This document shows positions 1 to 64,000 of a stretch of DNA of 64,000 bases, one piece after another; the first letter of the stretch is position 1; the number at the start of each line of letters is the position of its first letter. The stretch comes from Escherichia coli (GTDB lineage: Bacteria; Pseudomonadota; Gammaproteobacteria; Enterobacterales; Enterobacteriaceae). The translations under genes were made by a program, and so were the position numbers. The notes under the pieces are model-generated. The model worked only from the letters and a program-made list of their open reading frames with translations, had not been told where the DNA came from and did no database searches. The stretch lies in the NCBI RefSeq assembly GCF_044324785.1, contig NZ_CP172127.1. The stretch is one strand, 5' to 3'.

Positions 1-536
1 TGCGGGTTAGTGCACTTCGCGCCGTTCATAACGATAAAGTCTGGTTTGAAACCTGCCAGCTCTTCATCGCTCGGGCGAATAAACATGTTTTTGACAAAAT
101 GCGCCTGCCAGGCCACTTCGGTGATGAAACGGACGGAAAGACGAGTATCCGGGTTCGCACCACAGAAGGCGTCGACAACGAACAGACGTTTGCCGGAAAG
201 CTGTTTGGTCACCAGGCCTTTCAGATGCTGCCAGGTTTGCGGAGAGAGAGGTTTGTTATCGTTCTTACCTTTGCCTTTGTCTGCCCACCAGAAAGTATCG
301 CGAGTGGTATCGTCACGGACGATATACTTATCTTTTGGTGAACGACCGGTGAAGATCCCGGTATCGACGGCAACGGCACCCAGATTAGTTAACACCCCGC
401 GCTCATAACCTGTCAGGCTCGGATCGAGCTCTTCCTGATACAGCAGGTCGTAGCTTGGGTTGTAAACGATATCATGTACGTCACTGATACCATAAGCCTC
501 GAGTTCTTGCGGGGTCAAACCATTGTTAACGCGCAT
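1..536 (-). CDS. pckA: phosphoenolpyruvate carboxykinase (ATP), N-terminal part; gene runs off the window start
   Basis: Reverse-strand translation from ATG at 534-536 reads [20 protein letters not shown]...; SD-like ctaaggag just upstream (on - strand); not in the ORF track because there is no stop inside the window. Confidence 0.85.
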
Positions 537-914
537 TTCACTGCTCCTTAGCCAATATGTATTGCCTGAATAGTAAAGTCTTTTTGGGGGTGTTAACCGC
601 GACAAGGCTCATAGATTTACGTATCTGGAGAAATTCATATTTGACAAAAAACTCCGTGATTCCTGTCACGAAACGGTTGCTATTATCGCAGAAATAGCAT
701 TTTAGGTGTGGAAAATGTTCTTAAAAGGTTAAATCTTGGTTTATATGGCGGGAATATTGTGAGTGGAATCGCATTCCTGAATGAAATTGATGCAAATTCA
801 ATCGGTAAAGTATCGATTCACCACGCTAACTTTTTTTGATTATTTTCTGAAAAAAGCAAAATACTACGGCCCGGATGCGATAATTAACCCACTTTTTGAT
901 TCTGGATAACTAAC

Positions 915-2639
915 ATGGATAACGTTGAACTTTCACCCGCAACACGCTGGGGGATGATTGCTACCGGATTACTTCAGGGGCTGGTTTGCTACCTGCTGAT
1001 CGCCTGGCTTGCCGGAAAAAATCACAGTTGGATTGTTTATGGCGTGCCTGCGACCGTCGCGTTTTCATCCGTTTTACTCTTCTCCGTGATCTCTTTTAAA
1101 CAGAAGCGCCTTTGGGGATGGCTGGCGCTGGTGTTTATTGCCACGCTGGGGATGAGCGGCTGGCTGAAGTGGCAAATTGATGGCATGAACCCCTGGAGAG
1201 CAGAAAAGGCGCTTTGGGATTTTGGCTGCTATCTGCTGCTGATGGCAATGTTGTTGCTACCGTGGATACAACAAAGCCTTCGCATCCGCAATGACAGTAG
1301 CCGCTATCGCTATTTTTACCAGTCAGTATGGCATAACGTACTTATATTACTGGTGATTTTTCTCGCCAATGGCCTGACATGGCTGGTACTTTTACTGTGG
1401 GGCGAGTTGTTTAAACTTGTTGGCATCACGTTTTTCAAAACGCTCTTTTTTGCAACCGACTGGTTTATTTATCTCACGTTAGGTCTGGTTACCGCACTGG
1501 CGGTGCTCCTCGCGCGTACACAGTCACGTTTAATCGACTCTATTCAAAAGTTGTTCACGTTAATCGCCACGGGGTTGCTGCCGTTAGTATCATTGCTAAC
1601 CCTGATGTTTATCATCACCCTGCCGTTTACGGGCCTGAGCGCGATTTCTCGCCACATTTCCGCCGCCGGGTTGCTGTTGACGCTGGCCTTTTTGCAATTG
1701 ATCTTAATGGCTATTGTCCGCGATCCGCAAAAATCGTCATTTCCCTGGACGGGGCCGTTGCGTTGCCTGATTAAAACCGCTCTGCTGGTTGCTCCGCTGT
1801 ATGTGTTCGCCGCCGCCTGGGCGTTATGGCTGCGGGTCGCTCAGTACGGCTGGACTGTCGATCGCTTGCAGGGCGCACTGGCGGTGCTGGTGTTACTGGT
1901 ATGGTCGCTGGGGTATTTTGTCAGTATCGTCTGGCGTAAAGGGCAAAACCCCCTTGTTCTTCAGGGCAAAGTGAACCTTGCGGTTTCGTTATTGGTGTTG
2001 GTAATACTGGTGCTTCTTAATTCTCCGGTGCTGGACAGTATGCGCATTAGCGTGAACAGTCATATGGCGCGTTATCAGAGTGGCAAAAACACGCCAGACC
2101 AGGTAACTATCTACATGCTCGAACAGAGCGGTCGCTATGGACGTGCGGCGCTTGAGTCGCTGAAAAGCGATGCTGAGTATATGAAAGACCCGAAACGTGC
2201 GCGGGATCTGCTGATGGCTTTTGATGGAGTACAACGTCTTCAGCAGCAGATATCGGAAAAAGCATTAGCAGATAATGTATTTATTGCCTCAGGTTCTGGA
2301 AAACCGGATACGATATTCTGGTCGGCAGTGATGAAAAATCGCTATAACGCAATGATATGCATTGAAAAAGATGCCTGCGTGCTGGTAGAGCAAGATCTGA
2401 ATAGTGATGGCAGGGCAGAGCGGATCCTCTTTGCCTTTGATGATGAAAGATACATTGTCTATGGCTTTGATCCTGACAAGAAAGAATGGCAAGAGCTTAC
2501 GATGAGTTTACTTCCGCGTGATATAACGAAAGAAAAATTACTCACAGCTGCGAAGGATGGAAAACTGGGAACGAAGCCTAAAGCGTGGCGCGATCTTGTA
2601 GTGGATGGTGAAAGGCTGGATGTGAATCTGAATGAGTGA
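915..2639 (+). CDS. yhgE: uncharacterised inner-membrane protein (574 aa), many hydrophobic segments
   Basis: ORF track 574 aa; position between pckA and hslO as in E. coli; hydrophobic N-terminal two thirds. Confidence 0.85.
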
Positions 2640-2701
2640 CAAAGCGCATCAGGTGTATTAGTCGTAAAATCCGGCAGAGCCCTCTCTGCCGGACATACTC
2701 A

Positions 2702-3580
2702 TTAATGAACTTGCGGATCTGCCGGAGACGCGTTGTTGCGGATTTCAGCAATATCCATCGCATTGAACAGATAGTGGTTACCGCAGTAATCGCAATGCAT
2801 GTCAATTTCGCCATCTTCCGCCAGGATACTATCGACTTCTTCATCCGGCAGCGTTTTTAGCGCGTCGGCGCAACGTTCACGCGAACAGGTGCATTTGAAC
2901 TCCACATCCTGCGGATCGTAAACCGTCACCTCTTCTTCGTGATACAAACGCCACAACACTTCGTTTGCCGGTAAGGTCAACAATTCTTCGGTTTTGATGG
3001 TTTCGGTTAGCGTTGCCAGGTGGTCAAAGTCGTCCTGCTGGGCATTTTGCGCAGGCATTACCTGCAACAACATTCCGCCTGCAGCCGGTTTGCCGTCTAC
3101 GTCGCCGGTGCGAATAAACAGGCGCGTCGGCAGCTGTTCAGAACGCATAAAGTAATCTTCCAGGCAGGCCGCCAGGGTATCACCTTCCAGACCCACCACG
3201 CCCTGATAGCGTTCGCCTTCGCTCGGGGTGATGGTGATCACCACGTAACCATTGCCGACCAGCGTTTTCAGGTCGGCATTTTCCGGAATTTCGCCCTGCA
3301 CGCGCGCCACACCGCGCATCTGCTGGTTGTTGTTACCGTTAATAACCGCCAGATTCATCGGACCGTCGCCTTGCAGCTGTACGGTGATATCACCATCAAA
3401 CTTCAGCGTAGCGGTTAACAGGCTGGTCGCAACCAGCAGTTCTGCCAGCACGTTTTTAACGGGCTGCGGATAATCGTGATTCTCAAGGATCTGTTGCAGG
3501 GTTTCCGAAACGGTTACCAGTTCGCCGCGAACGGCAAAGTTTTCAAACAGATAGCGATGTAATTGGTCATGTTGCGGCAT
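2702..3580 (-). CDS. hslO: Hsp33 redox-regulated chaperone
   Basis: ORF track (294 aa; start trimmed to MPQHDQ); C-terminal CxC...CxxC zinc centre (KCTCSRERC...HCDYCG). Confidence 0.93.
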
Positions 3581-3604
3581 AATCATCTCTCTTGCAGGTG
3601 ACAG

Positions 3605-4006
3605 TTATTCACTGTCGCCGTGTTTAAATCGTAACAGGTCGCGGCGCTCTTTTTTGTCCGGGCGTCGGTCCGGGTGCGGCATGGTTAAGGCATTAAGTTT
3701 ACGTGCCAGCGCCATTTTTTCGCGTTTCTCTACACTTTCCGCAGTCTCTTCATACAGCAAGGCTGCCTCGCTGGCGGGGCGACGCTGTTCAGTAATCGCC
3801 TTTACAATCACCGTGCGTTCGTCATTTCCCTGGCGCAGAGTGAGCGTGGCATTCAGCTCGACGATTTTGCTCGGCTTGCTGCGCTGCCCGTTGTAATGCA
3901 CCTTACCGCCTTCAATCATTTCACGGGCCAGCGCGCGGGTTTTATAAAAACGGGCAGCCCATAGCCATTTATCCAGTCGAACCTCAACAGCAGGTTTTTC
4001 TTTCAT
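3605..4006 (-). CDS. hslR: Hsp15 ribosome-associated heat-shock protein (S4-like RNA-binding)
   Basis: ORF track 133 aa, basic C-terminal tail; immediately downstream of hslO on the same strand. Confidence 0.9.
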   Translation of the reverse strand: MKEKPAVEVRLDKWLWAARFYKTRALAREMIEGGKVHYNGQRSKPSKIVELNATLTLRQGNDERTVIVKAITEQRRPASEAALLYEETAESVEKREKMALARKLNALTMPHPDRRPDKKERRDLLRFKHGDSE

Positions 4007-4016
4007 GGCGTCTCCT

Positions 4017-4685
4017 TCACATTAGCGAGGGGATCAGGCGGCGGTAGTCATTCAGTGACGGATGGCGTTGATACTGTTTCTCGGCAATCCCGGAGTCAGG
4101 ATTAGTCACGCCGAGGCAGTAACGAATACCAAATTGCGCGGCAGCATCGAGAATCGCTTCGCTGTCATCAATAAACAGCGTTCTTTCAGCTTTCAGACCC
4201 GTAGCTTCGGCCACCGCATGCCATAACCGCTGATCCTCTTTCGGATAACCAAATGTGTGGGTGGAAAGTAATAAATCAAGGTGTGCGTCCAGACCGGTAT
4301 GCTCAAGTTTTACCGCCAGGTTGTGCGGATGAGCATTGGTGAGCAAAATTCGCTGCTTACCGCTGGCTTTCAGTGCCTCAAGAAACGGAATGGTATCTTC
4401 ACGCAGTACGGCGCGCGGTCCCATCTCGGTGGTCATCGCACAGATATCCAGACCCAGTTGCTCACTCCAGTAATCAAGACAGTACCAGTTTAGCGTATGC
4501 TGTACGTCGTGATATTGCTGGCGCATATATTCCATCGCTTCCTGTGGCGTAACCCCGTTTTTCGCGCCCCATGTTTCAGGCACCAGCTTTTGCCAGAAAT
4601 AGTTATCGAAGGCGAGGTCGAGCAACGTGCCGTCCATATCCAGCAGAACGGTATCTACGTCCTGCCAGGCAATGTTGATATGCAT
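4017..4685 (-). CDS. yrfG: HAD-superfamily phosphatase (GMP/IMP nucleotidase)
   Basis: ORF track 237 aa trimmed to internal ATG (MHINIAWQDVDTVLLDMDGTLLD, HAD motif I DxDGT). Confidence 0.88.
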   Translation of the reverse strand: MHINIAWQDVDTVLLDMDGTLLDLAFDNYFWQKLVPETWGAKNGVTPQEAMEYMRQQYHDVQHTLNWYCLDYWSEQLGLDICAMTTEMGPRAVLREDTIPFLEALKASGKQRILLTNAHPHNLAVKLEHTGLDAHLDLLLSTHTFGYPKEDQRLWHAVAEATGLKAERTLFIDDSEAILDAAAQFGIRYCLGVTNPDSGIAEKQYQRHPSLNDYRRLIPSLM

Positions 4686-4749
4686 GAGGGAAATCTCCAG
4701 AGTGAAGCAATTTGCGCGACAGGGTAGCATAACCTGCCGCGCAAACGTG

Positions 4750-6885
4750 TTATTCGATAAGGCTTTCTGAAGGGGTGATCAGTTGTGGGTTCAGGCAGCT
4801 TTCATAATAGGCCTGAATCTTCATCATGCGAGTACGATGACGCTGGTAACGCCGCCAGGCCTGTACGCCATTATAAATGGCGCTACCCAGCATCGTCAGT
4901 AGCAGCAGCGTGGTGCTGAGATAGCGCCACAGGCCGGAACGATCCGGGATCGGATGAAGGCCAATATGCTGCGTACCATTGGCGTCAGTGAAGATTTTTG
5001 TGACGATACCCTCGGCGTTAAACGGCGTATGCATCAGCATTTGTGCCAGTTTCTGGAAAGCGTTCCACTGTTCTTGCGGCGGGTAGTCGTAAAGTGATGC
5101 CGAAGGCCAGGGCTGATCAACAAAATCGCTGCCTTCGTCGCTGACAATCAGGAATCCACCGGGGGCGGGACTGTTTAGTGATTGTGCCGCTCGCGCCGTT
5201 TCATGCGTGATAAACGGCGCGGTGGAGGTTGCCACCAGGTTATCCAGTGATTCCGCACTCACCGGGCGTAATAACACATTCACGCCATCGAGTTTCCCAG
5301 CGTTGGCGCGTTTTACCAGCGCGTCCCAGTCTTTACTGTTGCCGAGATTGACCAGCGCATTTTTCAGTCGCACACAGTCATCTTTGGCAGAACATAGATC
5401 CGCTGTCTTCAGTACTATGTCGCCAAAATCATCAAGCAATACCATGCCGGATTTTTGAATTGCTGAACGTAATGAGGCGCTGACGCGAGATTCATCTTCC
5501 GGTTTAGGGTGCAGCTGGCGATTAACTGCTTCGGTCAATGCCGTCGCTTTGTTGACCAGTTCAGATTCTGGTAATGGCAATGAGCGGGCGTCATTCCAGA
5601 TGATCTGCGAGCAGTCAAACGGTAAAAAAGGTGAGTTGGTTTTCGCGCTCCAGGTACCGGAAGTGCGAATATTACACATTCCCGTACCGCTAATACGCAA
5701 TGTATCGCCAACCCGCACGCCAGCGTCAGCCAGTTGTTTCACGCTGGTGGCTTCAATGGTCTGCGCGCCTTTCATCCACGAGAGGGTGAATTTCAGCGGC
5801 ATATCCAGCGGGATCCAGAATAACAGCATAAACAGCACCAGTAGCGAGCCCGCAGCGATAATCGTACTGCGCAGCCAGTGCTGTAACGGAAAGTTTTTTA
5901 CTTCATCATGGAGCGAAAGATATCGCCCCTGACGCACTACGTGGCGGTCGAGATAGATATCGATATCGGTTTGTTGACCGAGATCCTGAGCAATGTATGG
6001 CTGCCAGTGTGCGGGGTAGACCAGGTCGATAATACCGAGTGAAATATTGTTGATCTGTTCCTGATCGTTTTCGCCAAACAATCCCCAACGACGGGGTGTA
6101 CCGCGCAGACAATGAATTTCCCGCAGGGAGGATTTTGCCGGGGGCGCGAATAGCCCCCACAGACCTGCGCCCAGCAGCAGTAACGCGCCGCCTGCCAGCC
6201 ACGGAACAAATACATCCGGGGTAATCAGGCAGAAAAAGAACATCAGGAATGAGGCGACAATCAGCAACGCTTCACGCAGCCCGCGCGGACGACTTAGCGC
6301 ATACTCTTCGTGCGTTTCTTTGCGAATATTGAGTAGCTCGATTTGCTCACTCTCTTCCCCGCGAATCGACGCCTGTGTTGACGGAACAGGTTGCAAGGCA
6401 TAGCCGCGAGTTTCCTGCATGTACTCCTGCAGCGTATGACCGTTGAGTGAAATAACCAGCGGCAGCGAATCGGTATGAATCAGTTCAACGGTATTCTCAT
6501 CGTTGATGTACTGTTCCCAGAAGGGGGGCAGGTGGACTTCTACCGAATCGAGGTAGTAACGCCATTTATTCGGATCGTCGGTAGAGATGCCGTAACGCGT
6601 GATAGCGTGTGTCAGCATCATGACGTTGTTGCTTTCGGCATTCAGCGCCAGAGAGATCGGTGCCGCGCTGGCTCCCGTTGGGCCAGGCACCTGTAATACC
6701 TGCGTCAGGCTCTCAAGATAATTTTCAACGGCGCTACGTTCTTCAGGTGTGAGTTTACGCGTTTGCGCATCCGCGAAGGCGTTGGTCCAGGGCAGCTGAC
6801 GCCGTCTGGATCGCACTTTTATCAGCCATCCCGCAAGTAGTGAGCAGGCCAGCAAAGCAGCTAAAAAAATCACAATGGTGCTCAT
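4750..6885 (-). CDS. igaA: IgaA/YrfF inner-membrane regulator of the Rcs phosphorelay
   Basis: ORF track 711 aa with N-terminal and internal transmembrane segments; conserved position. Confidence 0.9.
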   Translation of the reverse strand: MSTIVIFLAALLACSLLAGWLIKVRSRRRQLPWTNAFADAQTRKLTPEERSAVENYLESLTQVLQVPGPTGASAAPISLALNAESNNVMMLTHAITRYGISTDDPNKWRYYLDSVEVHLPPFWEQYINDENTVELIHTDSLPLVISLNGHTLQEYMQETRGYALQPVPSTQASIRGEESEQIELLNIRKETHEEYALSRPRGLREALLIVASFLMFFFCLITPDVFVPWLAGGALLLLGAGLWGLFAPPAKSSLREIHCLRGTPRRWGLFGENDQEQINNISLGIIDLVYPAHWQPYIAQDLGQQTDIDIYLDRHVVRQGRYLSLHDEVKNFPLQHWLRSTIIAAGSLLVLFMLLFWIPLDMPLKFTLSWMKGAQTIEATSVKQLADAGVRVGDTLRISGTGMCNIRTSGTWSAKTNSPFLPFDCSQIIWNDARSLPLPESELVNKATALTEAVNRQLHPKPEDESRVSASLRSAIQKSGMVLLDDFGDIVLKTADLCSAKDDCVRLKNALVNLGNSKDWDALVKRANAGKLDGVNVLLRPVSAESLDNLVATSTAPFITHETARAAQSLNSPAPGGFLIVSDEGSDFVDQPWPSASLYDYPPQEQWNAFQKLAQMLMHTPFNAEGIVTKIFTDANGTQHIGLHPIPDRSGLWRYLSTTLLLLTMLGSAIYNGVQAWRRYQRHRTRMMKIQAYYESCLNPQLITPSESLIE

Positions 6886-7204
6886 GCTTTCCCCATCTTA
6901 CTTAGTCTGTCAGGCGTGGTCAGTCGCACCGGACACAAAACATGATTCTGCGGTTGGCTATCGGCAAGCGTGGAGTTTAACTTGAGCATCATTAAGCACA
7001 TCACAGTAACCGCTGATCATAGCAAACCCTCTGAAGGCGGAATATCAGCAAATTCCTGGAGTTATTTCAACCTATTGACTTTTAATTTGATTTGAGGACG
7101 ATTATTTATTAAGTTACATAAATGTAAATAACATGCAATTCACATTGCCGAAAGCGTGTCCTATATCGCACAATAACCGCTGATTTCACAGCATAGATCC
7201 CACG

Positions 7205-7765
7205 ATGAGCAAATCATTACAAAAACCCACCATTCTGAATGTTGAAACTGTAGCCCGTTCCCGACTGTTTACCGTCGAAAGCGTGGATCTGGAGTTCAGC
7301 AATGGCGTGCGGCGTGTTTATGAACGAATGCGTCCAACCAACCGGGAAGCAGTGATGATTGTGCCGATTGTGGACGATCACCTGATCCTGATCCGCGAAT
7401 ACGCAGTGGGAACTGAATCCTACGAATTAGGTTTTTCGAAAGGATTAATTGATCCGGGTGAAAGCGTCTACGAAGCCGCTAACCGCGAGCTAAAAGAAGA
7501 GGTTGGATTTGGTGCGAACGATCTGACTTTTTTGAAGAAGCTCAGCATGGCACCGTCTTATTTTTCCAGCAAAATGAATATCGTGGTAGCGCAAGATCTC
7601 TACCCGGAATCGCTGGAAGGCGATGAGCCAGAGCCGCTACCACAGGTGCGCTGGCCGCTGGCGCATATGATGGATTTGCTGGAAGACCCTGATTTCAATG
7701 AAGCGCGCAATGTCAGTGCGCTTTTCCTCGTGCGCGAGTGGTTGAAAGGGCAGGGGCGAGTGTAA
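7205..7765 (+). CDS. nudE: Nudix hydrolase (ADP-sugar/ADP-compound pyrophosphatase)
   Basis: ORF track 186 aa; Nudix box GESVYEAANRELKEEVG. Confidence 0.92.
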   Translation: MSKSLQKPTILNVETVARSRLFTVESVDLEFSNGVRRVYERMRPTNREAVMIVPIVDDHLILIREYAVGTESYELGFSKGLIDPGESVYEAANRELKEEVGFGANDLTFLKKLSMAPSYFSSKMNIVVAQDLYPESLEGDEPEPLPQVRWPLAHMMDLLEDPDFNEARNVSALFLVREWLKGQGRV

Positions 7766-7846
7766 ATGCGTGAAGTTCGCCTGATGCACAATGTTTATCA
7801 GGCTTATGGGGTTTCTGCAATATATTGAGTTTTCACGATTTTGTTA

Positions 7847-7875
7847 GCCGGATAACGCGTTCACCCGTATCCGGC
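7847..7875. repeat. REP/PU-like palindromic unit between convergent nudE and mrcA
   Basis: gccggataacgcgttcacccgtatccggc: inverted arms GCCGGATA/TATCCGGC resembling the REP consensus. Confidence 0.6.
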
Positions 7876-7904
7876 ATAAACAAGTGCACTTTGTCAGCAA
7901 ACTT

Positions 7905-7928
7905 AAAAAGGCGCTGAAGCGCCTTTTT
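7905..7928. terminator. bidirectional rho-independent terminator hairpin (A5-stem-loop-T5)
   Basis: aaaaaggcgc tgaa gcgccttttt directly abutting the mrcA stop (7931-7933). Confidence 0.8.
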
Positions 7929-7930
7929 AA

Positions 7931-10483
7931 TCAGAACAATTCCTGTGCCTCGCCATTATCGATAATGGTCGTTCCCACCTCGTGCACCGCCTGTTGTGTC
8001 GGCTGCGTACCTTCGATGAAATACTCTTCGCGGCTGTTGCCACCATTAGCTAACTGCCCGGTGCTGCGATCGATATTCACCGTCACAATACCCGGCGGCG
8101 GCGTCAGCGGCTGCTCCGGCACACCTTCAAGAACGGCTTTCATATAAGCGTCCCATGCAGGCTGGGCACTCTTGGCACCGCCTTCGTAACCTGAGATCTG
8201 ATCTTTAATCGCTCCGGAAGCCGTTGTATGACCGAGATTACGACGGTGATCATCAAAGCCAATCCAGACCGAGGTCACAACGCCCGGACCGTAACCCGAA
8301 AACCACGCATCTTTCGAACTGTTAGTGGTACCGGTTTTCCCGCCGATATCGCGACGCTGCAAATCACGACCTGCACGCCAGCCAGTACCCTGCCAGCCTG
8401 GCTCACCAAAGATATTGGTGTTCAAAGCACTCTTAATCAGGAATGCCAGCGGAGTGTTGATGACGTGCGGCGCGTACTCCTGTGCGCCAGTCTTCGCCAC
8501 TAACGCCTGATTTGCCTGCTCCAGCTGCGGCATTGGTACAGAAACATTCTGCTGCTCGCGGGAGATAGCGACATCTTCAACATCGTTATTTTCCAGCACG
8601 TTCGATTTCTGCGTATCACCGTAAATCACCGGAATATCGCATTCCGGGCAGGCTACTTTCGGTTTCGCTTCGAAAATCACGCCGCCCTGATCGTTTTCAA
8701 TTTTGCTGATAAACCACGGGTCCACCAGGAAGCCGCCGTTCGCCATGACCGCGTAGCCGCGCGCCACCTGCATTGGGGTGAAGGACGCTGAACCCAGCGC
8801 CAGCGATTCGGTGTGGACAATGTTTTGCGCCGGGAAGCCGAAGCGTTGCAGATATTCTGCAGCGTAGTCGACGCCCATCGCCCGCATTGCGCGTACCATC
8901 ACCACGTTTTTCGACTGGCCCAGTCCCTGACGTAAGCGAATTGGACCGGCATACTGCGGTGGTGAGTTCTTCGGCTGCCAGTCAGAACCGGCACCTGCAT
9001 CCCAGCGGGAAATTGGCACATCGTTCAACATACTTGCCAGTGTCAGACCTTTATCCATCGCCGCGGTGTAGAGGAACGGTTTGATGTTGGAACCTACCTG
9101 ACGCAGTGCCTGGGTGGCGCGGTTAAACTTGCTCTGATTGAAATCAAAGCCACCGACCAGCGCCATAACGGCACCGTTTTGCGGATTGATCGACACCAGC
9201 GCCGAGTTCACTTCCGGCACTTGCGCCAGCCACCATGCATCGCCAACCTGACGAACCCAGATTTGCTGACCCGTTTGCAGAACATCGGTCACTTTACGCG
9301 GCGTCGGTCCCTGCTGAGTATCCGAACGGTAAGGACGCGCCCAGCGAACGCCTTCCATACTCAATACGACGGTCGACCCGTCCGCCAGCATCGCCGTCGC
9401 TTCCTGAGGATTGGCGCTGGTGACTGCGGCAGGCAGCAGCGGACCATAGGTCGGCAGCGCCTTCAACGTATCGGTAATCTTGTTGTTATCCCACGCCGAC
9501 TCGCCCACTTTCCACAGCACATTTGCCGGGCCGCGATAGCCGTGGCGCATGTCGTAGTCCAGCACGTTATTACGTACTGCCTGCTGTGCGGCCTGCTGTA
9601 CTTTGCGGGTGATGGTGGTGTAAATGCGATAACCGTCTTCATAGGCACTTTCGCCATAACGGTTATACATCTCCTGGCGCACCATTTCGCTCAGGTACGG
9701 CGCAGAGAAAGCAATCTCCGGCGCGTGATAGTTAGCGTTAATCGCCTCAGTGCGTGTCTGATCGAACTGTTGTTGGGTGATATACCCTTCATCCAGCATC
9801 CGCGACAGCACGACGTTACGCCGCGCGACGGCACGATCCATCGAGTAGAGCGGGTTGAAGGTGGAAGGCGCTTTCGGCAGCCCGGCTATCACCGCCATTT
9901 CGTTCAGCGTCAGTTGGTCGACCGTTTTACCGAAATAGACTTGTGCCGCAGCACCGACACCATAGGCGCGGTAACCGAGGTAAATCTTGTTCAGATAAAG
10001 CTCGAGGATCTCGTCTTTCGTCAGCAACTGTTCAATGCGAATCGCGAGGAAGACTTCCTTAATCTTACGCATCAGCGTGCGTTCTGGACTGAGGAAGAAG
10101 TTTCTCGCCAGCTGCTGGGTAATGGTACTCGCCCCTTGTGACGCGTGGCCGGAGAACAGCGCCACACTTGCCGCACGGAAGATCCCCACCGGGTCAACGC
10201 CGTGATGCTCGTAGAAGCGGCTGTCTTCCGTCGCGATAAAGGCTTTCACCATCTCCGGCGGGATTTGATCCAACGTAACCGGAATACGACGTTTCTCACC
10301 GTATTGAGCGATCAGCTCGCCATCGGCGCTGTAAATCTGCATCGGAATTTGCAGGCGAACATCTTTTAATGTCGCCACATCCGGCAGTTGTGGCTCGATG
10401 TAGCGGTATAGGCCATAAATCGAGCCTGCTCCCAGCAGAATGCAACAGACTGCAAGGATCAAAAAATACTTTACGAACTTCAC
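7931..10483 (-). CDS. mrcA: penicillin-binding protein 1A (bifunctional glycosyltransferase/transpeptidase)
   Basis: ORF track 858 aa; start placed at GTG giving VKFVKYFLILAV... (850 aa); transpeptidase SxxK and glycosyltransferase motifs present. Confidence 0.93.
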   Translation of the reverse strand: MKFVKYFLILAVCCILLGAGSIYGLYRYIEPQLPDVATLKDVRLQIPMQIYSADGELIAQYGEKRRIPVTLDQIPPEMVKAFIATEDSRFYEHHGVDPVGIFRAASVALFSGHASQGASTITQQLARNFFLSPERTLMRKIKEVFLAIRIEQLLTKDEILELYLNKIYLGYRAYGVGAAAQVYFGKTVDQLTLNEMAVIAGLPKAPSTFNPLYSMDRAVARRNVVLSRMLDEGYITQQQFDQTRTEAINANYHAPEIAFSAPYLSEMVRQEMYNRYGESAYEDGYRIYTTITRKVQQAAQQAVRNNVLDYDMRHGYRGPANVLWKVGESAWDNNKITDTLKALPTYGPLLPAAVTSANPQEATAMLADGSTVVLSMEGVRWARPYRSDTQQGPTPRKVTDVLQTGQQIWVRQVGDAWWLAQVPEVNSALVSINPQNGAVMALVGGFDFNQSKFNRATQALRQVGSNIKPFLYTAAMDKGLTLASMLNDVPISRWDAGAGSDWQPKNSPPQYAGPIRLRQGLGQSKNVVMVRAMRAMGVDYAAEYLQRFGFPAQNIVHTESLALGSASFTPMQVARGYAVMANGGFLVDPWFISKIENDQGGVIFEAKPKVACPECDIPVIYGDTQKSNVLENNDVEDVAISREQQNVSVPMPQLEQANQALVAKTGAQEYAPHVINTPLAFLIKSALNTNIFGEPGWQGTGWRAGRDLQRRDIGGKTGTTNSSKDAWFSGYGPGVVTSVWIGFDDHRRNLGHTTASGAIKDQISGYEGGAKSAQPAWDAYMKAVLEGVPEQPLTPPPGIVTVNIDRSTGQLANGGNSREEYFIEGTQPTQQAVHEVGTTIIDNGEAQELF

Positions 10484-10602
10484 TGGAAATTTCCCATTTA
10501 GTTTCATTTGGGCAGTTTATAAACAAACGCGCGGTAGTATAAAGGCAAGCCAGACGCATTGATATACCCGTCAGAGTGACGGGTGATAAGGAGATCATCA
10601 CA

Positions 10603-11382
10603 ATGGCATTTAAGATCTGGCAAATTGGTTTGCATTTACAACAGCAAGAAGCGGTAGCGGTTGCTATCGTGCGGGGCACAAAAGAATGCTTTTTGCAACG
10701 CTGGTGGCGGTTGCCGCTGGAGAACGACATAATCAAAGATGGGCGGGTTGTCGATGCACAGCGGCTGGCTAACACGTTGTTACCGTGGAGTCGCGAACTG
10801 CCGCAGCGTCATCACATTATGTTGGCATTTCCCGCCAGTCGCACATTACAGCGGTCATTTCCACGCCCGTCGATGTCCCTTGGTGAGCGGGAGCAAACGG
10901 CCTGGCTGTCCGGGACGATGGCCCGCGAGCTGGATATGGATCCGGACTCCCTGCGCTTCGATTACAGCGAAGACTCACTCAGTCCCGCCTATAACGTGAC
11001 TGCCGCGCAAAGCAAAGAGCTGGCAACGCTGCTTACTCTGGCAGAAAGGTTGCGTGTTCATGTTAGCGCGATCACCCCGGATGCCAGTGCATTACAGCGA
11101 TTCCTGCCTTTTTTACCTTCTCATCAGCAATGTCTGGCCTGGCGTGATAACGAACAGTGGCTGTGGGCGACGCGCTATAGCTGGGGGCGCAAACTGGCGG
11201 TGGGGATGACTAGCGCGAAGGAGCTGGCGGCAGCGTTATGCGTTGATCCCGAAAGCGTCGCGCTATGTGGCGAAGGCGGATTTGACCCCTGGGAGGCGGT
11301 TTCTGTTCGTCAGCCGCCGCTACCGCCGCCAGGTGGAGACTTTGCCATCGCGCTGGGGCTGGCGCTTGGGAAGGTGTACTGA
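10603..11382 (+). CDS. hofM: PilM/ComA-like type IV pilus assembly protein
   Basis: ORF track 268 aa trimmed to MAFKIWQIG; first gene of five overlapping ORFs. Confidence 0.85.
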   Translation: MAFKIWQIGLHLQQQEAVAVAIVRGTKECFLQRWWRLPLENDIIKDGRVVDAQRLANTLLPWSRELPQRHHIMLAFPASRTLQRSFPRPSMSLGEREQTAWLSGTMARELDMDPDSLRFDYSEDSLSPAYNVTAAQSKELATLLTLAERLRVHVSAITPDASALQRFLPFLPSHQQCLAWRDNEQWLWATRYSWGRKLAVGMTSAKELAAALCVDPESVALCGEGGFDPWEAVSVRQPPLPPPGGDFAIALGLALGKVY

Positions 11383-11921
11383 TGAACCCGCCAATTAATT
11401 TTTTGCCTTGGCGACAGCAACGCCGGACCGCTTTTCTTCGTTTCTGGTTACTGATGTTCGTTGCGCCTCTGCTGCTGGCCGTCGGGATAACGCTAATACT
11501 GCGTCTGACAAGCAACGCCGAAGCACGCGTAGACACTGTTTTGCTTCAGGCGGAACAACAACTCGCCCGCAGCTTACAGATAACGAAACCACGTTTGCTG
11601 GAGCGCCAACAAATTCGTGAGCAGCGTTTGCAAAGGCAGCGCCAGCGACAATTTACCCGCGACTGGCAATCTGCGCTGGAAGCACTGGCGGCGCTTTTAC
11701 CCGAGCACGCCTGGCTGACAACGATAAGCTGGCAGCAGGGAACGCTGGAGATCAAGGGGCTGACAACAAGCATTACCGCGTTAAACGCGCTGGAAACGTC
11801 ACTCCGCCAGGATGCTTTTTTTCATCTCAATCAGCGGGGGGCCACGCAGCAGGATGCGCAGGGACGCTGGCAATTTGAGTATCAGTTAACAAGGAAGGTT
11901 AGCGATGGACATGCTCTTTGA
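11382..11921 (+). CDS. hofN: PilN-like protein
   Basis: ORF track 179 aa with single N-terminal TM segment; start overlaps hofM stop. Confidence 0.85.
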   Translation: MNPPINFLPWRQQRRTAFLRFWLLMFVAPLLLAVGITLILRLTSNAEARVDTVLLQAEQQLARSLQITKPRLLERQQIREQRLQRQRQRQFTRDWQSALEALAALLPEHAWLTTISWQQGTLEIKGLTTSITALNALETSLRQDAFFHLNQRGATQQDAQGRWQFEYQLTRKVSDGHAL

Positions 11922-12345
11922 CTGGTGGTTCGCCGCATCACCCCGCCTCCGCCAGCTTTGCTGGGCATTCTGGTTGATGATGTTAGTTACGCTCATTTTT
12001 CTGTCATCGACACACCAGGGAGAGAGCGACGCATTAATTCGACTACGGGCGAGTCATCACCAGCAGTGGGCCGCACTGTATCGCCTGGTAGACACCACTC
12101 CCTTCAGCGAAGAAAAAACGCTGCCCTTTTCGCCACTGGATTTTCAGTTATCCGGCGCGCAACTGGTTTACTGGCATCCATCCGCGCAGGGAGGTGAGTT
12201 GGCGTTGAAAACGCTGTGGGAAGCAGTGCCGTCGGCATTTACACGGCTGGCAGAGCGCAACGTCAGCGTGAGCCGTTTTTCGTTAAGCGTGGAAGGTGAT
12301 GACCTTTTGTTCACGCTACAACTGGAGACGCCGCATGAGGGTTAA
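11905..12345 (+). CDS. hofO: PilO-like protein
   Basis: ORF track 146 aa; overlaps hofN 3' end. Confidence 0.82.
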   Translation: MDMLFDWWFAASPRLRQLCWAFWLMMLVTLIFLSSTHQGESDALIRLRASHHQQWAALYRLVDTTPFSEEKTLPFSPLDFQLSGAQLVYWHPSAQGGELALKTLWEAVPSAFTRLAERNVSVSRFSLSVEGDDLLFTLQLETPHEG

Positions 12346-12739
12346 ACGCTGGTTGTTGGCAGGTATTGCATTGTGCCTTTTAACCGGTATGCGTGACCCT
12401 TTTAAACCGCCGGAAGATCTATGCCGGATTAGCGAACTTAGCCAGTGGCGCTATCAGGGGATGGTAGGGCGAGGCGAGCGCATCATCGGTGTAATAAAAG
12501 ACGGGCAAAAAAAATGGCGACGGGTGCAGCAAAACGATGTGCTGGAAAACGGCTGGACGATCTTACAGCTGACGCCAGACGCACTAACGCTGGGAACCGG
12601 GACAAACTGCGAACCGCCACACTGGTTGTGGCAACGGCAAGGAGATACAAATGAAGCAATGGATAGCAGCACTACTGTTGATGCTGATACCCGGCGTACA
12701 GGCGGCAAAGCCGCAAAAAGTGACACTGATGGTGGATGA
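12335..12739 (+). CDS. hofP: PilP-like lipoprotein
   Basis: ORF track 147 aa trimmed to MRVKRWLLAGIALCLLTG (lipobox-like LTGM, then C). Confidence 0.8.
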   Translation: MRVKRWLLAGIALCLLTGMRDPFKPPEDLCRISELSQWRYQGMVGRGERIIGVIKDGQKKWRRVQQNDVLENGWTILQLTPDALTLGTGTNCEPPHWLWQRQGDTNEAMDSSTTVDADTRRTGGKAAKSDTDGG

Positions 12740-13889
12740 CGTTCCGGTAGCTCAGGTGTTGCAGGCGCTGGCTGAACAGGAGAAGTTGAACCTGGTGGTG
12801 TCGCCAGACGTCAGCGGTACGGTGTCGTTACATCTAACAGATGTTCCCTGGAAGCAAGCACTACAAACTGTAGTGAAAAGCGCCGGACTGATAACGCGTC
12901 AGGAGGGCAACATTCTCTCGGTGCATTCCGTTGCCTGGCAGAATGACAATATCGCCCGTCAGGAGGCGGAGCAGGCGCGGGCGCAGGCAAATCTGCCGCT
13001 GGAAAATCGCAGTATAACCCTGCAATACGCCGACGCGGGAGAACTGGCGAAAGCCGGGGAGAAGCTACTGAGTGCCAAAGGGAGTATGACCGTCGATAAA
13101 CGCACCAATCGCCTTTTGCTGCGAGATAACAAAACGGCGTTAAGCGCGCTTGAACAGTGGGTAGCGCAAATGGATCTGCCGGTCGGGCAGGTTGAGCTGT
13201 TGGCGCATATTGTCACCATTAATGAAAAAAGTTTGCGTGAGTTAGGCGTGAAATGGACGTTGGCTGATGCGCAACAAGCTGGTGGCGTTGGGCAAGTCAC
13301 CACGCTTGGCAGCGACCTCTCCGTAGCGACGGCGACAACGCATGTCGGTTTTAACATTGGACGCATCAACGGACGTTTACTGGATCTTGAGCTTTCCGCG
13401 CTCGAACAAAAACAGCAGCTGGATATTATCGCCAGTCCGCGTCTGCTGGCCTCTCATCTTCAGCCTGCCAGCATTAAACAGGGGAGCGAAATTCCATATC
13501 AGGTTTCCAGCGGGGAAAGTGGCGCGACGTCGGTGGAATTTAAAGAGGCCGTCCTGGGGATGGAGGTCACGCCCACGGTGTTACAAAAAGGTCGCATCCG
13601 GCTGAAATTACACATCAGCCAGAACGTTCCGGGGCAGGTGCTACAGCAGGCCGATGGCGAAGTGCTGGCGATTGATAAGCAGGAGATCGAAACGCAGGTC
13701 GAGGTCAAAAGCGGAGAAACGTTGGCGCTGGGTGGCATTTTTACCCGTAAAAATAAATCGGGGCAGGATAGCGTACCGTTGCTTGGCGACATTCCCTGGT
13801 TCGGGCAATTATTTCGTCATGACGGAAAAGAAGATGAACGACGCGAGTTAGTGGTGTTTATCACGCCACGACTGGTTTCCAGTGAGTAA
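12651..13889 (+). CDS. hofQ: secretin (PilQ/ComE-like outer-membrane channel)
   Basis: ORF track 412 aa; signal peptide; secretin C-domain motifs (GGIFTRKNKSG...VPLLGDIPWFGQLF). Confidence 0.9.
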   Translation: MKQWIAALLLMLIPGVQAAKPQKVTLMVDDVPVAQVLQALAEQEKLNLVVSPDVSGTVSLHLTDVPWKQALQTVVKSAGLITRQEGNILSVHSVAWQNDNIARQEAEQARAQANLPLENRSITLQYADAGELAKAGEKLLSAKGSMTVDKRTNRLLLRDNKTALSALEQWVAQMDLPVGQVELLAHIVTINEKSLRELGVKWTLADAQQAGGVGQVTTLGSDLSVATATTHVGFNIGRINGRLLDLELSALEQKQQLDIIASPRLLASHLQPASIKQGSEIPYQVSSGESGATSVEFKEAVLGMEVTPTVLQKGRIRLKLHISQNVPGQVLQQADGEVLAIDKQEIETQVEVKSGETLALGGIFTRKNKSGQDSVPLLGDIPWFGQLFRHDGKEDERRELVVFITPRLVSSE

Positions 13890-14289
13890 ACAGCCGTAAA
13901 AGCGGTAATGTTTTTACGCTGAACGTGTTTCATCTATTTGACGCGCGCAGGTATTTAGCATACAAGGAGTACCGATTTGAGAGTTGGTGCTCTTCGCTGC
14001 CTGCGTTCCATGATGATGATTTATCATTCAGGCGGCATTTTGCTGTCTTTTTTACGCTAATCTTACCCGGTGATTTATCGCCAGAGCGGTGGTAGCAAGG
14101 CAGCGCGCTTGCAGCGACCAGATATGCAGGGGGATGGGTGATTTATTCAGTTGCCAAACCCGCTGGAGTATTGAGATAATTTTCAGTCTGACTCTCGCAA
14201 TATCTTATGAGGTTTCAGTTCATGTCCTGCGGCGCTCTCTGAGCGAAGCGGGTTTATCATTAACGAATAGTCTTAGTAGTACCGAAAAA

Positions 14290-14811
14290 ATGGCAGAGAA
14301 ACGCAATATCTTTCTGGTTGGGCCTATGGGTGCCGGAAAAAGCACTATTGGGCGCCAGTTAGCTCAACAACTCAATATGGAATTTTACGATTCCGATCAA
14401 GAGATTGAGAAACGAACCGGAGCTGATGTGGGCTGGGTTTTCGATTTAGAAGGCGAAGAAGGCTTCCGCGATCGCGAAGAAAAGGTCATCAATGAGTTGA
14501 CCGAGAAACAGGGTATTGTGCTGGCTACTGGCGGCGGCTCTGTGAAATCCCGCGAAACGCGTAACCGTCTTTCCGCACGTGGCGTTGTCGTTTATCTTGA
14601 AACGACCATCGAAAAGCAACTTGCACGCACGCAGCGTGATAAAAAACGCCCGTTGCTGCACGTTGAAACACCGCCGCGTGAAGTTCTGGAAGCGTTGGCC
14701 AATGAACGCAATCCGCTGTATGAAGAGATTGCCGACGTGACCATTCGTACTGATGATCAAAGCGCTAAAGTGGTCGCAAACCAGATTATTCACATGCTGG
14801 AAAGCAACTAA
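14290..14811 (+). CDS. aroK: shikimate kinase I
   Basis: [22 protein letters not shown]-loop; ORF track entry (14089) begins upstream, conserved ATG at 14290. Confidence 0.95.
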
Positions 14812-14867
14812 TTCTGGCTTTATATACACTCGTCTGCGGGTACAGTAATTAAGGTGGATGTCGCGTT

Positions 14868-15956
14868 ATGGAGAGGATTGTCGTTACTCTCGGGGAACGT
14901 AGTTACCCAATTACCATCGCATCTGGTTTGTTTAATGAACCAGCTTCATTCTTACCGCTGAAATCGGGCGAGCAGGTCATGTTGGTCACCAACGAAACCC
15001 TGGCTCCTCTGTATCTCGATAAGGTCCGCGGCGTACTTGAACAGGCGGGTGTTAACGTCGATAGCGTTATCCTCCCTGACGGCGAGCAGTATAAAAGCCT
15101 GGCTGTACTCGATACCGTCTTTACGGCGTTGTTACAAAAGCCGCATGGTCGCGATACTACGCTGGTGGCGCTTGGCGGCGGCGTAGTGGGCGATCTGACC
15201 GGCTTTGCGGCGGCGAGTTATCAGCGCGGTGTACGTTTCATTCAAGTCCCGACGACGTTGCTGTCGCAGGTCGATTCCTCCGTTGGCGGCAAAACTGCGG
15301 TCAACCATCCCCTCGGTAAAAACATGATTGGCGCGTTCTACCAGCCTGCTTCAGTGGTGGTGGATCTCGACTGTCTGAAAACGCTTCCCCCGCGTGAGTT
15401 AGCGTCGGGGCTGGCAGAAGTCATCAAATACGGCATTATTCTTGACGGTGCGTTTTTCAACTGGCTGGAAGAGAATCTGGATGCGTTGTTGCGTCTGGAC
15501 GGTCCGGCAATGGCGTACTGTATTCGCCGTTGTTGTGAACTGAAGGCAGAAGTTGTCGCCGCCGACGAGCGCGAAACCGGGTTACGTGCTTTACTGAATC
15601 TGGGACACACCTTTGGTCATGCCATTGAAGCTGAAATGGGGTATGGCAATTGGTTACACGGTGAATCGGTCGCTGCGGGTATGGTGATGGCGGCGCGGAC
15701 GTCGGAACGTCTCGGGCAGTTTAGTTCTGCCGAAACGCAGCGTATTATAACCCTGCTCACGCGGGCTGGGTTACCGGTCAATGGGCCGCGCGAAATGTCT
15801 GCGCAGGCGTATTTACCGCATATGCTGCGTGACAAGAAAGTCCTTGCGGGAGAGATGCGCTTAATTCTTCCGTTGGCAATTGGTAAGAGTGAAGTTCGCA
15901 GCGGCGTTTCGCACGAGCTTGTTCTTAACGCCATTGCCGATTGTCAATCAGCGTAA
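14868..15956 (+). CDS. aroB: 3-dehydroquinate synthase
   Basis: ORF track 362 aa; NAD-binding GGGVVGD motif. Confidence 0.95.
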
Positions 15957-16047
15957 CAACAAGAAAGGTCAGGCCGCTTATCAAGCGGTCTATTAGCTTC
16001 AGGTTAATTGCAACGTGGTAAGCATTAACCTTTTAGTGGGGTGTTAA

Positions 16048-17334
16048 ATGGATGAATTCAAACCAGAAGACGAGCTGAAACCCGATCCCAGCGATCGTCG
16101 TACTGGTCGTTCTCGTCAATCTTCTGAACGTTCTGAGCGTACTGAACGTGGCGAACCGCAGATCAATTTTGATGATATTGAACTTGATGACACTGACGAT
16201 CGCCGTCCGACTCGTGCGCAAAAAGAGCGCAATGAGGAACCGGAAATCGAAGAAGAAATTGACGAATCCGAAGATGAAACCGTGGATGAAGAGCGCGTAG
16301 AGCGTCGTCCGCGTAAGCGCAAAAAAGCAGCCAGTAAACCCGCTTCTCGTCAGTATATGATGATGGGCGTCGGCATTCTGGTTCTCCTGCTGTTGATCAT
16401 CGGTATCGGTTCTGCGCTAAAAGCCCCCTCGACCTCTTCCAGCGATCAAACCGCGTCTGGCGAGAAGAGTATTGATCTTGCTGGCAATGCGACCGATCAG
16501 GCGAATGGCGTGCAGCCAGCGCCGGGAACCACGTCTGCGGAAAATACTCAGCAGGATGTTTCTCTGCCGCCGATCTCTTCTACGCCGACTCAAGGGCAAA
16601 CCCCGGCGTCAACGGATGGTCAACAACGTGTTGAAGTGCAGGGTGACCTGAACAATGCGCTGACCCAGCCACAAAATCAGCAACAGCTGAACAATGTGGC
16701 GGTCAATTCTACATTGCCGACTGAACCCGCGACGGTCGCGCCTGTTCGCAATGGCAATGCATCGCGTGACACGGCGAAAACGCAAACCGCTGAACGTCCG
16801 GCCACTACGCGTCCAGCTCGCCAGCAGGCGGTGATTGAACCGAAAAAACCGCAAGCAACCGTGAAAACGGAGCCGAAGCCGGTAGCACAGACGCCGAAGC
16901 GTACTGAACCAGCTGCTCCTGTGGCAAGCACAAAGGCACCGGCTGCGACTTCTACGCCAGCACCAAAAGAGACGGCGACTACGGCTCCAGTACAGACGGC
17001 ATCCCCGGCGCAAACCACGGCAACACCAGCCGCTGGAGGGAAGACCGCAGGTAATGTTGGTTCGTTGAAATCGGCACCGTCCAGCCATTACACTCTGCAG
17101 CTGAGCAGTTCCTCTAACTACGACAACCTGAACGGTTGGGCGAAGAAAGAGAATCTGAAAAACTACGTTGTCTATGAAACGACGCGTAATGGTCAGCCGT
17201 GGTATGTCCTGGTTTCTGGCGTGTACGCTTCGAAAGAAGAGGCGAAAAAAGCGGTATCTACATTGCCAGCAGATGTCCAGGCCAAAAACCCGTGGGCGAA
17301 ACCGCTGCGTCAGGTACAGGCCGATCTGAAGTAA
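16048..17334 (+). CDS. damX: DamX cell-division protein (low-complexity linker, C-terminal SPOR domain)
   Basis: ORF track 428 aa; acidic N-terminus, TM segment, long P/T/A/Q-rich tract, SPOR-like C-terminus. Confidence 0.92.
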
Positions 17335-17440
17335 TCAAGGTTATCTCCCGCAATGGTTTATCGTTGCGGGAGTTGCCTGAAGCGCTGGATGCTGTCGGAG
17401 CTTTCTCCACAGCCGGAGAAGGTGTAATTAGTTAGTCAGC

Positions 17441-18277
17441 ATGAAGAAAAATCGCGCTTTTTTGAAGTGGGCAGGGGGCAAGTATCCCCTGCTTGATGAT
17501 ATTAAACGGCATTTGCCTAAGGGCGAATGTCTGGTTGAGCCTTTTGTAGGTGCCGGGTCGGTGTTTCTCAACACCGACTTTTCTCGTTATATCCTTGCCG
17601 ATATCAATAGCGACCTGATCAGTCTCTATAACATTGTGAAGATGCGTACTGATGAGTACGTACAGGCCGCACGCGAGCTGTTTGTTCCCGAAACAAATTG
17701 CGCCGAGGTTTACTATCAGTTCCGCGAAGAGTTCAACAAAAGCCAGGATCCGTTCCGTCGGGCGGTACTGTTTTTATATTTGAACCGCTACGGTTACAAC
17801 GGTCTGTGTCGTTACAATCTGCGCGGTGAGTTTAACGTGCCGTTTGGCCGCTACAAAAAACCCTATTTCCCGGAAGCAGAGTTGTATCACTTCGCTGAAA
17901 AAGCGCAGAATGCCTTTTTCTACTGTGAGTCTTACGCCGATAGCATGGCGCGCGCAGATGATGCATCCGTCGTCTATTGCGATCCGCCTTATGCGCCGCT
18001 GTCTGCGACCGCCAACTTTACGGCGTATCACACAAACAGTTTTACGCTTGAACAACAAGCGCATCTGGCGGAGATCGCCGAAGGTCTGGTTGATCGCCAT
18101 ATTCCAGTGCTGATCTCCAATCACGATACGATGTTAACGCGTGAGTGGTATCAGCGCGCAAAATTGCATGTCGTCAAAGTTCGACGCAGTATAAGCAGCA
18201 ACGGCGGCACACGTAAAAAGGTGGACGAACTGCTGGCTTTGTACAAACCAGGAGTCGTTTCACCCGCGAAAAAATAA
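17441..18277 (+). CDS. dam: DNA adenine methyltransferase (GATC)
   Basis: ORF track 278 aa; catalytic DPPY motif ([12 protein letters not shown]). Confidence 0.96.
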
Positions 18278-18294
18278 TTCTCAAGGAGAAGCGG

Positions 18295-18972
18295 ATGAAA
18301 CAGTATTTGATTGCCCCCTCAATTCTGTCGGCTGATTTTGCCCGCCTGGGTGAAGATACCGCAAAAGCCCTGGCAGCTGGCGCTGATGTCGTGCATTTTG
18401 ACGTCATGGATAACCACTATGTTCCCAATCTGACTATTGGGCCAATGGTGCTGAAATCCTTGCGTAACTACGGCATTACCGCCCCTATCGACGTACACCT
18501 GATGGTGAAACCCGTCGATCGCATTGTGCCTGATTTCGCTGCCGCTGGTGCCAGCATCATTACCTTTCATCCAGAAGCCTCCGAGCATGTTGATCGCACG
18601 CTGCAACTGATTAAAGAAAATGGCTGTAAAGCGGGTCTGGTATTTAATCCGGCGACACCGCTGAGCTATCTGGATTACGTGATGGATAAGTTGGATGTGA
18701 TCCTGCTGATGTCCGTCAACCCTGGTTTCGGCGGTCAGTCTTTCATTCCGCAAACACTGGATAAACTGCGCGAAGTACGTCGTCGTATCGACGAGTCTGG
18801 CTTTGACATTCGACTGGAAGTTGACGGTGGCGTGAAGGTGAACAACATTGGCGAAATCGCTGCGGCGGGCGCGGATATGTTCGTTGCCGGTTCGGCAATC
18901 TTCGACCAGCCAGACTACAAAAAAGTCATTGATGAAATGCGCAGTGAACTGGCAAAGGTAAGTCATGAATAA
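18295..18972 (+). CDS. rpe: ribulose-5-phosphate 3-epimerase
   Basis: ORF track 225 aa; [21 protein letters not shown]. Confidence 0.95.
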
Positions 18973-19723
18973 GTTTGAAGATATTCGCGGCGTCGCTTTT
19001 GATCTCGATGGTACGCTGGTAGACAGTGCTCCTGGCTTGGCTACCGCAGTAGATATGGCGCTGTATGCGCTGGAGTTGCCCGTCGCAGGTGAAGAACGCG
19101 TTATAACCTGGATTGGTAACGGCGCAGATGTTCTGATGGAGCGCGCATTGACCTGGGCGCGTCAGGAACGTGCGACTCTGCGTAAAACAATGGGTAAACC
19201 GCCCGTTGATGACGACATTCCGGCAGAAGAACAAGTACGTATTCTGCGTAAACTGTTCGATCGCTACTATGGCGAGGTTGCCGAAGAGGGGACGTTTTTG
19301 TTCCCGCACGTTGCCGATACGCTGGGCGCATTGCAGGCTAAAGGCCTGCCGTTGGGCCTGGTCACCAACAAACCGACGCCGTTCGTCGCGCCGCTGCTGG
19401 AAGCCTTAGATATCGCTAAATACTTCAGCGTGGTGATTGGTGGTGATGATGTGCAAAACAAAAAACCGCATCCGGACCCGCTGTTACTGGTGGCTGAGCG
19501 GATGGGAATTGCTCCACAACAGATGCTGTTTGTTGGCGACTCACGCAATGATATTCAGGCAGCAAAAGCGGCAGGTTGCCCATCAGTTGGCTTAACCTAC
19601 GGATATAACTACGGCGAGGCTATCGATCTCAGCCAGCCTGATGTAATTTATCAGTCTATAAATGACCTTCTGCCCGCATTAGGGCTTCCGCATAGCGAAA
19701 ATCAGGAATCGAAAAATGACTAA
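18965..19723 (+). CDS. gph: phosphoglycolate phosphatase (HAD)
   Basis: ORF track 252 aa; HAD motif [10 protein letters not shown]; overlaps rpe stop. Confidence 0.94.
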
Positions 19724-20720
19724 GCCCATCGTTTTTAGTGGCGCACAGCCCTCAGGTGAATTGACCATTGGTAACTACATGGGTGCGCTGCGTCAGTGGG
19801 TAAACATGCAGGATGACTACCATTGCATTTACTGTATCGTTGACCAACACGCGATCACCGTGCGCCAGGATGCACAGAAGCTGCGTAAAGCGACGCTGGA
19901 TACGCTGGCCTTGTATCTGGCTTGTGGTATCGATCCTGAGAAAAGCACCATTTTTGTTCAGTCCCACGTGCCGGAACATGCGCAGTTAGGCTGGGCACTG
20001 AACTGCTATACCTACTTCGGCGAACTGAGCCGCATGACGCAGTTTAAAGATAAATCTGCGCGTTATGCCGAGAACATCAATGCTGGTCTGTTTGACTATC
20101 CGGTGCTGATGGCAGCGGACATCCTGCTGTATCAAACTAATCTGGTACCGGTGGGTGAAGACCAGAAACAGCACCTGGAACTGAGCCGCGATATCGCCCA
20201 GCGTTTCAACGCGCTGTATGGCGAGATCTTTAAAGTGCCGGAGCCGTTTATTCCGAAATCTGGCGCGCGCGTAATGTCGCTGCTGGAGCCGACCAAAAAG
20301 ATGTCCAAGTCTGACGATAACCGCAATAACGTTATCGGCCTGCTGGAAGATCCGAAATCGGTAGTGAAGAAAATCAAACGTGCGGTCACTGACTCCGACG
20401 AGCCGCCGGTAGTTCGCTACGATGTGCAGAACAAAGCGGGCGTTTCCAACCTGCTGGATATCCTTTCTGCGGTAACGGGCCAGAGCATCCCGGAACTGGA
20501 AAAACAGTTCGAAGGCAAGATGTATGGTCATCTGAAAGGTGAAGTGGCTGATGCCGTTTCCGGTATGCTGACTGAATTGCAGGAACGCTATCACCGTTTC
20601 CGCAACGATGAAGCCTTCCTGCAACAGGTGATGAAAGATGGCGCGGAAAAAGCCAGCGCGCACGCTTCCCGTACGCTAAAAGCGGTGTACGAAGCGATTG
20701 GTTTTGTGGCGAAGCCGTAA
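19716..20720 (+). CDS. trpS: tryptophanyl-tRNA synthetase
   Basis: ORF track 334 aa; class I motifs (TIGN, KMSKS). Confidence 0.96.
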
Positions 20721-20735
20721 TTTAACATTAATGCC

Positions 20736-20762
20736 AAAAACCGGGGAAACCCGGTTTTTTTT
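20736..20762 (+). terminator. rho-independent terminator of the aroK...trpS transcription unit
   Basis: aaaaa ccggg gaaa cccgg tttttttt, 16 nt after the trpS stop. Confidence 0.88.
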
Positions 20763-20880
20763 ATCCTCATTTGCAATAATCCGAAAAAATGTGAAGCGCC
20801 TCGCCGTTTCCACATCTCGCAGTTGCCACTTATCTTCATTTTTATGAAGATATAAATATTCACTTTATTGAAAATTTACT

Positions 20881-21786
20881 ATGCGTCGAACGTTTATCAA
20901 AAAAGAAGGCGTCGTCATCACGACACTGGCCCGTTATTTGTTGGGTGAAAAGTGCGGTAATCGACTGAAAACCATAGATGAGCTGGCAACTGAATGCCGT
21001 TCATCCGTTGGCCTGACGCAGGCCGCGTTGAAAACGCTGGAATCAAGCGGAGCGATACGGATTGAACGCCGTGGGCGCAATGGCAGTTATCTGGTGGAAA
21101 TGGATAACAAAGCATTGCTGAGTCATGTGGATATCAACAATGTGGTGTGCGCGATGCCCTTGCCCTATACCCGTTTGTACGAAGGCCTGGCGAGCGGATT
21201 GAAAGCTCAGTTTGATGGCATTCCTTTTTACTATGCGCATATGCGCGGCGCGGATATTCGCGTGGAGTGTTTACTTAACGGCGTGTATGACATGGCGGTT
21301 GTTTCCCGACTGGCGGCGGAAAGTTATCTCACGCAAAAAGGCTTATGCCTCGCGCTGGAGTTGGGGCCGCACACCTACGTTGGCGAGCACCAGTTGATTT
21401 GCCGTAAAGGCGAGTCCGCAAACGTGAAGCGTGTGGGGCTGGATAACCGTTCGGCGGATCAGAAAATCATGACCGATGTTTTTTTTGGCGATACGGATGT
21501 GGAACGAGTCGATCTCTCCTATCACGAGAGTTTACAACGCATTGTTAAAGGCGATGTTGATGCGGTTATCTGGAACGTGGTGGCGGAAAACGAACTGACC
21601 ATGCTGGGATTAGAAGCGACGCCGCTCACAGATGATCCGCGATTTTTACAGGCCACCGAAGCCGTGGTCCTGACGCGAGTCGATGATTACCCAATGCAAC
21701 AACTGCTGCGTGCAGTTGTTGATAAACATGCCCTGCTTGCCCATCAACAACGCGTGGTGAGTGGGGAACAGGAACCCAGTTATTAA
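20881..21786 (+). CDS. yhfZ: putative transcriptional regulator of the yhf cluster
   Basis: ORF track 301 aa; first gene of the co-directional yhfZ...yhfS block. Confidence 0.8.
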   Translation: MRRTFIKKEGVVITTLARYLLGEKCGNRLKTIDELATECRSSVGLTQAALKTLESSGAIRIERRGRNGSYLVEMDNKALLSHVDINNVVCAMPLPYTRLYEGLASGLKAQFDGIPFYYAHMRGADIRVECLLNGVYDMAVVSRLAAESYLTQKGLCLALELGPHTYVGEHQLICRKGESANVKRVGLDNRSADQKIMTDVFFGDTDVERVDLSYHESLQRIVKGDVDAVIWNVVAENELTMLGLEATPLTDDPRFLQATEAVVLTRVDDYPMQQLLRAVVDKHALLAHQQRVVSGEQEPSY

Positions 21787-21802
21787 ACGAAAGGCATCTG
21801 AT

Positions 21803-22165
21803 ATGGAAACCAGACTCAACCTGCTTTGCGATGCAGGCGTTATTGATAAGGACATCTGCAAAGGCATGATGCAGGTCGTCAAGGTACTGGAAACAGAGTG
21901 CCATCTGCCGGTGCGCAGTGAGCAAGGAACGATGGCAATGACACATATGGCGAGTGCACTGATGCGCAGTCGCCGTGGTGAAGAAATAGAGCCGCTGGAC
22001 GCCGAATTGCTGGCAGAACTGGCGCAATCCAGCCACTGGCAAGCCGTTGTGCAATTGCATCAGGTGTTGTTGAAGGAATTTACACTGGAAGTTAACCCGT
22101 GTGAAGAAGGCTATTTGCTGGCCAACCTTTATGGATTATGGATGGCTGCTAACGAAGAGGTTTGA
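21803..22165 (+). CDS. yhfY: small PRD-domain-like regulatory protein (family assignment from recollection)
   Basis: ORF track 134 aa trimmed to METRLNLLCD. Confidence 0.75.
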   Translation: METRLNLLCDAGVIDKDICKGMMQVVKVLETECHLPVRSEQGTMAMTHMASALMRSRRGEEIEPLDAELLAELAQSSHWQAVVQLHQVLLKEFTLEVNPCEEGYLLANLYGLWMAANEEV

Positions 22166-22195
22166 AGCTCCCGACAAATCCACGTCGCACAACCT

Positions 22196-22219
22196 AAATA
22201 TTCAAAAAAATGAATATTT
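22196..22219. promoter_or_regulatory. perfect 9-6-9 inverted repeat (candidate operator or RNA hairpin) in the yhfY-yhfX gap
   Basis: AAATATTCA aaaaaa TGAATATTT, 30 nt upstream of the yhfX ATG. Confidence 0.4.
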
Positions 22220-22248
22220 AATTCAAGGAACAGAAACGAGGCAACAAG

Positions 22249-23412
22249 ATGTTTGTAGAAGCATTGAAACGCCAGAACCCGGCGCTAATTTCCGCCGCAC
22301 TAAGCTTGTGGCAAAAGGGCAAGATCGCCCCGGACAGCTGGGTGATCGACGTGGATCAGATACTGGAAAACGGTAAGCGGCTGATTGAGACGGCGCGGCT
22401 TTACGGCATTGAACTGTATCTGATGACCAAGCAGTTTGGTCGTAATCCGTGGCTGGCGGAAAAACTGCTGCCATTAGGCTACAGCGGCATTGTGGCGGTG
22501 GATTACAAAGAGGCGCGAGTCATGCGCCGCGCCGGTTTGCCGGTGGCGCATCAGGGGCATCTGGTACAAATCCCTTGTCATCAGGTTGCTGACGCCGTTG
22601 CACAGGGCACCGACGTCATCACCGTGTTTACTCTCGACAAAGCGCGGGAAGTTTCTGCGGCAGCGGTGAAGGCCGGACGTGTGCAGTCTGTGCTGCTCAA
22701 AGTTTATAGCGACGATGATTTTCTTTATCCGGGGCAGGAGAGCGGTTTTGTACAGCATTCGCTGCACGAGGTGGTTGCTGAAATTAAGAAACTGCCGGGG
22801 TTGCATTTAGCTGGACTAACCCATTTCCCTTGCCTGCTTTGGGATGAGGCTGCCGGGAAAGTTTTGCCGACACCGAATCTTCACACGCTGATACAGGCAC
22901 GGGATCAACTGGCGAAATCTGGTATTGCGATTGAGCAACTGAACGCACCTTCTGCGACCAGCTGCACTTCGCTGCCATTGCTGGCGGAATACGGTGTGAC
23001 TCATGCCGAACCCGGTCATGCGCTGACGGGCACTATTCCGGCAAACCAGCAGGGCGATCAGCCTGAACGTATCGCGATGCTCTGGTTAAGTGAAATCTCC
23101 CATCATTTCCGTGGCGACAGCTACTGCTACGGCGGCGGTTACTACCGTCGTGGTCATGCGCAACATGCGCTGGTGTTTACGCCAGAAAATCAAAAGATTA
23201 CTGAAACCAATCTCAAAGCCGTGGATGACAGCAGTATCGACTACACCCTGCCGCTGGCAGGTGAGTTTCCGGTAAGCAGTGCAGTAGTGCTCTGTTTTCG
23301 CACGCAGATTTTTGTCACCCGTAGCGATGTGGTGTTGCTGTCCGGTATTCACCGTGGCGAACCAGAAATCGTCGGTCGTTATGACAGTCTTGGAAACTCT
23401 CTGGGGGCGTAA
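22249..23412 (+). CDS. yhfX: alanine-racemase-fold PLP-dependent protein, substrate unknown
   Basis: ORF track 387 aa. Confidence 0.82.
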
Positions 23413-24638
23413 TGGCGCGATTTGTGGTGTTAGTGATTGATAGCTTTGGCGTAGGGGCAATGAAAGATGTCACGTTGGTGCGTCCGCAGGATGCCGGGGC
23501 GAATACCTGTGGTCACATCCTGAGCCAGTTGCCGCATTTGCAGCTACCAGCGCTGGAGAAGCTGGGGCTAATCAACGCATTGGGTTATGCACCAGGTGAT
23601 ATGCAGCCGTCAGACTCCGCAACTTGGGGTGTGGCAGAGCTGCAACATGAAGGTGGCGATACCTTTATGGGGCATCAGGAAATTTTAGGCACGCGCCCGT
23701 TACCGCCGCTGCGGATGCCCTTTCGTGATGTGATTGACCGTGTTGAGCAGGCATTAGTTTCCGCTGGCTGGCTGGTTGAGCGTCGTGGCGATGATCTGCA
23801 ATTTCTGTGGGTCAATCAGGCGGTTGCGATTGGCGATAATCTCGAGGCGGATTTAGGCCAGGTCTATAACATCACCGCCAATCTCTCTGTGATCTCTTTT
23901 GACGACGCAATCAAAATTGGTCGTATTGTGCGTGAGCAGGTACAGGTCGGTCGGGTCATTACATTTGGTGGCCTGTTAACCGACAGTCAACGCATTCTCG
24001 ATGCCGCAGAAAGCAAAGAAGGGCGCTTTATTGGTATCAATGCGCCGCGTTCTGGCGCTTATGACAACGGCTTCCAGGTCGTGCATATGGGCTACGGTGT
24101 CGATGAGAAAGTGCAGGTGCCGCAAAAACTGTATGAAGCGGGCGTGCCAACCGTGCTGGTGGGTAAGGTGGCGGATATTGTCAGCAATCCTTATGGCGTG
24201 AGCTGGCAAAACCTGGTGGATAGCCAACGGATTATGGATATCACTCTCAACGAATTTAACACCCATCCGACGGCGTTTATTTGTACCAATATCCAGGAAA
24301 CCGACCTCGCTGGTCATGCAGAAGACGTCGCACGTTATGCCGAACGTTTGCAGGTCGTTGACCGTAACCTTGCCCGGCTTATTGAGGCGATGCAGCCAGA
24401 TGATTGCCTGGTCGTGATGGCGGATCACGGTAACGATCCGACCATTGGTCACAGCCACCATACCCGCGAAGTGGTGCCAGTGCTGGTTTATCAGCAAGGG
24501 ATGGTCGCTACGCAGCTCGGTGTGCGCACCACGCTTTCTGATGTGGGGGCTACCGTGTGTGAATTTTTCCGTGCGCCACCGCCACAAAATGGTCGCTCTT
24601 TTCTTTCCTCCCTCCGGTTTGCAGGAGACACCCTATGA
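23412..24638 (+). CDS. yhfW: phosphopentomutase-like metalloenzyme, putative mutase
   Basis: ORF track 408 aa; N-terminus [17 protein letters not shown] resembles the DeoB-type metal-binding start. Confidence 0.82.
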
Positions 24639-25513
24639 GTATTGATCCGACGGGTTACACCCTCGCCCATGAGCATCTGCATATTGATCTCTCCGGCTTT
24701 AAAAACAACGTGGACTGCCGCCTTGATCAGTATGCGTTCATTTGCCAGGAGATGAACGACCTGATGGCCCAGGGCGTGCGTAATGTGATTGAGATGACCA
24801 ACCGTTACATGGGGCGAAATGCGCAATTTATGCTCGATGTGATGCACGAAACTGGCATCAACGTGGTGGCCTGTACCGGTTATTACCAGGATGCGTTTTT
24901 CCCGCAACATGTGGCGACCCGCAGCGTACAGGAACTGGCGCAGGAGATGGTCGATGAAATTGATCAGGGTATCGATGGCACGGAACTGAAAGCCGGGATC
25001 ATCGCGGAGATCGGCTCCAGCGAAGGGAAGATTACGCCGCTGGAAGAGAAGGTGTTTATTGCCGCCGCGCTGGCACATAACCAGACCGGACGCCCGATCT
25101 CCACGCATACGTCGTTCAGCACGATGGGGCTGGAACAACTGGCTCTGTTGCAAGCCCACGGAGTTAATCTTTCGCGCGTCACCGTTGGTCACTGCGATCT
25201 GAAAGACAACCTCGACAACATTTTGAAGATGATCGATCTCGGCGCGTATGTGCAGTTCGACACCATCGGCAAGAACAGTTACTACCCGGACGAAAGGCGC
25301 ATTGCGATGCTCCACGCGCTACGTGACCGTGGTTTGCTGAACCGCGTCATGCTGTCGATGGATATTACGCGCCGCTCCCATTTAAAAGCCAACGGTGGTT
25401 ATGGCTATGACTATTTATTGACCACCTTTATTCCGCAATTGCGCCAGTCAGGATTCAGTCAGGCCGATGTGGATGTGATGTTACGTGAAACTCCCTCTCA
25501 ATTTTTCCAATAA
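24635..25513 (+). CDS. php: phosphotriesterase-homology protein (amidohydrolase superfamily)
   Basis: ORF track 292 aa; N-terminal HxH metal motif ([14 protein letters not shown]). Confidence 0.9.
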
Positions 25514-25523
25514 GGACAGACTC

Positions 25524-25877
25524 ATGAAAAAGATTGGTGTTGCAGGCTTACAGCGTGAGCAGATTAAAAAAACCATTGAAGCGACGGCTCCTGGCTGTTT
25601 TGAAGTTTTCATTCACAACGACATGGAAGCGGCAATGAAAGTCAAATCCGGGCAACTGGATTACTACATCGGCGCGTGTAATACCGGTGCGGGCGCGGCA
25701 TTGTCGATTGCCATCGCGGTGATTGGCTATAACAAAAGTTGCACCATTGCCAAACCAGGCATTAAAGCGAAAGACGAACATATCGCCAAAATGATCGCCG
25801 AAGGGAAAGTGGCGTTTGGGCTTTCCGTTGAGCACGTCGAACACGCGATTCCGATGCTGATTAACCATCTGAAATAA
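25524..25877 (+). CDS. yhfU: small conserved protein of unknown function
   Basis: ORF track 130 aa trimmed to MKKIGVAGLQ (117 aa). Confidence 0.78.
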   Translation: MKKIGVAGLQREQIKKTIEATAPGCFEVFIHNDMEAAMKVKSGQLDYYIGACNTGAGAALSIAIAVIGYNKSCTIAKPGIKAKDEHIAKMIAEGKVAFGLSVEHVEHAIPMLINHLK

Positions 25878-25888
25878 AAGGCACGACT

Positions 25889-27193
25889 ATGGATCTGTAT
25901 ATTCAGATTATCGTGGTGGCGTGCCTGACGGGTATGACATCGCTTCTGGCGCATCGCTCGGCGGCCGTTTTTCATGACGGTATCCGCCCGATCCTGCCGC
26001 AACTGATTGAAGGCTATATGAACCGTCGCGAGGCGGGGAGTATCGCTTTTGGTCTGAGCATTGGTTTTGTGGCTTCGGTGGGGATCTCTTTTACCCTGAA
26101 AACCGGACTGCTCAACGCATGGTTACTCTTTCTTCCTACCGATATCCTCGGCGTACTGGCGATAAACAGCCTGATGGCGTTTGGTCTTGGCGCTATCTGG
26201 GGCGTGTTGATCCTTACTTGCCTGTTACCGGTAAACCAGCTGCTGACCGCGCTACCGGTGGATGTATTAGGTAGCCTGGGGGAATTAAGCTCGCCGGTGG
26301 TTTCAGCTTTTGCACTGTTCCCGTTGGTGGCGATTTTCTACCAGTTTGGCTGGAAGCAAAGTCTGATCGCCGCCGTGGTGGTACTGATGACCCGTGTGGT
26401 GGTAGTGCGCTATTTCCCGCATCTCAATCCGGAATCCATCGAAATCTTTATTGGCATGGTGATGCTGCTGGGGATCGCGATAACTCACGACCTGCGTCAT
26501 CGTGATGAAAATGATATTGATGCCAGCGGGCTTTCGGTGTTTGAAGAACGCACGTCGCGGATTATCAAAAACTTACCGTATATCGCTATTGTCGGGGCGC
26601 TGATTGCCGCCGTTGCCAGCATGAAGATTTTTGCTGGCAGTGAAGTGTCGATCTTCACACTGGAGAAAGCATATTCCGCAGGCGTAACGCCGGAACAATC
26701 ACAAACGCTGATTAACCAGGCAGCTCTGGCGGAATTTATGCGCGGGCTGGGTTTTGTACCGTTGATTGCCACCACCGCGTTAGCCACTGGTGTGTATGCA
26801 GTTGCGGGCTTTACCTTTGTTTATGCGGTGGGCTATCTCTCGCCGAATCCGATGGTTGCAGCGGTATTAGGCGCAGTGGTTATTTCGGCGGAAGTCCTGC
26901 TGCTTCGTTCGATCGGCAAATGGCTGGGGCGCTATCCGTCGGTGCGTAATGCGTCAGATAACATCCGTAACGCCATGAATATGCTGATGGAAGTGGCGTT
27001 GCTGGTCGGTTCGATTTTCGCAGCAATTAAAATGGCGGGTTATACCGGATTTTCTATCGCAGTTGCCATTTACTTCCTCAACGAATCCCTGGGCCGTCCG
27101 GTACAGAAAATGGCGGCACCGGTCGTGGCAGTAATGATCACCGGTATTCTGCTGAATGTTCTTTACTGGTTTGGCCTGTTCGTTCCGGCTTAA
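25889..27193 (+). CDS. yhfT: polytopic inner-membrane protein (putative transporter)
   Basis: ORF track 434 aa, hydrophobic throughout. Confidence 0.85.
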   Translation: MDLYIQIIVVACLTGMTSLLAHRSAAVFHDGIRPILPQLIEGYMNRREAGSIAFGLSIGFVASVGISFTLKTGLLNAWLLFLPTDILGVLAINSLMAFGLGAIWGVLILTCLLPVNQLLTALPVDVLGSLGELSSPVVSAFALFPLVAIFYQFGWKQSLIAAVVVLMTRVVVVRYFPHLNPESIEIFIGMVMLLGIAITHDLRHRDENDIDASGLSVFEERTSRIIKNLPYIAIVGALIAAVASMKIFAGSEVSIFTLEKAYSAGVTPEQSQTLINQAALAEFMRGLGFVPLIATTALATGVYAVAGFTFVYAVGYLSPNPMVAAVLGAVVISAEVLLLRSIGKWLGRYPSVRNASDNIRNAMNMLMEVALLVGSIFAAIKMAGYTGFSIAVAIYFLNESLGRPVQKMAAPVVAVMITGILLNVLYWFGLFVPA

Positions 27194-27204
27194 GGAAGGC
27201 ACCT

Positions 27205-28290
27205 ATGAAGACGTATCCTTTGCAAAGCCTGACGCTTATTGAGGCGCAGCAAAAGCAGTTTGCGCTGGTGGACACGATTTGCCGCCATTTTCCCGGCAGC
27301 GAGTTTCTTACCCGCGGGGATTTGGGCTTAACGCCGGGGCTGAATCAACCGCGCATTACCCAGCGAGTGGAACAGGTGCTGGCTGATGCATTTCACGCAC
27401 AGGCTGCGGCGCTGGTACAGGGCGCGGGTACTGGCGCGATCCGTGCGGCGTTGGCGGCTTTGCTCATACCGGGGCAGCGTCTTCTGGTGCATGACGCGCC
27501 TGTTTACCCGACGACTCAGGTCATTATTGAGCAGATGGGGCTGACGCTTATTACTGCTAATTTCAATGACCTGTCGGCACTTAAGCAGGTCGTCGAAGAG
27601 CAACAACCGGATGCGGCTCTGGTGCAGCATACGCGCCAGCAGCCGCAGGACGGGTACATTCTGGCAGATGTGCTGGCAACGTTGCGCTCGGCTGGCGTTC
27701 CTGCATTAACCGATGACAACTATGCGGTGATGAAGGTAGCGCGAATTGGCTGCGAATGCGGGGCAAATGTCTCGACTTTTTCCTGCTTCAAGCTGTTTGG
27801 GCCGGAGGGTGTTGGCGCGGTGGTAGGCGATGCCGATGTTATTAGTCGGATTCGCGCCACGCTCTACTCCGGCGGCAGCCAGATTCAGGGCGCTCAGGCG
27901 TTGGAAGTCTTGCGTGGGCTGGTGTTTGCGCCAGTGATGCACGCGGTGCAGGCGGGGGTATCTGAACGGTTGCTGGCCTTGCTCAACGGTGGTGCAGTTC
28001 CGGAAGTGAAAAGCGCCGTCATTGCCAATGCACAGTCGAAGGTGTTGATTGTCGAGTTTCATCAGCCGATTGCCGCCAGAGTGCTGGAAGAGGCGCAAAA
28101 GCGCGGTGCCTTGCCTTACCCGGTTGGTGCAGAGTCGAAATATGAAGTTCCGCCACTTTTTTATCGACTTTCCGGAACGTTTCGCCAGGCGAATCCGCAA
28201 CTCGAACATTACGCGATTCGTATTAACCCAAATCGCAGCGGTGAAGAGACGGTGCTGCGGATTTTGCGTGAGAGTATTGCGAGTATTTAA
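27205..28290 (+). CDS. yhfS: conserved protein of unknown function (possibly PLP-dependent; uncertain)
   Basis: ORF track 361 aa; last gene of the yhf block. Confidence 0.8.
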   Translation: MKTYPLQSLTLIEAQQKQFALVDTICRHFPGSEFLTRGDLGLTPGLNQPRITQRVEQVLADAFHAQAAALVQGAGTGAIRAALAALLIPGQRLLVHDAPVYPTTQVIIEQMGLTLITANFNDLSALKQVVEEQQPDAALVQHTRQQPQDGYILADVLATLRSAGVPALTDDNYAVMKVARIGCECGANVSTFSCFKLFGPEGVGAVVGDADVISRIRATLYSGGSQIQGAQALEVLRGLVFAPVMHAVQAGVSERLLALLNGGAVPEVKSAVIANAQSKVLIVEFHQPIAARVLEEAQKRGALPYPVGAESKYEVPPLFYRLSGTFRQANPQLEHYAIRINPNRSGEETVLRILRESIASI

Positions 28291-28326
28291 TGCTGGATAG
28301 CCCCGTTCGGCAATCAAGCTAAATTC

Positions 28327-28395
28327 AGCGCCGGACGGTCCCCGCAACGCGCCAGCATCGCCGGATGCGATGCTGGCGCATCTTATCCGGCCTAC
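28327..28395. repeat. REP/BIME element between convergent yhfS and frlR
   Basis: cgccggatgcgatgctggcgcatcttatccggcctac matches the canonical REP palindrome; partial second unit upstream. Confidence 0.75.
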
Positions 28396-28397
28396 GG

Positions 28398-29129
28398 TTA
28401 ATGTCTTTTATTATCAATCGTTAAGGTGATGCGGTTGGCGCGGCAGAAGAGTTCGGAGACGTGCACCGGTTTGTTATTCTGATCAAAGGCGATTTTGCTG
28501 ATGCGAAACAGCGGTTCGCCCAGTTCGCATTTCAGCCATTTTGCCTGCGGGCGGGTGGCGGCAAAAATATCGATAGTCTTTTTATCGCTGACCACTCGCG
28601 TGTCAAAACGCTCCTGAAATAACTGATAGGTGGAGCTTCCTTCGACGTAAATCTCATCAAAGTCAGGATAACGCGACAGCGGGATCCAGGAACTATCAAT
28701 AAACAGCGGCTCTTTATCGAGATACATCACCCGGCAAAGATGGAACACTTCGCTGTTACCGGGGATGTTCAGCTTTTCGCAAAACGGCGCGGCGCTGACC
28801 CGTTCCTGTTCGATCACTTTCTCTTTCGTCGCCTTGCCTTGTGAGACGCCAAAATCGGTAAAACCACTGACAGTAAGCAGGGCGTTTTCAACTTTCTGGC
28901 TTTGTACAAAGGTGCCTTTGCCCTGCCAGCGGATCAGTACGCCGTCTGCCACTAAGTCGCTGATGGCTTTGCGAATGGTAATGCGGCTGACGTTATATTG
29001 CGTACAAAGCTCGTTTTCGGTAGGGATCTGTTGCCCGGCCTGGTAAACCCCCTGCGCGATATCATCCAGCAACCGCTGGCGGACGGTAGCGTAGAGGAGT
29101 TGATGAGAGTAGCGGTCCGTAGCTGACAT
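28398..29129 (-). CDS. frlR: GntR-family transcriptional regulator of the fructoselysine operon
   Basis: ORF track 265 aa trimmed to MSATDRYSHQLLYATV (243 aa); N-terminal HTH. Confidence 0.88.
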   Translation of the reverse strand: MSATDRYSHQLLYATVRQRLLDDIAQGVYQAGQQIPTENELCTQYNVSRITIRKAISDLVADGVLIRWQGKGTFVQSQKVENALLTVSGFTDFGVSQGKATKEKVIEQERVSAAPFCEKLNIPGNSEVFHLCRVMYLDKEPLFIDSSWIPLSRYPDFDEIYVEGSSTYQLFQERFDTRVVSDKKTIDIFAATRPQAKWLKCELGEPLFRISKIAFDQNNKPVHVSELFCRANRITLTIDNKRH

Positions 29130-29228
29130 AATCGACCCTGAAATAAAGAATGAATTACACGGATTATAGGGTCGTTTTCCGGCAAGTAACAGCATGTTGG
29201 CGTGAAGATGCTCACGCCAACGTTATGC

Positions 29229-30014
29229 CTACCAGGCACCGTGGTACTGAATAGTTTGTGCCGCGCACGCCGTTCCCTGCGCCATCGCCTGCGGTAATGT
29301 CATCCCCGCAGACCAGCCGCAAAGGAATCCGGCAATGAACGAATCTCCGGCACCCATGGTGTCGATAACCGTCACCGGTTCAGGATCCTGACGCCAGAAC
29401 TGCGCGCCATCCCAGGCAATACTGCCGTTTTCACCCAGCGTGACAATCACCACGCCTGCGCCACGGGCAACAATCGCCTTCATCTTCAGACGTAACGCTT
29501 CGTCTTCTTGCGGCGCGGAGGCAAAGGCAAAATCGAGATGCGGCACCAGTGTCTGCCAGAGCGGGCTGTCCCACTTGTCGGAGAAGTCGAAAGCGGTAAG
29601 TTTTCCCGCTGCGTGCAGGTGCGGGAATGCGTCCTCCGCATGTCCCCAGATTGCCGCGTGCACAATGTCATATTGCGCCAGCCAGGCGTAATCCTCTTCG
29701 CTCAGGGCAAAGTCGGCCATCACGCCTTCGGTGTAGTCGCCAAAAACGCGATCGTTGTCGTGCAGTTCCACCTGAGTTTGTGCGGTAACGCCGTGTTTCG
29801 TATGGACATGGCTGATATCGACGTCCATGCGGGCAAGATCCTGCTTCAGCTTTGTGCCGTAGTCATCATCTCCCACCCAGGTAATGCATCCCGGCTTTAT
29901 GCCGTAGCGAGTGCAGTACACCGCCACGTTCACCGCATTACCGCCAGAAAACGCTTTATTCAGTTGCGGGTAGATATCGACGCAGTTATCGCCGATTGTC
30001 GCCAGGTTTTTCAT
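29229..30014 (-). CDS. frlD: fructoselysine 6-kinase (PfkB-family sugar kinase)
   Basis: ORF track 261 aa; PfkB C-terminal motif DTMGAGDSF. Confidence 0.9.
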
Positions 30015-30841
30015 CTCGCATCCTCCGGCAGCAGCGCGCGAAAGCGTTCCAGCGCCTGGCGAGCGTAGAGTCTGGGTTCGTTCATATACATCGTTACCAG
30101 TTCCACTGTGCAGTACCCCTCATAACCCCGGTCGATAATATCGCGCATCAACTCCCGCAGCGGCATTTTGCCTTCGCCGGGAATGTAATGCGTGTCGCTG
30201 GCCCCGTCGCTGTCGACAATATGCAAATGACGCAATTTATCGCCCAGTTTGTCGAAATAACTCATCACCGGTTCCGCCTGGACATACGGCGCACAAATGT
30301 CGACCATGCTGAACAGACGCGGCGAAGGCACCAGCGCCAGCGCATGAAGCACATCATTGGCATTACACACGACGTTCGATTCATACGGCGTTAACGGTTC
30401 GAGGATCAGATCCATGCCGATGTTTTCCGCGTACTCACACAGTTCGCTTAGGTTCTCTGCCAGCCGCCCCCAGATAACGTTAGGCGGCGTGAGATAACCC
30501 GCGTGGGCCGCGGAAATCAGCGTATAACCGGCGTTCATCTCTTTTGCCATATCCATCGCCAGCTTGATCATGTCGAGGCTTTCGCGACGCATATGTTCAT
30601 CGCCCAGCATCATGTTATACGGATAGCCATTAGTTTCTGGCGTATAACCGACAATCGGCATCTGATACGTCTGCGCCAGCGCTTTAATGTGTTTGATGCC
30701 GCCCGCTTTTAAGTCCGGCGCGAACGCGTGCGGGCGACCGCCCCAAATTTCGATGCCGTCGTAACCCAGCTCGCTTGCATCACGAAATGCTTGTTCAATA
30801 GGCAGCCGCTGGTGGCCGCAGGTAAACATACCTGTTTTCAT
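30011..30841 (-). CDS. frlC: fructoselysine 3-epimerase (xylose-isomerase-like TIM barrel)
   Basis: ORF track 324 aa trimmed to [16 protein letters not shown] (276 aa). Confidence 0.88.
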
Positions 30842-30890
30842 CGGGTAACTCCTTGCGTAAATCCGGCCCGTTGCCGGGCCGGGAGAGGGA

Positions 30891-31913
30891 TTAATATTCC
30901 ACCAGACCACCGTAATAGCGGCGTTCATCCGGGTTGTGATCTTTGTAAATAGACAGGTAGTAGCAGAGCCACTCCATCGGCACAAACATCAGGAACGGTG
31001 CCAGCCACGGGTGCAGCCCTTGCGAAATTTCGGCGTAATCAATGACGATCACGTTGTCAGTACGCTGTTTAACAAAGTTAATGGCGCGTTCGGTGGTGTG
31101 GCGACTTTCGTCATTGCCGAGCAGGAACAGGAACGGAACGCCCGGCTCGACAATTTCCAGTGGGCCGTGGCGGAACTCTCCGCTTTCGATCACGCAGCCG
31201 TGCGTCCAGGTAAATTCCATTAGCGTTACAATGCCTTCTTTGTAACCCAGCGGGCGCAGCGGGCCTGCGGCAACCGTGTAAATCATCGGCCACTGGCTGG
31301 CCTGTTCACCAAGCTGGCGGCCTTTTTCTTCCCAGGTGCGTACCAGATGACCGAGCGCATTCGGCAGCTGTTTGAGATCGTTTTTGATCTTGCCGATTTC
31401 CGCGTTCGGCGCGAGGCGGGTGATCATCTCCAGCACCACGCTGTAGCAGAGCAGCAGATGAATTTCCCAAATACAGTCGGCCTGATAATCAATGCTAAAT
31501 TCCGCCGCCGAGGTAATCGGGCTGTCCGCGCGTTTGGTGAACGCCGCAGTGAGCGCGCCGCAGGCCCGGCCCAGCTCCAGCGCTTTGATCACCTCTTCGG
31601 TTTTACCGTAGTCAGAAACGCCAATCACCGCGCAACGATTGTCGAGGCGATACGGGGTGTTATCGCAGAACTCCCAGCCGGAAATGGCGTAGACCTGAAG
31701 ATCGGAAAAGCGATCCGCCAGATGTTTCGCCGTTTGCGCCGCGTTGAGTGGCGATCCGCAGGCAACGAAATAAATACGATTAATGTCGCGCTTCACCATC
31801 TCTTCCACGATGGCATGCACCAGCGGAACGTCATGGCTGAGAACTTTTTCCACTTCCTGAACCATATTTTCGGTGACCAGAAAGTCCACGGTGCTTTTAT
31901 CAATATCCAACAT
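30891..31913 (-). CDS. frlB: fructoselysine-6-phosphate deglycase (SIS-domain protein)
   Basis: ORF track 347 aa trimmed to [11 protein letters not shown] (340 aa). Confidence 0.88.
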
Positions 31914-31933
31914 TTTATTTTCTCCAGATAACA

Positions 31934-33322
<1,389 letters not shown>

Positions 33323-33565
33323 TTAAAAGATAACATGACAATGCATGATGAATATAACAACATATGATGTTATGTAATGTGGAGGAAGATCACAAAATTT
33401 CGCACAGGATCGCGCTGTGGCTAATGGATGTAGTTATCAAATTGAATTTAAAGTGAAAATATTTTTACGGGCGGGGGCAAGAAGGACATAGAAACAAATA
33501 CGCCCTCGGAAAATCCAGAGGGCGTCGGGCAATTAAACCGGTGTTAGCCGATTTCTGTCAGAGAC

Positions 33566-33733
33566 TTACTGTGCAGTAGGACCGCAACCGCCAATGATTT
33601 TAGAAATAGAAATTGCCGGGTGCAGCAGGTAGTCGTAAGAGCAGTTCTTATCACGGTTTTCAATATGACCAGTACATGCAGTTAACGTAGCCAGTACCGC
33701 ACCTACCAGTGCAACTTTAATAAATTTGTTCAT
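33566..33733 (-). CDS. yhfL: small lipoprotein (55 aa)
   Basis: Hand translation: MNKFIKVALVGAVLATLTACTGHIENRDKNCSYDYLLHPAISISKIIGGCGPTAQ*; lipobox LTAC; below the 60-aa size of the ORF track. Confidence 0.8.
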   Translation of the reverse strand: MNKFIKVALVGAVLATLTACTGHIENRDKNCSYDYLLHPAISISKIIGGCGPTAQ

Positions 33734-33979
33734 TTACATTCCCTATGTATTATATATTGATTAATATTCATTGTTTATATGAATATAAGCAGACTGCTCA
33801 TTAAGAACGATACAGGAATATTTAATTGGCGTCAGTGAGTGAATGGCTTAATTTTGTAAGTCGCTGTAACGGTGAATATAACCCATTAGCAGATAATATT
33901 TATTAAGGGGTTATGTTTTATTTGCTGAATATATAAAAAGAGTCATTAAGAAGGCCAGAATTCTCTGGCCCGGGTTACA

Positions 33980-35353
33980 TTAATGGTTGGAGAACCAGTT
34001 CAGTTTATCGCGCAGGCCAACAACCCGACCAATAATAATTAGCGATGGACTGTTCATTTGCTGCGCTAGTTCGCCCAGCTGTGTGAGCGTACCGTCAATC
34101 ACGCGCTGCGTGACTGCTGTTCCGTTTTCGACAATTGCCACCGGCATTTCGCCAGGCATACCGTGTTCAATCAGCTTTTGCTGAATGGTCGCGGCCTGAT
34201 TCAGCCCCATATAGAACACCAGCGTCTGTTTTTCTGCCGCCAGGTTTTCCCAGTCCAGCTCGCCACCGGTTTTTAAGTGTCCGGTAATTAAGCGTACGCT
34301 CTGGGCATAATCGCGATGCGTGAGCGGAATACCCGAATAGGCAGAGCAACCAGAAGCTGCGGTAATACCCGGAACCACCGAGAACGGAATACCCGCGTTG
34401 CACAGTGTTTCCAGCTCTTCGCCACCACGGCCAAAAATAAACGGATCGCCACCTTTCAGCCGCACCACGCGTTTGCCTTTTTGCGCTTCCCGCAGCAGGA
34501 TCTGGTTTATCTCTTCCTGCGGTACGCAGTGGTATCCCGCGCGTTTGCCGACGAAAACGCGATCAGCATCGCGGCGTACCAGATTCATAATATCGTCAGA
34601 AACTAGACGGTCGTAGACCACCACATCTGCCTGCTGAATTTGTTGCAGACCTTTCAGTGTCAGCAGCCCGGCATCGCCCGGACCTGCGCCAACCAGCACC
34701 ACTTCACCGCGATGGTCGAGCGGTTCGTTGATTAACTGTTCGGTCGTTTCAGTAATGGCTTTCTGATCGTTGTTTGCCAGCGACTGCGCCAGACGGTCAT
34801 TAACGAACAGTTTTTCCCAGAAACGGCGACGTTCACCCATTGTTGCGAACTGTTGTTTCACTCGACCGCGTAATTGCCCGGCGTATTTCGCTACCTGGCC
34901 CAGATGCAACGGCAGCAGTGATTCAAGTTTTTCACGCAACAGGCGTGCCAGAACCGGAGAGGTGCCGCCAGAGGAGACCGCGACCATGAGCGGTGAGCGG
35001 TCAATAATCGACGGCATAATAAAGCTGGCGGCTTTCGGCGCATCGACCACGTTACAGAAGATGCGACGAGCTTCAGCGGCTTCACTGACGCGCTGGTTAA
35101 GCGCGTCATCATCCGTCGCAGCAATCGCCAGCCAGCAGGTGTCGAGAAGGCTTTCATCAAATGGCCCTTCGACGAGGGTTAACATGCCTGCATCTGCCCA
35201 TGCGGTGAACTGCGGAATAAACGCTAATGCATTCACCGTTAAGCGAGCGCCTGCGTCTAACAGTAACCTTGCTTTGCGTTCCGCGACATCACCACCGCCG
35301 ACAATCAGACAGTCGCGATCGCGTAATTGGCAAAATATAGGCAAATGATCCAC
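33980..35353 (-). CDS. cysG: siroheme synthase (uroporphyrinogen-III methyltransferase / dehydrogenase / ferrochelatase)
   Basis: ORF track 457 aa; methyltransferase motif [18 protein letters not shown]. Confidence 0.95.
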
Positions 35354-35371
35354 GTAAAAACCCCTTAGTAA

Positions 35372-36178
35372 TTAACCGGCAGCTGTTTCAGTTTGATTAA
35401 ATTTGTCCGCAACCGGACGATTCGCTTTCGGCGTAGCATACCAATAACCCAATCCCATGAATACGGCACCTGATAAAGTATTACCCAGCGTCACCCACAG
35501 CAGGTTATGACCAATACCCGCCAGCGTGTAGGCTTCGCTGTGGTTGCCAAACCAGGAGAGGGCGAACAGCGTCATGTTAGCGATGGAGTGCTCGTAGCCG
35601 GACGCGATAAATGCCAGCAGACACCACCAGATAGCGATAAATTTCGCCGCCCCTTCAGTGCGCAGCGCCATCCAGATAGCCAGGCAAACCAGCCAGTTAC
35701 ACAATGCACCTTTGAAGAACAGTACCATTGCCGGTGCAGTGGTTTTAGCCAGCGCGACGGAGTGAACGATGCTGGTATCTACCGGCAGCAGGCTACCGCC
35801 ACCCCAGCTATAGAGCATGGCAACGAAGACGGAACCGACCAGGTTACCCAGCCAGGTTTGCGGCAGGATTGCCCACATTTGCCCGTGGCTGATAGTGCCT
35901 GCTTTCACCCCAAAGGTGAGGAACATGGTGTGTCCGGTGAACAGTTCAGAACCAGCAATAATGACCAGCGTTAAGGCGATACCAAAGGTCGCACCCATCA
36001 CCAGAGGACGTACGGACGGATCGAGCAAATTACCGAGCGTGAAAATCAGGATGATCCCAAGACCCACATACGCCCCCGCCATGGCGGAGCTGACCCAGAA
36101 GCCGAGCGGGTTATTTGCCGACAGGCGTGCAATGCGCGCAGCGTTAGCCGCACACTTATTAATAGTGTCTGTAAACAT
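35372..36178 (-). CDS. nirC: nitrite transporter (formate/nitrite transporter family)
   Basis: ORF track 268 aa, polytopic membrane protein. Confidence 0.93.
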   Translation of the reverse strand: MFTDTINKCAANAARIARLSANNPLGFWVSSAMAGAYVGLGIILIFTLGNLLDPSVRPLVMGATFGIALTLVIIAGSELFTGHTMFLTFGVKAGTISHGQMWAILPQTWLGNLVGSVFVAMLYSWGGGSLLPVDTSIVHSVALAKTTAPAMVLFFKGALCNWLVCLAIWMALRTEGAAKFIAIWWCLLAFIASGYEHSIANMTLFALSWFGNHSEAYTLAGIGHNLLWVTLGNTLSGAVFMGLGYWYATPKANRPVADKFNQTETAAG

Positions 36179-36304
36179 TTGATTATCCTTAAAAAAATAA
36201 AAACAAAAAAATAAAACAAAAAGTTTAAAAAATGTCCTGCAATATACCGAAGGTTATTACAGGACCATGCAAAAAGGGGAGGCATTGCGCCTCCTGTTAA
36301 AACA

Positions 36305-36631
36305 TTAACCGCGCAGCTGTACCACGCCGTCTTTCACTCGTGCTTCGTAGTGCTTGACGGAAAACTGTTCGTCTTCCATGCACAAGCCGTCGCTTAAGCG
36401 AAAACGCTGTTTTTTCAGCGGGCTGGCGACCCACAGCTCGCCCTGATGTTCCGCAATCAGCCCGCGTGACAGCACGCTGGACTCGAAGAACGGATCGATG
36501 TTGCTGATCGCAAACACCTGGTCGCTGTGATATGGGCGGAAAATCGCGACCTGCTCGTCACCTAACAGCGCGCAGACGCCGGTTTCAGGCAGGATGTCAT
36601 CGATTTTGCAGATGTCTTTCCACTGGCTCAT
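36305..36631 (-). CDS. nirD: nitrite reductase small subunit (Rieske-like)
   Basis: ORF track 108 aa; overlaps the nirB stop. Confidence 0.93.
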   Translation of the reverse strand: MSQWKDICKIDDILPETGVCALLGDEQVAIFRPYHSDQVFAISNIDPFFESSVLSRGLIAEHQGELWVASPLKKQRFRLSDGLCMEDEQFSVKHYEARVKDGVVQLRG

Positions 36632-39171
36632 GCGTTGTCCTCCACCAGAGTTACCGGGATACGTTCATACGGCGTTGCCGGACGGTGCTGTTCGCGCTCT
36701 GGCACCATCTGCACGTTCGGGTCACGCTTGTCGCTGTTGATGAAGTGTTTGAAGCGAGTCTGCGCAGACGGCGTATTGACCGTTTCAGTCCACTCACACA
36801 CTACCGCTTCACGCAGGCGCGCCATCTCTTCTTCCAGATGAGCGTTCAGCCCCAGTTTGTCGTCAATGATCACCGCTTTCAGGTAATCGATGCCGCCTTC
36901 GAGGTTTTCTAACCACGGTGCGGTACGCGTCAGTTTGTCGGCAGTACGGATGTAGAACATCATGAAGCGGTCGAGATATTTGATCAGCGTTTCGCGATCG
37001 ATATCCGCCGCCAGCAGATCCGCATGACGCGGTTTCATGCCGCCGTTACCGCAAACATACAGGTTCCAGCCTTTTTCAGTGGCGATAATACCCACGTCTT
37101 TACCCTGAGCTTCTGAACATTCACGGGTACAGCCGGAGACACCGAACTTCATTTTGTGCGGCGTACGGATGCCTTTGTAGCGGTTTTCCAGTTCCACGCC
37201 GAGGCCCACGCTATCGCCCACGCCGTAGCGGCACCAGGTGCTACCCACGCAGGTTTTCGCCATACGCAGTGCTTTCGCATAGGCATGACCGGTTTCGAAG
37301 CCGGCTTCAATCAGCTGACGCCAGATCTCCGGCAGATCGTCTTTCTGTGCGCCAAACATCGCCAGGCGCTGGGAGCCGGTGATTTTGGTGTAGAGATTAA
37401 ATTCACGCGCGATACGACCCACCGCCATCAGCCCTTCCGGGGTGATTTCACCGCCCGGAGAACGCGGGATCACCGAGTAGGTGCCGTCTTTCTGGATGTT
37501 AGCGAGGAAGTTATCGTTAGAATCCTGCAGCGGAGTATGTTCCGGCTTCAGAATGTATTCGTTCCAGCAGGAGGCCAGCAGCGAACCGACGGTCGGTTTA
37601 CAAACTTCACAACCGTAGCCTTTGCCGTGTTTCGCCAGCAGTTCTTCGAAGGTTTTAATGCCTTCAACGCGGATTAAATGGAACAGTTCCTGACGCGAAT
37701 AAGCAAAGTGTTCGCACAGGTTGTTGTTAACTTCGATGCCCTGTTTCGCCAGTTCCGCGTTCAGTACCTGAGTGACCAGCGGGATACAGCCACCGCAGCC
37801 AGTACCCGCTTTGGTTTCAGCTTTCAGCGCCGCAACGGTGTGGCAGCCTTTGTTGATAGCAGCAATCAGGTCGCCTTTGGTGACGTCGAAGCAGGAGCAG
37901 ATTTGCGCGCTGTCCGGCAGTTTATCAACACCGATAGACGGCTTACCGCTACCAGAGTGCGCCGGCAGAATCAGAGAATCCGGGTTTTCCGGCAGCTCGA
38001 TAGCGTTCAGCACCAGTTGCAGCAGGTTACCGTAGTCGCTGGTATCGCCCACCAGTACCGCACCGAGCAGGGTTTTGTTGTCTTCGCTGACAATCAGGCG
38101 TTTGTAGATCTCTTTGCTTTCGTCGAGGTAAACGTAGCTACGTGCGCCAGGCGTGCGACCGTGCGCATCACCAATACCGCCTACGTCTACGCCCAGCAGT
38201 TTCAGCTTGGCGCTAAGGTCAGCACCTTCAAAGGCGTTTTCGCTGCCAAGAATATGGTCAACGGCGACCTGCGCCATTTTGTAGCCTGGTGCTACCAGAC
38301 CAAATACACGGTTGTTCCAGCTTGCGCATTCACCGATGGCGTAGATATCCGGATCGGAAGTCTGGCAGGAATCATTTATGACGATACCCCCACGCGGAGC
38401 AACGTCCAGACCACACTGGGTTGCCAGCTTATCGCGCGGACGGATACCGGTAGAGAAGACGATAAAGTCGACTTCCAGTTCGCTGCCGTCGGCAAAACGC
38501 ATGGTTTTACGCGCTTCAACACCTTCCTGCACAATCTCAAGGGTGTTTTTGCTGGTGTGAACGCGCACGCCCATACTTTCGATTTTGCGACGCAGCTGCT
38601 CGCCGCCCATCTGATCAAGCTGTTCCGCCATCAGCATAGGGGCAAATTCGATAACGTGGGTTTCAATACCTAAGTTTTTCAGCGCGCCAGCGGCTTCCAG
38701 ACCTAACAGGCCGCCGCCAACAACGGCACCACGTTTGCTGCGACGGGCGCAGGATTCAATGGCGTTGAGGTCTTCAATGGTGCGGTAGACAAAGCAGTCC
38801 TGGGTATCAGAACCTTTAATTGGCGGGATCCACGGGTAGGAACCGGTCGCCATGATCAGCTTGTCATAAAAAACGGTGCGCCCGGCGCTGGAGTGAATCA
38901 CCTTCTCCTGACGGTTGATGGTGATAGCGCGTTCGCCGACCAGAACTTTGATACCGTGTTTCTCGTAGAAGCCTTCGCGCACCAGCGACAGCTCTTCGGC
39001 GGTGTGGTGAGAGAAGTAAGACGAGAGGTGTACGCGGTCATAAGCGATGCGCGGTTCTTCACAGAAAACGGTAATATCAAAGTTGGCCGCATCAGATTTA
39101 TCAAGAAGATCTTCGATAAAGCGATGGCCGACCATACCGTTACCGATAATTGCGAGTCTGACTTTGCTCAT
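36628..39171 (-). CDS. nirB: NADH-dependent nitrite reductase large subunit
   Basis: ORF track 847 aa; N-terminal FAD/NAD fold MSKVRLAIIGNGMVGHRF. Confidence 0.96.
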   Translation of the reverse strand: MSKVRLAIIGNGMVGHRFIEDLLDKSDAANFDITVFCEEPRIAYDRVHLSSYFSHHTAEELSLVREGFYEKHGIKVLVGERAITINRQEKVIHSSAGRTVFYDKLIMATGSYPWIPPIKGSDTQDCFVYRTIEDLNAIESCARRSKRGAVVGGGLLGLEAAGALKNLGIETHVIEFAPMLMAEQLDQMGGEQLRRKIESMGVRVHTSKNTLEIVQEGVEARKTMRFADGSELEVDFIVFSTGIRPRDKLATQCGLDVAPRGGIVINDSCQTSDPDIYAIGECASWNNRVFGLVAPGYKMAQVAVDHILGSENAFEGADLSAKLKLLGVDVGGIGDAHGRTPGARSYVYLDESKEIYKRLIVSEDNKTLLGAVLVGDTSDYGNLLQLVLNAIELPENPDSLILPAHSGSGKPSIGVDKLPDSAQICSCFDVTKGDLIAAINKGCHTVAALKAETKAGTGCGGCIPLVTQVLNAELAKQGIEVNNNLCEHFAYSRQELFHLIRVEGIKTFEELLAKHGKGYGCEVCKPTVGSLLASCWNEYILKPEHTPLQDSNDNFLANIQKDGTYSVIPRSPGGEITPEGLMAVGRIAREFNLYTKITGSQRLAMFGAQKDDLPEIWRQLIEAGFETGHAYAKALRMAKTCVGSTWCRYGVGDSVGLGVELENRYKGIRTPHKMKFGVSGCTRECSEAQGKDVGIIATEKGWNLYVCGNGGMKPRHADLLAADIDRETLIKYLDRFMMFYIRTADKLTRTAPWLENLEGGIDYLKAVIIDDKLGLNAHLEEEMARLREAVVCEWTETVNTPSAQTRFKHFINSDKRDPNVQMVPEREQHRPATPYERIPVTLVEDNA

Positions 39172-39229
39172 TTTTGCCTCGATTTCTTTTCTATTACCGC
39201 CTACCTTAACGATTCAGCAACCCCGCTTA

Positions 39230-39243
39230 TTGATGTAAATCAA
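39230..39243 (-). promoter_or_regulatory. FNR box of the nirB promoter
   Basis: TTGAT-GTAA-ATCAA, exact match to FNR consensus TTGAT-N4-ATCAA, about 65 nt upstream of the nirB start codon. Confidence 0.85.
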
Positions 39244-39256
39244 ATTCACCTTTATA

Positions 39257-39272
39257 TACTCCTTAAGGGGTA
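39257..39272 (-). promoter_or_regulatory. NarL/NarP 7-2-7 heptamer pair of the nirB promoter
   Basis: TACTCCT-TA-AGGGGTA inverted heptamers, centred 28 bp upstream of the FNR box centre. Confidence 0.75.
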
Positions 39273-39432
39273 TATTGCTGATTTGTATAAATTTTCTTAA
39301 GTCACGGAATTGTCTGACATTTCATGTTTGTGCAAAAAACAGACAAAATGAACGGGTTTATAGAAATAGATGTACGTAGCAGGGTAAGAGAGGAAAAGGC
39401 CGGACGACGATAGCGCCGCCCGGCATGAGCAA

Positions 39433-40614
39433 TTAATGAGAGGTCAGGGTGTTATGCTGACGGTGACGGCTGACGAAACCTAACAGGAAGCACATCACAA
39501 AGACGACAGCGTACAGACCGTTTGCTGTAAGCAGTGCCGCCTGCGGACCGCTATGTTCAACAATCGGGCCGGTAACCACAAAGGTCAACATAGTACCGAT
39601 GGTCCCGCAGGTCAGGACAAAGTTAACCAGTTTTGGCGACGGTACTTTGGTCTGCTGTGAACCCAGGGTGATGATGGTGGTATAGATCGCGCTGGAGAAG
39701 AAGCCCAGGGCGAGAATTGACCACGCCATATGTGCCGGTGTTCCGGTGTTAAAGACGTACATCAGAATCGCAGCCAGACCAGCCAGTACGGTCAGGATAC
39801 GTTGCAAATCAAAGAAGCGAAGAATAAAGCTGAACGCCCACATGCCGACCATATATGACATCCAGAAGTTACTCACCAGCGTGCCCGCGTCGTTCAGGCT
39901 CATGCCCAGGCCTTTGGCATACTCCGGCACCCAGGAGATAAAACCTAACTGACCGAGGATGTAGCACAGCGCCGCAACAGAGAGAAACAGCACGCCGATC
40001 CCCCATTTTTCTTTCACTACCGGAGCATCCGTTTTTGGCGCATGTTTGCCCAGCGCCGGGAACTCACAACCGAAGGTCAGAATAAAAATAGCGACATACA
40101 CCAGCCCGATGCAGGCATAAACCCAGTACCACTCAATGCTGCGCGCCAGTAGAAACGCGGCGATCATTGGGAAAATCATCCCAGCCATACTGAAGAAGGA
40201 GTCGGTAAATAACAGGCGGGAACCGCGCTGACGCCCTTCATACATTTGTGTTATCAGGAATGTACCAATCGACATGGTGATGCCGCTGACCACCCCGAGA
40301 ATGAACATCGCCGCCGAGAACAGCGCCAGGCTGTGGCTGAACATCAAACCGGCAACCGCCAGCACCATCAGGAGAAAGCCAAAACGTAACTGCGTTTTCA
40401 ACGGGACGATTTCCATCAGCCAGGCGTTGAGGAAGATAGAGATTAAAATGCCGGCGTTGAGGAAGGTGAAGGTATTACTCATACTGGAAACAGGCAGATT
40501 GAAATAATCGGCGATATTTCCCATCACCATCCCGGTGACAATAACCAACGCACCGGTCAGTGCGTAGGAGAGAAAGCTAATCCATGTGAGCTTGATGCGA
40601 TTGCTGTTAGTCAT
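39433..40614 (-). CDS. tsgA: MFS-type membrane transporter
   Basis: ORF track 393 aa, polytopic. Confidence 0.88.
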
Positions 40615-40875
40615 GATTGGCCTGCGTTCAAAAATAAAATGGCATAGCGGGATATGCCGCGAGCGGGCGATTTTAGGTGATTTTGTGATCTGTTTAAATG
40701 TTTTATTGCAATCGGTTGCTAAATTGCATTTTAAGAGGTGATTTTGATCGCAGAATAAAAAGTGATCGTCAGGTTACATATATTTCAGATACGTAAAATT
40801 AGGTAAAGGGATGGCCTTGTTCTTGAAGGCTATTTAGAATCTCTTCACTTGCTTTTTTTCTGCTCTGTTTGTTAA

Positions 40876-41457
<582 letters not shown>

Positions 41458-41466
41458 TGATTTCTC

Positions 41467-41488
41467 GCGCGGGCAATCTTGCCCGCGC
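41467..41488 (+). terminator. GC-rich hairpin downstream of ppiA (probable terminator, weak U-tract)
   Basis: gcgcgggc aatctt gcccgcgc, 10 nt after the ppiA stop. Confidence 0.55.
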
Positions 41489-41561
41489 TTCTGCTCTCCC
41501 GGCGTAACCCGGATTTGCCGCTTATACTTGTGGCAAATGGACACGTTCAGGGAGGCATCAA

Positions 41562-41729
41562 GTGAAGAAACTCACCGATAAGCAAAAGTCCCGTCTCTGG
41601 GAACTTCAGCGTAATCGTAATTTCCAGGCCAGTCGCCGTCTTGAAGGCGTCGAGATGCCTTTAGTCACTCTTACTGCCGCAGAGGCTTTAGCGCGCCTTG
41701 AAGAGCTGAGGAGGCACTATGAGCGATAA
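41562..41729 (+). CDS. yhfG: small protein YhfG (55 aa), candidate Fic antitoxin/inhibitor
   Basis: GTG start preceded by ggagg SD; translation [55 protein letters not shown]; overlaps the fic start by 11 nt. Confidence 0.8.
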
Positions 41730-42321
41730 ATTCGGCGAAGGGCGCGATCCGTATCTTTATCCTGGCCTTGATATCATGCGTAACCGGCTGAACATCCGCC
41801 AGCAGCAGCGGCTGGAACAGGCCGCTTACGAAATGACGGCGCTGCGTGCTGCGACCATTGAGCTTGGTCCGCTGGTGCGCGGTTTACCGCATTTGCGCAC
41901 TATCCATCGCCAGCTGTATCAGGATATTTTCGACTGGGCAGGGCAACTGCGTGAAGTTGATATTTATCAGGGCGATACGCCGTTCTGCCACTTTGCCTAT
42001 ATCGAAAAAGAGGGCAATGCCCTGATGCAGGATCTGGAGGAAGAAGGTTATCTGGTTGGCCTGGATAAAGCGAAGTTCGTCGAGCGGCTGGCACATTACT
42101 ATTGTGAAATCAACGTGCTGCATCCCTTCCGTGTGGGAAGCGGACTGGCACAGCGGATCTTCTTCGAGCAGCTGGCGATTCATGCGGGCTACCAACTGAG
42201 CTGGCAGGGTATCGAAAAAGAGGCCTGGAATCAGGCAAATCAGAGTGGGGCAATGGGGGATCTCACCGCGCTGCAGATGATATTTAGCAAAGTGGTAAGC
42301 GAAGCCGGGGAATCTGAGTAA
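41719..42321 (+). CDS. fic: Fic-domain protein
   Basis: ORF track 200 aa; Fic-like motif [12 protein letters not shown] at residues 135-146. Confidence 0.9.
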
Positions 42322-42352
42322 AATAGCGCGGTTCTTTCGTACCGGAGCCGCC

Positions 42353-42916
42353 ATGATCCTGCTTATAGATAACTACGATTCTTTTACCTGGAACCTCTAC
42401 CAGTACTTTTGTGAACTGGGGGCGGATGTGCTGGTTAAGCGCAACGATGCGTTGACGCTGGCGGATATCGACGCCCTTAAACCACAAAAAATTGTCATCT
42501 CACCCGGACCCTGTACGCCAGATGAAGCCGGGATCTCCCTTGACGTTATTCGCCACTATGCCGGGTGCTTGCCGATTCTTGGCGTTTGCCTCGGTCATCA
42601 GGCAATGGCGCAGGCATTTGGCGGTAAAGTTGTGCGCGCCGCAAAGGTCATGCACGGCAAAACCTCGCCGATTACACATAACGGTGAGGGCGTATTTCGG
42701 GGGCTGGCAAATCCACTTACCGTGACACGCTACCATTCGCTGGTGGTGGAACCTGACTCATTACCAGCGTGCTTTGAAGTGACGGCCTGGAGCGAAACCC
42801 GCGAGATTATGGGGATTCGCCATCGCCAGTGGGATCTGGAAGGTGTGCAGTTCCACCCGGAAAGTATTCTCAGCGAACAAGGACATCAACTGCTGGCTAA
42901 TTTCCTGCATCGCTGA
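42353..42916 (+). CDS. pabA: aminodeoxychorismate synthase, glutamine amidotransferase subunit
   Basis: ORF track 187 aa; class I GATase motifs (ILGVCLGHQ). Confidence 0.95.
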
Positions 42917-42986
42917 TTTCTGATTGCTATTAAGTGATTTTTTATGCATATTTTGTGATTGTAATTTCATGTTGGTTTATGCGTAA

Positions 42987-44225
<1,239 letters not shown>

Positions 44226-44245
44226 GACGCATCAGGCAAAAGATG

Positions 44246-44276
44246 TCGGATGCGGCGTGAACGCTGTATCCGATGG
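44246..44276. repeat. degenerate REP-like palindrome between convergent argD and yhfK
   Basis: gtcggatgcggcgtgaacgctgtatccgat. Confidence 0.5.
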
Positions 44277-44287
44277 TTTAGCCTGCA

Positions 44288-46378
44288 TTACGCCTTCGAA
44301 TCCCGCAACTTGCGACTCAGCCAAATCCCGTGATGCGGTCGCTGACGCCATGCCATCGACGAAATGGTGTGCATGGTGTTCAGATGACCAATAACCCGCT
44401 GTAAATGCTGCTCCAGCGTACCTGCCGCGCCTTCGTGCGGCTGCATCTCCGGCGCATCCATGATATTGGCATCGCCGGAACTACCCGGTTCGTCATACTC
44501 CAGTCGCTGCTGACAACGCTGAATGGCGATTTCACAAGACTGTAAATACTCTTGTGCCAGTTCAGGTGGCAATGCCCGGTGTTCCCGCGCCAGCGTGGTC
44601 ATGGCATTAATATGCTCAACAATAAACTGGCTGTGCGTTACCCACAGTTTCATATCTGCCAGATAATGGCTGTTAAACGCCGGTTCCTGCATCGCCTGAT
44701 TCAATGAGTTATACAGAGTGTTATGCGCCTGATTTACCCGCATTCGCTGCCAGGCCAGTGGCGTAGGTTGCGGGTCCTCGCTCAGAATCAAGCGAATTGC
44801 TTCCTGATAGGCTTCTAAAGCGTCATGGGCGTTCTTACGCAATAACCCGCTCTGCCACTGCGGCCACAGCCAGACGGTACCACCGAAAGCAATTAAACAA
44901 CCAATAATGGTATCAATAAGACGTGGAAGGATGTACTGCTCACCGTTCAACCACAACAGTTGCAGGGTATACACTGCGGTAATGGTAAAACCGACCGTCG
45001 CCCAGCCGTAGTTTTTGCGCAATATCAGGTAGCTGGCGAGGGTGGTAATCAGCATCAACGTCAGGGTGTAACCTTCGGGAATTTTAAAGTGCAGGGCAAC
45101 GCCCGCAATGATTAACCCGACCACGGTTCCCACGGAGCGATTCACAATCCTCAGACGGGTTGCGCCATAGCCATTTTGCGTCACCAGCAATACCGTCATC
45201 AGGATCCAGTACGACTTCGGCAGATGCAGCGCGGTGCCCATCAGGCTGGCAACGCTTAACATCACACTGAGTCGTCCGGCATTGCGTAGCGCCGGAGACT
45301 TTAGTGACAGATAACTTTTCAGTGCCGGAAGTAACGGCATTCGCCGCTGTTTATCGGCCAGTAAGTCACGGGCATAGAGCGGTTTTTGGGTGCGCAGCAC
45401 GCGGGCGATGCGGCTGAAATGCCAATAGCAGAATTGCCCAACCGGATTATCCGGATGCTGGCGGGCGATTTTTTCCAGTGCGCCAATTTGCTTTTCCATC
45501 GTAAAACGCGTCGGCAGGCGATGGTAAAGAATGTCATCAGCCAGCACGCGCAGGCGAGCGGCGACGGTTTGCGCATTCCAGCGGATAACTTCTTCTGCAT
45601 GGCTACGCTCGACCAGCTTTTGCACCTCTTCCGGCTGATGCAAACTGACCGAAATATGTTCCTGCAAATCCAGCGCCTCCTGGAAAATACGCAGCATCCG
45701 CTTGTAATCGTTATTATTTTGCGCGGAAAGCATATGCATTTGCTGATAGCACTGGGTAATTAGATCGACCGCTTTTTGCTGGCGCACCAGCAGCGGCGGC
45801 AGCGCTTTTTCAGGGTCGGTGTGCTGGGTAAGCAGGCTGTATTTGGCTTCACAATAATCTGCCAGTTCACGGTACAGCAGACTTAGTGACTCGCGCAGCG
45901 GTTGTTCGCGCCAGATCCAGAACCAAAACCAGTTAAACAATCCGTACCAGAGAGTGCCCAACGCATAGATGAGCAACGGTTCCCAGACCGGCATGTATCC
46001 CGCCAGACTGAGGGTAAAAATGGCGGCGAGCAGCGATGCGGGAAGCAATTTTGCGTGCAATGGCCCCAGCTCAGCAGTGACGCCAAGTACCAGCGTTAGT
46101 CCAGTCAGCAAAAAGGGCAAGGGAACATCTTTTGCCAGTAACAGCTGTGTCAGCAAGCTACAGGTGGCAAACAGCGACGCACCAATGATTAAGCGTTTGA
46201 AAAAACGTTTATGAGGCGTATCAAGGCCCGCAATATTGCAACAGGCAGGAACGAGGGAGAAGAGCAGACCGAATCGTAATTCGCCAAGCATTAACCCAAT
46301 GGCCACGGGCAAACATAGCACCAGCGTTTGTCGCAGTGCATAGTTAATATCGGGGTGATAAATCAGTCTGCGCCACAT
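44288..46378 (-). CDS. yhfK: large uncharacterised inner-membrane protein
   Basis: ORF track 700 aa (TTG-initiated), trimmed to the ATG giving MWRRLIYHPD. Confidence 0.85.
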   Translation of the reverse strand: MWRRLIYHPDINYALRQTLVLCLPVAIGLMLGELRFGLLFSLVPACCNIAGLDTPHKRFFKRLIIGASLFATCSLLTQLLLAKDVPLPFLLTGLTLVLGVTAELGPLHAKLLPASLLAAIFTLSLAGYMPVWEPLLIYALGTLWYGLFNWFWFWIWREQPLRESLSLLYRELADYCEAKYSLLTQHTDPEKALPPLLVRQQKAVDLITQCYQQMHMLSAQNNNDYKRMLRIFQEALDLQEHISVSLHQPEEVQKLVERSHAEEVIRWNAQTVAARLRVLADDILYHRLPTRFTMEKQIGALEKIARQHPDNPVGQFCYWHFSRIARVLRTQKPLYARDLLADKQRRMPLLPALKSYLSLKSPALRNAGRLSVMLSVASLMGTALHLPKSYWILMTVLLVTQNGYGATRLRIVNRSVGTVVGLIIAGVALHFKIPEGYTLTLMLITTLASYLILRKNYGWATVGFTITAVYTLQLLWLNGEQYILPRLIDTIIGCLIAFGGTVWLWPQWQSGLLRKNAHDALEAYQEAIRLILSEDPQPTPLAWQRMRVNQAHNTLYNSLNQAMQEPAFNSHYLADMKLWVTHSQFIVEHINAMTTLAREHRALPPELAQEYLQSCEIAIQRCQQRLEYDEPGSSGDANIMDAPEMQPHEGAAGTLEQHLQRVIGHLNTMHTISSMAWRQRPHHGIWLSRKLRDSKA

Positions 46379-46380
46379 CG

Positions 46381-46416
46381 GGGGAAACAAAATGGCGCGC
46401 TACCAGGTAACGCGCC
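46381..46416 (-). terminator. crp rho-independent terminator
   Basis: On - strand: GGCGCG-ttacctggta-CGCGCC followed by attttgtttcccc, 13 nt after the crp stop. Confidence 0.85.
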
Positions 46417-46428
46417 ACTCCGACGGGA

Positions 46429-47061
46429 TTAACGAGTGCCGTAAACGACGATGGTTTTACCGTGTGCGGAGATCAGGTTCTGATCTTCCAGCATCTTCAG
46501 AATGCGTCCCACGGTTTCACGAGAACAGCCAACAATCTGACCGATTTCCTGACGGGTAATTTTGATTTGCATACCGTCCGGGTGAGTCATAGCATCCGGT
46601 TGTTTTGCCAGGTTCAGCAGAGTCTGTGCAATGCGGCCCGTCACGTCGAGGAACGCCAGGTTGCCCACTTTCTCTGAAGTGACTTGCAGGCGACGCGCCA
46701 TCTGTGCAGACAGACGCATCAGAATGTCCGGGTTTACCTGAATCAATTGGCGAAATTTTTTGTACGAAATTTCAGCCACTTCACAGGCGGTTTTCGCACG
46801 TACCCATGCGCTACGTTCCTGGCCCTCTTCAAACAGGCCCAGTTCGCCAATAAAATCACCCTGATTCAGATAGGAGAGGATCATTTCTTTACCCTCTTCG
46901 TCTTTGATCAGCACTGCCACAGAGCCTTTAACGATGTAGTACAGCGTTTCCGCTTTTTCACCCTGGTGAATAAGCGTGCTCTTGGATGGGTACTTATGAA
47001 TGTGGCAATGAGACAAGAACCATTCGAGAGTCGGGTCTGTTTGCGGTTTGCCAAGCACCAT
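46429..47061 (-). CDS. crp: cAMP receptor protein
   Basis: ORF track 210 aa, [50 protein letters not shown]... Confidence 0.98.
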
Positions 47062-47362
47062 GCGCGGTTATCCTCTGTTATAAGCTTTCTCCAGAGCCAG
47101 ATAACGCCGCTGTCTCTGGATTGCCGAAATATGCTTCCCGCTACCTGGGAAGGGGCTATCAACTGTACTGCACGGTAATGTGACGTCCTTTGCATACATG
47201 CAGTACATCAATGTATTACTGTAGCATCCTGACTGTTTTAGCATAGCTTTCGCTTTGTGTCTCCTGGTGTCTCGCTTCAGCATGACCCAGGTCGCCTTCC
47301 GTTGCGCGATTTGGTTAGTACGCGTACTCTGTCAGGAAAATTGACGCAGTGGAGTAGCAAAA

Positions 47363-47767
47363 ATGCAAGCGCGAGTGAAGTGGGTCGAAGGGTTAACTTT
47401 TCTGGGCGAATCCGCCTCTGGTCACCAGATTTTAATGGACGGCAACTCAGGCGATAAAGCACCAAGTCCGATGGAAATGGTGTTGATGGCGGCGGGTGGT
47501 TGCAGTGCCATTGATGTGGTTTCTATTCTGCAAAAAGGGCGTCAGGATGTGGTCGATTGTGAAGTAAAATTGACCTCTGAACGCCGCGAAGAGGCACCAC
47601 GCCTGTTTACGCACATTAATCTGCATTTTATCGTCACCGGTCGCGACCTGAAAGACGCAGCGGTTGCGCGTGCGGTAGATCTCTCTGCCGAGAAATATTG
47701 TTCAGTGGCGTTGATGCTGGAAAAAGCGGTGAATATTACTCACTCGTATGAAGTGGTTGCCGCGTGA
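47363..47767 (+). CDS. yhfA: OsmC-family protein
   Basis: ORF track 134 aa; divergent from crp. Confidence 0.88.
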   Translation: MQARVKWVEGLTFLGESASGHQILMDGNSGDKAPSPMEMVLMAAGGCSAIDVVSILQKGRQDVVDCEVKLTSERREEAPRLFTHINLHFIVTGRDLKDAAVARAVDLSAEKYCSVALMLEKAVNITHSYEVVAA

Positions 47768-47821
47768 TTTAACTATCCCATTGTGAAGCCGGATAGTATT
47801 TTATCCGGCGTAATAGCAAAG

Positions 47822-48691
47822 TTACTCGATTTTCTTTCCTTCCATCAATCGTTGCACCAGCGGCAGCATAATTAATTCCATTGCCAGACCCATTTTGCCG
47901 CCCGGTACCACTAACGTATTGATGTGGGAAATGAATGAGCCTTGCAACATCGCCAGCAGCCAGGGAAAATCGATCCCTTCCAGATTACGAAAATGGATCA
48001 CCACAAAGCTTTCATCCAGCGACGGGATACCTTTTGCCGCGAACGGGTTTGAAGTGTCGACGGTGGGAACGCGCTGGAAGTTAAGATGGGTGCGGGAAAA
48101 CTGCGGTGTGATGTAGTTGATATAGTCTTCCATTGAACGCACTACCGAGTCCATCACTGCTTCTCGTGAGTGCCCGCGCTCGCTGGTGTCGCGGATCAGT
48201 TTTTGAATCCACTCAAGGTTAACGATAGGCACCACGCCGACCAGTAAGTCCACATGCTGCGCAACGTTATGCTGTGGCGTGACTACGCCGCCGTGTAAAC
48301 CTTCATAAAACAGTACATCAGTGGGTTCCGGTAAAGGTTGCCATGGGGTGAATGTCCCAGGTACCTGATTCCACGGTACGGCTTCGTCGTAGGTATGCAG
48401 ATATTTGCGAGATTTCCCTTTGCCGCTCTGACCATATTCAATGAAGGTTTGTTCCAGCAGGCCAAAGTCGTTCGCTTCGGGGCCGAAGTAGCTGATATGC
48501 CGCCCGGCGTCGCGTGCTTTGCGGATCGCCATGTCCATTTCCGGGCGTGTGTAACGGTGAAAACTGTCGCCTTCCACCTCGGCTGCATGCAGATTTAACT
48601 GCGCGAATATTTTACGAAACGCGAGGCTGGTGGTGGTGGTCCCCGCGCCGCTGGATCCTGTTACCGCAATGACCGGATGTTTGGCAGACAT
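47822..48691 (-). CDS. prkB: phosphoribulokinase-like P-loop kinase
   Basis: ORF track 289 aa; P-loop VIAVTGSSGAGTTTT. Confidence 0.9.
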   Translation of the reverse strand: MSAKHPVIAVTGSSGAGTTTTSLAFRKIFAQLNLHAAEVEGDSFHRYTRPEMDMAIRKARDAGRHISYFGPEANDFGLLEQTFIEYGQSGKGKSRKYLHTYDEAVPWNQVPGTFTPWQPLPEPTDVLFYEGLHGGVVTPQHNVAQHVDLLVGVVPIVNLEWIQKLIRDTSERGHSREAVMDSVVRSMEDYINYITPQFSRTHLNFQRVPTVDTSNPFAAKGIPSLDESFVVIHFRNLEGIDFPWLLAMLQGSFISHINTLVVPGGKMGLAMELIMLPLVQRLMEGKKIE

Positions 48692-48744
48692 AGTAACTCC
48701 ATGACTTAGCTATCATTATTATCTCGTCCGCCGACGGTTGCAGG

Positions 48745-48963
48745 TTATTCGCGAAACTGACTGCGCGGCATGATATTGACCGTTTCGTGCAGCTCCGACC
48801 ATACCAGCACCGCTTCTCCGCACTGTAGCTGGCGTTTGACGTCGGCGACTTTCTGTTCAAGTGTACGCTCATGTTCACCATAATCGGTGCCTTCACGTAA
48901 CACAAAGCTTTCAATTAAATTTTCCAGCGTTTCGGGGGAGAGGTCTTGCCACGGAATCAACAT
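48745..48963 (-). CDS. yheU: small conserved protein (UPF0270-like)
   Basis: ORF track 72 aa; overlaps the yheT stop. Confidence 0.85.
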
Positions 48964-49979
48964 GATTTCGCCTCCAGATACGTTGTTAACCAGTCAGGAA
49001 TGCGTGACTCCAGCCACATTTGCGGATGAAGTAACGTACCGCCAATAAAGCCAACATGACCGCCATGTTCAGTCAGTTGATACTCCACCTGCGGGGGGAG
49101 ACTTTCCGGTTTCGGGATCACCTGATGATCCATAAACGGATCGTCTTTGGCGTGAATAATCAGCGTCGGTTTGGCGATCCGGTTCAGCATCGGCATGGCG
49201 CTACACTGACGATAATAGTCGATAGCGTCAGCGTAGCCGTGAATTCTGGCGGTGATGAGATCGTCAAATTCACGGATGCGACGTACCGATTTTAACTGCG
49301 CGAGATTAATCGGCAGTGTTCCGGGGTAGGCTGCCAGCTTGCGCGCGGCATTGGCTTTTAACAGGTTCAGCAAGTAACGCTGATAAACGCGGGAAAAGCC
49401 CTTTTCCATATGGTAACTACAGGCCTCCAGCATAAATGGCGCGGAGACAATTACCGCTGCATCAATCGGGAGGTTATTACCTTCTTTTGCCAGCAAACAG
49501 GCCAGCATATTACCGCCGAGCGAATAGCCGACGGCAGCCGTTGGCGCATGACCAAATTCGCGTTGCAGCCAGCGTAAAAACCAGCTGGCGTCTTCGGTTT
49601 CGCCCGAATGGTAAATGCGGTGCATACGGTTTGGTTCACCGCTGCATCCGCGAAAATGCATCACCACGCCCAGCCAGCCACGCTTTTGCGCCGCCTCAAC
49701 CAGACCGTGGGCGTAAGGGCTATTGAGACTGCCTTCGAGCCCGTGAAACACGACTAAACGCGGTTTATGCCGCGCCTGTGCAGGATCTTCACTCCACGCG
49801 AGATCGACAAAATCGCCGTCGGGCAACTCCAGTCGCTGCCAGTGCGGGGTGAATTTCACCTTGCGACGAAACAGACGCGGCAGCATGGTTTGTAGATGAC
49901 AATTGCTAAAGCCGCGCATGGGGGTGAATTCAGCACTGCTGCTGAATTCATTGGCATCGGTCGTCGTTATCTGCGCCAT
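48957..49979 (-). CDS. yheT: alpha/beta-fold hydrolase
   Basis: ORF track 340 aa; nucleophile-elbow GYSLGG; start codon overlaps the yheS stop by one nucleotide. Confidence 0.9.
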
Positions 49980-50074
49980 CAGTTGCTTTGGCCTTCCAGC
50001 AGCATCTGCTCAAGCTGCTCCTGGGCTTCCAGCCATGCCATTTCGCACTCTTCCAGGCCGGATTTGGCGCTGGC
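49979..50074 (-). pseudogene. yheS: displaced 3' remnant of yheS (last 30 codons plus stop), separated from the gene body by the IS
   Basis: Reverse-strand translation SAKSGLEECEMAWLEAQEQLEQMLLEGQSN* continues the YheS reading frame interrupted at 51507. Confidence 0.85.
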
Positions 50075-50982
<908 letters not shown>

Positions 50983-51438
50983 TCCAGGAGATGCTCCTGC
51001 ATGGCTTTCAGATATGCATTTTCTGCGCGAAGATAACGCAGCTCATTCTTCATCTCTTCCGGCGTCATGTTTGCCTCGTTTTCATGGGTATCATCAGAAC
51101 GGGTCATGCTTTTCTCCTTCCTGCGCCTGATAAAGGCCTCATTACCAGATTTGCGGTAGCCTTTTATCCAGTTTTTAACCGTGTTGTGGCTGGGAATGTT
51201 AAACCGGGCAGCTACCCGGGGTAGAGACTCAGAATGCCCGAGAGCATAAAGAACCACGCAAAGTTTATCTTCAGGAGAATAGCTACGCTTGTGTCTGCAA
51301 TCCAGTGCCCGAGGACCGTGAAGAAGAAAAAGATTAATCCAGTGTGAGAGGCTGGTGTGAGAAAGTTGAAAGAGTTTTGCCGTAGAAATGATGCCTGCAT
51401 GACCAGCCAGGTAATGATTTACAGCGGCAAGTTTTACT

Positions 51439-53328
51439 TCAAATGAATGTTTCATAAACTGCACCTTCAGATGTCAGATTATGTCCAACATTTGGGGTGC
51501 AGTTCATGGCTTGCTGTTGCAGGCATGCGGTCAGTTCTGCTTTACGGCTTTGATCGTACAGTTCGCTGTCGCCGAGTTTCTCTTCCGCCTGCGCCAGCTG
51601 TGCGTTCAGCTTCTCCATCTCTTTTTCCAGACGGGCAATCTCTTTACGCAGTGGCTGGGTTTGCGCACGCAGCTCCGCTTCCCGACGCTTCTGATCTTTA
51701 CGTGCCTGGGCGCTGTTCGCGTTCTCTTTTGGCGAGTCGTCGGCCTGGTTTTCCTGCTTTTGTACGTCGCTCAACCACTGTTGATAATCTTCCAGATCGC
51801 CGTCGAACGGTTCGACTTTACGATCGTGAACCAGGTAGAGATCGTCAGTGGTGGAACGCAGCAAATGACGGTCGTGCGAGACGACAACCAGCGCGCCTTC
51901 GAACTCGATTAATGCTTCGGTGAGAGCCTGACGCATGTCGAGGTCAAGGTGGTTGGTCGGTTCGTCGAGCAGCAGCAGATTCGGACGCTGCCAGACGATT
52001 AATGCCAGCACCAGGCGGGCTTTTTCCCCACCGGAAAAGCGGCGCGTTTCTTCCGTCACTTTATCGCCCTGGAAACCAAAGCCGCCGAGGTAGTCACGCA
52101 GTTTTTGTTCCAGTTCCTGCGGCGCTAAACGTGCCAGATGTTGAATAGGCGATTCGTCGGCGCGCAGGTATTCCAGTTGATGCTGGGCGAAGTAGCCGAG
52201 CTTGATCCCTTTCGCCAGATCAATTTCACCGCTGACTGGCGCAAGTTCGCCGGCTAACAGTTTGATTAATGTCGATTTACCCGCGCCGTTGCGGCCTAAC
52301 AGACCAATGCGCGAGCCGGGGACCAGATTCAGTTTAATCGAGTCGAGAATAATGCGATCACCATAGCCTGCGCTGACTTTTTCCATCTTTAATAACGGAT
52401 TAGGCAGGCTTTCCGGCGCGCGGAAGCTAAAACGAAACGGGTTGTCAACGTGCGCGGGGGCAATCAGCTCCATACGCTCGAGCATCTTAATGCGGCTCTG
52501 GGCCTGCTTCGCTTTGGTGGCTTTGGCACGGAAACGGTCGATATAACTTTGCAGATGCGCCACGCGTTCCTGCTGGCTTTCGTACATCGCTTGTTGCTGC
52601 GCCAGACGGGTGGCGCGCTGCACTTCAAACGAACTGTAGTTGCCGGTGTACTCGAACATGCTTTGTTGTTCGATATGAATAATTTTATCAACGATCGGAT
52701 CGAGGAAGTCGCGGTCGTGAGAGATCAGGATCAGCGTGCCCTGATAGCTCTTCAGCCATTTTTCCAGCCAGATAACGGCATCGAGATCGAGGTGGTTAGT
52801 CGGTTCGTCGAGCAGCAGCAAGTCTGAACGGCAAATCAGCGCCTGGGCAAGGTTAAGACGCATACGCCAGCCCCCGGAAAAATCACTTACCGGGCGCTCC
52901 AGTTGTTCATTGCTGAAACCGAGGCCGTGCAGCAGGCTGGCGGCGCGGGAGCGAATACTCCATGCGTCGATAGCATCCAGCTTGCCATGAATGGTCGCAA
53001 TGGCGTGCCCGTCGTTACGTTCGTTGGCGTCGTGTAGCTGCGCTTCCAGTTGACGATATTCACGGTCGCCGTCAATGACATATTCCAGCGCCGCTTGCGG
53101 TAACGCCGGCGTTTCCTGATTCACCCACGCCAGTTGCCAGCTTCCCGGAAAGGTGTAGCTGCCGCCGTCGGCGCTGATTTCATTTTTCAGCAATGCCAGC
53201 AGGGTAGATTTACCACAGCCGTTTTTACCCACCAGGCCGACTTTCTGCCCGGGGTTGATGGTGGCGGTGGCATTATCCAGCAGGACGCGCACGCCGCGAC
53301 GAATTTGTAACGAGGAGAAAACAATCAT
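51439..53328 (-). CDS. yheS: ABC-F ATPase YheS with the 3' end interrupted by the IS: 607 native residues fused to 22 IS-encoded residues
   Basis: ORF track 629 aa; two ABC cassettes (Walker A GKNGCGKST and GRNGAGKST, signature LSGG); the reading frame crosses the IS boundary at 51506/51507 and stops inside the IS. Confidence 0.9.
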   Translation of the reverse strand: MIVFSSLQIRRGVRVLLDNATATINPGQKVGLVGKNGCGKSTLLALLKNEISADGGSYTFPGSWQLAWVNQETPALPQAALEYVIDGDREYRQLEAQLHDANERNDGHAIATIHGKLDAIDAWSIRSRAASLLHGLGFSNEQLERPVSDFSGGWRMRLNLAQALICRSDLLLLDEPTNHLDLDAVIWLEKWLKSYQGTLILISHDRDFLDPIVDKIIHIEQQSMFEYTGNYSSFEVQRATRLAQQQAMYESQQERVAHLQSYIDRFRAKATKAKQAQSRIKMLERMELIAPAHVDNPFRFSFRAPESLPNPLLKMEKVSAGYGDRIILDSIKLNLVPGSRIGLLGRNGAGKSTLIKLLAGELAPVSGEIDLAKGIKLGYFAQHQLEYLRADESPIQHLARLAPQELEQKLRDYLGGFGFQGDKVTEETRRFSGGEKARLVLALIVWQRPNLLLLDEPTNHLDLDMRQALTEALIEFEGALVVVSHDRHLLRSTTDDLYLVHDRKVEPFDGDLEDYQQWLSDVQKQENQADDSPKENANSAQARKDQKRREAELRAQTQPLRKEIARLEKEMEKLNAQLAQAEEKLGDSELYDQSRKAELTACLQQQAMNCTPNVGHNLTSEGAVYETFI

Positions 53329-53455
53329 AAGGTGCCGTATGTTCAGACTATGTTAACTTATCATTATGATAATGTAATGTATGGGCGAGCTGCCGCACCG
53401 GGCGCAATGGTAGCCCAAAACAGCGACTATACACAAAAACCATACCGGGAGGGGG

Positions 53456-54010
53456 ATGATGTCTCAGCCAGCGAAAGTTTTGCTGCTGTATGCCCATCCG
53501 GAATCTCAGGACTCGGTGGCAAACCGGGTACTGCTTAAACCGGCCACGCAGCTCAGCAATGTTACCGTGCACGACCTTTACGCGCACTATCCCGACTTTT
53601 TTATTGATATCCCTCGTGAGCAGGCATTACTGCGCGAGCACGAGGTGATTGTCTTTCAGCATCCTCTTTATACCTATAGCTGCCCGGCGCTACTGAAAGA
53701 GTGGCTGGACCGGGTATTAAGCCGTGGTTTTGCCAGCGGACCGGGGGGAAACCAACTGGCGGGAAAGTACTGGCGTAGCGTGATTACCACCGGCGAGCCG
53801 GAAAGTGCTTACCGTTATGACGCCTTGAATCGCTACCCGATGAGCGATGTTCTGCGCCCCTTTGAACTGGCGGCGGGCATGTGCCGGATGCATTGGTTGA
53901 GTCCCATCATTATTTACTGGGCGAGACGGCAAAGCGCACAGGAGCTGGCGAGTCACGCCAGAGCCTACGGTGACTGGCTGGCAAATCCGCTGTCTCCAGG
54001 AGGCCGCTGA
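53456..54010 (+). CDS. kefG: KefB ancillary protein (flavodoxin-like quinone oxidoreductase family)
   Basis: ORF track 184 aa; stop overlaps the kefB start. Confidence 0.9.
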
Positions 54011-55815
54011 TGGAAGGTTCCGATTTTTTACTCGCAGGAGTGCTGTTTCTCTTCGCGGCGGTGGCTGCGGTGCCGTTGGCATCGCGGCTGGGGATTGGCG
54101 CTGTGTTGGGATATTTGCTGGCAGGGATTGCAATTGGCCCGTGGGGGCTGGGGTTTATTAGCGACGTCGATGAGATCCTCCACTTTTCGGAACTCGGCGT
54201 GGTGTTCCTGATGTTTATCATCGGCCTGGAGTTGAATCCTTCCAAACTTTGGCAATTGCGACGCTCGATTTTTGGCGTAGGCGCGGCACAGGTGCTGTTA
54301 AGCGCGGCGTTGCTGGCGGGATTATTGATGCTGACGGATTTCGCCTGGCAGGCGGCGGTGGTCGGTGGCATTGGCCTTGCGATGTCTTCAACTGCAATGG
54401 CGTTGCAATTGATGCGTGAGAAAGGGATGAATCGCAGCGAATCCGGGCAGTTAGGCTTCTCGGTACTGCTGTTTCAGGATCTGGCGGTGATCCCGGCGCT
54501 GGCGTTAGTGCCGTTGTTGGCGGGGGCGGCAGACGAACATTTCGACTGGATGAAGATCGGCATGAAGGTGCTGGCGTTTGTCGGCATGCTGATTGGCGGG
54601 CGCTATTTACTGCGTCCGGTATTCCGTTTTATTGCAGCTTCTGGCGTGCGGGAAGTGTTCACCGCCGCGACGCTACTGCTGGTGTTGGGTTCCGCATTGT
54701 TTATGGATGCGCTGGGGCTGTCGATGGCGCTTGGTACGTTTATTGCGGGCGTGTTGCTGGCAGAAAGCGAATATCGCCACGAACTGGAAACGGCTATCGA
54801 TCCCTTCAAAGGCTTGCTGCTCGGTTTGTTCTTTATCTCTGTCGGCATGTCGCTCAATCTCGGGGTGCTTTATACCCATCTGTTGTGGGTAGTGATAAGC
54901 GTGGTTGTGCTGGTGACGGTGAAAATTCTCGTGCTGTATCTGCTGGCGCGATTATATGGCGTGCGTAGCTCAGAGCGGATGCAGTTTGCTGGCGTGTTGA
55001 GTCAGGGCGGTGAGTTTGCCTTTGTGCTCTTTTCTACCGCTTCTTCACAACGCTTATTCCAGGGCGACCAGATGGCGCTATTGCTGGTGACGGTGACGCT
55101 TTCCATGATGACCACGCCGCTGCTGATGAAGCTGGTAGATAAATGGCTATCCCGCCAGTTTAACGGACCGGAAGAAGAAGTCGAAAAACCGTGGGTCAAC
55201 GATGATAAACCGCAGGTCATTGTCGTGGGCTTTGGGCGTTTTGGTCAGGTGATTGGTCGCTTGCTGATGGCAAATAAAATGCGCATTACTGTGCTGGAGC
55301 GGGATATCAGCGCCGTTAACCTGATGCGCAAATATGGCTACAAAGTTTATTACGGCGACGCCACGCAGGTCGATCTTTTACGTTCTGCGGGAGCAGAGGC
55401 CGCTGAGTCTATCGTCATTACCTGTAACGAGCCGGAAGACACCATGAAGCTGGTGGAAATATGCCAGCAGCACTTTCCGCATTTGCATATTCTTGCGCGA
55501 GCGCGCGGACGTGTGGAGGCGCATGAGTTATTACAGGCAGGGGTGACGCAGTTTTCTCGTGAGACATTCTCCAGTGCGTTAGAGCTGGGGCGCAAGACGC
55601 TGGTCACGCTTGGCATGCATCCACATCAGGCGCAGCGGGCGCAACTGCATTTTCGCCGCCTGGATATGCGGATGTTGCGGGAGCTCATCCCAATGCATGC
55701 CGACACCGTACAAATTTCTCGCGCCAGGGAAGCCCGACGCGAACTGGAAGAGATTTTCCAGCGTGAAATGCAACAAGAACGACGCCAGCTGGACGGCTGG
55801 GATGAATTTGAGTAG
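54010..55815 (+). CDS. kefB: glutathione-regulated potassium-efflux system protein
   Basis: ORF track 601 aa; membrane domain plus C-terminal Rossmann/KTN domain ([11 protein letters not shown]). Confidence 0.95.
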
Positions 55816-55824
55816 AGGGTAAAG

Positions 55825-56025
55825 ATGGCAATCCGAAAACGTTTTATTGCGGGGGCAAAATGCCCGGCCTGTCAGGCGCAGGATTCAATGGCGATGTGGC
55901 GCGAAAATAATATTGATATTGTTGAATGTGTTAAGTGCGGACATCAGATGCGAGAAGCAGACAAAGAAGCCCGCGATCACGTTCGCAAAGATGAGCAAGT
56001 GATCGGGATTTTTCATCCGGACTAG
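55825..56025 (+). CDS. yheV: small zinc-ribbon-like protein
   Basis: ORF track 66 aa; CPAC...CVKCGH cysteine pairs. Confidence 0.85.
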   Translation: MAIRKRFIAGAKCPACQAQDSMAMWRENNIDIVECVKCGHQMREADKEARDHVRKDEQVIGIFHPD

Positions 56026-56119
56026 CGATATGCGCCGAGTTTTTTTAAGCTAGTGAGTACACGGCTGCAGAATTCCGCTACAATCTGCGCCACTATTCTT
56101 CCCATGCTCAGGAGATATC

Positions 56120-56710
56120 ATGAAAGTAGCAAAAGACCTGGTGGTCAGCCTGGCCTATCAGGTACGTACAGAAGACGGTGTGTTGGTTGATGAGTCTCCG
56201 GTGAGTGCGCCGCTGGACTACCTGCATGGTCACGGTTCCCTGATCTCTGGCCTGGAAACGGCGCTGGAAGGTCACGAAGTTGGCGACAAATTTGATGTCG
56301 CTGTTGGCGCGAACGACGCTTACGGTCAGTACGACGAAAACCTGGTGCAACGCGTTCCTAAAGACGTATTTATGGGCGTTGATGAACTGCAGGTAGGTAT
56401 GCGTTTCCTGGCTGAAACTGACCAGGGTCCGGTACCGGTTGAAATCACTGCGGTTGAAGACGATCACGTCGTGGTTGATGGTAACCACATGCTGGCCGGT
56501 CAGAACCTGAAATTCAACGTTGAAGTTGTGGCGATTCGCGAAGCGACTGAAGAAGAGCTGGCTCATGGCCACGTTCACGGTGCGCACGATCATCACCACG
56601 ATCACGACCACGACGGTTGCTGCGGTGGTCATGGCCACGATCACGGTCATGAACACGGTAGCGAAGGCTGCTGCGGCGGTAAAGGTAACGGCGGTTGCGG
56701 TTGCCACTAA
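56120..56710 (+). CDS. slyD: FKBP-type peptidyl-prolyl isomerase SlyD with His/Cys-rich metal-binding tail
   Basis: ORF track 196 aa; C-terminal HGHVHGAHDHHHDHDHDGCCGGHGHDHGHEHG... Confidence 0.96.
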   Translation: MKVAKDLVVSLAYQVRTEDGVLVDESPVSAPLDYLHGHGSLISGLETALEGHEVGDKFDVAVGANDAYGQYDENLVQRVPKDVFMGVDELQVGMRFLAETDQGPVPVEITAVEDDHVVVDGNHMLAGQNLKFNVEVVAIREATEEELAHGHVHGAHDHHHDHDHDGCCGGHGHDHGHEHGSEGCCGGKGNGGCGCH

Positions 56711-56725
56711 TACCGAAAAAGTGAC

Positions 56726-56753
56726 AAAAAAGCGGGGAATCCCCGCTTTTTTT
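56726..56753. terminator. bidirectional terminator between convergent slyD and slyX
   Basis: aaaaaa gcgggg aat ccccgc ttttttt. Confidence 0.88.
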
Positions 56754-56758
56754 ACGCC

Positions 56759-56977
56759 TCAATAATGTGGCGGTGGCGTTTCTTCAGCCTGCGACGCGAT
56801 GTTCGACGGCTGGCTGGCTTTTAGCTTCTCGGTCAGCAGACGCAGATGATCGCGCAGTTTCGCCATCTCCATTTCATGAGCGGTCACCGTGACGTTCAGT
56901 TCTTCAATGGTGATTTCCTGAAAAGCCAGTCGGCTCTCCAGCTCTGCCAGGCGTGCTTCCAATGATAAATCCTGCAT
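56759..56977 (-). CDS. slyX: SlyX (small coiled-coil protein)
   Basis: ORF track 72 aa. Confidence 0.9.
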
Positions 56978-57197
56978 GATTCACCTCTTTTGTCGAATGG
57001 TTGCCGCGGATTCTACTTAACTTTGCCGCCCGAGACAGCACTCATTTCGCGGTCATCGAAACTAATTTAAACAAAAAGAGTCTGAAAATAGATGATAATA
57101 GGGCGTGTCTGTATGTAGATTTGTTCGACAACGCTTTATAGTACCCTTCTGATAATAGTTAACCCTGGGGTGAGATGCCCCGATCCTGGAGATATGG

Positions 57198-58010
57198 ATG
57201 AAATCACTGTTTAAAGTAACGCTGCTGGCGACCACAATGGCCGTTGCCCTGCATGCACCGATCACTTTTGCTGCTGAAGCTGCAAAACCTGCTACAACTG
57301 CTGACAGCAAAGCAGCGTTCAAAAATGACGATCAGAAATCAGCTTATGCACTGGGTGCTTCGCTGGGTCGTTACATGGAAAACTCTCTTAAAGAACAAGA
57401 AAAACTGGGCATCAAACTGGATAAAGATCAGCTGATCGCTGGTGTTCAGGATGCATTTGCTGATAAGAGCAAACTCTCCGACCAAGAGATCGAACAGACA
57501 CTGCAAGCATTCGAAGCTCGCGTGAAGTCTTCTGCTCAGGCGAAGATGGAAAAAGACGCGGCAGATAACGAAGCGAAAGGTAAAGAGTACCGCGAGAAAT
57601 TTGCCAAAGAGAAAGGTGTGAAAACCTCTTCAACTGGTCTGGTTTATCAGGTAGTCGAAGCCGGTAAAGGCGAAGCACCGAAAGACAGCGATACTGTTGT
57701 CGTGAACTACAAAGGTACGCTGATCGACGGTAAAGAGTTCGACAACTCTTACACCCGTGGTGAACCGCTCTCTTTCCGTCTGGACGGTGTTATTCCGGGT
57801 TGGACAGAAGGTCTGAAGAACATCAAGAAAGGCGGTAAGATCAAACTGGTTATTCCACCAGAACTGGCTTACGGCAAAGCGGGTGTTCCGGGGATCCCAC
57901 CGAATTCTACCCTGGTGTTTGACGTAGAGCTGCTGGATGTGAAACCAGCACCGAAGGCTGATGCAAAGCCGGAAGCTGATGCGAAAGCCGCAGATTCTGC
58001 TAAAAAATAA
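57198..58010 (+). CDS. fkpA: periplasmic FKBP-type peptidyl-prolyl isomerase/chaperone
   Basis: ORF track 270 aa; signal peptide, C-terminal FKBP domain. Confidence 0.95.
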   Translation: MKSLFKVTLLATTMAVALHAPITFAAEAAKPATTADSKAAFKNDDQKSAYALGASLGRYMENSLKEQEKLGIKLDKDQLIAGVQDAFADKSKLSDQEIEQTLQAFEARVKSSAQAKMEKDAADNEAKGKEYREKFAKEKGVKTSSTGLVYQVVEAGKGEAPKDSDTVVVNYKGTLIDGKEFDNSYTRGEPLSFRLDGVIPGWTEGLKNIKKGGKIKLVIPPELAYGKAGVPGIPPNSTLVFDVELLDVKPAPKADAKPEADAKAADSAKK

Positions 58011-58020
58011 GCATTAAGAA

Positions 58021-58050
58021 CCGCCGCCTGACCAGGCGGCGGTTTTTTTA
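58021..58050 (+). terminator. fkpA rho-independent terminator
   Basis: ccgccgcctg acc aggcggcgg followed by T7. Confidence 0.9.
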
Positions 58051-58176
58051 TTACAGGCCGGATATAATTAGTGCTGGAAAGCGGAACCTCCGCTGTATTA
58101 ATTTAGTTACCCGCATCATTAATGAGCCTGCCCTGAAAAGTTAACGACAGGCTCCTGAAAAGGAGTGTTTTTTTTC

Positions 58177-59284
<1,108 letters not shown>

Positions 59285-59285
<1 letters not shown>

Positions 59286-59644
59286 TGAAACGAATTGCGT
59301 TTGTTTTTTCTACTGCGCCTCATGGTACAGCTGCTGGTCGGGAAGGTTTAGATGCTTTACTGGCAACTTCCGCATTAACTGACGATCTGGCTGTCTTCTT
59401 TATTGCTGATGGCGTTTTTCAGCTGTTGCCAGGACAAAAGCCCGATGCAGTGCTGGCGCGTGATTACATTGCCACTTTTAAATTGTTGGGTCTGTACGAC
59501 ATTGAACAGTGCTGGGTTTGTGCGGCTTCACTGCGCGAACGCGGGTTAGGTCCGCAGACATCCTTTGTTGTCGAAGCCACGCCGCTCGAAGCAGATGCCT
59601 TACGCCGCGAACTCGCCAACTACGATGTTATTTTGAGGTTTTGA
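59285..59644 (+). CDS. tusC: sulfurtransferase complex subunit TusC
   Basis: ORF track 119 aa. Confidence 0.92.
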
Positions 59645-59651
59645 GGCGTTT

Positions 59652-59939
59652 ATGCTGCATACATTACATCGTTCACCCTGGCTGACGGATTTTGCTGCGC
59701 TGCTGCGTCTGCTCAGTGAAGGCGACGAACTGCTATTATTGCAAGATGGCGTAACTGCCGCAGTTGACGGTAACCGCTACCTTGAAAGTCTGCGTAATGC
59801 CCCCATTAAGGTCTATGCCCTGAACGAAGACCTTATTGCCCGCGGTTTGACTGGTCAAATTTCGAACGATATCATTCTCATTGACTATACTGATTTCGTC
59901 AGACTTACGGTTAAGCACTCCAGCCAGATGGCCTGGTGA
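59652..59939 (+). CDS. tusB: sulfurtransferase complex subunit TusB
   Basis: ORF track 95 aa. Confidence 0.92.
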
Positions 59940-59961
59940 TGGCGGGATCGTTGTATATTTC

Positions 59962-61006
<1,045 letters not shown>

Positions 61007-61090
61007 TCCCTTCGGAGTTTTAGTCACCAGGCGGGCGCTTCCAGTAAGCAGCCCGCTTTGGGCTACTTAAATTGAACGCCTAAAAGATAA

Positions 61091-63217
<2,127 letters not shown>

Positions 63218-63230
63218 GCCTAAGGGTTAA

Positions 63231-64000
<770 letters not shown>

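Follow-up and report, generated by a model that had tools for sequence, protein, structure and literature searches.

What do the two large membrane proteins YhgE and YhfK do in Escherichia coli? Their genes lie in the window analyzed here, a 64,000-nucleotide stretch of E. coli DNA, and both are already known E. coli y-genes; that two such genes are without an assigned function is common knowledge. The original prediction had called them known but under-characterized, which agrees with the published record: full-text literature searches revealed no functional characterization of E. coli YhgE or YhfK, and the literature mentions that were retrieved are only incidental. The joint reading proposed here, which we hold with moderate confidence, is that both genes are real and encode intact inner-membrane proteins, YhgE being a possible handler of an envelope molecule and YhfK a putative exporter of organic anions.

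The yhgE coding sequence (positions 915–2639, plus strand) is an uninterrupted open reading frame of 574 codons that starts with ATG and is followed by a stop codon, precisely the intact frame of 574 aa that had been predicted. It is colinear with the K-12 gene b3402 (1725 nt), which is annotated as "putative transport protein YhgE," and in RefSeq the same gene is named "yhgE: DUF4153 domain-containing protein" and is found in 5425 of the 5426 complete E. coli genomes, almost always at full length. The sole Pfam match of the protein is DUF4153 (PF13687; 105.2 bits, E = 5.6e-30, gathering cut-off 27), which extends over residues 52–415 and covers profile positions 3–372 of 373; both the score above the gathering cut-off and the near full-length coverage of the model place YhgE in this family. 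The DUF4153 match, the 2035 homologous clusters, and the dN/dS ratio of 0.28 computed among 11 E. coli alleles indicate that yhgE is a real coding gene and not a chance open reading frame.

The DUF4153 homologs share with YhgE the length, the pattern of helices, and the C-terminal domain. Thus, 123 of the 150 best YhgE homologs are between 540 and 660 aa long and can be aligned over their full length, and the architecture is constant across more than 2000 clusters from Gamma-, Beta-, and Alphaproteobacteria. The PF13687 model stops short of the C-terminal 160 residues, although these are conserved in the YhgE subfamily. In the databases, near and distant homologs alike are named either "DUF4153 domain-containing protein" or "hypothetical," and DUF4153 itself has been taken out of the Cache clan, to which it was judged unrelated (PMC4822843). 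The Gram-positive phage infection protein YhgE/Pip has only the name in common with the E. coli protein, which matches no Pfam family other than DUF4153; the two families are unrelated. Owing to this name sharing, most literature matches for "yhgE" concern the Gram-positive protein.

Both YhgE and YhfK had been described as polytopic membrane proteins, in line with the hydropathy of both sequences and with the AlphaFold model of YhgE. The full-length YhgE model (pLDDT 94.4, pTM 0.88) is divided into two parts. The membrane domain (codons 1–373; positions 915–2033, plus strand) contains, by hydropathy and AlphaFold, 11 predicted TM helices (residues 8–32, 38–57, 64–88, 93–123, 130–168, 182–202, 204–239, 250–268, 280–311, 315–340, and 346–368) and has a predicted cytoplasmic N-terminus. 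The C-terminal soluble domain of approximately 200 aa (codons 374–574; 2034–2636, plus strand), predicted to be periplasmic, is modeled as two subdomains, the first helical and the second a four-stranded beta structure; when this domain was modeled alone, its pLDDT was 93.5. The odd number of TM helices combined with an N-in topology would leave the C-terminal domain outside. Averaged over 124 homologs, the putative cytoplasmic loops contain 8.5 K+R and the putative periplasmic loops 4.1, and the number of cysteines in the C-terminal domain is even in 101 of the 124. We infer an N-in/C-out topology for YhgE, with the C-terminal domain probably residing in the periplasm. To look for an inverted-repeat (pseudo-symmetric) transporter architecture in YhgE, the N- and C-terminal helix bundles were compared by hhalign, using segments of the alignment; the highest probability was 11.6% (residues 64–127 vs. 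283–346), and all other pairs stayed below 4%.

Among the loops, conservation within the family is highest in R307-x2-Q-Y-G-W-T-x2-R317 (1833–1865, plus strand), which is predicted to lie where TM9/TM10 end on the periplasmic side. Among the 124 homologs, R307 is present in 100%, G312 in 99%, R317 in 98%, and Q310 in 90% of sequences; the corresponding values for other positions are 100% (F232), 99% (F166), 98% (L165 and W139), 95% (Q383), and 94% (R386). A genome scan based on the 20 closest sequences, with the pattern [WGI][LI]R[VI]xQYGW[TS], picked up 234 relatives. The conserved residues are grouped in TM5, in the short helix after TM5, at the end of TM7, in the R307-QYGWT-R317 loop, and in the helix that opens the C-terminal domain (D374, Q383, and R386), and two conserved asparagines, N141 and N354, are embedded in the membrane. 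Given the N-in/C-out topology, the aromatic-plus-arginine cluster and the C-terminal domain would both face the periplasm.

Within the C-terminal domain, homolog conservation delineates a cysteine pair, C482-x5-C488, followed by the acidic loop D494-L-N-S-D498-G-R-A-E502 (2358–2420, plus strand). Each of the two cysteines is conserved in 91% of homologs, D494 in 84%, D498 in 83%, and E502, counted as D or E, in 88%, and none of these five residues varies among the 11 E. coli alleles. C482 and C488 probably form a disulfide; the acidic loop matched no metal-binding family in Pfam. The same alleles, although divergent and variable at 85 of the 574 sites, preserve all family-conserved residues but one. 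On the other hand, several positions that are conserved elsewhere in the family differ in the Escherichia protein (N266 to A, Q383 to H, and W346 to P), and the substitution R307P is seen in strain DEF10.

Neither YhgE nor YhfK matched an enzyme family in Pfam, NCBIfam, PADLOC, PHROGs, or PDB sequences, which upholds the earlier remark that the two translations contain no recognizable catalytic motifs. For both proteins, PADLOC-DB yielded no family at E-values up to 1, and the PHROGs scan gave no match. The search of the YhgE model against PDB with Foldseek found no counterpart (best E 0.2, TM about 0.1). Nothing usable was obtained from PDB chains with the whole YhgE sequence, nor from PDB sequences with the 124-sequence profile (best E 0.072, a fluoride exporter fusion aligned over 78 residues), and the C-terminal domain alone matched nothing in Pfam or among PDB sequences. 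The predicted fold of YhgE is thus without a counterpart among solved structures. In particular, the model displays no fold-level similarity to solved members of known transporter folds (MFS, LeuT/APC, MOP/MurJ, RND, ABC, and others), or of the GT-C glycosyltransferases and O-antigen ligase-type enzymes. The GT-C enzymes ArnT and PglB and the O-antigen ligase WaaL resemble YhgE in layout only, sharing with it at least 11 TM helices, a soluble domain on the periplasmic side, and conserved arginines and aromatic residues where the membrane borders the periplasm.

The mechanism that we propose for YhgE is based on the location of its conserved residues. Our best guess, made with low confidence, is that YhgE works on the periplasmic side of the membrane, where it would handle an envelope molecule that is both anionic and amphipathic. 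Binding or movement of this molecule would take place at the outer leaflet of the inner membrane; the candidate ligands are, e.g., lipids that carry a phosphate and intermediates linked to polyprenyl phosphate. The periplasmic domain, possibly metal-binding, may act as a cap or as a partner-binding module. Alternatively, YhgE may be a conventional secondary transporter that moves a small hydrophilic solute along a central alternating-access pathway. The product name assigned in K-12, the 11 TM helices and the length typical of permeases, and the membrane-embedded N141 and N354 are in favor of such a transporter, which we nonetheless regard as unlikely.

Sequence evolution bears on the other alternatives. 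Both proteins had been called conserved, and this is true of YhfK, which is strongly conserved (82% identity to the Enterobacter and Kosakonia proteins, 2 aa differences from K-12 over 700 residues); for YhgE, the description applies to presence, synteny, and architecture, but not to the sequence, which is among the fastest evolving of its neighborhood and changes at several times the rate of the adjoining genes. The identity of YhgE to its counterpart is 43% in Enterobacter, where the syntenic genes show 77–88%, and 56% in Citrobacter, the range for syntenic genes across the Enterobacter and Citrobacter comparisons being 77–94%. Within E. coli, the dN/dS of yhgE (0.28 for the whole gene and 0.17 for the membrane domain) exceeds that of the neighboring genes (0.01–0.10).

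The variation is unevenly distributed along the gene. Of the 41 aa differences between the window protein and K-12 YhgE, 30 fall within codons 420–540 (2172–2534, plus strand), a hypervariable mosaic segment recognized by comparison of the E. coli alleles. Its mean dN is 0.064 and its dN/dS is 0.37, reaching 0.70 in codons 511–540; this is the maximum of the pairwise averages, and no region of yhgE has a dN/dS above 1. The share of sites that vary is 27 and 20% in the two periplasmic subdomains vs. 10% in the membrane domain. Blocks of alleles have been reshuffled between E. coli strains, making the periplasmic domain a mosaic, and dS values as high as 0.38–0.5 within the species point to imported or ancient alleles. 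The allele of the window is itself rare, its best identity among the 5426 complete E. coli genomes being 97.7%. The exposed periplasmic surface of YhgE thus appears to be under either weak constraint or diversifying pressure; Touchon et al. listed YhgE among the E. coli hot spots of phylogenetic incongruence, which were ascribed to diversifying selection (PMC2617782).

One alternative is that YhgE has no transport or enzyme activity of its own, being either a structural or partner-binding membrane protein or the product of a relaxed gene that is drifting to loss in Escherichia and its relatives. The loss of several family-consensus residues in Escherichia and the elevated dN/dS are compatible with a weakening function. 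The low identity to Enterobacter and Citrobacter proteins can be read in the same way, as can the R307P substitution, a frameshifted allele in strain N3, and truncated variants of 444–542 aa among E. coli and Shigella clusters. A mutation of the yhgE start codon has also been recorded in an ampicillin-evolved persister population (PMC7394356), and a transposon insertion in yhgE led to a long lag phase in a viable mutant (PMC5996734); on these two observations, YhgE function seems to be dispensable in the laboratory. However, the gene is nearly always complete across the species, its dN/dS is well below 1, particularly in the membrane domain, the family-conserved residues are kept in divergent alleles, the architecture is constant across three proteobacterial classes, and a co-evolution signal underpins the very confident structural model. 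An inactive or relaxed YhgE is therefore, in our estimation, of low probability.

Another reading, which concerns the periplasmic mosaic, is diversifying selection imposed by an antagonist for which YhgE serves as receptor or entry factor in the inner membrane, e.g., a contact-dependent or colicin-type toxin or the genome-delivery step of a phage, a reading that would fit any primary function of YhgE. The concentration of variable sites in the periplasmic subdomains, the reassorted allele blocks with high dS, the incongruence listing, and the rarity of the window allele are all in agreement with it. Nevertheless, the pairwise-average dN/dS never exceeds 1, the literature search found no link between yhgE and toxin or phage resistance, PADLOC and PHROGs gave no match, and relaxed constraint together with recombination accounts for the same data; the one homolog with toxin and immunity genes nearby, in Pragia, is a single case. 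We consider selection by an antagonist improbable. More improbable still is the full combination, in which YhgE/DUF4153 would have a fold that no solved structure represents, the substrate of its conserved periplasm-facing arginine/aromatic site would be a lipid-linked or anionic molecule of the envelope, and recombination would keep its disulfide-bonded periplasmic domain diverse in E. coli because a toxin or phage exploits this domain as an entry receptor in the inner membrane. The idea that yhgE is a decaying pseudogene was rejected on account of its near-constant intactness, the dN/dS below 1, and the retention of family-invariant residues.

Genomic context was surveyed by three contig look-ups and in 80 genome loci, with neighbors clustered by all-against-all BLASTP. 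The gene order pck-yhgE-hslO-hslR-yrfG-igaA is kept only within the Enterobacteriaceae, and outside this family no conserved neighbor of yhgE was found in the three contigs and 80 loci; genomic context therefore lends no support to any YhgE function. The recurrent neighbors in Xanthomonadales (a Tag-like glycosylase, an esterase, and a PilT-like ATPase) are specific to that clade and have unrelated functions. With synteny confined to the Enterobacteriaceae and these neighbors unrelated, guilt-by-association was dropped for YhgE. Several neighbor "clusters" turned out to be spurious antisense open reading frames produced by crude calling in high-GC DNA.

With respect to possible regulation, the divergent pck-yhgE intergenic region contains the CRP-binding sequence TGTGAGTGGAATCGCA (758–773, plus strand), 142 nt upstream of the yhgE start codon. 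It is an exact match to the CRP target identified by ChIP in the yhgE/pck intergenic region of the enterotoxigenic strain ETEC H10407 (PMC4287617).

The second gene, yhfK (44288–46390, minus strand), encodes a putative transporter of the YccS/YhfK family and has the same extent as K-12 b3358 (2103 nt). The open reading frame comprises 700 codons when started from the TTG at 46390 and 696 when started from the ATG at 46378, which is codon 5. The predicted length of 700 aa is correct for the TTG start, but the end coordinate given with it, 46378, is that of the ATG and corresponds to 696 aa, so that the two disagree by 12 nt, a trivial slip. The length of 696 aa is that of the main E. coli YhfK cluster and of most orthologs.

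YhfK is built of two membrane bundles, and each bundle leads into a long helical region in the cytoplasm. The FUSC-like domain (PF12805; 240.8 bits, E = 2.1e-71) occupies residues 67–334 (45389–46192, minus strand) and corresponds to the N-terminal membrane bundle plus a cytoplasmic helical region, the hydropathy peaks falling at residues 18–133. The second bundle corresponds to the FUSC_2 domain (PF13515; 78.1 bits) at residues 381–502 (44885–45250, minus strand). The subfamily model TIGR01667 (YccS/YhfK) aligns with residues 16–679 at 926.4 bits, above the NCBIfam cut-off of 467.8, whereas the YccS equivalog TIGR01666 reaches 165.3 bits against a cut-off of 470.75. Judged by these profile scores, YhfK is a paralog and not an ortholog of YccS. 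Similarly, PF04632 (FUSC) scores 25.9 bits, under its gathering cut-off of 30.9, and by profile matching YhfK belongs to the wider FUSC group (PF12805 and PF13515) but lies outside the PF04632 model. Comparison of the two halves of YhfK with each other detected no homology between them; the alignment was shallow, since the available homologs are too similar (Neff 1.2).

By family membership, YhfK is clearly a putative efflux protein of the YccS/YhfK (FUSC/ArAE) type, and with this firm assignment its general mechanism can be inferred. YhfK would export or conduct an organic anion (carboxylate) out of the cytoplasm, like AaeB and the distant ALMT channels. The duplicated layout of membrane bundles and cytoplasmic helices is shared with the FUSC/ArAE efflux proteins AaeB, YccS, and FusC. 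In contrast to AaeB, whose membrane-fusion partner gene aaeA is adjacent, yhfK has no such gene beside it, since its neighbors are crp and argD. The second bundle also aligns weakly with the pore domain of ALMT/QUAC proteins, at scores below the family thresholds (PF11744, ALMT, 16.8 bits, E = 0.0035, under the gathering cut-off of 20.6; PDB 7w6k, GmALMT12/QUAC1, residues 392–534, E = 0.015). This alignment suggests a remote homology in which the second bundle and the ALMT pore would represent a common organic-anion-conducting unit. YhfK would have two such units per chain, unlike the plant ALMTs, which are homodimers of single units.

An Ajinomoto patent reportedly assigns L-glutamate export to yhfK, both in Pantoea ananatis and in E. 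coli; if so, this would be an existing characterization of the kind that the original prediction had allowed for. No paper on L-glutamate export by yhfK was found in full-text literature searches. In other studies, the YhfK protein was detected in a 2022 proteome, where it was called "uncharacterized" (PMC9149909), and Salmonella yhfK showed a fitness effect in Tn-seq under iron restriction (PMC9308263).

For the biology of E. coli, YhfK adds one more unassigned putative organic-anion exporter that metabolic engineering might be able to exploit. Of the two proteins, YhgE deserves follow-up more, since it combines a near-universal core gene, a confidently predicted fold unmatched among solved structures, a sharply defined conserved site (R307, R317, an aromatic belt, the cysteine pair, and the acidic loop), and a fast-evolving mosaic periplasmic domain. 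These features translate into concrete point mutants and allele swaps, and it would be reasonable to solve the structure of YhgE and to include the protein in screens of toxin or phage susceptibility.

Both yhgE and yhfK are already known genes with uninterrupted reading frames in this Escherichia coli-type chromosome segment, as the original prediction had held. The yhgE ORF (window positions 915-2639, plus strand; ATG start, 574 codons) is the exact counterpart of K-12 b3402 and lies in a stretch (1-7354) that is gaplessly colinear with pck-yhgE-hslO-hslR-yrfG-igaA of K-12 MG1655 at 97.6% identity. The yhfK ORF (44288-46390, minus strand; TTG start, 700 codons) corresponds to b3358, and the region around it (41182-52617) keeps the K-12 order argD-yhfK-crp-yhfA-prkB-yheU-yheT-yheS with the exception of one insertion. 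The ORF itself was correctly recognized in the original prediction, although the 700 aa assigned to it and the end at 46378 disagree by four codons, which is immaterial. The K-12 annotation starts at the TTG (46390; 700 aa), whereas the in-frame ATG at 46378, codon 5, gives a protein of 696 aa; the ATG is probably the true start, since the main E. coli cluster has this length and both this cluster and almost every orthologue begin at that position, four codons further in (690-696 aa). The insertion relative to K-12 (50075-51506, 1432 bp), located near the 3' end of yheS, is bounded by imperfect 25-nt terminal inverted repeats (84% complementary). On its minus strand, two successive ORFs (176 and 240 aa) are similar to orfA and orfB, the transposase genes of IS3-family elements, and the frame of yheS terminates within the insertion.

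The only family match of YhgE is DUF4153 (PF13687; residues 52-415, 105 bits), and NCBIfam has no model for it. An exhaustive HMMER search (E up to 1e-3) gave 2035 clusters, mostly of 560-640 aa and aligned end to end, and every source name among the close and distant homologues is either 'DUF4153 domain-containing protein' or 'hypothetical'. The AlphaFold2 model built from a 124-sequence alignment is very confident (pLDDT 94.4, pTM 0.88). It contains eleven long helices (8-32, 38-57, 64-88, 93-123, 130-168, 182-202, 204-239, 250-268, 280-311, 315-340, and 346-368), a short helix (173-180), and a soluble C-terminal domain (375-574) that comprises a helical part plus a sheet of four strands (488-532). 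Family-wide, the loops assigned to the cytoplasm hold 8.5 K+R per homologue vs. 4.1 in those assigned to the periplasm, and the number of cysteines in the C-terminal domain is even in 101 of the 124 sequences; from these two features we infer an N-in/C-out topology, with a disulfide-bonded periplasmic C-terminal domain. Foldseek comparison of the model with 350,542 PDB chains gave nothing better than E 0.2 (TM-scores ~0.1), with none of the MFS, LeuT, MOP, RND, ABC, GT-C, or O-antigen-ligase structures significantly similar; a search of PDB sequences with the YhgE profile was empty, and no internal sequence repeat was detected. Structure prediction and remote-homology analysis, proposed as checks in the original prediction, thus yield a noteworthy result, a confidently predicted fold without a solved PDB counterpart.

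Under the proposed topology, most of the conserved YhgE residues would sit at the periplasmic membrane interface, directly under the periplasmic domain. The conserved residues are found in TM5 (Y131, W139, N141, W156, L161, L165, and F166), in the short helix that follows it (F174 and F178), at F184, in TM7 and at its end (L221-L222-P223, F232, and L236-P-F-x-G240), and in the most conserved loop, L306-R307-x2-Q310-Y-G-W-T-x2-R317. Other conserved residues are Y334, N354, P371, D374, Q383, R386, G406, and G409, as well as C482, C488, D494, D498, E502, and W525 in the sheet region. An aromatic belt and two arginines that hardly vary would be part of the interface set. Because most of the conserved residues would cluster at this interface, we tentatively prefer a mechanism in which the site would act on an anionic, amphipathic substance at the outer leaflet, rather than on a solute pathway in mid-membrane; the EcoCyc-style label 'putative transport protein' is a live alternative. 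R307 is invariant in all 124 aligned family members. In E. coli strain DEF10 (locus L008) it is replaced by proline, which may represent a natural loss-of-function variant. Escherichia proteins depart from the family consensus at four positions that are 78-95% conserved outside the genus (N266 to A, W346 to P, Q383 to H, and D398 to T), hinting at lineage-specific drift or a change of function.

YhgE evolves much faster than the products of adjacent genes. Relative to K-12, yhgE has 100 nucleotide and 41 amino acid differences, 30 of the latter in residues 420-536; the corresponding numbers are 19 and 0 for hslO, 1 and 0 for hslR, 3 and 0 for yrfG, and 37 and 2 for igaA. Amino acid identity of YhgE is 56% with Citrobacter, 53% with Kluyvera, 43% with Enterobacter, and 32% with Atlantibacter, and that of Pck, HslO, HslR, YrfG, and IgaA is 84-94% with Citrobacter and 77-88% with Enterobacter. 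Among eleven E. coli alleles spread over the identity range, dN/dS is 0.28 for yhgE overall, 0.17 for its membrane domain, 0.35 for the C-terminal domain, and 0.70 for codons 511-540, vs. 0.011 for hslO, 0.05 for pck, and 0.10 for hslR. Relaxed constraint on an exposed domain and diversifying selection both fit this pattern; no window average of dN/dS exceeded 1 for yhgE in the eleven alleles. Family-conserved residues are unchanged in all E. coli alleles compared, save for the DEF10 substitution.

In the C-terminal domain dS rises to 0.38-0.5, much higher than in neighbor genes, and in the amino acid alignment blocks are reassorted between strains, which indicates recombination among old or imported alleles. 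The gene was found in 5425 of 5426 complete E. coli genomes, among which the window allele is rare: its best match (97.7%) is in strain N3, whose yhgE has the same C-terminal segment but has lost one nucleotide (nt 35 of the gene) and carries a frameshift annotation. The distinctive segment of the window allele (residues 436-481; window positions 2220-2360) was seen in N3 alone and in none of the ten intact alleles compared. The convergent yhgE-hslO spacer (2640-2701) is 62 nt long in the window, K-12, and several strains, and 133-134 nt long in others that share a diverged yhgE 3' end with an 'LEINLSK' tail, suggesting an indel, possibly a repeat element, tied to one allele class.

Look-ups of distant homologues, together with scanning of 100,044 species genomes, retrieved 234 relatives, from Enterobacteriaceae, Rahnella, Pragia, Erwinia-like genera, Xanthomonadales, and some Beta- and Alphaproteobacteria. 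Clustering of flanking ORFs at 80 homologue loci revealed neighbors conserved within clades only and no partner gene common to clades, and therefore the context says nothing about function; neither PADLOC nor PHROGs produced a match. In Pragia fontium (L015/L034), the upstream flank of the DUF4153 gene contains, at a distance of ~1.6 kb, a gene for a PAAR-Pyocin_S toxin and, after it, six CdiI_5-type immunity genes in tandem, a single case that is probably coincidental.

YhfK, by comparison, belongs to a known family of putative efflux proteins and is unremarkable within it. It contains FUSC-like (PF12805; residues 67-334, 240.8 bits) and FUSC_2 (PF13515; residues 381-502, 78.1 bits) domains and, at 926 bits, exceeds the cut-off of 468 for TIGR01667, 'YccS/YhfK family putative transporter'; since it fails the NCBIfam YccS equivalog model, it is, judged by sequence, a paralogue of YccS. 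Matches to the general FUSC and ALMT models of Pfam fall below their cut-offs, and the sole PDB sequence match is soybean ALMT12/QUAC1, which aligns with the second membrane bundle at E 0.015. Hydropathy reveals two membrane bundles, with a long hydrophilic stretch after each of them. The protein is strongly conserved, with 37 nucleotide and 2 amino acid differences from K-12 and 82% protein identity with Enterobacter and Kosakonia orthologues. A reasonable interpretation is a putative AaeB/ALMT-like efflux protein or channel for organic anions (carboxylates). In an Ajinomoto patent, yhfK is reportedly a gene for L-glutamate export.

Full-text literature searches with gene and family names found no functional study of E. 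coli YhgE or YhfK, and the name "yhgE" leads mostly to papers on a Lactococcus pilin or on the unrelated YhgE/Pip protein of Gram-positive bacteria. The original, modest interpretation of both as known, intact membrane proteins without an assigned function is supported. The published data on E. coli yhgE are incidental. The yhgE start codon was lost in a persister-rich population evolved under ampicillin (PMC7394356), a transposon mutant has a long lag phase (PMC5996734), yhgE is down-regulated in O157:H7 leaving exponential growth (PMC2241611), and the gene is listed as one of the species' phylogenetic-incongruence hot spots (PMC2617782). A CRP ChIP peak was reported in the yhgE/pck intergenic region of ETEC (PMC4287617); window positions 758-773 are an exact copy of this site, TGTGAGTGGAATCGCA, which precedes the ATG of yhgE by 142 nt and the start of the divergent pck gene by ~220 nt. 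YhfK was detected as an 'uncharacterized' protein in a 2022 UPEC proteome (PMC9149909), and yhfK was a fitness hit in Salmonella Tn-seq under moderate iron restriction (PMC9308263).

YhgE is thus a known orphan that combines a confidently predicted fold lacking a solved counterpart, a sharply defined conserved site predicted to face the periplasm, and a mosaic, fast-evolving domain, putatively periplasmic; while these properties establish no new function, they make it a sensible experimental target.

Follow-up and report, generated by a model that had tools for sequence, protein, structure and literature searches.

In P. aeruginosa, M. xanthus, T. thermophilus and V. cholerae, the pilMNOPQ genes follow the same five-gene order as comABCDE of H. 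influenzae and encode, in turn, an actin-like protein of the cytoplasm, two bitopic proteins of the inner membrane, a periplasmic protein that binds the secretin, and the secretin itself. The corresponding operon of E. coli K-12, hofMNOPQ (b3395-b3391; yrfD, yrfC, yrfB, yrfA and hofQ), has been in the literature for some 25 years, and its promoter has the CRP-S/Sxy control of H. influenzae comA-E in common (Cameron and Redfield, 2006; PMC1635313). In K-12, a hofQ::kan mutation abolishes sxy-dependent DNA uptake (PMC3330819), and a synthetic operon combining hofB, hofC, hofMNOPQ, ppdAB-ygdB-ppdC and gspO yields shearable PpdD pili (bioRxiv 10.1101/856302). Growth on DNA reportedly depends on competence-gene homologues, according to the summary of that work given in PMC3330819. 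The physiological role of the machine remains debated because no natural condition is known that strongly induces hofMNOPQ and because the PpdD pilin was made by none of 72 ECOR strains (PMC3330819).

The window analysed here is a 64-kb stretch of E. coli DNA that is collinear with K-12 positions 3,533,353-3,470,617. [quoted passage not shown] Its description of intact frames, gene order and overlaps likewise stands. Each ORF has an ATG start and a single terminal stop and is preceded at 5-9 nt by a purine-rich sequence resembling a Shine-Dalgarno site, and neighbouring genes overlap by 1 nt (M/N, TGATG), 17 nt (N/O), 11 nt (O/P) and 89 nt (P/Q). [quoted passage not shown] Genes, order, strands, lengths, overlaps and flanks (divergent mrcA on one side, aroK aroB downstream of hofQ) are all as in K-12, leaving no structural difference. 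RefSeq applies the labels hofM, N, O, P and Q to identical DNA in strain N3 and to 99%-identical DNA in strain 042. Curated family matches range from E=2.8e-10 (PilN) to 1.2e-257 (HofQ), which places the identification far above chance, and nothing in the sequence was seen to contradict it. On sequence grounds, the stretch is the chromosomal hofMNOPQ operon of Escherichia coli, formerly yrfDCBA-hofQ. It is very probably the enterobacterial counterpart of pilMNOPQ/comABCDE, that is, the envelope-spanning alignment subcomplex plus outer-membrane secretin of a type IVa pilus acting as a DNA-uptake (competence) machine, with correspondence at the level of fold or family for HofM, HofN, HofP and HofQ.

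The outer-membrane secretin HofQ (12651..13889) matches the Pfam models STN (N0), Secretin_N (N3) and Secretin, each over its cut-off. It scores 446 bits against TIGR02515 PilQ (cut-off 284) and 854 bits against NCBIfam NF007851 'DNA uptake porin HofQ' (cut-off 598), and the GspD and SctC models score it under their own cut-offs. In the PDB, HofQ matches V. cholerae PilQ (6w6m; E=3.2e-74) and A. actinomycetemcomitans HofQ (2y3m; E=1.3e-11). Its N-terminus, MKQWIAALLLMLIPGVQA, resembles a signal peptide. The Pfam search of HofQ returned no AMIN domain, and the alignment with V. cholerae PilQ starts at residue 158. Secretins with zero AMIN domains form a recognised minority (27 of 197), and AMIN is not a defining feature (PMC7545093). 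By these profile matches, HofQ is a secretin of the PilQ (type IVa pilus/competence) class.

The relationship of HofM (10603..11382) to PilM is more distant. The best fit of the HofM structural model in structure comparison is the actin-like fold of PilM, with 234-243 residues aligned, and the protein is soluble, a topology that fits a cytoplasmic role. In the Pfam search, HofM did not reach the gathering threshold of PilM_2 (PF11104) and matched only T2SSL, at 17.9 bits and thus below the cut-off of 25.5. Among HofM orthologues, 20 of 28 match PilM_2 at E<=0.01 (best 1.5e-6), and the family profile finds PilM in the PDB at E=0.14; a direct PDB sequence search with HofM gave nothing meaningful. 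The PilM-like label is therefore one that, judged from the model, is visible at fold level only. HofM is also ~80-95 aa shorter than the solved PilM structures (259 vs 336-355 aa). Residues 36-214 of M. xanthus PilM align with HofM 1-169, leaving 90 residues for the C-terminal half vs ~180 in PilM, and in the model the second lobe lacks an insertion after its third strand. The C-terminal half of HofM is thus probably compressed, with subdomain 2B missing, and ATP binding may have been lost as well.

The second gene, hofN (11382..11921), encodes a PilN homologue recognised by Pfam PilN (PF05137) at 40.5 bits (cut-off 22.8). A single hydrophobic stretch within residues 15-45 is consistent with one membrane span and hence a bitopic inner-membrane protein. 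The HofN N-terminus reads MNPPINFLPWR, which we take to resemble the PilM-binding N-terminal peptide of PilN. PilM binds the first 8 residues of PilN (PMC6325625). HofO (11905..12345), third in the M-N-O-P-Q order and thus at the PilO position, is likewise predicted to be bitopic, since its one hydrophobic stretch (residues 15-36) is consistent with a single membrane span. Its C-terminal domain is labelled by Pfam PF25319 'HofO EspM-like domain' at 89 bits. The HofO family leans towards GspM: T2SSM (GspM) is matched by 14 of 52 members (best E 1.6e-6), Pfam PilO (PF04350) by none of the 52. A word-indexed search for HofO relatives reached only Escherichia-labelled sequences, and exhaustive phmmer recovered a small family (112 representatives, all of 140-160 aa) that did not extend to PilO. 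Direct PDB sequence searches with HofN and HofO gave nothing meaningful, and the HofO family profile found no match in the PDB. The assignment of HofO to PilO is accordingly one of position and topology only, the link being indirect, via the GspM-like family matches.

HofP (12335..12739, with its 3' 89 nt overlapping hofQ) carries an N-terminal export signal, as expected of a periplasmic partner of the secretin. The HofP model fits best to the beta-sandwich HR domain of PilP/GspC, which is of the secretin-binding type. Sequence searches of the PDB with HofP gave nothing meaningful, the family profile found no match there, and no NCBIfam model matched HofM, HofN, HofO or HofP. As with HofM, the PilP-like label appears from the model at fold level only. 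PilP is a lipoprotein, whereas the lipobox [LVI][ASTVI][GAS]C is absent from the first 35 residues of all 18 HofP family members; the conserved junction reads LTG-MRDPF. The earlier note had described the products as PilM-, PilN-, PilO- and PilP-like proteins plus a secretin. For PilN and the PilQ-class secretin this is borne out by sequence, for PilM and PilP at the level of fold only, and for PilO no direct match was obtained.

Control of the operon can be compared with K-12 directly. A 126-bp K-12 yrfD fragment binds CRP and contains two predicted CRP-S (Sxy-dependent CRP) sites; Sxy induces yrfD 16-fold, which requires CRP and cAMP (PMC1635313). The EMSA primers of Cameron and Redfield (2006) match the window exactly at 10327-10346 and 10431-10452, and the regulatory fragment that they define upstream of hofM (10327..10452, plus strand), which falls within the 5' part of the divergent mrcA coding sequence, is 100% conserved vs K-12. 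Of the 303 nt 5' of hofM, 302 match K-12, the sole difference (10310) being outside the fragment. The motif TGCGA-N6-TCGCA with <=2 mismatches has no match upstream of hofM, so the exact 22-bp sites were not placed; across the whole window it has 33 matches vs 47 in shuffles. The best candidate of a loose CRP-core scan, 10419-10434, agrees at 6 of 8 scored positions, and a second, picked by eye, lies at ~10338-10353; both are at chance level. The promoter scan, which was not enriched over shuffles, did not find a sigma-70-like promoter for hofM, as expected for an activator-dependent promoter. In standard laboratory culture, the hof promoter is nearly silent (PMC1635313; PMC3330819). The trans-acting activator that it requires together with Sxy and cAMP is encoded in the same window by crp (46429..47061, minus strand), which is intact and specifies a protein identical to K-12 CRP (0 aa and 7 nt differences).

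Taken with work on related machines, these features suggest the following mode of action. Transcription would start upstream of hofM, within the 5' coding region of mrcA, where cAMP-CRP and Sxy/TfoX would switch the nearly silent promoter on, as shown in K-12, whose promoter fragment is identical here. The five cistrons would share one mRNA and might be translationally coupled via their 1- to 89-nt overlaps. By analogy with PilM-PilN structures, HofM would clamp the short cytoplasmic N-terminus of HofN in the cytoplasm, and the bitopic inner-membrane proteins HofN and HofO may pair in the periplasm. There, the beta-sandwich HR domain of HofP is predicted to bind the N0 domain of HofQ, as in GspC-GspD and PilP-PilQ, and HofQ multimers would form a gated outer-membrane channel like those in PilQ structures. 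HofB/HofC and minor pilins from other loci would build a PpdD pilus that extends and retracts through this conduit and carries double-stranded DNA to the periplasm, for subsequent inward transport or breakdown as a nutrient. The earlier note had called the apparatus cryptic and proposed for it a role in DNA uptake or in the use of DNA as a nutrient, which agrees with the literature (PMC1635313; PMC3330819).

Its further statement that intactness means that the strain retains this capacity goes too far. The loci ppdD-hofBC and ppdAB-ygdB-ppdC, the prepilin peptidase gene, the comEA/comEC homologues and sxy all lie outside the 64-kb window, which contains crp as the only partner; in K-12, gspO is located ~4 kb past the point aligned with the window's end. 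As hofMNOPQ is necessary but not sufficient for DNA uptake and the other required loci are elsewhere, the capacity cannot be deduced from the window.

The same machine might mainly assemble a type IV pilus for adhesion or virulence, of the PpdD/HcpA 'haemorrhagic coli pilus' type, that serves colonisation and persistence, a tentative reading that is compatible with DNA uptake. The UPEC mutants UTI89 delta-hofQ and CFT073 delta-hofQ delta-yheF are impaired in kidney colonisation at day 7 and ~2-fold defective in efflux from bladder cells (PMC2649431), and PpdD pili are assembled on the surface when hofMNOPQ is combined with its partner genes (10.1101/856302). However, the hof promoter is a member of the Sxy/CRP-S competence regulon (PMC1635313), and among direct loss-of-function phenotypes only the loss of DNA uptake is linked to a mechanism (PMC3330819).

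Since HofM is short and HofP lacks a lipobox, the Hof subcomplex would be a reduced variant in which some PilMNOP interactions may not hold. Going further, it could be a structurally reduced, T2SS-leaning variant, with a HofM that lacks the 2B lobe and perhaps nucleotide binding, a HofP whose anchoring or release depends on a non-lipoprotein signal, and a HofO nearer to GspM than to PilO. Its mechanics could then resemble those of a pseudopilus piston rather than those of a classical retractile pilus. We regard this extended reading as improbable; if true, it could help to explain poor DNA uptake and rare piliation in E. coli. Profile comparison with E. coli's own type II secretion proteins gave no significant match: hhalign of the HofM family with GspL and of the HofO family with GspM gave uninformative probabilities of 7% and 4%.

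It is very unlikely that the operon is a functionless relic in this lineage whose frames have not yet decayed. Besides its silence in standard culture, hofM, N, O and P have non-synonymous rates 2-10 times those of neighbouring housekeeping genes, hofO evolves faster than the other four genes (dN/dS 0.69 vs K-12, a value based on small counts, 13 nt differences), and truncated or fused variants of HofM, HofO and HofP are numerous in databases. Yet all five frames are intact at K-12 lengths, dN/dS vs K-12 is below 1 in all five genes, and that of hofQ (0.064) is similar to that of its housekeeping neighbours. Moreover, the 3.6-kb segment shares 95-100% identity with the annotated hofMNOPQ locus of all but one of 5426 complete E. 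coli genomes (5425). Orthologues with order and overlaps kept are found across Salmonella, Citrobacter and other Enterobacteriaceae, and the M-N-O-P-Q order persists around HofO of only 30% identity. Together with the experimental phenotypes (PMC3330819; PMC2649431), these observations led us to reject the pseudogene reading. That the genes belong to a protein export system of the type II secretion kind (GspC/L/M/D) is hardly credible, as the scores of HofQ and HofM are clearly in favour of PilQ and PilM and as pseudopilin, ATPase and platform genes are absent next to the operon.

The hofMNOPQ operon belongs to the core genes of E. coli, and its intact state here is ordinary, not an exception. 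The finding is already known, just as the earlier note had classed it as established rather than novel, and its significance hardly exceeds correct annotation. Modest additions are the regulatory fragment unchanged vs K-12 and the recognition that the labels PilM, PilP and PilO are based on fold or position and not on sequence. The Rfam scan of the window returned no RNA families. A weak terminator-like hairpin (13893..13906, plus strand) begins 4 nt 3' of the hofQ stop and has a 5-bp stem and then a T-rich tail; it is a consensus match only, and since the region contains 3 such sites vs 4.8 +/- 2.3 in shuffles, it is no evidence of function. Nucleotide divergence from K-12 is higher in the hof operon (~2.7%) than in the surrounding 20 kb (~1.8%). 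Finally, hofN contains a G6 run at 11836-11841 that is G5 in strain N3, the nearest database genome, whose hofN is annotated as 'frameshifted'; this annotation most likely reflects a homopolymer assembly error.

The hofMNOPQ operon occupies 10603-13889, exactly the interval assigned by the earlier note, and is flanked by the divergent mrcA (7931-10483, minus strand) and, downstream, by aroK (14290-14811). According to the ORF table and with RefSeq/K-12 start codons, it comprises hofM (10603-11382, 259 aa), hofN (11382-11921, 179 aa), hofO (11905-12345, 146 aa), hofP (12335-12739, 134 aa) and hofQ (12651-13889, 412 aa), all on the plus strand, with overlaps of 1 (M/N), 17 (N/O), 11 (O/P) and 89 nt (P/Q). 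[quoted passage not shown] The ORF table and the K-12 comparison confirm the sequence description, including gene identity and intact frames: hofMNOPQ is a familiar, ordinary operon of the core genome that was called correctly and rightly rated as established. Within the hofP/hofQ overlap, HofP residues 106-111 (NEAMDS) show little or no variation across 18 orthologues, yet the HofP tail that overlaps this stretch (107-134) is predicted to be disordered. In another frame, the NEAMDS codons coincide with the start codon and signal-peptide sequence of hofQ (12650-12739); dual coding, and not the function of HofP, is probably what conserves them.

The identity of HofQ as a secretin is unambiguous. 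HofQ contains STN (N0), Secretin_N and Secretin domains (Pfam), scores 854 bits against the NCBIfam model "DNA uptake porin HofQ" and 446 bits against the PilQ subfamily model TIGR02515 (cut-off 284), stays under the cut-offs of the GspD and SctC models and has PilQ, the competence secretin of V. cholerae, as a PDB match (E=3e-74). It has no AMIN domain, as is known for a minority of type IVa secretins (PMC7545093). HofN exceeds the Pfam PilN threshold, and its short N-terminus (MNPPINFLPWR) is followed by one hydrophobic stretch whose sequence is consistent with a single membrane span. HofM alone gave no significant sequence match in Pfam or the PDB; 20 of 28 HofM orthologues touch Pfam PilM_2. 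PilM proteins with solved structures are ~80-95 residues longer, and it is the C-terminal half of HofM that is shortened. Hence, HofM probably lacks the 2B lobe. The sole Pfam match of HofP is its own family; the predicted model is of moderate confidence, with pLDDT 75-87 in the core and a disordered tail. In contrast to PilP, HofP has no lipobox (0 of 18 family members), and the conserved junction in these proteins reads LTG-MRDPF. HofO is the weak link among the five assignments. Its Pfam match is "HofO EspM-like domain", and its one hydrophobic stretch fits a membrane span. HofO holds the PilO position, also in a 30%-identical relative; none of 52 family members matches Pfam PilO and 14 match GspM, and neither a search of the PDB with the family profile nor hhalign against E. 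coli GspM found anything. The label "PilO-like" thus derives from gene position, topology and the link to GspM.

The best-supported reading is that hofMNOPQ encodes the alignment subcomplex (PilMNOP type) and the secretin (PilQ type) of a chromosomal type IVa pilus/competence machine. Judging from folds and topology, HofM would bind the N-terminus of HofN, HofN would pair with HofO, the HR domain of HofP would touch the N0 domain of HofQ, and HofQ would make the channel. In K-12, sxy-dependent DNA uptake is lost in a hofQ mutant (PMC3330819), and a synthetic operon of hofMNOPQ, hofBC, the minor pilins and gspO yields surface PpdD pili (10.1101/856302). A summarizing passage in PMC3330819 reports that growth on DNA needs competence-gene homologues. 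The same machine might also act in virulence or persistence (PMC2649431). The claim that the strain retains the capacity for DNA uptake or use goes beyond the evidence, as the machine needs at least eight more loci, of which the window includes only crp (46429-47061, minus strand), whose product is identical to K-12 CRP. The window does not contain sxy. Even for K-12, with every required locus intact, no natural condition is known to induce the machine, and pilin production was seen in 0 of 72 ECOR strains (PMC3330819).

Both primers of Cameron & Redfield (2006) for the promoter of yrfD (the old name of hofM) match the window exactly (10327-10346 and 10431-10452). They define a fragment 150-275 nt upstream of the hofM ATG, and the only base in the 303 nt upstream of hofM that differs from K-12 lies outside it. 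The K-12 fragment has two predicted CRP-S (Sxy-dependent CRP) sites and binds CRP weakly, and yrfD is induced 16-fold by Sxy in a strictly CRP- and cAMP-dependent manner (PMC1635313). Pattern scans upstream of hofM did not place individual CRP-S sites. The whole promoter fragment falls inside coding sequence at the 5' end (10327-10483) of the divergent, essential-pathway gene mrcA (PBP1a), and its bases thus carry regulatory and coding information.

Nei-Gojobori dN/dS values between the window and K-12, which are indicative only because of the small counts (8-27 differences per gene), are 0.064 for hofQ, 0.20 for hofN, 0.22 for hofM, 0.29 for hofP and 0.69 for hofO, compared to 0.02-0.11 for the neighbours gph, dam, damX, aroB, mrcA and igaA; trpS, rpe, aroK, nudE, yrfG, hslR and hslO have no non-synonymous changes. 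As an indication from these sequences, hofQ appears as constrained as its housekeeping neighbours, and hofM, hofN, hofO and hofP seem to evolve faster, yet under constraint. This pattern, with the secretin constrained like housekeeping genes, the near-universal presence of the operon in E. coli and equal-length orthologues in Salmonella, Citrobacter and other genera argue against a decaying relic. With a 3.6-kb hof query, 5425 of 5426 complete RefSeq E. coli genomes match over >=80% of the query length, in every case with annotated hofM, N, O, P and Q, and one genome has no match. The matches total 5,428, one of them on a record labelled plasmid.

The best match, strain N3 (NZ_CP031609.1), is identical over 8538-14986 save two single-base differences in G runs: the window has G6 in hofN (11836-11841) and G4 in aroB (14892-14895), N3 has G5 and G3. 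These single-G losses explain why RefSeq flags both N3 genes as "frameshifted". As both are homopolymer deletions, one within a biosynthetic gene, the most likely explanation is misassembly of N3 and not true pseudogenes or phase variation. Neither difference has a bearing on the window, whose frames are open. The N3-identical block (~6.4 kb) runs from within mrcA through the hof operon and aroK into the beginning of aroB, yet identity over the first 25 kb (1-25000) does not exceed 99.0% for any complete RefSeq E. coli genome. Together, this suggests a mosaic (recombinant) history with a source lineage absent from the RefSeq complete set.

The window is collinear with K-12 (3,533,353 to 3,470,617; 95.7-98.5% identity). 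The yhfZ-yhfS cluster (20738-28306) is only 95.7% identical to K-12, compared to ~98% elsewhere, and yhgE (915-2639; dN/dS 0.25) has 41 amino-acid differences, a count far above those of its neighbours. Collinearity is broken only by a 1,432-bp copy of IS1397 (IS3 family; 50075-51506), whose inverted ends are imperfect and 25 nt long; E. coli 042 and others carry copies of 99.8% identity. The insertion interrupts yheS, which encodes an ABC-F protein, near codon 607 of 637, so that 23 IS-encoded residues take the place of the final 31. IS1397 targets REP/BIME loops, and insertion within a coding sequence is therefore slightly unusual.

Follow-up and report, generated by a model that had tools for sequence, protein, structure and literature searches.

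What do the eight genes yhfZ-yhfY-yhfX-yhfW-php-yhfU-yhfT-yhfS of Escherichia coli do, and do they belong together? The window, the whole 64-kb stretch of DNA that was analysed, carries them as eight plus-strand ORFs at 20881-28290, and the boundaries of all eight are identical to the RefSeq calls in the closest genome. The first-pass annotation had described eight tightly spaced same-strand genes lying 3' of the trpS terminator. The ORF list and the RefSeq calls agree with this description, only the yhfY-yhfX gap being looser, and a terminator scan detected the hairpin. The cluster and its boundaries are as follows.

20736..20759, plus strand: trpS intrinsic terminator-like hairpin (10-bp stem, 4-nt loop, T-run; terminator scan), upstream cluster boundary
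20881..21786, plus strand: yhfZ, 301 aa, transcription regulator with HTH_41 and YhfZ_C (periplasmic-binding-protein-like) domains
21803..22165, plus strand: yhfY, 120 aa, stand-alone PRD (PTS regulation domain) protein
22249..23412, plus strand: yhfX, 387 aa, fold-type III (alanine-racemase-fold) PLP enzyme, a family of its own
23412..24638, plus strand: yhfW, 408 aa, phosphopentomutase-like metalloenzyme (alkaline-phosphatase superfamily)
24635..25513, plus strand: php, 292 aa, phosphotriesterase-homology, binuclear-metal hydrolase of the amidohydrolase superfamily
25524..25877, plus strand: yhfU, 117 aa, DUF2620, RpiB/LacAB-like fold with an invariant Cys loop
25889..27193, plus strand: yhfT, 434 aa, polytopic membrane protein, founding member of PF10797, presumed permease
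27205..28290, plus strand: yhfS, 361 aa, fold-type I PLP enzyme, accessory cluster member
28350..28395, no strand assigned: REP-like palindromic element between the convergent yhfS and frlR, downstream cluster boundary

The lengths of YhfY and YhfU are counted from ATG; for yhfY this is the ATG at 21803, and the mechanical ORF opens earlier, at a GTG at 21761. The spacing is 160 nt between trpS and yhfZ, 16 nt between yhfZ and yhfY, 83 nt between yhfY and yhfX, and 10, 11 and 11 nt at the php-yhfU, yhfU-yhfT and yhfT-yhfS junctions. Overlapping stop and start codons, previously said to be several, do occur, but at two junctions (yhfX-yhfW, -1 nt; yhfW-php, -4 nt). Between yhfS and frlR the terminator scan called no canonical terminator; the palindromic element there (CGCCAGCATCGCCGGATGCGATGCTGGCG...TTATCCGGCCTAC) we take to be a REP from the REP consensus. 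The frl operon follows on the minus strand (28401-33322).

The yhf cluster is present in 5059 of 5426 complete E. coli genomes. All eight genes are under strong purifying selection (dN/dS 0.03-0.14 against E. albertii and Citrobacter; 0.04-0.06 for yhfZ), and the same genes turn up in varying order among Enterobacterales, Vibrionaceae, Fusobacteria, Clostridia and Bacilli, even in loci where YhfT is merely 27-31% identical. Because of this selection and of the synteny across several phyla, the arrangement is not due to chance, and the yhf genes are a real, coherent and widely conserved functional module. The eight genes are not an invariant set, however: the conserved core comprises yhfU-yhfT, yhfX, yhfW, php and yhfZ/yhfY, while yhfS is accessory and absent from Yersinia, Vibrionaceae and several Clostridia. 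The gene yhfW is likewise missing from several Yersinia, and php, yhfZ and yhfY are all missing from Enterovibrio. The gene yhfU is always directly upstream of yhfT, and such pairs are also found alone, with no enzyme partner.

YhfZ matches NCBIfam NF041241 (YhfZ_full, 373.5 bits, cut-off 260) as well as Pfam HTH_41 (1.4e-18) and YhfZ_C (4.8e-84), and its C-domain structure is PDB 2OZZ. YhfY matches the EF_0829/AHA_3910 PRD family TIGR03582 at 1.3e-6, with a score of 28.7 that is below the cut-off of 69.35. The E. coli protein reaches 0.0099 against Pfam PRD, and 12 of the 17 family members reach E<=0.001 (best 2.4e-11). H48, R55 and E101, in a TH..A..R motif, are invariant in the family. No DNA-binding domain was found in YhfY, a stand-alone PRD protein that therefore acts as a partner in regulation and not as another transcription factor; of the "two putative regulators" described earlier, only YhfZ keeps the role of a transcription regulator. 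The TIGR03582 cluster is likewise built around a stand-alone small PRD protein, matched by YhfY; its remaining members differ from the yhf genes.

Two candidate operators lie in front of the yhf genes:

20855..20876, no strand assigned: candidate operator O1, palindrome AATATTCA-N6-TGAAAATT, ending 4 nt before the yhfZ ATG
22195..22220, no strand assigned: candidate operator O2, perfect palindrome TAAATATTCA-N6-TGAATATTTA, 29-54 nt upstream of the yhfX ATG

The 10-nt arms of O2 are 100% complementary and have no mismatch to the motif AATATTCA-N6-TGAATATT, from which O1 deviates at one position. Only two sites with <=2 mismatches to this motif exist in the 64 kb (0.16 expected at <=3 mismatches). 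O1 recurs at its position in Citrobacter, Klebsiella, Buttiauxella, Trabulsiella and Yersinia, and Photobacterium has variants of it; in >30 enterobacterial loci a perfect or almost perfect O2 likewise keeps its place, ~52 nt ahead of yhfX. We infer that YhfZ binds both palindromes. Together with the operon list in PMC4448311, they point to probably two regulated promoters, for yhfZY and yhfXW-php-yhfUTS, rather than one.

Profile annotation bore out the domain calls of the first-pass annotation for YhfX, YhfW, Php and YhfT. YhfX (Pfam Ala_racemase_N and YhfX-like_C; PDB 4KBX) has a family profile that, beyond itself, matches only alanine racemases (5e-4), D-threonine aldolases (3e-3) and YggS, and the protein matches ornithine racemase Orr at 7e-8. 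K61 (in MTKQ), H104, C195, H285 and R301 are invariant in 16 diverse members. For YhfS (Pfam Aminotran_1_2 and YhfS-like_C; PDB 4J8L), the next matches of the family profile are Cys/Met-metabolism PLP enzymes (2e-10 to 1e-8), and K196 and D170 are invariant; the PLP lysine is thus invariant in both enzymes. Both structures are still titled "uncharacterized protein", and full-text literature searches found no substrate assignment for the cluster or its families, in line with what had been stated at the outset.

YhfW (Pfam Metalloenzyme; NF009049, 737 bits) stays below the cut-offs of the DeoB equivalogs (184 vs 256 and 146 vs 341 bits). Aligned to the Bacillus cereus phosphopentomutase 3M8W, it keeps the motifs DS.G.G, GDT.xGH.EI.G, D..GH, ADHGNDP and HTRE and diverges at residues about 100-235. 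Php (Pfam PTE; NF007373, 644.6 bits; PDB 1BF6 and 4LEF) scores 100 bits against OPH (cut-off 500) and 98 against the phospho-furanose lactonases (cut-off 630), and none of its metal ligands (H12, H14, E125, H158, H186 and D243) varies among 15 cluster-linked homologues. The alkaline-phosphatase superfamily membership of YhfW could suggest phosphorus scavenging from an amino-organophosphate or aminophosphonate, with YhfW in the role of phosphatase or C-P/P-O hydrolase and a PhnW-like aminotransferase function for YhfS, which we regard as highly improbable. YhfW has weak Phosphodiest and PhpG matches and YhfS a weak match to PhnW-AepZ (0.0077), and the title of 4LEF presumably reports phosphate bound in the Php active site; acid phosphatase genes also follow yhfT in two enterobacterial loci. 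All these similarities, however, are noise-level or generic to a superfamily, neither a Pho box nor phn genes were noticed, yhfS is accessory and yhfW missing from several Yersinia, and the PTS, PRD and NagB associations described here would be left unexplained.

The "small protein" YhfU is indeed small, and more specifically has an RpiB-like fold that retains the Cys-x-Thr loop. At the sequence level it shows no significant likeness to RpiB (E 0.16-0.46; hhalign probability 2%), the alignment stops near RpiB residue 124 of 149, and the His-Asn pair is not conserved. The missing RpiB C-terminal region carries phosphate-binding arginines. For YhfT, no structural relative was found, the weak neighbours being the anion transporters ArsB, DASS and Pho90. 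A 768-aa Clostridium citroniae protein in AFDB, named amidase-domain-containing, is YhfT-like over about half its length, and one distant YhfT adjoins a nucleoside-phosphorylase-family gene (PNP_UDP_1).

The RpiB fold of YhfU, the intact catalytic core of YhfW, the phospho-furanose lactonases in the Php family and this PNP_UDP_1 gene would suit deglycation of a pentose-series glycated amine, for example a ribulosamine or ribosylamine phosphate. The deglycase would be YhfU, as an RpiB-type isomerase; pentose phosphates would be the substrates of YhfW, and the released amine would go to the PLP enzymes. The theme is akin to frl, which adjoins the cluster in this window and is likewise an operon of few genes that breaks down an amine-sugar conjugate and is controlled by a GntR-type repressor; frl differs in its APC transporter, ATP kinase and SIS-domain deglycase, and has no parts homologous to yhf. 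The closest E. coli relative and loci L001/L002 read yhfS-yhfL-cysG and lack frl, frl is characteristically missing from phylogroup B2 (PMC13001218), and no frl genes lie beside the cluster in any non-E. coli locus. The adjacency, pointed out earlier, is strain-specific and absent outside E. coli, and is no clue to function. Since YhfU also lacks the residues and region of RpiB named above, shows no significant similarity to it, and occurs with YhfT in pairs where a transport subunit fits better than a pathway enzyme, deglycation is improbable.

Genes next to the cluster in other genomes point to the PTS and to amino sugars. An HPr gene overlaps the yhfW stop in one clostridial locus (TIGR01003, 91.6 bits, cut-off 47.9), a full Enzyme I gene is found at the same place in another, and a Lac/cellobiose-family EIIC lies beside the cluster in nine loci of two phyla. 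In four different genera of Bacilli, with either order of yhfX and yhfW, the last yhf gene is followed at a distance of 13-37 nt by a NagB equivalog (glucosamine-6-phosphate deaminase; TIGR00502, 261.7 bits, cut-off 236.9). Five loci have, at the flank of the cluster, a secreted protein that carries a CBM5/12 chitin-binding module. None of the yhf loci that were mapped showed a kinase gene. An amidase-like gene lies between yhfT and yhfS in two Fusobacteria, and a D-2-hydroxyacid dehydrogenase is encoded in or near two clusters.

The PLP enzymes raise the question of whether a carbohydrate is involved at all. Salvage of a non-carbohydrate amino compound, such as a D- or N-acyl-amino acid, an amino-acid lactam or lactone (homoserine-lactone or ornithine/lysine-lactam) or an O-phospho amino acid, appears rather unlikely. 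In this reading YhfT would transport anions or amino acids, Php would remove an acyl group or open a ring by hydrolysis, YhfX would racemise, YhfS would serve as gamma/beta-lyase or aminotransferase, and YhfW as phosphatase or mutase. This would fit the nearest named relatives of YhfX (Orr and alanine racemases) and of YhfS (Cys/Met-metabolism lyases), the anion-transporter neighbours of YhfT, the amidase-like and amidase-named proteins, the dehydrogenase genes, and the PTE-family PTER, which hydrolyses N-acetyltaurine and N-acetyl-beta-alanine. Carbohydrate systems, however, are typically marked by PRD proteins, HPr, Enzyme I and Lac-family PTS genes; NagB accompanies four Bacilli clusters, the phosphopentomutase-like and RpiB-fold proteins have no obvious role for a plain amino acid, and yhfS, the most amino-acid-like enzyme, is accessory.

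The composition of the conserved module fits the catabolic or salvage role for an amino and/or phospho compound that had been proposed. From homology and context, we tentatively favour, at somewhat below an even chance, a substrate-inducible, YhfZ/YhfY-controlled, PTS-linked catabolic module for an aminated carbohydrate; candidate substrates are amino sugars, their N-acyl forms, amino-sugar acids or lactones, and conjugates of the glycosylamine type. YhfZ, with its HTH and ligand-binding domain, would repress two promoters via AATATTCA-N6-TGAATATT, and YhfY would pass on the PTS phosphorylation state through His48. YhfT, with its obligate partner YhfU, would bring in the compound, which would be phosphorylated or arrive so; because the cluster encodes no kinase, the phosphate would come from the PTS or the substrate itself. 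Php may then take off an N-acyl group or open a lactone or ester, giving a free amine or acid, YhfX may racemise, epimerise or deaminate at the amine-bearing carbon, YhfS, where present, may add a second PLP step, and YhfW may move the phosphate to a new position. The product would enter central metabolism, in Bacilli via the cluster-encoded NagB-type enzyme. This order cannot be universal, given the losses in Yersinia and Enterovibrio.

The absence of a kinase, while YhfW keeps phosphopentomutase phosphotransfer motifs, argues for the aminated-carbohydrate reading, as do the cross-phylum conservation of the gene set, the purifying selection on all eight genes, the invariant Php metal ligands and PLP lysines and the conserved palindrome at both promoters. 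The PRD membership and invariant His of YhfY, HPr and Enzyme I in clusters and the Lac-family EIIC favour the PTS link, and NagB in four Bacilli genera and the CBM5/12 protein the amino-sugar link. Against it, NagB is restricted to Bacilli, HPr/Enzyme I to two clusters and Lac-type PTS genes to a minority, and YhfX and YhfS are also compatible with a plain amino acid. Hexosamines in particular are disfavoured by the nearest YhfW, YhfU and Php homologues, which point to pentofuranose phosphates, and by the nucleoside-phosphorylase-family gene adjoining one distant YhfT.

Known systems offer partial parallels. In the GlcNAc pathway NagE-NagA-NagB, the PTS delivers an N-acyl amino sugar as its phosphate, an enzyme of the amidohydrolase superfamily removes the acyl group, and the product is then deaminated or isomerised by NagB, the enzyme physically appended to the four Bacilli clusters. 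Php is a PTE-family protein, not NagA, the yhf transporter is not a Glc-family EII, and yhf adds two PLP enzymes and a phosphomutase that Nag does not need. The L-ascorbate system, with the UlaABC PTS and the UlaG lactonase, and the Lmo2620-type PTE-family phospho-sugar lactonases are precedents for a lactone that is taken up by a PTS and then hydrolysed in its phosphorylated form; the Ula pathway has an SgaT-type transporter and no PLP enzymes. The phospho-furanose lactonase family is homologous to Php, which differs in falling far short of its cut-off. The Dga system for D-glucosaminate works with a PTS of the mannose family, a SelA-like lyase of fold type I and a KDPG aldolase. In contrast, yhf has in its core a fold-type III enzyme, no aldolase and another permease; among the YhfS-like proteins examined, only one distant member weakly matched SelA. 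PMC9529869 describes Salmonella DgaABCD-DgaE-DgaF as deaminating a PTS-phosphorylated amino-sugar acid with a PLP enzyme. In the Pseudoalteromonas pathway for oxidised chitin (GlcNAc1A), the amidohydrolase deacetylase OngB is paired with OngC, a fold-type III PLP D-glucosaminate deaminase (PMC9537276), and PTER is a PTE-family N-acetyl amide hydrolase (PMC11374699); both serve as precedents for hydrolase-then-PLP steps like those proposed for yhf. As proposed for yhf, the Ong pathway is repressor-controlled, and an amidohydrolase-superfamily hydrolase frees the amine; the D-amino acid derived from the amino sugar is then the substrate of a PLP enzyme, OngC, which shares fold type III with YhfX. 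Its substrates are not phosphorylated, its transporter is of the SSS type, OngB is D-aminoacylase-like rather than PTE-family, and the cluster lacks a phosphomutase, a PRD protein and an RpiB-fold protein, unlike yhf.

The cluster itself was already known; new are its cross-phylum recurrence, the PTS and NagB links, the YhfU fold and the promoter palindromes, and the yhf cluster is now more testable.

In the closest E. coli genome (99.1% identical), RefSeq annotates yhfZ, yhfY, yhfX, yhfW, php, yhfU, yhfT and yhfS with the same boundaries as the eight open reading frames on the plus strand within 20881-28290. From yhfZ to yhfS these frames are spaced by 16, 83, -1, -4, 10, 11 and 11 nt, and a Shine-Dalgarno sequence is recognisable ahead of all genes but yhfZ. 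The first-pass annotation, which described a same-strand cluster of eight genes, was therefore correct on this point. At least 80% of the cluster region, whose base composition is ordinary, is found in 5059 of 5426 complete E. coli genomes (93%), and dN/dS against E. albertii and Citrobacter is 0.03-0.14 for all eight genes, with the minimum at yhfU and yhfT. Taken with the RefSeq match, this prevalence and these low ratios establish that the cluster is real and that its genes are functional and under strong purifying selection. The terminator scan called no canonical intrinsic terminator after yhfS. The cluster is flanked by:

20736-20759, strong terminator-like hairpin ending trpS
28350-28395, REP/BIME-like palindromic repeat in the spacer between the convergent yhfS and frlR
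28401-33322, minus strand, complete frlRDCBA operon convergent to yhfS, with NCBIfam equivalogs for FrlD, FrlC, FrlB and FrlA

In many E. coli protein database entries (P0002, P0006, P0011, P0018, P0076, P0081) YhfT is shortened or fused to the product of php, yhfU or yhfS. These entries are 98-100% identical to the window and thus look like frameshift or gene-calling artefacts, not natural fusions.

The neighbouring fructoselysine operon (frl) had been offered as a functional hint. In strain KE55, the closest E. coli relative, and at two further loci carrying yhfT relatives (L001 and L002; all L handles denote such loci in other genomes or metagenomes), the same junction reads yhfS-yhfL-cysG without frl, which makes frl an insertion that varies between strains at this spot. 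Phylogroup B2 generally lacks frl (PMC13001218), and among the mapped non-E. coli loci no other genus has frl genes beside the cluster. The hint is not borne out, and we rejected the cluster as a part of the frl system given the absence of frl beside yhfS in the closest relative, other strains, B2 and other genera.

When one genome per species was scanned, 251 stretches contained YhfT relatives, and the eight E. coli proteins were mapped onto the best 80 of these. Eleven further loci from metagenome and genome look-ups were mapped likewise; the gene content of four later loci comes directly from their gene tables.

Gene order of the yhf cluster (single letters denote yhf genes)
Enterobacteriaceae: ZYXW-php-UTS
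Yersinia: ZYX(-W)-php-UT
Vibrio and Photobacterium: ZY-php-UT-XW
Sebaldella: ZY-php-UT-amidase-S-X-W
L006: Z-PRD-U-T-PTE-X-W
L088: PRD-U-T-PTE-X-W-HAD
L090: W-X-U-T
L098: GntR-U-T-PTE-S

The gene set is still present where YhfT identity is just 27-31%, as in L006, L088, L090 and L098. Among the mapped loci the adjacency of yhfX and yhfW is near-universal and yhfS is an accessory member. Several Yersinia species have cleanly lost yhfW (L039, L041, L043-L046, L049, L050), and Enterovibrio (L061, L066, L070) has only yhfU-yhfT-yhfX-yhfW, with php, yhfZ and yhfY absent. Since the order is shuffled while the set is retained, comparative sequence data provide strong evidence that the yhf genes act as one functional module, and identify the transporter pair together with YhfX (and YhfW) as its heart.

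YhfZ consists of HTH_41 and the ligand-binding-type domain YhfZ_C (PDB 2OZZ), and scores 373.5 against the full-length equivalog NF041241 (cut-off 260), which places it among the GntR-like YhfZ regulators. We found that the palindrome AATATTCA-N6-TGAATATT occurs at exactly two sites in the 64-kb window at up to two mismatches, against 0.16 expected at up to three:

20855-20876, candidate operator O1, one mismatch, immediately upstream of the yhfZ start
22197-22218, candidate operator O2, perfect palindrome match, about 30 nt upstream of the yhfX start

Both positions are kept in Citrobacter, Klebsiella, Buttiauxella, Cedecea, Trabulsiella and Yersinia, and recognisable variants occur in Photobacterium and one Clostridiales locus. 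The palindrome is a candidate YhfZ operator, and the cluster probably has two regulated promoters. With this, and with yhfS as an accessory member, the earlier picture of a single eight-gene unit needs correction. Another inverted repeat, TATCTTCAT-N4-ATGAAGATA, with perfectly matching 9-nt arms, lies at 20831-20852 in the yhfZ promoter region, just upstream of O1. The other putative regulator, YhfY, is a stand-alone PTS regulation domain (PRD) protein of 120 aa. Pfam PRD matches 12 of 17 YhfY family members at E≤0.001, and the E. coli protein weakly (0.0099, over 83 of 90 model positions). His48, Arg55 and Glu101 are invariant in the family; the second PRD histidine is kept in Clostridia and is Asn in Enterobacteria and Vibrio. 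The profile match and the conserved, putatively phosphorylatable histidine support membership of YhfY in the PRD proteins.

Among the characterised sub-families that were tested (DeoB, OPH, phospho-furanose lactonase, Orr and methionine gamma-lyase, as well as RpiB at the sequence level), there is none whose curated cut-off a product of the cluster reaches. YhfX is a fold-type III PLP enzyme of its own family (Pfam Ala_racemase_N barrel, structure 4KBX) in which Lys61, the conserved PLP lysine within the MTKQ motif, is invariant. Its closest characterised relatives by profile are alanine racemases (5e-4) and D-threonine aldolases (3e-3). These matches are weak and Orr is far below cut-off (31.9 against 480), and YhfX was not assigned to the alanine, ornithine or lysine racemases, D-Ser dehydratases or D-Thr aldolases. 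YhfS is a fold-type I PLP enzyme, also of its own family, with invariant K196 and D170. It is distantly like Cys/Met-metabolism enzymes, the profile reaching 5IJG at only 2e-10, and its placement in that gamma-family was rejected (best match methionine gamma-lyase, 34 bits against a cut-off of 549.7).

Aligned to B. cereus phosphopentomutase (3M8W), YhfW keeps all catalytic motifs (DS.G.G, GDT..GH.EI.G, D..GH, ADHGNDP and HTRE), and so has the metal ligands and Thr nucleophile motifs of the DeoB catalytic core. Its cap region (residues ~100-235) aligns poorly and is divergent. With the cap not conserved and scores below the equivalog cut-offs (TIGR01696, 146 against 341.2; NF003766, 184 against 256), YhfW was rejected as DeoB; the only model that it passes is its own, NF009049, and we found no experimental basis for the RefSeq name 'phosphopentomutase' attached to it. 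Deglycation of a pentose-series glycated amine is a decidedly unlikely role for the cluster.

Php is a binuclear-metal hydrolase of the PTE family (Pfam PTE; structures 1BF6 and 4LEF; 644.6 against the NF007373 cut-off of 486) with six invariant metal ligands (H12, H14, E125, H158, H186, D243). It falls outside the sub-families of known substrate, scoring 100 against 500 for OPH and 98.1 against 630 for PhFuoseLconase. Scavenging of an amino-organophosphate is highly improbable.

YhfU has the RpiB fold and is assigned by Pfam to DUF2620, not to the RpiB family. In sequence, the PDB profile search reaches RpiB at E 0.16-0.46, and hhalign gives a probability of 2% against E. coli RpiB. The alignment shares only the Cys-x-Thr-Gly-x-Gly loop, stops at residue 124 of 149 of RpiB and does not conserve the His-Asn position. 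With the catalytic and phosphate-binding residue set described for RpiB incomplete and no significant sequence match, YhfU was not assigned to the RpiB/LacAB sugar-phosphate isomerases. Newly described here is its place as the RpiB-fold partner of the structurally orphan, presumed permease YhfT. Wherever both genes are present in the mapped loci, yhfU lies immediately upstream of yhfT; yhfT without a recognisable yhfU is confined to a few loci (L005, L095-L097). On contigs of probable spirochaete and Firmicute origin we detected yhfU-yhfT pairs (L003 9586-11341, L004, L087 1432-3107) or yhfT alone (L005 1068-2342) with the enzymes absent, and the pair can thus presumably work independently of the pathway. 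At L095 (10001-11978) a distant YhfT (26% identity, no YhfU partner) is followed 14 nt downstream by a gene of the nucleoside phosphorylase/nucleosidase family PNP_UDP_1, which hints that some YhfT family members may carry ribosylated compounds.

No kinase gene is encoded in any yhf cluster examined, whereas YhfW belongs to the phosphotransfer enzymes and sugar phosphates are the substrates of relatives of Php, YhfW and YhfU. Genes of the general PTS are linked to the cluster, as would suit YhfU and YhfT as IIB and IIC of an Enzyme II complex: an HPr gene in L080 and a complete Enzyme I gene in L076 each overlap the yhfW stop codon, and most clusters encode a PRD protein. YhfU and YhfT might form an uptake system of a new class that is coupled to the PTS, with YhfU, through its invariant Cys52, as phosphocarrier or transport-coupled isomerase, and HPr~P replacing an ATP kinase, possibly via YhfU or the Thr-phosphoenzyme YhfW. 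We regard this as quite unlikely; its logic is comparable to that of the dihydroxyacetone kinase DhaKLM, a soluble PTS-dependent phosphotransfer branch. Nine loci, belonging to Vibrionaceae and a distant Firmicute, have Lac/cellobiose-family EIIC genes next to the cluster. Of these, six also have IIA, IIB and a DUF7916 protein, the latter of 296 aa in the Vibrio and Photobacterium loci (L064 17211-21293, L065, L052, L059, L072, L073); two of the six have a second yhfZ paralogue beside this PTS (L064, L065), and L072 has a porin-like gene in addition.

In four Bacilli genera a NagB equivalog lies 13-37 nt after the last yhf gene, independent of X/W order. Five loci in all, from Photobacterium and one Enterobacter (L064 13822-16137; L059 13942-16125; L065; L083; L040 2854-4671), have immediately beside the cluster a gene for a secreted protein of 605-771 aa that combines RTX-like repeats with a CBM5/12 chitin-binding module at its C-terminus. 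Other accessory genes encode a Cof-type sugar phosphatase (L088) and D-2-hydroxyacid dehydrogenases. Two Fusobacteria (L063 11347-12378, L085 1410-2450) have a shortened amidase-signature-like protein between yhfT and yhfS, and AFDB G5HJH7 (Clostridium citroniae, 768 aa) is named amidase-domain-containing, with a YhfT-like part of about half its length. In a Firmicutes MAG (L077 7466-10604), a CutC/PFL2-type glycyl-radical enzyme below equivalog cut-offs and its likely activase lie ~850 nt downstream of yhfW. On the comparative evidence, the search for the substrate can be narrowed to carbohydrates that are phosphorylated and bear an amine. A non-carbohydrate amino-acid derivative is a rather unlikely substrate.

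A general catabolic or salvage role, as first proposed, is reasonable in view of the conserved gene set and the domain identities. We tentatively favour, at somewhat less than even odds, a catabolic pathway that acts on an aminated carbohydrate, is induced by its substrate and is linked to the PTS. The data themselves show the conservation, the domain identities, the invariant catalytic residues, the operator motif and the gene associations, whereas we infer the substrate, each reaction, their order and the PTS phosphotransfer. YhfT together with YhfU would take up the substrate, which would be phosphorylated by the PTS or already carry its phosphate. Php would free the amine by deacylation or ring opening, YhfX (and YhfS where present) would perform PLP chemistry at the amine-bearing carbon, YhfW would move the phosphate, and the product would enter at GlcN-6-P/Fru-6-P or an equivalent. 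Hydrolase-then-PLP logic has published precedents: the amidohydrolase deacetylase OngB and the fold-type III PLP deaminase OngC convert N-acetyl-glucosaminic acid to KDG (PMC9537276), and PTER, a mammalian protein of the PTE family, hydrolyses N-acetyl amides (PMC11374699). By analogy with these, Php need not be a lactonase. The cluster is alike in logic to the Nag, Dga, Ong and Ula pathways, and shares homologous parts with each at the superfamily level at most.

The genes were already catalogued, and the analysis adds context rather than a discovery: it defines a conserved core, associates the cluster with the PTS and with amino sugars, gives a structurally orphan permease a partner of RpiB fold and identifies a conserved candidate operator. 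The yhf genes are among the largest intact E. coli K-12 operons still without a function, a y-gene puzzle of long standing in the bacterium that has been studied best, and crystal structures of four of the proteins are more than a decade old. Two of the encoded families, YhfT and YhfU/DUF2620, lack any characterised member, and two others, of PLP enzymes, lack an assigned reaction. The two candidate operator sites, YhfY His48, YhfU Cys52, the NagB coupling in Bacilli and HPr/Enzyme I in clostridial clusters offer experimental handles that make the puzzle more directly testable. Knowing the substrate would point to a further nutrient niche of Enterobacteriaceae in the gut and of Vibrionaceae in the sea, and could expose a new mode of coupling between transport and the PTS.

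Follow-up and report, generated by a model that had tools for sequence, protein, structure and literature searches.

The yhfZYXW-php-yhfUTS cluster is an uncharacterised part of the E. coli genome. It is studied here in a 64-kb window, the whole stretch of E. coli DNA that was analysed, and positions are counted from the first nucleotide of that window. The cluster opens with yhfZ (20881-21786, + strand), the gene of the putative cognate regulator, a protein that carries the domains HTH_41 and YhfZ_C and belongs to the equivalog family NF041241. It is followed by yhfY (21761-22165, + strand), which encodes a small PRD-like protein of 120-134 aa; K-12 annotates the 120-aa form, starting 42 nt later. 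The first structural gene is yhfX (22249-23412, + strand). It heads the run yhfX-yhfW-php-yhfU-yhfT-yhfS, in which the genes are tightly packed or overlapping and extend to 28290, and one bioinformatic table in the literature lists yhfX-yhfS as an operon. The names yhfZ, yhfY and yhfX had already been assigned in a first-pass annotation of this DNA, and they agree with the RefSeq annotation of matching E. coli genomes and with Pfam and NCBIfam. The 3' end of yhfZ contains a perfect 10-bp inverted repeat, CAACAACTGC-tgcgt-GCAGTTGTTG (21697-21722, codons QQLLRAVV). It lies about 80 nt before the K-12 start of yhfY and may be either a hairpin of the mRNA or a coincidence of the coding sequence.

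Between the yhfY stop (22165) and the yhfX ATG (22249) there is a gap of 83 bp, which holds a palindrome, here called site C. The first-pass annotation had described it as a perfect 9-6-9 inverted repeat at 22196-22219, immediately upstream of yhfX. The repeat is present as described, with the left arm AAATATTCA (22196-22204), the spacer aaaaaa (22205-22210) and the right arm TGAATATTT (22211-22219), and its position in the gap agrees as well. It even extends further: T22195 and A22220 pair too, so that site C is a perfect 10-6-10 palindrome, tAAATATTCA-aaaaaa-TGAATATTTa (22195-22220, listed without a strand). It scores 31.9 bits with a 24-nt weight matrix that was built from orthologous sites. 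The cores of the palindrome are TTCA (22201-22204) and TGAA (22211-22214), arranged around a dyad centre at 22207.5, and TTCA precedes the yhfX ATG by 48 nt. The 29 nt between the 3' end of site C and the ATG include the ribosome-binding site GAGG (22238-22241, + strand), which is 7 nt before the ATG and is conserved across Enterobacteriaceae as GAGGCAA. The right arm can also be read as ATG AAT ATT TAA (22210-22221), a mini-ORF of three codons without a ribosome-binding site; its length and stop codon vary across genera, and it was rejected as a functional element.

The frequency of such palindromes was estimated with a first-order Markov simulation of the window, in which perfect 9-bp inverted repeats with loops of 3-10 nt were counted. 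About 2.3 register-hits are expected per 64 kb, or about 0.003 per 83 bp, which bears out the earlier statement that the palindrome is unlikely to occur by chance in so short a gap. The real window contains 33 register-hits, corresponding to about 16 distinct perfect 9-bp repeats. The majority of these are G+C-rich and terminator-like, and just two are A+T-rich, namely site C and a relative at 20831.

This relative belongs to a pair of sites that were overlooked in the first reading and on which the interpretation turns. The two, named A and B, are arranged in tandem a short way upstream of yhfZ, with their dyad centres 24 bp apart; like site C, they are listed without a strand. Site A (20830-20853, centre 20841.5, 32.2 bits) consists of TTATCTTCA-ttttta-TGAAGATAT, in full TTATCTTCAtttttaTGAAGATAT, and is found directly upstream of site B. 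Within it is a perfect 9-4-9 inverted repeat, TATCTTCAT-tttt-ATGAAGATA (20831-20852). Site B (20854-20877, centre 20865.5, 28.5 bits) consists of AAATATTCA-ctttat-TGAAAATTT, in full AAATATTCActttatTGAAAATTT; it has 1 mismatch to site C and ends 4 nt before the yhfZ ATG.

The motif common to the three sites is wwATnTTCA-w6-TGAAnATww, that is, a core TTCA-N6-TGAA with A+T-rich flanks and an A+T-only spacer. In each site, the TTCA and TGAA cores are 6 bp apart and their centres 10 bp apart, or one helical turn. Dimeric helix-turn-helix proteins use dyads with this half-site spacing. The pattern of site C, with up to 3 mismatches allowed, has 2 occurrences in the window, compared with 0.04 expected. 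Likewise, the only matches of at least 12 bits in the 64-kb window are sites A, B, and C, all of which score above 28 bits.

Sites A and B fall within the promoter region of yhfZ. In an alignment of this region from 21 genera, the invariant elements are a TGTGA-N6-TC box (its GTGA and TC), TTG at 20823-20825, and site A. The box reads TGTGA-agcgcc-TCGCC (20790-20805, + strand, centre 20797.5). The CRP consensus is TGTGA-N6-TCACA, and from this likeness the box is presumed to be a CRP site; it suggests catabolite control of the yhf operon. The invariant TTG is part of a -35-like hexamer, TTGCCA (20823-20828, + strand), 2 nt before site A. Together with a 17-bp spacer and GAAGAT (20846-20851, in the right arm of site A), it forms the candidate promoter P2, the top sigma-70 candidate in E. 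coli with 7.6 bits. The predicted P2 start is near 20858/9, which would place the CRP-like box at about -61.5, the standard class I CRP position, and site B at about +7. In a second candidate, P1, TTTCCA (20807-20812) is followed after 18 bp by TATCTT (20831-20836, on the left arm of site A); P1 ranks first in 14 of 25 species. Core elements of both candidate yhfZ promoters fall within site A, and site B covers the start region. The yhf genes have no start-site entry in the supplementary data of the Cappable-seq, Kim 2012, or SMRT-Cappable-seq studies, so that these promoter positions are predictions.

The window does not come from K-12, and comparison with MG1655 (K-12) gives 95.7% identity across the operon from yhfZ to yhfS (4.3% differing), as against 98.3% in the flanking trpS and frlR-side DNA (window 19000-29000). 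Judging by these figures, the yhf operon is unusually divergent between E. coli lineages. The most variable product is YhfY, with 88-95% identity within Escherichia. The 83-bp gap is 100% identical to K-12; it is present in 5074 of 5426 complete E. coli genomes and has at least 99% identity in 3155. The spacer between trpS and yhfZ measures 160 bp in the window and 289 bp in K-12 (12346-12634 in the K-12 locus, L081), where an insertion of about 146 bp lies just after the trpS terminator hairpin (20736-20759; compared region 20720-20760). This insertion fits the BIME that has been reported upstream of yhfZ in K-12 (PMC2965389).

Conservation was followed in 80 yhfZ loci, one per species. They were fetched via an alignment of YhfZ homologues, so that every locus was chosen for having yhfZ. 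The genera include Escherichia, Citrobacter, Klebsiella, Pluralibacter, Trabulsiella, Buttiauxella, Cedecea, Lelliottia, and Atlantibacter, as well as Serratia, Photorhabdus, Xenorhabdus, Providencia, Vibrio, and Photobacterium. The gene order yhfZ-yhfY-yhfX is kept in nearly all 80 loci. With the cut-off set at 18 bits, 75 of the 80 loci have site C no more than 260 bp upstream of yhfX, 61 have site A at -46 from the yhfZ ATG, and 50 have site B at -22. The first-pass annotation had pointed to conservation of the palindrome across Enterobacteriaceae as a check of its importance; it is conserved there, and in other families too. In five Vibrionaceae loci, where the gene order is different, the 18-bit scan gave no site upstream of yhfX.

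The 611 kb of locus DNA from the 80 genomes contain 204 matches of at least 18 bits at homologous positions and 8 elsewhere. Two of these eight are in regulatory regions of Pluralibacter gergoviae, whose gene order is rearranged to yhfY-yhfZ-yhfX. One site is upstream of yhfY and the other upstream of yhfX, where TTCA and the yhfX ATG are 47-48 nt apart; thus in this species the sites track regulatory regions and have no fixed neighbour gene. Five further matches lie in the php coding sequence of Vibrionaceae. The match AAATCCTCAATTTATTGAAAATTT (19-24 bits, about 4956-4979) occurs in all five of these loci (L076-L080), encodes GRNPQFIENLID and has CTCA replacing TTCA, and it was set aside as a probable coding coincidence. 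The same was done with the remaining match, which is inside a coding ORF of 526 aa in Xenorhabdus koppenhoeferi, presumably glpD, since its peptide looks like GlpD.

In the gap between yhfY and yhfX, the conserved blocks are site C and the ribosome-binding site only, and the rest is unalignable between genera. The gap measures at least 73 bp in every locus, and in most species site C lies 11-43 nt past the stop codon of yhfY. Depending on the locus, TTCA is 47 to 194 nt away from the yhfX ATG, which argues against a role in translation or masking of the ribosome-binding site. TTCA and TGAA are invariant among the 26-30 distinct variants of each site. Compared with the spacers of sites A and B, the A-tract of site C is far more strongly conserved, which the operator model does not explain by itself.

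Some features of the locus are specific to particular lineages. For instance, most Xenorhabdus (L051-L074) have an extra site, ATATCTTCAAAATATTGATAATAT (17-24 bits), at about -149 from yhfZ and some 104 bp before site A, and those species are without site B; lineages therefore differ in how the operators are laid out at the yhfZ promoter. Photorhabdus and Xenorhabdus (L035-L043, L049-L075) are without yhfW, so that php comes directly after yhfX, and their yhfU and yhfT homologues share just 35-40% identity with the E. coli counterparts. The putative operators persist in a cluster whose gene content varies. In Citrobacter koseri NCTC10786, yhfZ and yhfW look frameshifted, with no damage to the three sites. 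A YhfZ of 228 aa without the helix-turn-helix is present in many Shigella sonnei entries (P0091, for example). The yhf system appears to be decaying in these lineages.

The only DNA-binding protein encoded in the locus is YhfZ, which has a winged helix-turn-helix. NCBIfam names it "GntR family transcriptional regulator YhfZ", and its Pfam domain is HTH_41, not GntR PF00392. The helix-turn-helix and wing (RLKTI..L....SVGL.Q.AL..LE ... GRNG) show the highest conservation in a protein whose overall identity between E. coli and Vibrio is 45-48%, which fits the unchanged motif. An AlphaFold model of YhfZ (mean pLDDT 78) has the winged helix-turn-helix followed by a periplasmic-binding-protein-like domain, and the solved part is the C-domain only (PDB 2OZZ). 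Leaving aside the match to itself, the model has its best full-length fold match in the LysR-type regulator OxyR, and SsuA/TauA-type binding proteins come next; these matches are low, with TM-scores of 0.36-0.42, and YhfZ gave no LysR sequence-family match.

A motif that is confined to one locus in the DNA examined, and that sits on the promoter of the regulator encoded there, is the signature of a local autoregulated factor. YhfZ is thus the most likely ligand of sites A, B, and C. The first-pass annotation had proposed that a dimeric regulator such as YhfZ could use the palindrome as its DNA operator. The operator part of that proposal is upheld by the three sites, their presence in 75-80 species, their locus specificity, and the conserved winged helix-turn-helix of YhfZ, while binding by YhfZ is deduced from comparison. 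Overall, there is good reason for confidence that site C is a protein-binding DNA operator, one of three, with YhfZ as its probable binder. The literature searched yielded no binding, footprint, ChIP, or expression data for YhfZ, and the full-text literature on yhfZ/yhfX/yhfY, yhfW/T/S/U, and Php yielded no study of the operon's regulation. A search for the motif notation gave no match, and no description of the TTCA-N6-TGAA motif or of YhfZ targets was found in this literature, the databases RegPrecise and RegulonDB apart; the element is apparently new.

Other explanations of site C have to be weighed against this one. Short palindromes are likelier in A+T-rich intergenic DNA, and with some 16 perfect 9-bp repeats in the window, site C might be a chance palindrome in an A+T-rich spacer, with no function. 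However, the expectation for 83 bp is low, sister copies sit at the yhfZ promoter, and the sequence is kept in 75 of 80 species despite diverging flanks. This conservation already refutes the chance reading, whose probability is negligible, and the palindrome is real and non-random. The first-pass annotation had also considered an RNA hairpin at the yhfY-yhfX mRNA junction that would be the target of a PRD antiterminator; such a hairpin might equally be a stability or processing element. The 10-bp stem of E. coli indeed folds at -7.4 kcal/mol, with none of 200 shuffles as good, it shows in the centroid fold of the wider region, and the upstream gene product is annotated as PRD-like. Nevertheless, comparison between species does not show a conserved hairpin. 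Paired cells make up 84.6% of the site C alignment compared with 84.9% in column shuffles, and the covariation score is 0.042 in both. Pair 6/21 is broken, uncompensated, in 17 of 26 distinct site C variants; it is also non-complementary in 26 of 28 variants of site B and 15 of 30 of site A, with no compensatory pattern. In Xenorhabdus stockiae the stem reaches just -1.1 kcal/mol, although the sequence is conserved there. No terminator-like site exists in 22166-22248 or just after, Rfam returned sub-threshold noise only and no match, and the same motif upstream of yhfZ sits on promoter DNA. As for YhfY, the PRD-like label holds as an annotation with a sub-threshold PRD match (E=0.0099, below the cut-off, as is TIGR03582), but no CAT or other nucleic-acid-binding domain was found in it that would make it an RNA-binding protein. 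The antiterminator reading fails on these grounds, and an RNA hairpin of any kind is very improbable. It is the sequence of the half-sites that is conserved, not their pairing, and the perfect palindrome of Escherichia and Citrobacter would simply be the most symmetric variant of a protein-binding dyad.

Another explanation concerns transcription from within the gap. Symmetry alone does not account for how strongly the left arm and A-tract of site C are conserved, and site C contains the -10-like hexamers AATATT, AAAAAT, and GAnnAT; in Xenorhabdus, a conserved TTGATT is located exactly 17 bp upstream of AAAAAT. The conserved block could therefore be mainly a promoter element of yhfX (a -10-like AAAAAT, AATATT, or GAATAT), to which the dyad is incidental. 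Against this, two further copies of the dyad, with other spacers, are found upstream of yhfZ, and the invariant bases are TTCA and TGAA, with no TATAAT-like pattern. Moreover, a weight-matrix scan gave no consistent -35/-10 pair with site C across genera and a best E. coli candidate of just 4.7 bits, and a consensus promoter scan of the yhfY-yhfX gap gave nothing. A promoter element with an accidental dyad is thus quite improbable. It is less far-fetched, but still unlikely, that sites A, B, and C are operators of a regulator other than YhfZ, such as a global or unlinked factor shared by Enterobacterales and Vibrionaceae. The link between YhfZ and the motif is drawn from comparison, the 5-6-5 geometry is the same as in CRP-family sites, the motif does not look like known GntR or LysR boxes, and the DNA scanned for extra copies amounts to about 0.67 Mb. 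On the other hand, neither the 64-kb window nor the 611 kb from 80 genomes has any more good copies, the off-target matches fall in php or glpD coding sequence, and the sites move with the locus when the gene order changes. A separate CRP-like box is already there, and the bases of the sites differ from the CRP, FNR, ArgR, TyrR, and Cra consensuses.

Several known kinds of site were compared with site C and rejected as its identity. An intrinsic terminator, which has a G+C-rich stem with a T-run behind it, is contradicted by the single G-C pair in the ten-bp stem, and the terminator scan did not report site C. A CRP site has the same 5-6-5 geometry but different bases, and the box at 20790-20805 fits CRP instead. 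The GntR operator core is (t)nGT-n-ACn(a), and the core TTCA-N6-TGAA is without GT...AC. ArgR, TyrR, Cra, MetR, NsrR, and IHF sites, the LysR T-N11-A box, MerR-type spacer operators, and dif/Xer-like sites were likewise rejected on their consensuses.

With site C taken as one of three YhfZ operators, a mechanism for the control of the operon can be proposed. YhfZ would be encoded by the first gene of the operon that it controls. When sites A and B are occupied, RNA polymerase would be blocked, switching off the presumably CRP-dependent yhfZ promoter in a form of autorepression. Site C is placed in the only sizeable gap of the operon, between yhfZ/yhfY and the six transport and enzyme genes from yhfX to yhfS, and may give the regulator separate control of these structural genes. 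An inducer, bound by the binding-protein-like C-domain of YhfZ and possibly with modulation by YhfY, would then free all three sites.

There are two ways in which site C might act. It could affect transcripts that come from the yhfZ promoter, either as a roadblock in the untranslated gap or as an anchor that forms a loop with sites A and B, about 1.35 kb distant. This has a little less than an even chance of being right, and it is favoured by the finding that no promoter is consistently associated with site C, while the yhfZ promoter is conserved at the same phylogenetic depth. Alternately, site C may occlude a weak internal yhfX promoter with its -10 inside the site. Because the gap is always at least 73 bp long, the arm and A-tract are so well conserved, -10-like hexamers are present, and Xenorhabdus has its TTGATT, such an occluded promoter is about as likely; on its own it is a serious candidate that nevertheless falls short of an even chance.

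A more elaborate version of the mechanism is rather doubtful. In this version, site C is a checkpoint within the operon, where bound YhfZ stops or loops out CRP-dependent transcription from the yhfZ promoter, and YhfY couples the gate to the phosphotransferase system. If this were true, YhfZ and the PRD-like YhfY, as the sensor pair, would still be made, and the six structural genes would remain silent until the substrate appears. It would also put a winged-helix regulator under the control of a stand-alone PRD protein, a pairing not known to have been described before.

Although a local regulator's operator is otherwise an ordinary kind of element, the cluster in which it is found gives it some significance. 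To our knowledge, Php (phosphotriesterase homology protein) has been without a known natural substrate for decades. An operator motif, a likely regulator, and a candidate CRP-dependent promoter make the yhf system experimentally tractable. For instance, reporter fusions or YhfZ-operator assays could be used to screen for the inducer, which may lead to the substrate of the pathway. The layout of three sites also provides a concrete model for separate control of the regulatory and structural halves of an operon.

Several well-studied systems resemble the yhf locus in part. The RAT hairpins of BglG/LicT-type PRD antiterminators are, like site C, short inverted repeats near a PRD-like gene, situated in the leader or a junction of the mRNA. 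A RAT hairpin overlaps an intrinsic terminator and keeps it from forming, and its cognate protein combines an RNA-binding CAT domain with PRDs. Site C differs from them in having no overlapping terminator, CAT domain, covariation, or conserved hairpin.

GntR-family regulators of the FadR/HutC type share with YhfZ an N-terminal winged helix-turn-helix followed by an effector domain, are presumably dimeric as YhfZ would be, and have inverted-repeat operators on their own promoters, as in yhf. Unlike them, YhfZ has an HTH_41 domain, and its effector domain has the type II periplasmic-binding-protein fold that is found in LysR-type regulators. The LysR-type regulators themselves have the same domain order as YhfZ, a winged helix-turn-helix and then a binding-protein-like effector domain, and the adjacent position of sites A and B on the promoter is reminiscent of their recognition and activation sites. 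However, the yhf motif is T-N10-A or T-N12-A rather than T-N11-A, and sites A and B are equivalent full dyads, 24 bp apart.

The lac (O1/O2/O3, LacI), gal (OE/OI, GalR), deo, and nag systems, catabolic operons in which a locus-encoded repressor with several operators is combined with activation by CRP, are similar in their layout. In these, as in yhf, there are palindromic operators on the promoter and one further downstream, a CRP-like box upstream of the promoter, and a regulator with a sensor domain. The yhf locus is different in that YhfZ comes from another regulator family, and in that the system is known here from sequence alone. The regulator gene is also the first gene of the operon that it appears to control, and some 1.35 kb separate the distal site from the others, so that it falls in an internal intergenic gap dividing the regulatory from the structural genes. 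In its relation to the promoter-proximal pair, site C recalls the auxiliary downstream operators lac O2 or gal OI.

Follow-up and report, generated by a model that had tools for sequence, protein, structure and literature searches.

The spacer between yhfL and frlA in Escherichia coli is the characterised promoter and operator region of frlABCD (Graf von Armansperg et al.; bioRxiv 10.1101/2020.01.13.904318; Mol Microbiol 2021), in which transcription starts 75 nt upstream of the ORF of frlA, a CRP site is centred at -41.5 with demonstrated dependence on cAMP and glucose, and a sigma32-dependent start precedes the sigma70 +1 by about 70 nt. The same work reports the sequence of the FrlR operator, with a K_D of 4.9 nM, and, drawing an analogy with NagR, explains its recognition by contacts to the guanines on its flanks (bioRxiv 10.1101/2020.01.13.904318). 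A natural strain without the frl operon was noted in an earlier paper, and a 2026 preprint describes the yhfL/frlA intergenic region, frlR, frlA and frlC as parallel adaptive targets in mouse-gut evolution, where the selection on the spacer, frlR and frlA was for fructoselysine use. On the other side of yhfL, genomic SELEX placed in vitro sites for RpoD holoenzyme and for H-NS in the spacer leading from cysG to yhfL, and TTAACG-19-TATAAT was proposed as the K-12 yhfL promoter (PMC3946193). An RpoS-holoenzyme SELEX peak lies in this spacer as well (PMC5493296), and in a study by ChIP-seq and RNA-seq no gene was more strongly repressed by Nac than yhfL, which had a fold change of 0.008 and an assigned Nac peak (PMC5217608). 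The gene has otherwise received screen-level mentions, a Salmonella yhfL deletion has been reported to be without phenotype in a single assay, and our literature search found no mention of the protein family DUF4223.

We compared with these systems a locus within a stretch of 64,000 nucleotides of E. coli DNA (the window), in which nirB-nirD-nirC-cysG, yhfL and frlA-B-C-D-R lie on the minus strand and yhfS-yhfX run convergently to them. The original prediction had singled out positions 33323-33979, between frlA and cysG, as an AT-rich islet. We consider it very probable that conventional parts of the nirBDC-cysG / yhfL / frlABCDR region, all on the minus strand, together make up this islet. 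According to this explanation, cysG transcription would end at a hairpin, and the AT-rich spacer would then carry the yhfL promoter, a target of sigma70 and sigmaS holoenzymes and of H-NS in vitro and repressed by Nac. The gene itself would encode a 55-aa prolipoprotein, processed to a 36-aa lipopeptide of the outer membrane as predicted from its sequence. A strong intrinsic terminator would close yhfL, the frlABCDR segment would begin straight after its U-tract, and the start of that segment would comprise a sigma32 promoter, a class-II CRP site, a sigma70 promoter and the FrlR roadblock operator. Composition, gene identity, hairpins, the junction and population frequencies were computed, protein binding and regulation are taken from the cited papers, and we infer exactly where the motifs lie, how the lipoprotein is processed, that a disulfide forms and what the operator variant does.

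The GC content of positions 33323-33979 is 37.6%, compared to 52.3% for the whole window, and the segment occupies the deepest 657-bp GC trough in the 64 kb (minimum 0.370, start 33308), with only 0.08% of 657-bp windows as low. The claim of an AT-rich segment of roughly 650 bp is thus borne out; its AT content does not equal the genome average, and the excess matches that of ordinary intergenic DNA. Resolved by part, GC amounts to 31.7% in the 246-bp cysG-yhfL spacer, 42.9% in the 168 bp of yhfL and 39.9% in the yhfL-frlA spacer. The window has 28 spacers of 80 bp or more, delimited on an approximate gene map, and their GC averages 45.4% (sd 8.3%); the cysG-yhfL spacer is the third lowest, behind 30.6% and 31.0%, and the yhfL-frlA spacer is average. 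The 657-bp minimum arises because two spacers of normal composition are parted by only the 168 bp of low-GC yhfL. The AT-richness of the region is typical for intergenic DNA and unexceptional as spacer DNA. The nirD-nirC spacer (36179-36304; 31.0% GC) is comparably AT-rich and carries an indel relative to K-12 from about 36211.

Of the bounds proposed for the segment, the one on the cysG side is correct, cysG occupying 33980-35353 on the minus strand with its stop codon at 33980-33982. The left edge at 33323 does not hold, as it follows the longest frlA open reading frame (31934-33322, minus strand; 462 aa, start 33322), which overshoots the start annotated in RefSeq at 33271 (445 aa). No Shine-Dalgarno sequence accompanies this upstream ATG at 33322, which corresponds to about +24 of the mRNA. 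Counted from the annotated frlA start, the stretch belonging to neither frlA nor cysG is 33272-33979 (708 bp, 38.1% GC). In agreement with the prediction that it contains only yhfL besides promoters and terminator hairpins, the curated MG1655 record lists yhfL alone.

The predicted 55-aa lipoprotein gene is an ATG open reading frame at 33566-33733 on the minus strand, encoding a DUF4223 protein with a lipobox. The protein is identical to RefSeq WP_001031834.1 ("YhfL family protein"; b3369), and its residues 1-54 match positions 1-54 of the 54-position Pfam profile DUF4223 (PF13978) with E=5e-38 and 129.2 bits at a cut-off of 27. The signal peptide MNKFIKVALVGAVLATLTA consists of a basic n-region (MNKFIK), a hydrophobic h-region (VALVGAVLATL) and the lipobox LTAC (LTA-C20), which conforms to the bacterial lipoprotein signature ([LVI][ASTVI][GAS]C) and whose cysteine is invariant; in NCBIfam, the LptM signal-peptide model matches weakly and within residues 1-20 only. 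YhfL would accordingly be cleaved and lipidated at Cys20. Sorting of lipoproteins is guided by the residue at +2, known as the Lol avoidance rule, and because this residue is Thr and not Asp in YhfL, the protein is predicted to reach the outer membrane. The mature part of 36 aa contains the invariant Cys31 and Cys50, which probably form an intramolecular disulfide, and the near-invariant motif YDYLLHPAISISKIIGGCG. Across 21 YhfL sequences from 39 loci, 21 columns are invariant, including C20, C31, C50 and H38-S42, and the conserved core reads C-x10-C-x-Y-x-Y-L-L-H-P-A-I-S-I-S-K-I-I-G-G-C-G. An AlphaFold2 model computed on the 21-sequence alignment reached a mean pLDDT of 64 (44-67 in the mature part), too poor for a fold search, and a profile search of PDB sequences with YhfL returned nothing at E values up to 1. 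For specialists, this predicted lipopeptide of 36 aa may be of use for its striking conservation and its three invariant cysteines.

The 39 yhfL loci, found in a scan of one genome per species, are nearly all from Enterobacterales, with yhfL located after cysG in Citrobacter, Enterobacter, Leclercia, Lelliottia, Cedecea, Buttiauxella, Pseudocitrobacter and Hafnia. In Citrobacter youngae ATCC 29220 yhfL is present twice, once beside cysG and once in surroundings of 47% GC that lack both cysG and yhfS. The third-codon-position GC of yhfL in the window is 37.5%, compared to 56-68% in cysG, nirC and frlA, and in most genera the GC content of the coding sequence lies below that of its locus, although this is an old syntenic gene. 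The low third-position GC is not accounted for by ordinary intergenic DNA.

Terminator hairpins had been expected around yhfL, and two were found. The one after cysG, GGCCAGAG-AAUU-CUGGCC (33952..33971, minus strand; -14.1 kcal/mol, z -2.1), begins 9 nt past the stop codon and has an 8-bp GC-rich stem followed by an interrupted U-tract (UUCUUAAUGACUCUUUUU), so that it shows the stem of a rho-independent terminator and only part of its tail. Other Escherichia keep a hairpin at the same spot by paired changes (GGTCAGA/TCTGACC in the divergent lineage E69), and Citrobacter has a different hairpin there (GCCCTGA/TCAGGGC). This maintenance of a hairpin at one position, either by paired changes or with another sequence, identifies it as the cysG terminator. 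The hairpin after yhfL (33500-33525; -20.5 kcal/mol, z -3.6) is followed by the U-rich tail AUUUGUUUCU (33499-33490) and has the full make-up of a rho-independent terminator (33490..33525, minus strand); in E69, SCPM and E. albertii its sequence has changed in ways that preserve the pairing.

Between the cysG hairpin and yhfL, a variable AT-rich filler (33871..33951, minus strand), in which E. coli lineages differ by numerous substitutions and indels, is followed by approximately 135 bp beside yhfL (33734..33870) that are near-invariant across Escherichia. The distal part diverges between E. coli lineages by about 9-12% plus indels, which is close to our estimate for third codon positions of cysG (about 40 mismatches over 458 codons), and it therefore looks essentially unconstrained. 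Identity of the whole spacer to that of the window ranges from 87.7 to 99.6% among E. coli, compared to 97-98.5% for cysG and nirC; relative to O157:H7 the 246 bp show 23 substitutions and 8 gap positions, where cysG diverges by 2.9% and nirC by 2.4%. Among 5426 complete E. coli genomes, 5384 have the spacer at a coverage of at least 80%, and in 153 of the 5426 it is at least 99% identical to the version in the window. A division of the E. coli spacers into two discrete haplotypes was considered and rejected: the versions of 275-279 bp come from records 94-95% identical to the window and probably belong to other Escherichia clades. Spacers at this position are likewise AT-rich (26-47% GC) in Citrobacter, Enterobacter, Leclercia, Cedecea, Buttiauxella and Hafnia, and no alignment of the spacer was possible between genera.

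The conserved promoter-proximal part of the spacer (33734..33870, minus strand) would hold the yhfL promoter region and 5' UTR. Candidate P1 on the minus strand consists of TTAATG (33804-33799), 19 nt and TATAAA (33779-33774), corresponding to the K-12 promoter TTAACG-19-TATAAT; both hexamers proposed for K-12 are altered in the window, and CFSAN061763, the one of the 153 spacer relatives that was examined, has both changes. A consensus scan returned a second candidate on the same strand, P2, made up of TAAACA (33777-33772), 17 nt and TATAAT (33754-33749), 15 nt before the ATG, and the change from TATAAT to TATAAA at 33774 provides P2 with a better -35 element (TAAACA). The Shine-Dalgarno sequence AGGGAA lies at 33744-33739 on the minus strand. 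As for Nac, the assigned peak would sit within cysG, approximately 70 bp from its 3' end, according to coordinates converted between genome versions. An ATA-N9-TAT match of the Nac type overlaps the yhfL promoter at 33764-33778; one such match, with roughly 0.4 expected by our estimate in a spacer of this AT content, is suggestive and not significant alone. Matches to the high-affinity H-NS motif TCGATAAATT with up to two mismatches are not enriched, the islet containing a single one, inside yhfL, against a mean of 0.74 per 657 bp. The original prediction had noted that pockets of this kind are often regulatory and bound by nucleoid proteins: a regulatory character is supported here by the sigma70 and sigmaS SELEX sites and the frl control region, and for H-NS the published binding is in vitro.

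The sequence common to all E. coli ends exactly at the end of the yhfL U-tract: at 33489..33490 query coverage stops and the junction sequences align. What follows is a presence/absence segment of 5198 bp (28292-33489; far end at 28291/28292) containing frlABCDR, with 54.1% GC compared to 52-53% in its flanks. It is present in 3292-3294 of the 5426 complete E. coli genomes (about 61%), the frl promoter being found in 3294, and 1924 of the 5426 (about 35%) have the intact frl-less junction, in which the yhfS stop codon and 33489/33490 are linked by 30 nt of filler. Both junction forms also occur in E. albertii and in Escherichia records 94-95% identical to the window, and yhfS adjoins yhfL in Citrobacter, Superficieibacter, Buttiauxella and one Enterobacter; the frl-less state therefore looks ancestral, and the segment looks like a single old gain. 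Tested against the properties of integrative islands, it shows presence and absence at a fixed site, and it has no atypical GC content, no tRNA target, no terminal direct or inverted repeats of 7 nt or longer, and no integrase among its annotated genes. Since the junction falls inside the islet, the left quarter of the islet is accessory DNA and the rest core DNA. The position of the junction directly after the yhfL terminator, along with its frequencies over 5426 genomes, may be useful to specialists. Near the far end, between yhfS and frlR, a REP-like GC-rich palindrome (gccggatgcgatgctggcgcatcttatccggcctac) lies at approximately 28340-28397 in a spacer of 63.6% GC.

The first 220 bp of the segment are the published frl control region, and the architecture agrees with the published one within 1 nt. 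By inspection, the motifs CTTTAAA (33453-33447) and CATCCATT (33430-33423), 16 nt apart, likely constitute the sigma32 promoter (33415..33453, minus strand), with a start near 33415. The CRP site TGTGA-TCTTCC-TCCAC (33379..33394, minus strand) is centred at 33386.5, about -41.5 from the sigma70 start as in a class II arrangement, and is conserved in E69. For the frlABCD sigma70 promoter (33345..33378, minus strand) the consensus scan gives ATTACA (33378-33373), 16 nt and TG-TATATT (33356-33351), with +1 near 33345/33346. The frlA 5' UTR then runs over 33272..33344 on the minus strand to the ATG at 33271, with the Shine-Dalgarno sequence AAGG 9 nt upstream, and its predicted fold shows no significant structure (z +0.45). 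A palindrome with 18 of 20 matching positions, ATAACAACATATGATGTTAT, is situated at 33354-33373 between the sigma70 -35 and -10 elements and is conserved in the E69 lineage; it was considered as a second FrlR site and rejected, as its arms read AC...GT instead of GT...AC.

The FrlR operator frlO (33330..33339, minus strand; +7 to +16) reads GTCATGTTAT in the window and GTCATGTTAC in K-12 and in the divergent E69. The difference is a C-to-T change at 33330 in the "AC" of GT-N6-AC, the pattern of GntR/HutC-type operators, so that the window has GT-N6-AT. Since the position and the other nine of ten bases are kept, we regard it as the same site with a mutated half-site. The change removes a guanine from the opposite strand, and under the published recognition model a weaker FrlR repression is therefore plausible. 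In its 32-nt context the T allele occurs in 1 of 5426 genomes, that of the bovine strain E89, compared to 2762 genomes with the C allele exactly and 2935 overall. E89 is K-12-like at all other variable sites across 3.1 kb, and so the change is either recurrent or was transferred on a very short tract. The near-absence of the allele, the K-12-type haplotype of E89 and the parallel targets in gut evolution together led us to consider, tentatively and as the less probable case, that GT-N6-AT is a putative adaptive allele, in which FrlR would bind the half-site more weakly and basal frlABCD expression would be higher. A natural operator variant of this kind could serve to test the GT-N6-AC recognition model of FrlR.

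An AT-rich segment with an H-NS site could also be read as a small xenogeneic islet, in which yhfL and its spacers would be horizontally acquired DNA silenced by H-NS. The composition fits, as the spacer is AT-rich, the third-position GC of yhfL is low and 38% of the spacer lies in A/T runs of at least 6, against 5.7% window-wide; the H-NS SELEX site in the cysG-yhfL spacer, observed in vitro, points the same way. However, the spacer is not patchily distributed among the E. coli genomes (5384 of 5426), yhfL stands beside cysG from Hafnia to Escherichia and the mature peptide is almost invariant, a pattern that fits an old core gene maintained by purifying selection. Furthermore, yhfL must be measurably expressed, because Nac induction lowers it 125-fold, and we give a recent silenced acquisition little credence. 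Even less probable, to the point of being very unlikely, is that a small protein or sRNA gene lies unannotated within the islet, as the original prediction had suggested. AT-rich spacers are able to host such genes, and four open reading frames of 24-31 aa are present in these spacers along with promoter-like hexamers, yet three of the latter were found where 2.7 are expected in shuffled sequence. The consensus scan for promoters and terminators gave no more sites than shuffled sequence, and its criteria missed the real yhfL terminator. None of the four frames is maintained: 33826-33906(+) is interrupted by a stop codon in K-12, E89 and frl-less strains, 33364-33456(+) has lost its start codon and gained a stop in E69, and 33417-33491(+) and 33437-33532(-) are frameshifted in E69, the last one also crossing the island junction. 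None reaches the Pfam threshold, with one weak sub-threshold CMD match (E=0.046), and the sole Rfam 15 match is a chance one, to a trypanosomatid snoRNA model inside cysG (20 bits with a gathering score of 55; E=0.5). Together with a distal spacer that diverges like third positions of cysG and a curated MG1655 annotation that has only yhfL here, this leaves hidden genes without support. Annotated and published elements suffice to explain the GC trough, so that it gives no grounds for claiming a new gene or RNA.

A further possibility, compatible with the composite of conventional parts, is that structural changes favour the AT-rich DNA as a hotspot, which would be both the entry point of frlABCDR and a target for IS1; its interest would then lie in recombination more than in regulation. 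The island junction at 33489/33490 does fall within the islet, and IS1 elements are found around it: IS1A is inserted in the cysG-yhfL spacer of USMARC-51688 (L044, 1212-1909), IS1B lies beside yhfL in the frl-less strain KGu016 (hit H13), and an IS1A-bounded deletion in FCI56 takes out yhfL to frlC' (L003, 3288-3985). The locus itself is mosaic. No complete E. coli genome is at least 99% identical over the 901 bp of 33200-34100, the cysG-yhfL spacer is closest to that of the frl-less strain CFSAN061763 (99.6%) and the frl promoter is K-12-like, which makes the locus in the window a recombinant. However, the IS cases are only three among the matches listed, and the island ends show neither a tRNA nor repeats. 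The junction is moreover identical in divergent Escherichia clades, which argues for one old event, with later loss or homologous recombination, and against repeated insertion. We therefore regard a hotspot as rather unlikely, if less so than a xenogeneic origin, and retain the composite of conventional parts as our explanation of the islet. All its essentials are already annotated or published; the result is of little weight in itself and mainly clears a candidate.

Set against the known systems, the region has the same genes, order and orientation as the yhfL region of E. coli K-12, with an identical YhfL protein (b3369). Identity to K-12 is 98.7% over 901 bp, and the terminators and frl control elements are at matching positions. 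Of the ten substitutions in 33272-33979, three fall in published or predicted sites, namely AC to AT in frlO (33330), and TATAAT to TATAAA (33774) and TTAACG to TTAATG (33800) in yhfL P1. Among the AT-rich promoter spacers bound by H-NS (PMC3946193), the cysG-to-yhfL spacer is itself a member, with RpoD and H-NS sites; unlike in a horizontally acquired island, the gene it serves is an old conserved core gene. The frl region described by Graf von Armansperg et al. can be followed element by element, its sigma70 promoter, CRP site, sigma32 promoter and FrlR roadblock operator all being locatable in the window, with the one difference that the 3' dinucleotide of the operator is AT here and AC in theirs.

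What the first reader, a model, noticed from the sequence alone, without database searches (positions are those of the whole stretch)
39230..39272. Canonical FNR plus NarL/NarP architecture at the nirB promoter
A perfect FNR box (TTGAT-GTAA-ATCAA) and a 7-2-7 inverted heptamer pair (TACTCCT-TA-AGGGGTA) lie 28 bp apart centre to centre, matching the known -41.5/-69.5 arrangement of the nir promoter. This is reported as confirmation that the anaerobic nitrite-reductase control region is intact, not as a novelty.
Basis: partly seen in the sequence, partly recalled or inferred. Interest (0 to 1): 0.15.

Follow-up and report, generated by a model that had tools for sequence, protein, structure and literature searches.

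The report
Textbook nirB promoter, FNR plus NarL/NarP
This is the well-studied oxygen- and nitrate/nitrite-responsive promoter of the E. coli nitrite reductase operon, present and intact in this strain, so the finding is correct but ordinary.

Summary
TTGATGTAAATCAA lies at 39230-39243 and TACTCCTTAAGGGGTA at 39257-39272, with centres 28 bp apart. Each is the only match in the 64 kb window, and the joint pattern never occurred in 100 shuffles.

The sites sit upstream of nirB, which is on the minus strand (36628-39171). The window is E. coli, collinear with K-12 tsgA-nirBDC-cysG. From -106 to the ATG it matches K-12 MG1655 except for one base at -72 (39267; C here, A in K-12), in the distal NarL/NarP heptamer. 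Both bases fit the TACYYMT consensus. The window's 80-mer is exact in 3775 of 5425 complete E. coli genomes, against 1199 for K-12's.

Placing FNR at -41.5 puts +1 at 39195, 24 nt before the ATG. This agrees with the published start (23-24 nt) and the published -10 hexamer TAAGGT.

In nirB upstream regions from other species, 103 had an FNR box. Of these, 86 have a 7-2-7 site exactly 28 bp upstream of it.

Two caveats. "Intact" is shown by sequence only. The upstream Fis/IHF region is a rare haplotype, exact in 40 genomes.

The parts
39230..39243 (-). FNR box TTGATTTACATCAA (palindromic half-sites TTGAT/ATCAA), centred at -41.5 relative to the inferred +1
   Evidence: Identical to K-12. FNR at -41.5 for nirBDC-cysG is listed in PMC3688515. 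Half-sites are >=90% conserved across 89 species.
39257..39272 (-). NarL/NarP 7-2-7 site TACCCCT-TA-AGGAGTA, centred at -69.5. The heptamers are centred at -74 (39266-39272) and -65 (39257-39263).
   Evidence: TACYYMT consensus from PMC4886647; NarL at -69.5 from PMC10853779. A 7-2-7 site lies exactly 28 bp from the FNR centre in 86/103 species.
39267..39267 (-). Position -72, the sixth base of the distal heptamer: C here, A in K-12 MG1655. This is the only difference from K-12 between -106 and the ATG.
   Evidence: The window's 80-mer is exact in 3775/5425 genomes and K-12's in 1199. Across species this position is C in 62 and A in 24.
39203..39208 (-). -10 hexamer TAAGGT (-13 to -8)
   Evidence: PMC4216584 names TAAGGT as the -10 needed for anaerobic activation. 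Conserved across species. No consensus sigma-70 -35/-10 pair was found, as expected for an activator-dependent class II promoter.
39195..39195 (-). Inferred transcription start (A), 24 nt upstream of the nirB ATG
   Evidence: Derived from FNR at -41.5. Agrees with the mapped start 23-24 nt upstream of the ATG cited in PMC4216584. Not mapped in this strain.
39172..39194 (-). Remainder of the 24-nt nirB 5' UTR (the UTR runs from +1 at 39195), with Shine-Dalgarno GAGG at 39177-39180
   Evidence: Folding is unremarkable (z = -0.31). The SD is conserved across species.
39205..39218 (-). Cra (FruR)-like site GCTGAATCGTTAAG, centred at -16.5 and overlapping the -10
   Evidence: Consensus scan with 1 mismatch. 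Identical to K-12. The published Cra site at -16.5 is recalled from memory (Tyson et al. 1997) and was not checked in a held paper.
39271..39283 (-). IHF-like core AATCAGCAATATA (-88 to -76), overlapping the first bases of the distal NarL heptamer
   Evidence: 2 mismatches to WATCAANNNNTTR. ATCAGC at -87..-82 is >=90% conserved in 89 species. PMC10853779 places the IHF site at -88 and says it clashes with NarL at -69.5.
39330..39344 (-). Fis-like core GTCTGTTTTTTGCAC, centred at -142. Position -145 (39340) is G here and A in K-12.
   Evidence: Fis repression at pnir is described in PMC10853779 and PMC3688515. The -142 coordinate is recalled from Browning et al. 2008, which is not held.
39399..39424 (-). 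Intrinsic terminator of the upstream gene tsgA (11-bp stem followed by a T-run), which separates pnir from tsgA transcription
   Evidence: tsgA is the ORF at 39433-40614 (-).
36628..39171 (-). nirB, NADH-nitrite reductase large subunit, 847 aa
33980..36631 (-). Rest of the operon: nirD (36305-36631, 108 aa), nirC (35372-36178, 268 aa), cysG (33980-35353, 457 aa)
   Evidence: The lengths equal the K-12 annotations.

Best explanation
The 43 bp are the core regulatory module of the E. coli nir operon promoter (pnir, nirBDC-cysG), read on the minus strand. Under anaerobiosis, FNR binds the perfect TTGAT-N4-ATCAA box centred at -41.5. It acts as a class II activator for a promoter that has only a weak -10 (TAAGGT) and no usable -35. 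Phosphorylated NarL or NarP, signalling nitrate or nitrite through NarX/NarQ, binds the 7-2-7 inverted heptamers centred at -69.5. According to the K-12 literature it raises transcription mainly by displacing IHF from the overlapping -88 site, which relieves IHF/Fis repression of FNR-dependent initiation. Shown here: the sequence, its position, its near-identity to K-12, the agreement of all spacings with the published start, and deep conservation of the arrangement. Inferred from the K-12 literature: actual binding and the anti-repression mechanism in this strain.
For: The sites are present, unique in the window, and exactly spaced. The locus is tsgA-nirB-nirD-nirC-cysG of E. coli. There is one base difference from K-12 between -106 and the ATG, and it lies within the TACYYMT consensus. 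With +1 at 39195, consensus scans place FNR at -41.5, the heptamers at -74 and -65, a Cra-like site at -16.5, a Fis-like core at -142 and an IHF-like core at -88..-76. These match published or recalled coordinates. The published start is 23-24 nt upstream of the ATG, the -10 is TAAGGT, and the NarL site spans -79..-60 (PMC4216584). FNR at -41.5 is in PMC3688515. NarL at -69.5 displacing IHF at -88 and relieving Fis repression is in PMC10853779. FNR, NarXL and NarQP all activate nirBDC (PMC8139620). In an anchor-based sample of nirB upstream regions, 103 of 118 have an FNR box. Of these, 86 have a 7-2-7 site with <=2 mismatches exactly 28 bp upstream, against 11 such sites in 43,677 other offsets. 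The FNR half-sites, TAC/GTA, the IHF-like ATCAGC block and TAAGGT are the conserved blocks in an alignment of the window with 89 other species.
Against: No experiment was done on this strain, and the start site, binding and regulation are all transferred from K-12. The -72 base differs from the allele used in the published footprinting and mutagenesis. The upstream region holding the Fis I and IHF II sites is a rare haplotype, exact in only 40 of 5426 genomes, so the quantitative modulation could differ. The original papers (Tyson 1993/1994, Wu 1998, Browning 2000/2004/2008) could not be read. Their content is cited through later papers or from memory.
Confidence: 0.93

Rival explanations
1. 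The sites are as described, but NarL/NarP at -69.5 works mainly as a direct co-activator that contacts RNA polymerase (alpha-CTD) or FNR, rather than as an anti-repressor that evicts IHF.
For: NarL activates by direct polymerase contacts at yeaR, and in tandem at ogt (PMC10853779). The 28-bp spacing is held exactly in 86/103 species. That is a stereospecific constraint which simple displacement of a neighbouring protein would not obviously require.
Against: PMC10853779 and PMC3688515 both summarise the K-12 experiments (Browning 2000, 2004) as showing that NarL displaces IHF and relieves IHF/Fis repression. The IHF-like core overlaps the distal heptamer and is itself conserved, which could fix the spacing equally well. 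28 bp is about 2.7 helical turns, so the two dimers are not on the same face.
Confidence: 0.05
2. The two motifs are a chance co-occurrence without regulatory function.
For: None beyond the fact that both motifs are short.
Against: Expected counts are 0.03, 0.01 and 0.00 for the joint pattern. The sequence is identical to an experimentally dissected promoter. The arrangement is conserved across Enterobacterales, Aeromonas and some Vibrio.
Confidence: 0.005
3. The palindromic FNR box drives, or also drives, a promoter on the + strand, giving an antisense transcript running into tsgA.
For: The FNR box is symmetric. A -10-like TATATT lies at 39271-39276 on the + strand (read).
Against: That hexamer would put FNR near -46.5, not at the class II distance of -41.5. 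The promoter scan found no + strand promoter (one search hits). There is no ORF or Rfam RNA in that direction. The conserved -10, SD and fixed distance to the nirB ATG all point to the minus strand.
Confidence: 0.015

Closest known systems
E. coli K-12 nir operon promoter (pnir / nirBp)
   Same: Same locus (tsgA-nirBDC-cysG). Identical FNR box, proximal heptamer, spacer, Cra-like site, -10, 5' UTR and SD. Same -41.5/-69.5 geometry.
   Different: -72 is C, not A (TACCCCT versus TACCCAT). Upstream differences lie at -123, -145 (inside the Fis-like core), -157 and beyond. The upstream 80-mer is a rare haplotype, exact in 40 of 5426 genomes.
E. coli nrf operon promoter (pnrf)
   Same: FNR-activated, further induced by NarL/NarP, and repressed by IHF and Fis (PMC5434802 abstract). 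FNR is at -41.5 (PMC3688515).
   Different: It drives a different operon, the periplasmic nitrite reductase. From memory, the NarL/NarP site sits at -74.5, so the spacing is 33 bp rather than 28 bp. Fis overlaps the -10.
NarL-only promoters yeaR and ogt
   Same: They use the same 7-2-7 recognition element (PMC10853779).
   Different: NarL sits at -43.5 (yeaR) or at -44.5 and -77.5 (ogt) and recruits polymerase directly, without FNR. Here the 7-2-7 is upstream of an FNR class II site.
narG promoter
   Same: FNR at -41.5 combined with NarL and IHF (PMC3688515).
   Different: From memory, the NarL heptamers lie far upstream (around -200) and IHF acts positively by bending the DNA. There is no single 7-2-7 at -69.5.

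Membership tests
E. coli nir operon promoter (pnir) | Lies immediately upstream of nirBDC-cysG and downstream of tsgA | tested here: met
   The ORFs and their lengths match K-12. The window is collinear with K-12 3470617-3533353. Matching records are annotated tsgA/nirB.
E. coli nir operon promoter (pnir) | FNR consensus box centred at -41.5 from the transcription start | tested here: met
   A perfect box lies at 39230-39243. The implied +1 at 39195 is 24 nt before the ATG, matching the mapped start cited in PMC4216584. -41.5 is listed in PMC3688515. The start site is not mapped in this strain.
E. coli nir operon promoter (pnir) | NarL/NarP 7-2-7 inverted heptamers centred at -69.5 | tested here: met
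   TACCCCT-TA-AGGAGTA has both heptamers fitting TACYYMT, with its centre at -69.5. Supported by PMC10853779 and PMC4886647.
E. coli nir operon promoter (pnir) | -10 hexamer TAAGGT with no consensus -35 | tested here: met
   TAAGGT lies at 39203-39208. No sigma-70 consensus pair was found. Supported by PMC4216584.
E. coli nir operon promoter (pnir) | Upstream IHF and Fis sites that repress FNR-dependent initiation | tested here: inconclusive
   An IHF-like core at -88..-76 is identical to K-12 and conserved. A Fis-like core sits exactly at -142 but has G for A at -145. Motif matches do not show binding.
E. coli nir operon promoter (pnir) | Anaerobic, FNR-dependent expression that is further induced by nitrate/nitrite through NarL/NarP | not testable with these tools
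   Needs reporter or transcript assays. The regulator genes are outside the window.
Class II FNR-dependent promoter | FNR dimer site overlapping the -35 region, about 41.5 bp from +1 | tested here: met
   One search gives a centre of -41.5 with the literature-supported +1.
NarL/NarP 7-2-7 site | Two TACYYMT heptamers in inverted orientation separated by 2 bp | tested here: met
   Searches show zero mismatches in both heptamers.

The most novel reading that the evidence does not exclude
All mechanistic work on pnir used the K-12 allele, which is a minority form. Most E. coli, including this strain, carry TACCCCT at the distal heptamer, which is closer to symmetric with the proximal TACTCCT. This strain also has a rare upstream haplotype with a substitution in the Fis I core (-145 G). 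These natural variants might measurably change NarL/NarP affinity or Fis/IHF repression. If so, the nitrate/nitrite or growth-phase response of nirB would differ, by analogy with the strain-specific behaviour reported for pnrf (PMC5434802).
Probability: 0.1. Interest if true: 0.25.

Novelty: already known. Interest (0 to 1): 0.06.

Why it matters
This result is a positive control rather than a discovery. It shows that the first-stage motif reading was accurate and that this strain keeps the standard oxygen and nitrate/nitrite control of cytoplasmic nitrite reduction.

Two minor points may be of use.

- The K-12 reference promoter carries the less common base at -72 of the NarL/NarP site.
- The 28-bp FNR-to-7-2-7 spacing is kept almost without exception at nirB across Enterobacterales, Aeromonas and some Vibrio.

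Tried and rejected
- **Primary papers.** I tried to read Browning 2008 (DOI and PMC2580697), Wang & Gunsalus 2000 (PMC94705) and Jayaraman 1989 (PMC331540). None is held. Their content is cited through later papers or marked as memory.
- **Sequence strings in papers.** A full-text search for the site sequences found only an unrelated synthetic-biology paper. PMC4895483 had no promoter detail.
- **Promoter scan.** The sigma-70 consensus scan found no promoter. I read this as expected for a class II activator-dependent promoter, not as evidence against one.
- **RNA elements.** The Rfam scan of the whole window found nothing. Folding of the 5' UTR is unremarkable. I therefore dropped the idea of an RNA element at the leader.
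- **CRP instead of FNR.** The best CRP-consensus fit to the box has 3 mismatches. Rejected.
- **Extra NarL heptamers.** None fits the consensus in the intergenic region apart from the two in the 7-2-7 site.
- **Window source.** I first took the window to be strain ST2747 because 401 nt matched at 100%. The wider comparison gives only 98.4% identity plus indels, so the window is a different strain.

Full report
**Observation**

On the + strand the window reads TTGATGTAAATCAA at 39230-39243 and TACTCCTTAAGGGGTA at 39257-39272. TTGATNNNNATCAA occurs once in the 64 kb window against 0.03 expected. TACYYMTNNAKRRGTA occurs once against 0.01 expected. The joint 43-nt pattern, with up to three mismatches allowed, matches only here, and none of 100 shuffles produced a match.

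**Context**

- An 847-aa ORF on the minus strand (36628-39171) begins MSKVRLAIIGNGMVGHRF.
- It is followed by ORFs of 108, 268 and 457 aa. These are the lengths of K-12 NirD, NirC and CysG.
- A 401-nt query across the intergenic region hits 5425 of 5426 complete E. coli genomes, always between tsgA and nirB.
- The whole window is collinear with K-12 MG1655 3470617-3533353 in reverse orientation.
- The promoter must therefore be read on the minus strand: TACCCCTTAAGGAGTA-N13-TTGATTTACATCAA, with the FNR box proximal to nirB.

**Comparison with the published promoter**

Aligned with MG1655, the window is identical from -106 to the ATG except at one position. Window 39267, which is -72, is C here and A in K-12, so the distal heptamer is TACCCCT rather than TACCCAT. 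Both fit the NarL/NarP consensus TACYYMT (PMC4886647, citing Tyson 1993 and 1994).

Setting the FNR centre at -41.5 places +1 at 39195, an A 24 nt upstream of the ATG. PMC4216584, citing Jayaraman 1987 and Tyson 1993, gives three matching facts:

- the mapped start is 23 or 24 nt upstream of the ATG;
- the -10 hexamer is TAAGGT, here at 39203-39208;
- the NarL site spans -79 to -60, and here it runs from -77 to -62.

PMC3688515 lists FNR at -41.5 for nirBDC-cysG, and PMC10853779 places NarL at -69.5. With this +1, simple consensus scans also place:

- the heptamers at -74 and -65;
- a Cra-like site at -16.5;
- a Fis-like core exactly at -142;
- an IHF-like core at -88 to -76, overlapping the distal heptamer.

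The -16.5 and -142 coordinates agree with what I recall from Tyson 1997 and Browning 2008, which I could not read.

**Other features of the region**

No consensus sigma-70 promoter is detected, which fits an activator-dependent class II promoter with a poor -10 and no -35. The same scan finds the tsgA terminator at 39424-39399 on the minus strand, so pnir is separated from upstream transcription. The 24-nt leader has no unusual structure, and no Rfam family is found anywhere in the window.

**Population view**

| 80-mer | Region | Exact in complete E. coli genomes |
|---|---|---|
| Window core, -72 C | spans both sites | 3775 of 5425 |
| K-12 core, -72 A | spans both sites | 1199 of 5425 |
| Window upstream | -161 to -82 | 40 |

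The window therefore carries the majority core allele, and the model strain carries the minority one. A third allele, TACCACT, occurs in some strains, for example TOE51 and the GTDB representative in L056. E. albertii has CACCACT.

The window's upstream 80-mer is rare. It differs from K-12 at -123, at -145 (G for A, inside the Fis-like core) and at -157. From -71 to the ATG, all E. coli sequences I aligned are identical.

**Cross-species test**

I anchored a scan of 100,044 species representatives on nirB codons 9-20. This is independent of the promoter motifs.

- 118 loci had at least 140 nt of upstream sequence.
- 103 of these have an FNR box with at most one mismatch within 170 nt of the anchor.
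- Exactly 28 bp upstream of that box's centre, a 7-2-7 site with 0, 1 or 2 mismatches is present in 38, 21 and 27 loci. That is 86 of 103.
- Among 43,677 other offsets in the same sequences, only 11 sites reach two mismatches or fewer.

The loci with this arrangement include Escherichia, Citrobacter, Enterobacter, Klebsiella, Pantoea, Serratia, Yersinia, Pectobacterium, Hafnia, Rahnella, Aeromonas and some Vibrio. At the position equivalent to -72, C is seen in 62 species and A in 24.

An alignment of the window with 89 other species shows these conserved blocks: TTGAT and ATCAA, the outer TAC and GTA of the heptamers, ATCAGC at -87 to -82 (the IHF-like core), TAAGGT, and the Shine-Dalgarno sequence. 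The region around -142 is not conserved outside Escherichia.

**Mechanism**

What is shown here is the sequence, its geometry, its near-identity to a dissected promoter, and evolutionary constraint on the arrangement. The rest is inferred from K-12 work as summarised in PMC3688515, PMC10853779 and PMC8139620:

- FNR bound at -41.5 activates transcription under anaerobiosis.
- IHF at -88 and Fis repress this activation.
- Phosphorylated NarL or NarP bound at -69.5 displaces IHF and relieves the repression in response to nitrate or nitrite.

A rival reading is that NarL/NarP also acts through direct polymerase contact, as it does at yeaR and ogt (PMC10853779). The strict 28-bp spacing gives this some weight, but the conserved, overlapping IHF-like core explains the spacing equally well. 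Chance co-occurrence and a + strand promoter are effectively excluded.

**Verdict**

The only additions are descriptive: the -72 allele frequencies, the rare upstream haplotype, and the breadth of conservation of the 28-bp architecture. The most novel reading the evidence leaves open is that these natural variants change the quantitative response, as strain differences do at pnrf (PMC5434802). I rate this about 10% likely and of modest interest.

Noticed in passing
window 50075-51506: A 1432-bp IS1397 (IS3 family) is inserted about 95 nt before the stop of yheS. It has two transposase ORFs on the minus strand, with rve and HTH domains, and is flanked by a 4-bp direct repeat TGGC. The yheS ORF becomes 629 aa instead of the 637 aa implied by the K-12 annotation. 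The IS/yheS junction is found in none of 5426 complete E. coli genomes, so the insertion looks strain-specific. From memory, IS1397 usually targets REP/BIME palindromes, not coding sequence.
   Followed up: partly
window 39277-39356 (-161 to -82 of pnir): The upstream modulatory part of the nir promoter is a rare haplotype, exact in only 40 of 5426 genomes. G replaces K-12's A at -145 inside the Fis-like core GTCTGTTTTTTGCAC. E. albertii and a divergent E. coli lineage share the G, so it may be ancestral.
   Followed up: partly
window 39278-39291; L023, L069, L092, L103, L113: A degenerate FNR-like palindrome (TTTATACAAATCAG, 2 mismatches) is centred at -89.5, 48 bp upstream of the main FNR box, and overlaps the IHF-like core. 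In Serratia and Pantoea the equivalent site has only 1 mismatch. This may simply reflect the shared ATCAA of the IHF and FNR consensus sequences.
   Followed up: no
L019 (Moellerella), L020 (Morganella), L005 (Psychromonas): These nirB upstream regions have a good FNR box, but their best 7-2-7-like site lies 71 bp (or 60 bp) upstream rather than 28 bp. This could be a different arrangement or a chance match.
   Followed up: no
window 20738-28306: The yhfS-yhfZ block is only 95.7% identical to K-12, while the flanking blocks are 97.9-98.7% identical. This suggests a recombined or faster-evolving segment.
   Followed up: no
window 28291-33490 versus L003 (strain ST2747): About 5.2 kb present in the window, between yhfL and yhfS, is absent from strain ST2747. 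By collinearity with K-12 this is the frlABCDR fructoselysine operon. ST2747 matched the promoter at 100% but is only 98.4% identical overall.
   Followed up: partly
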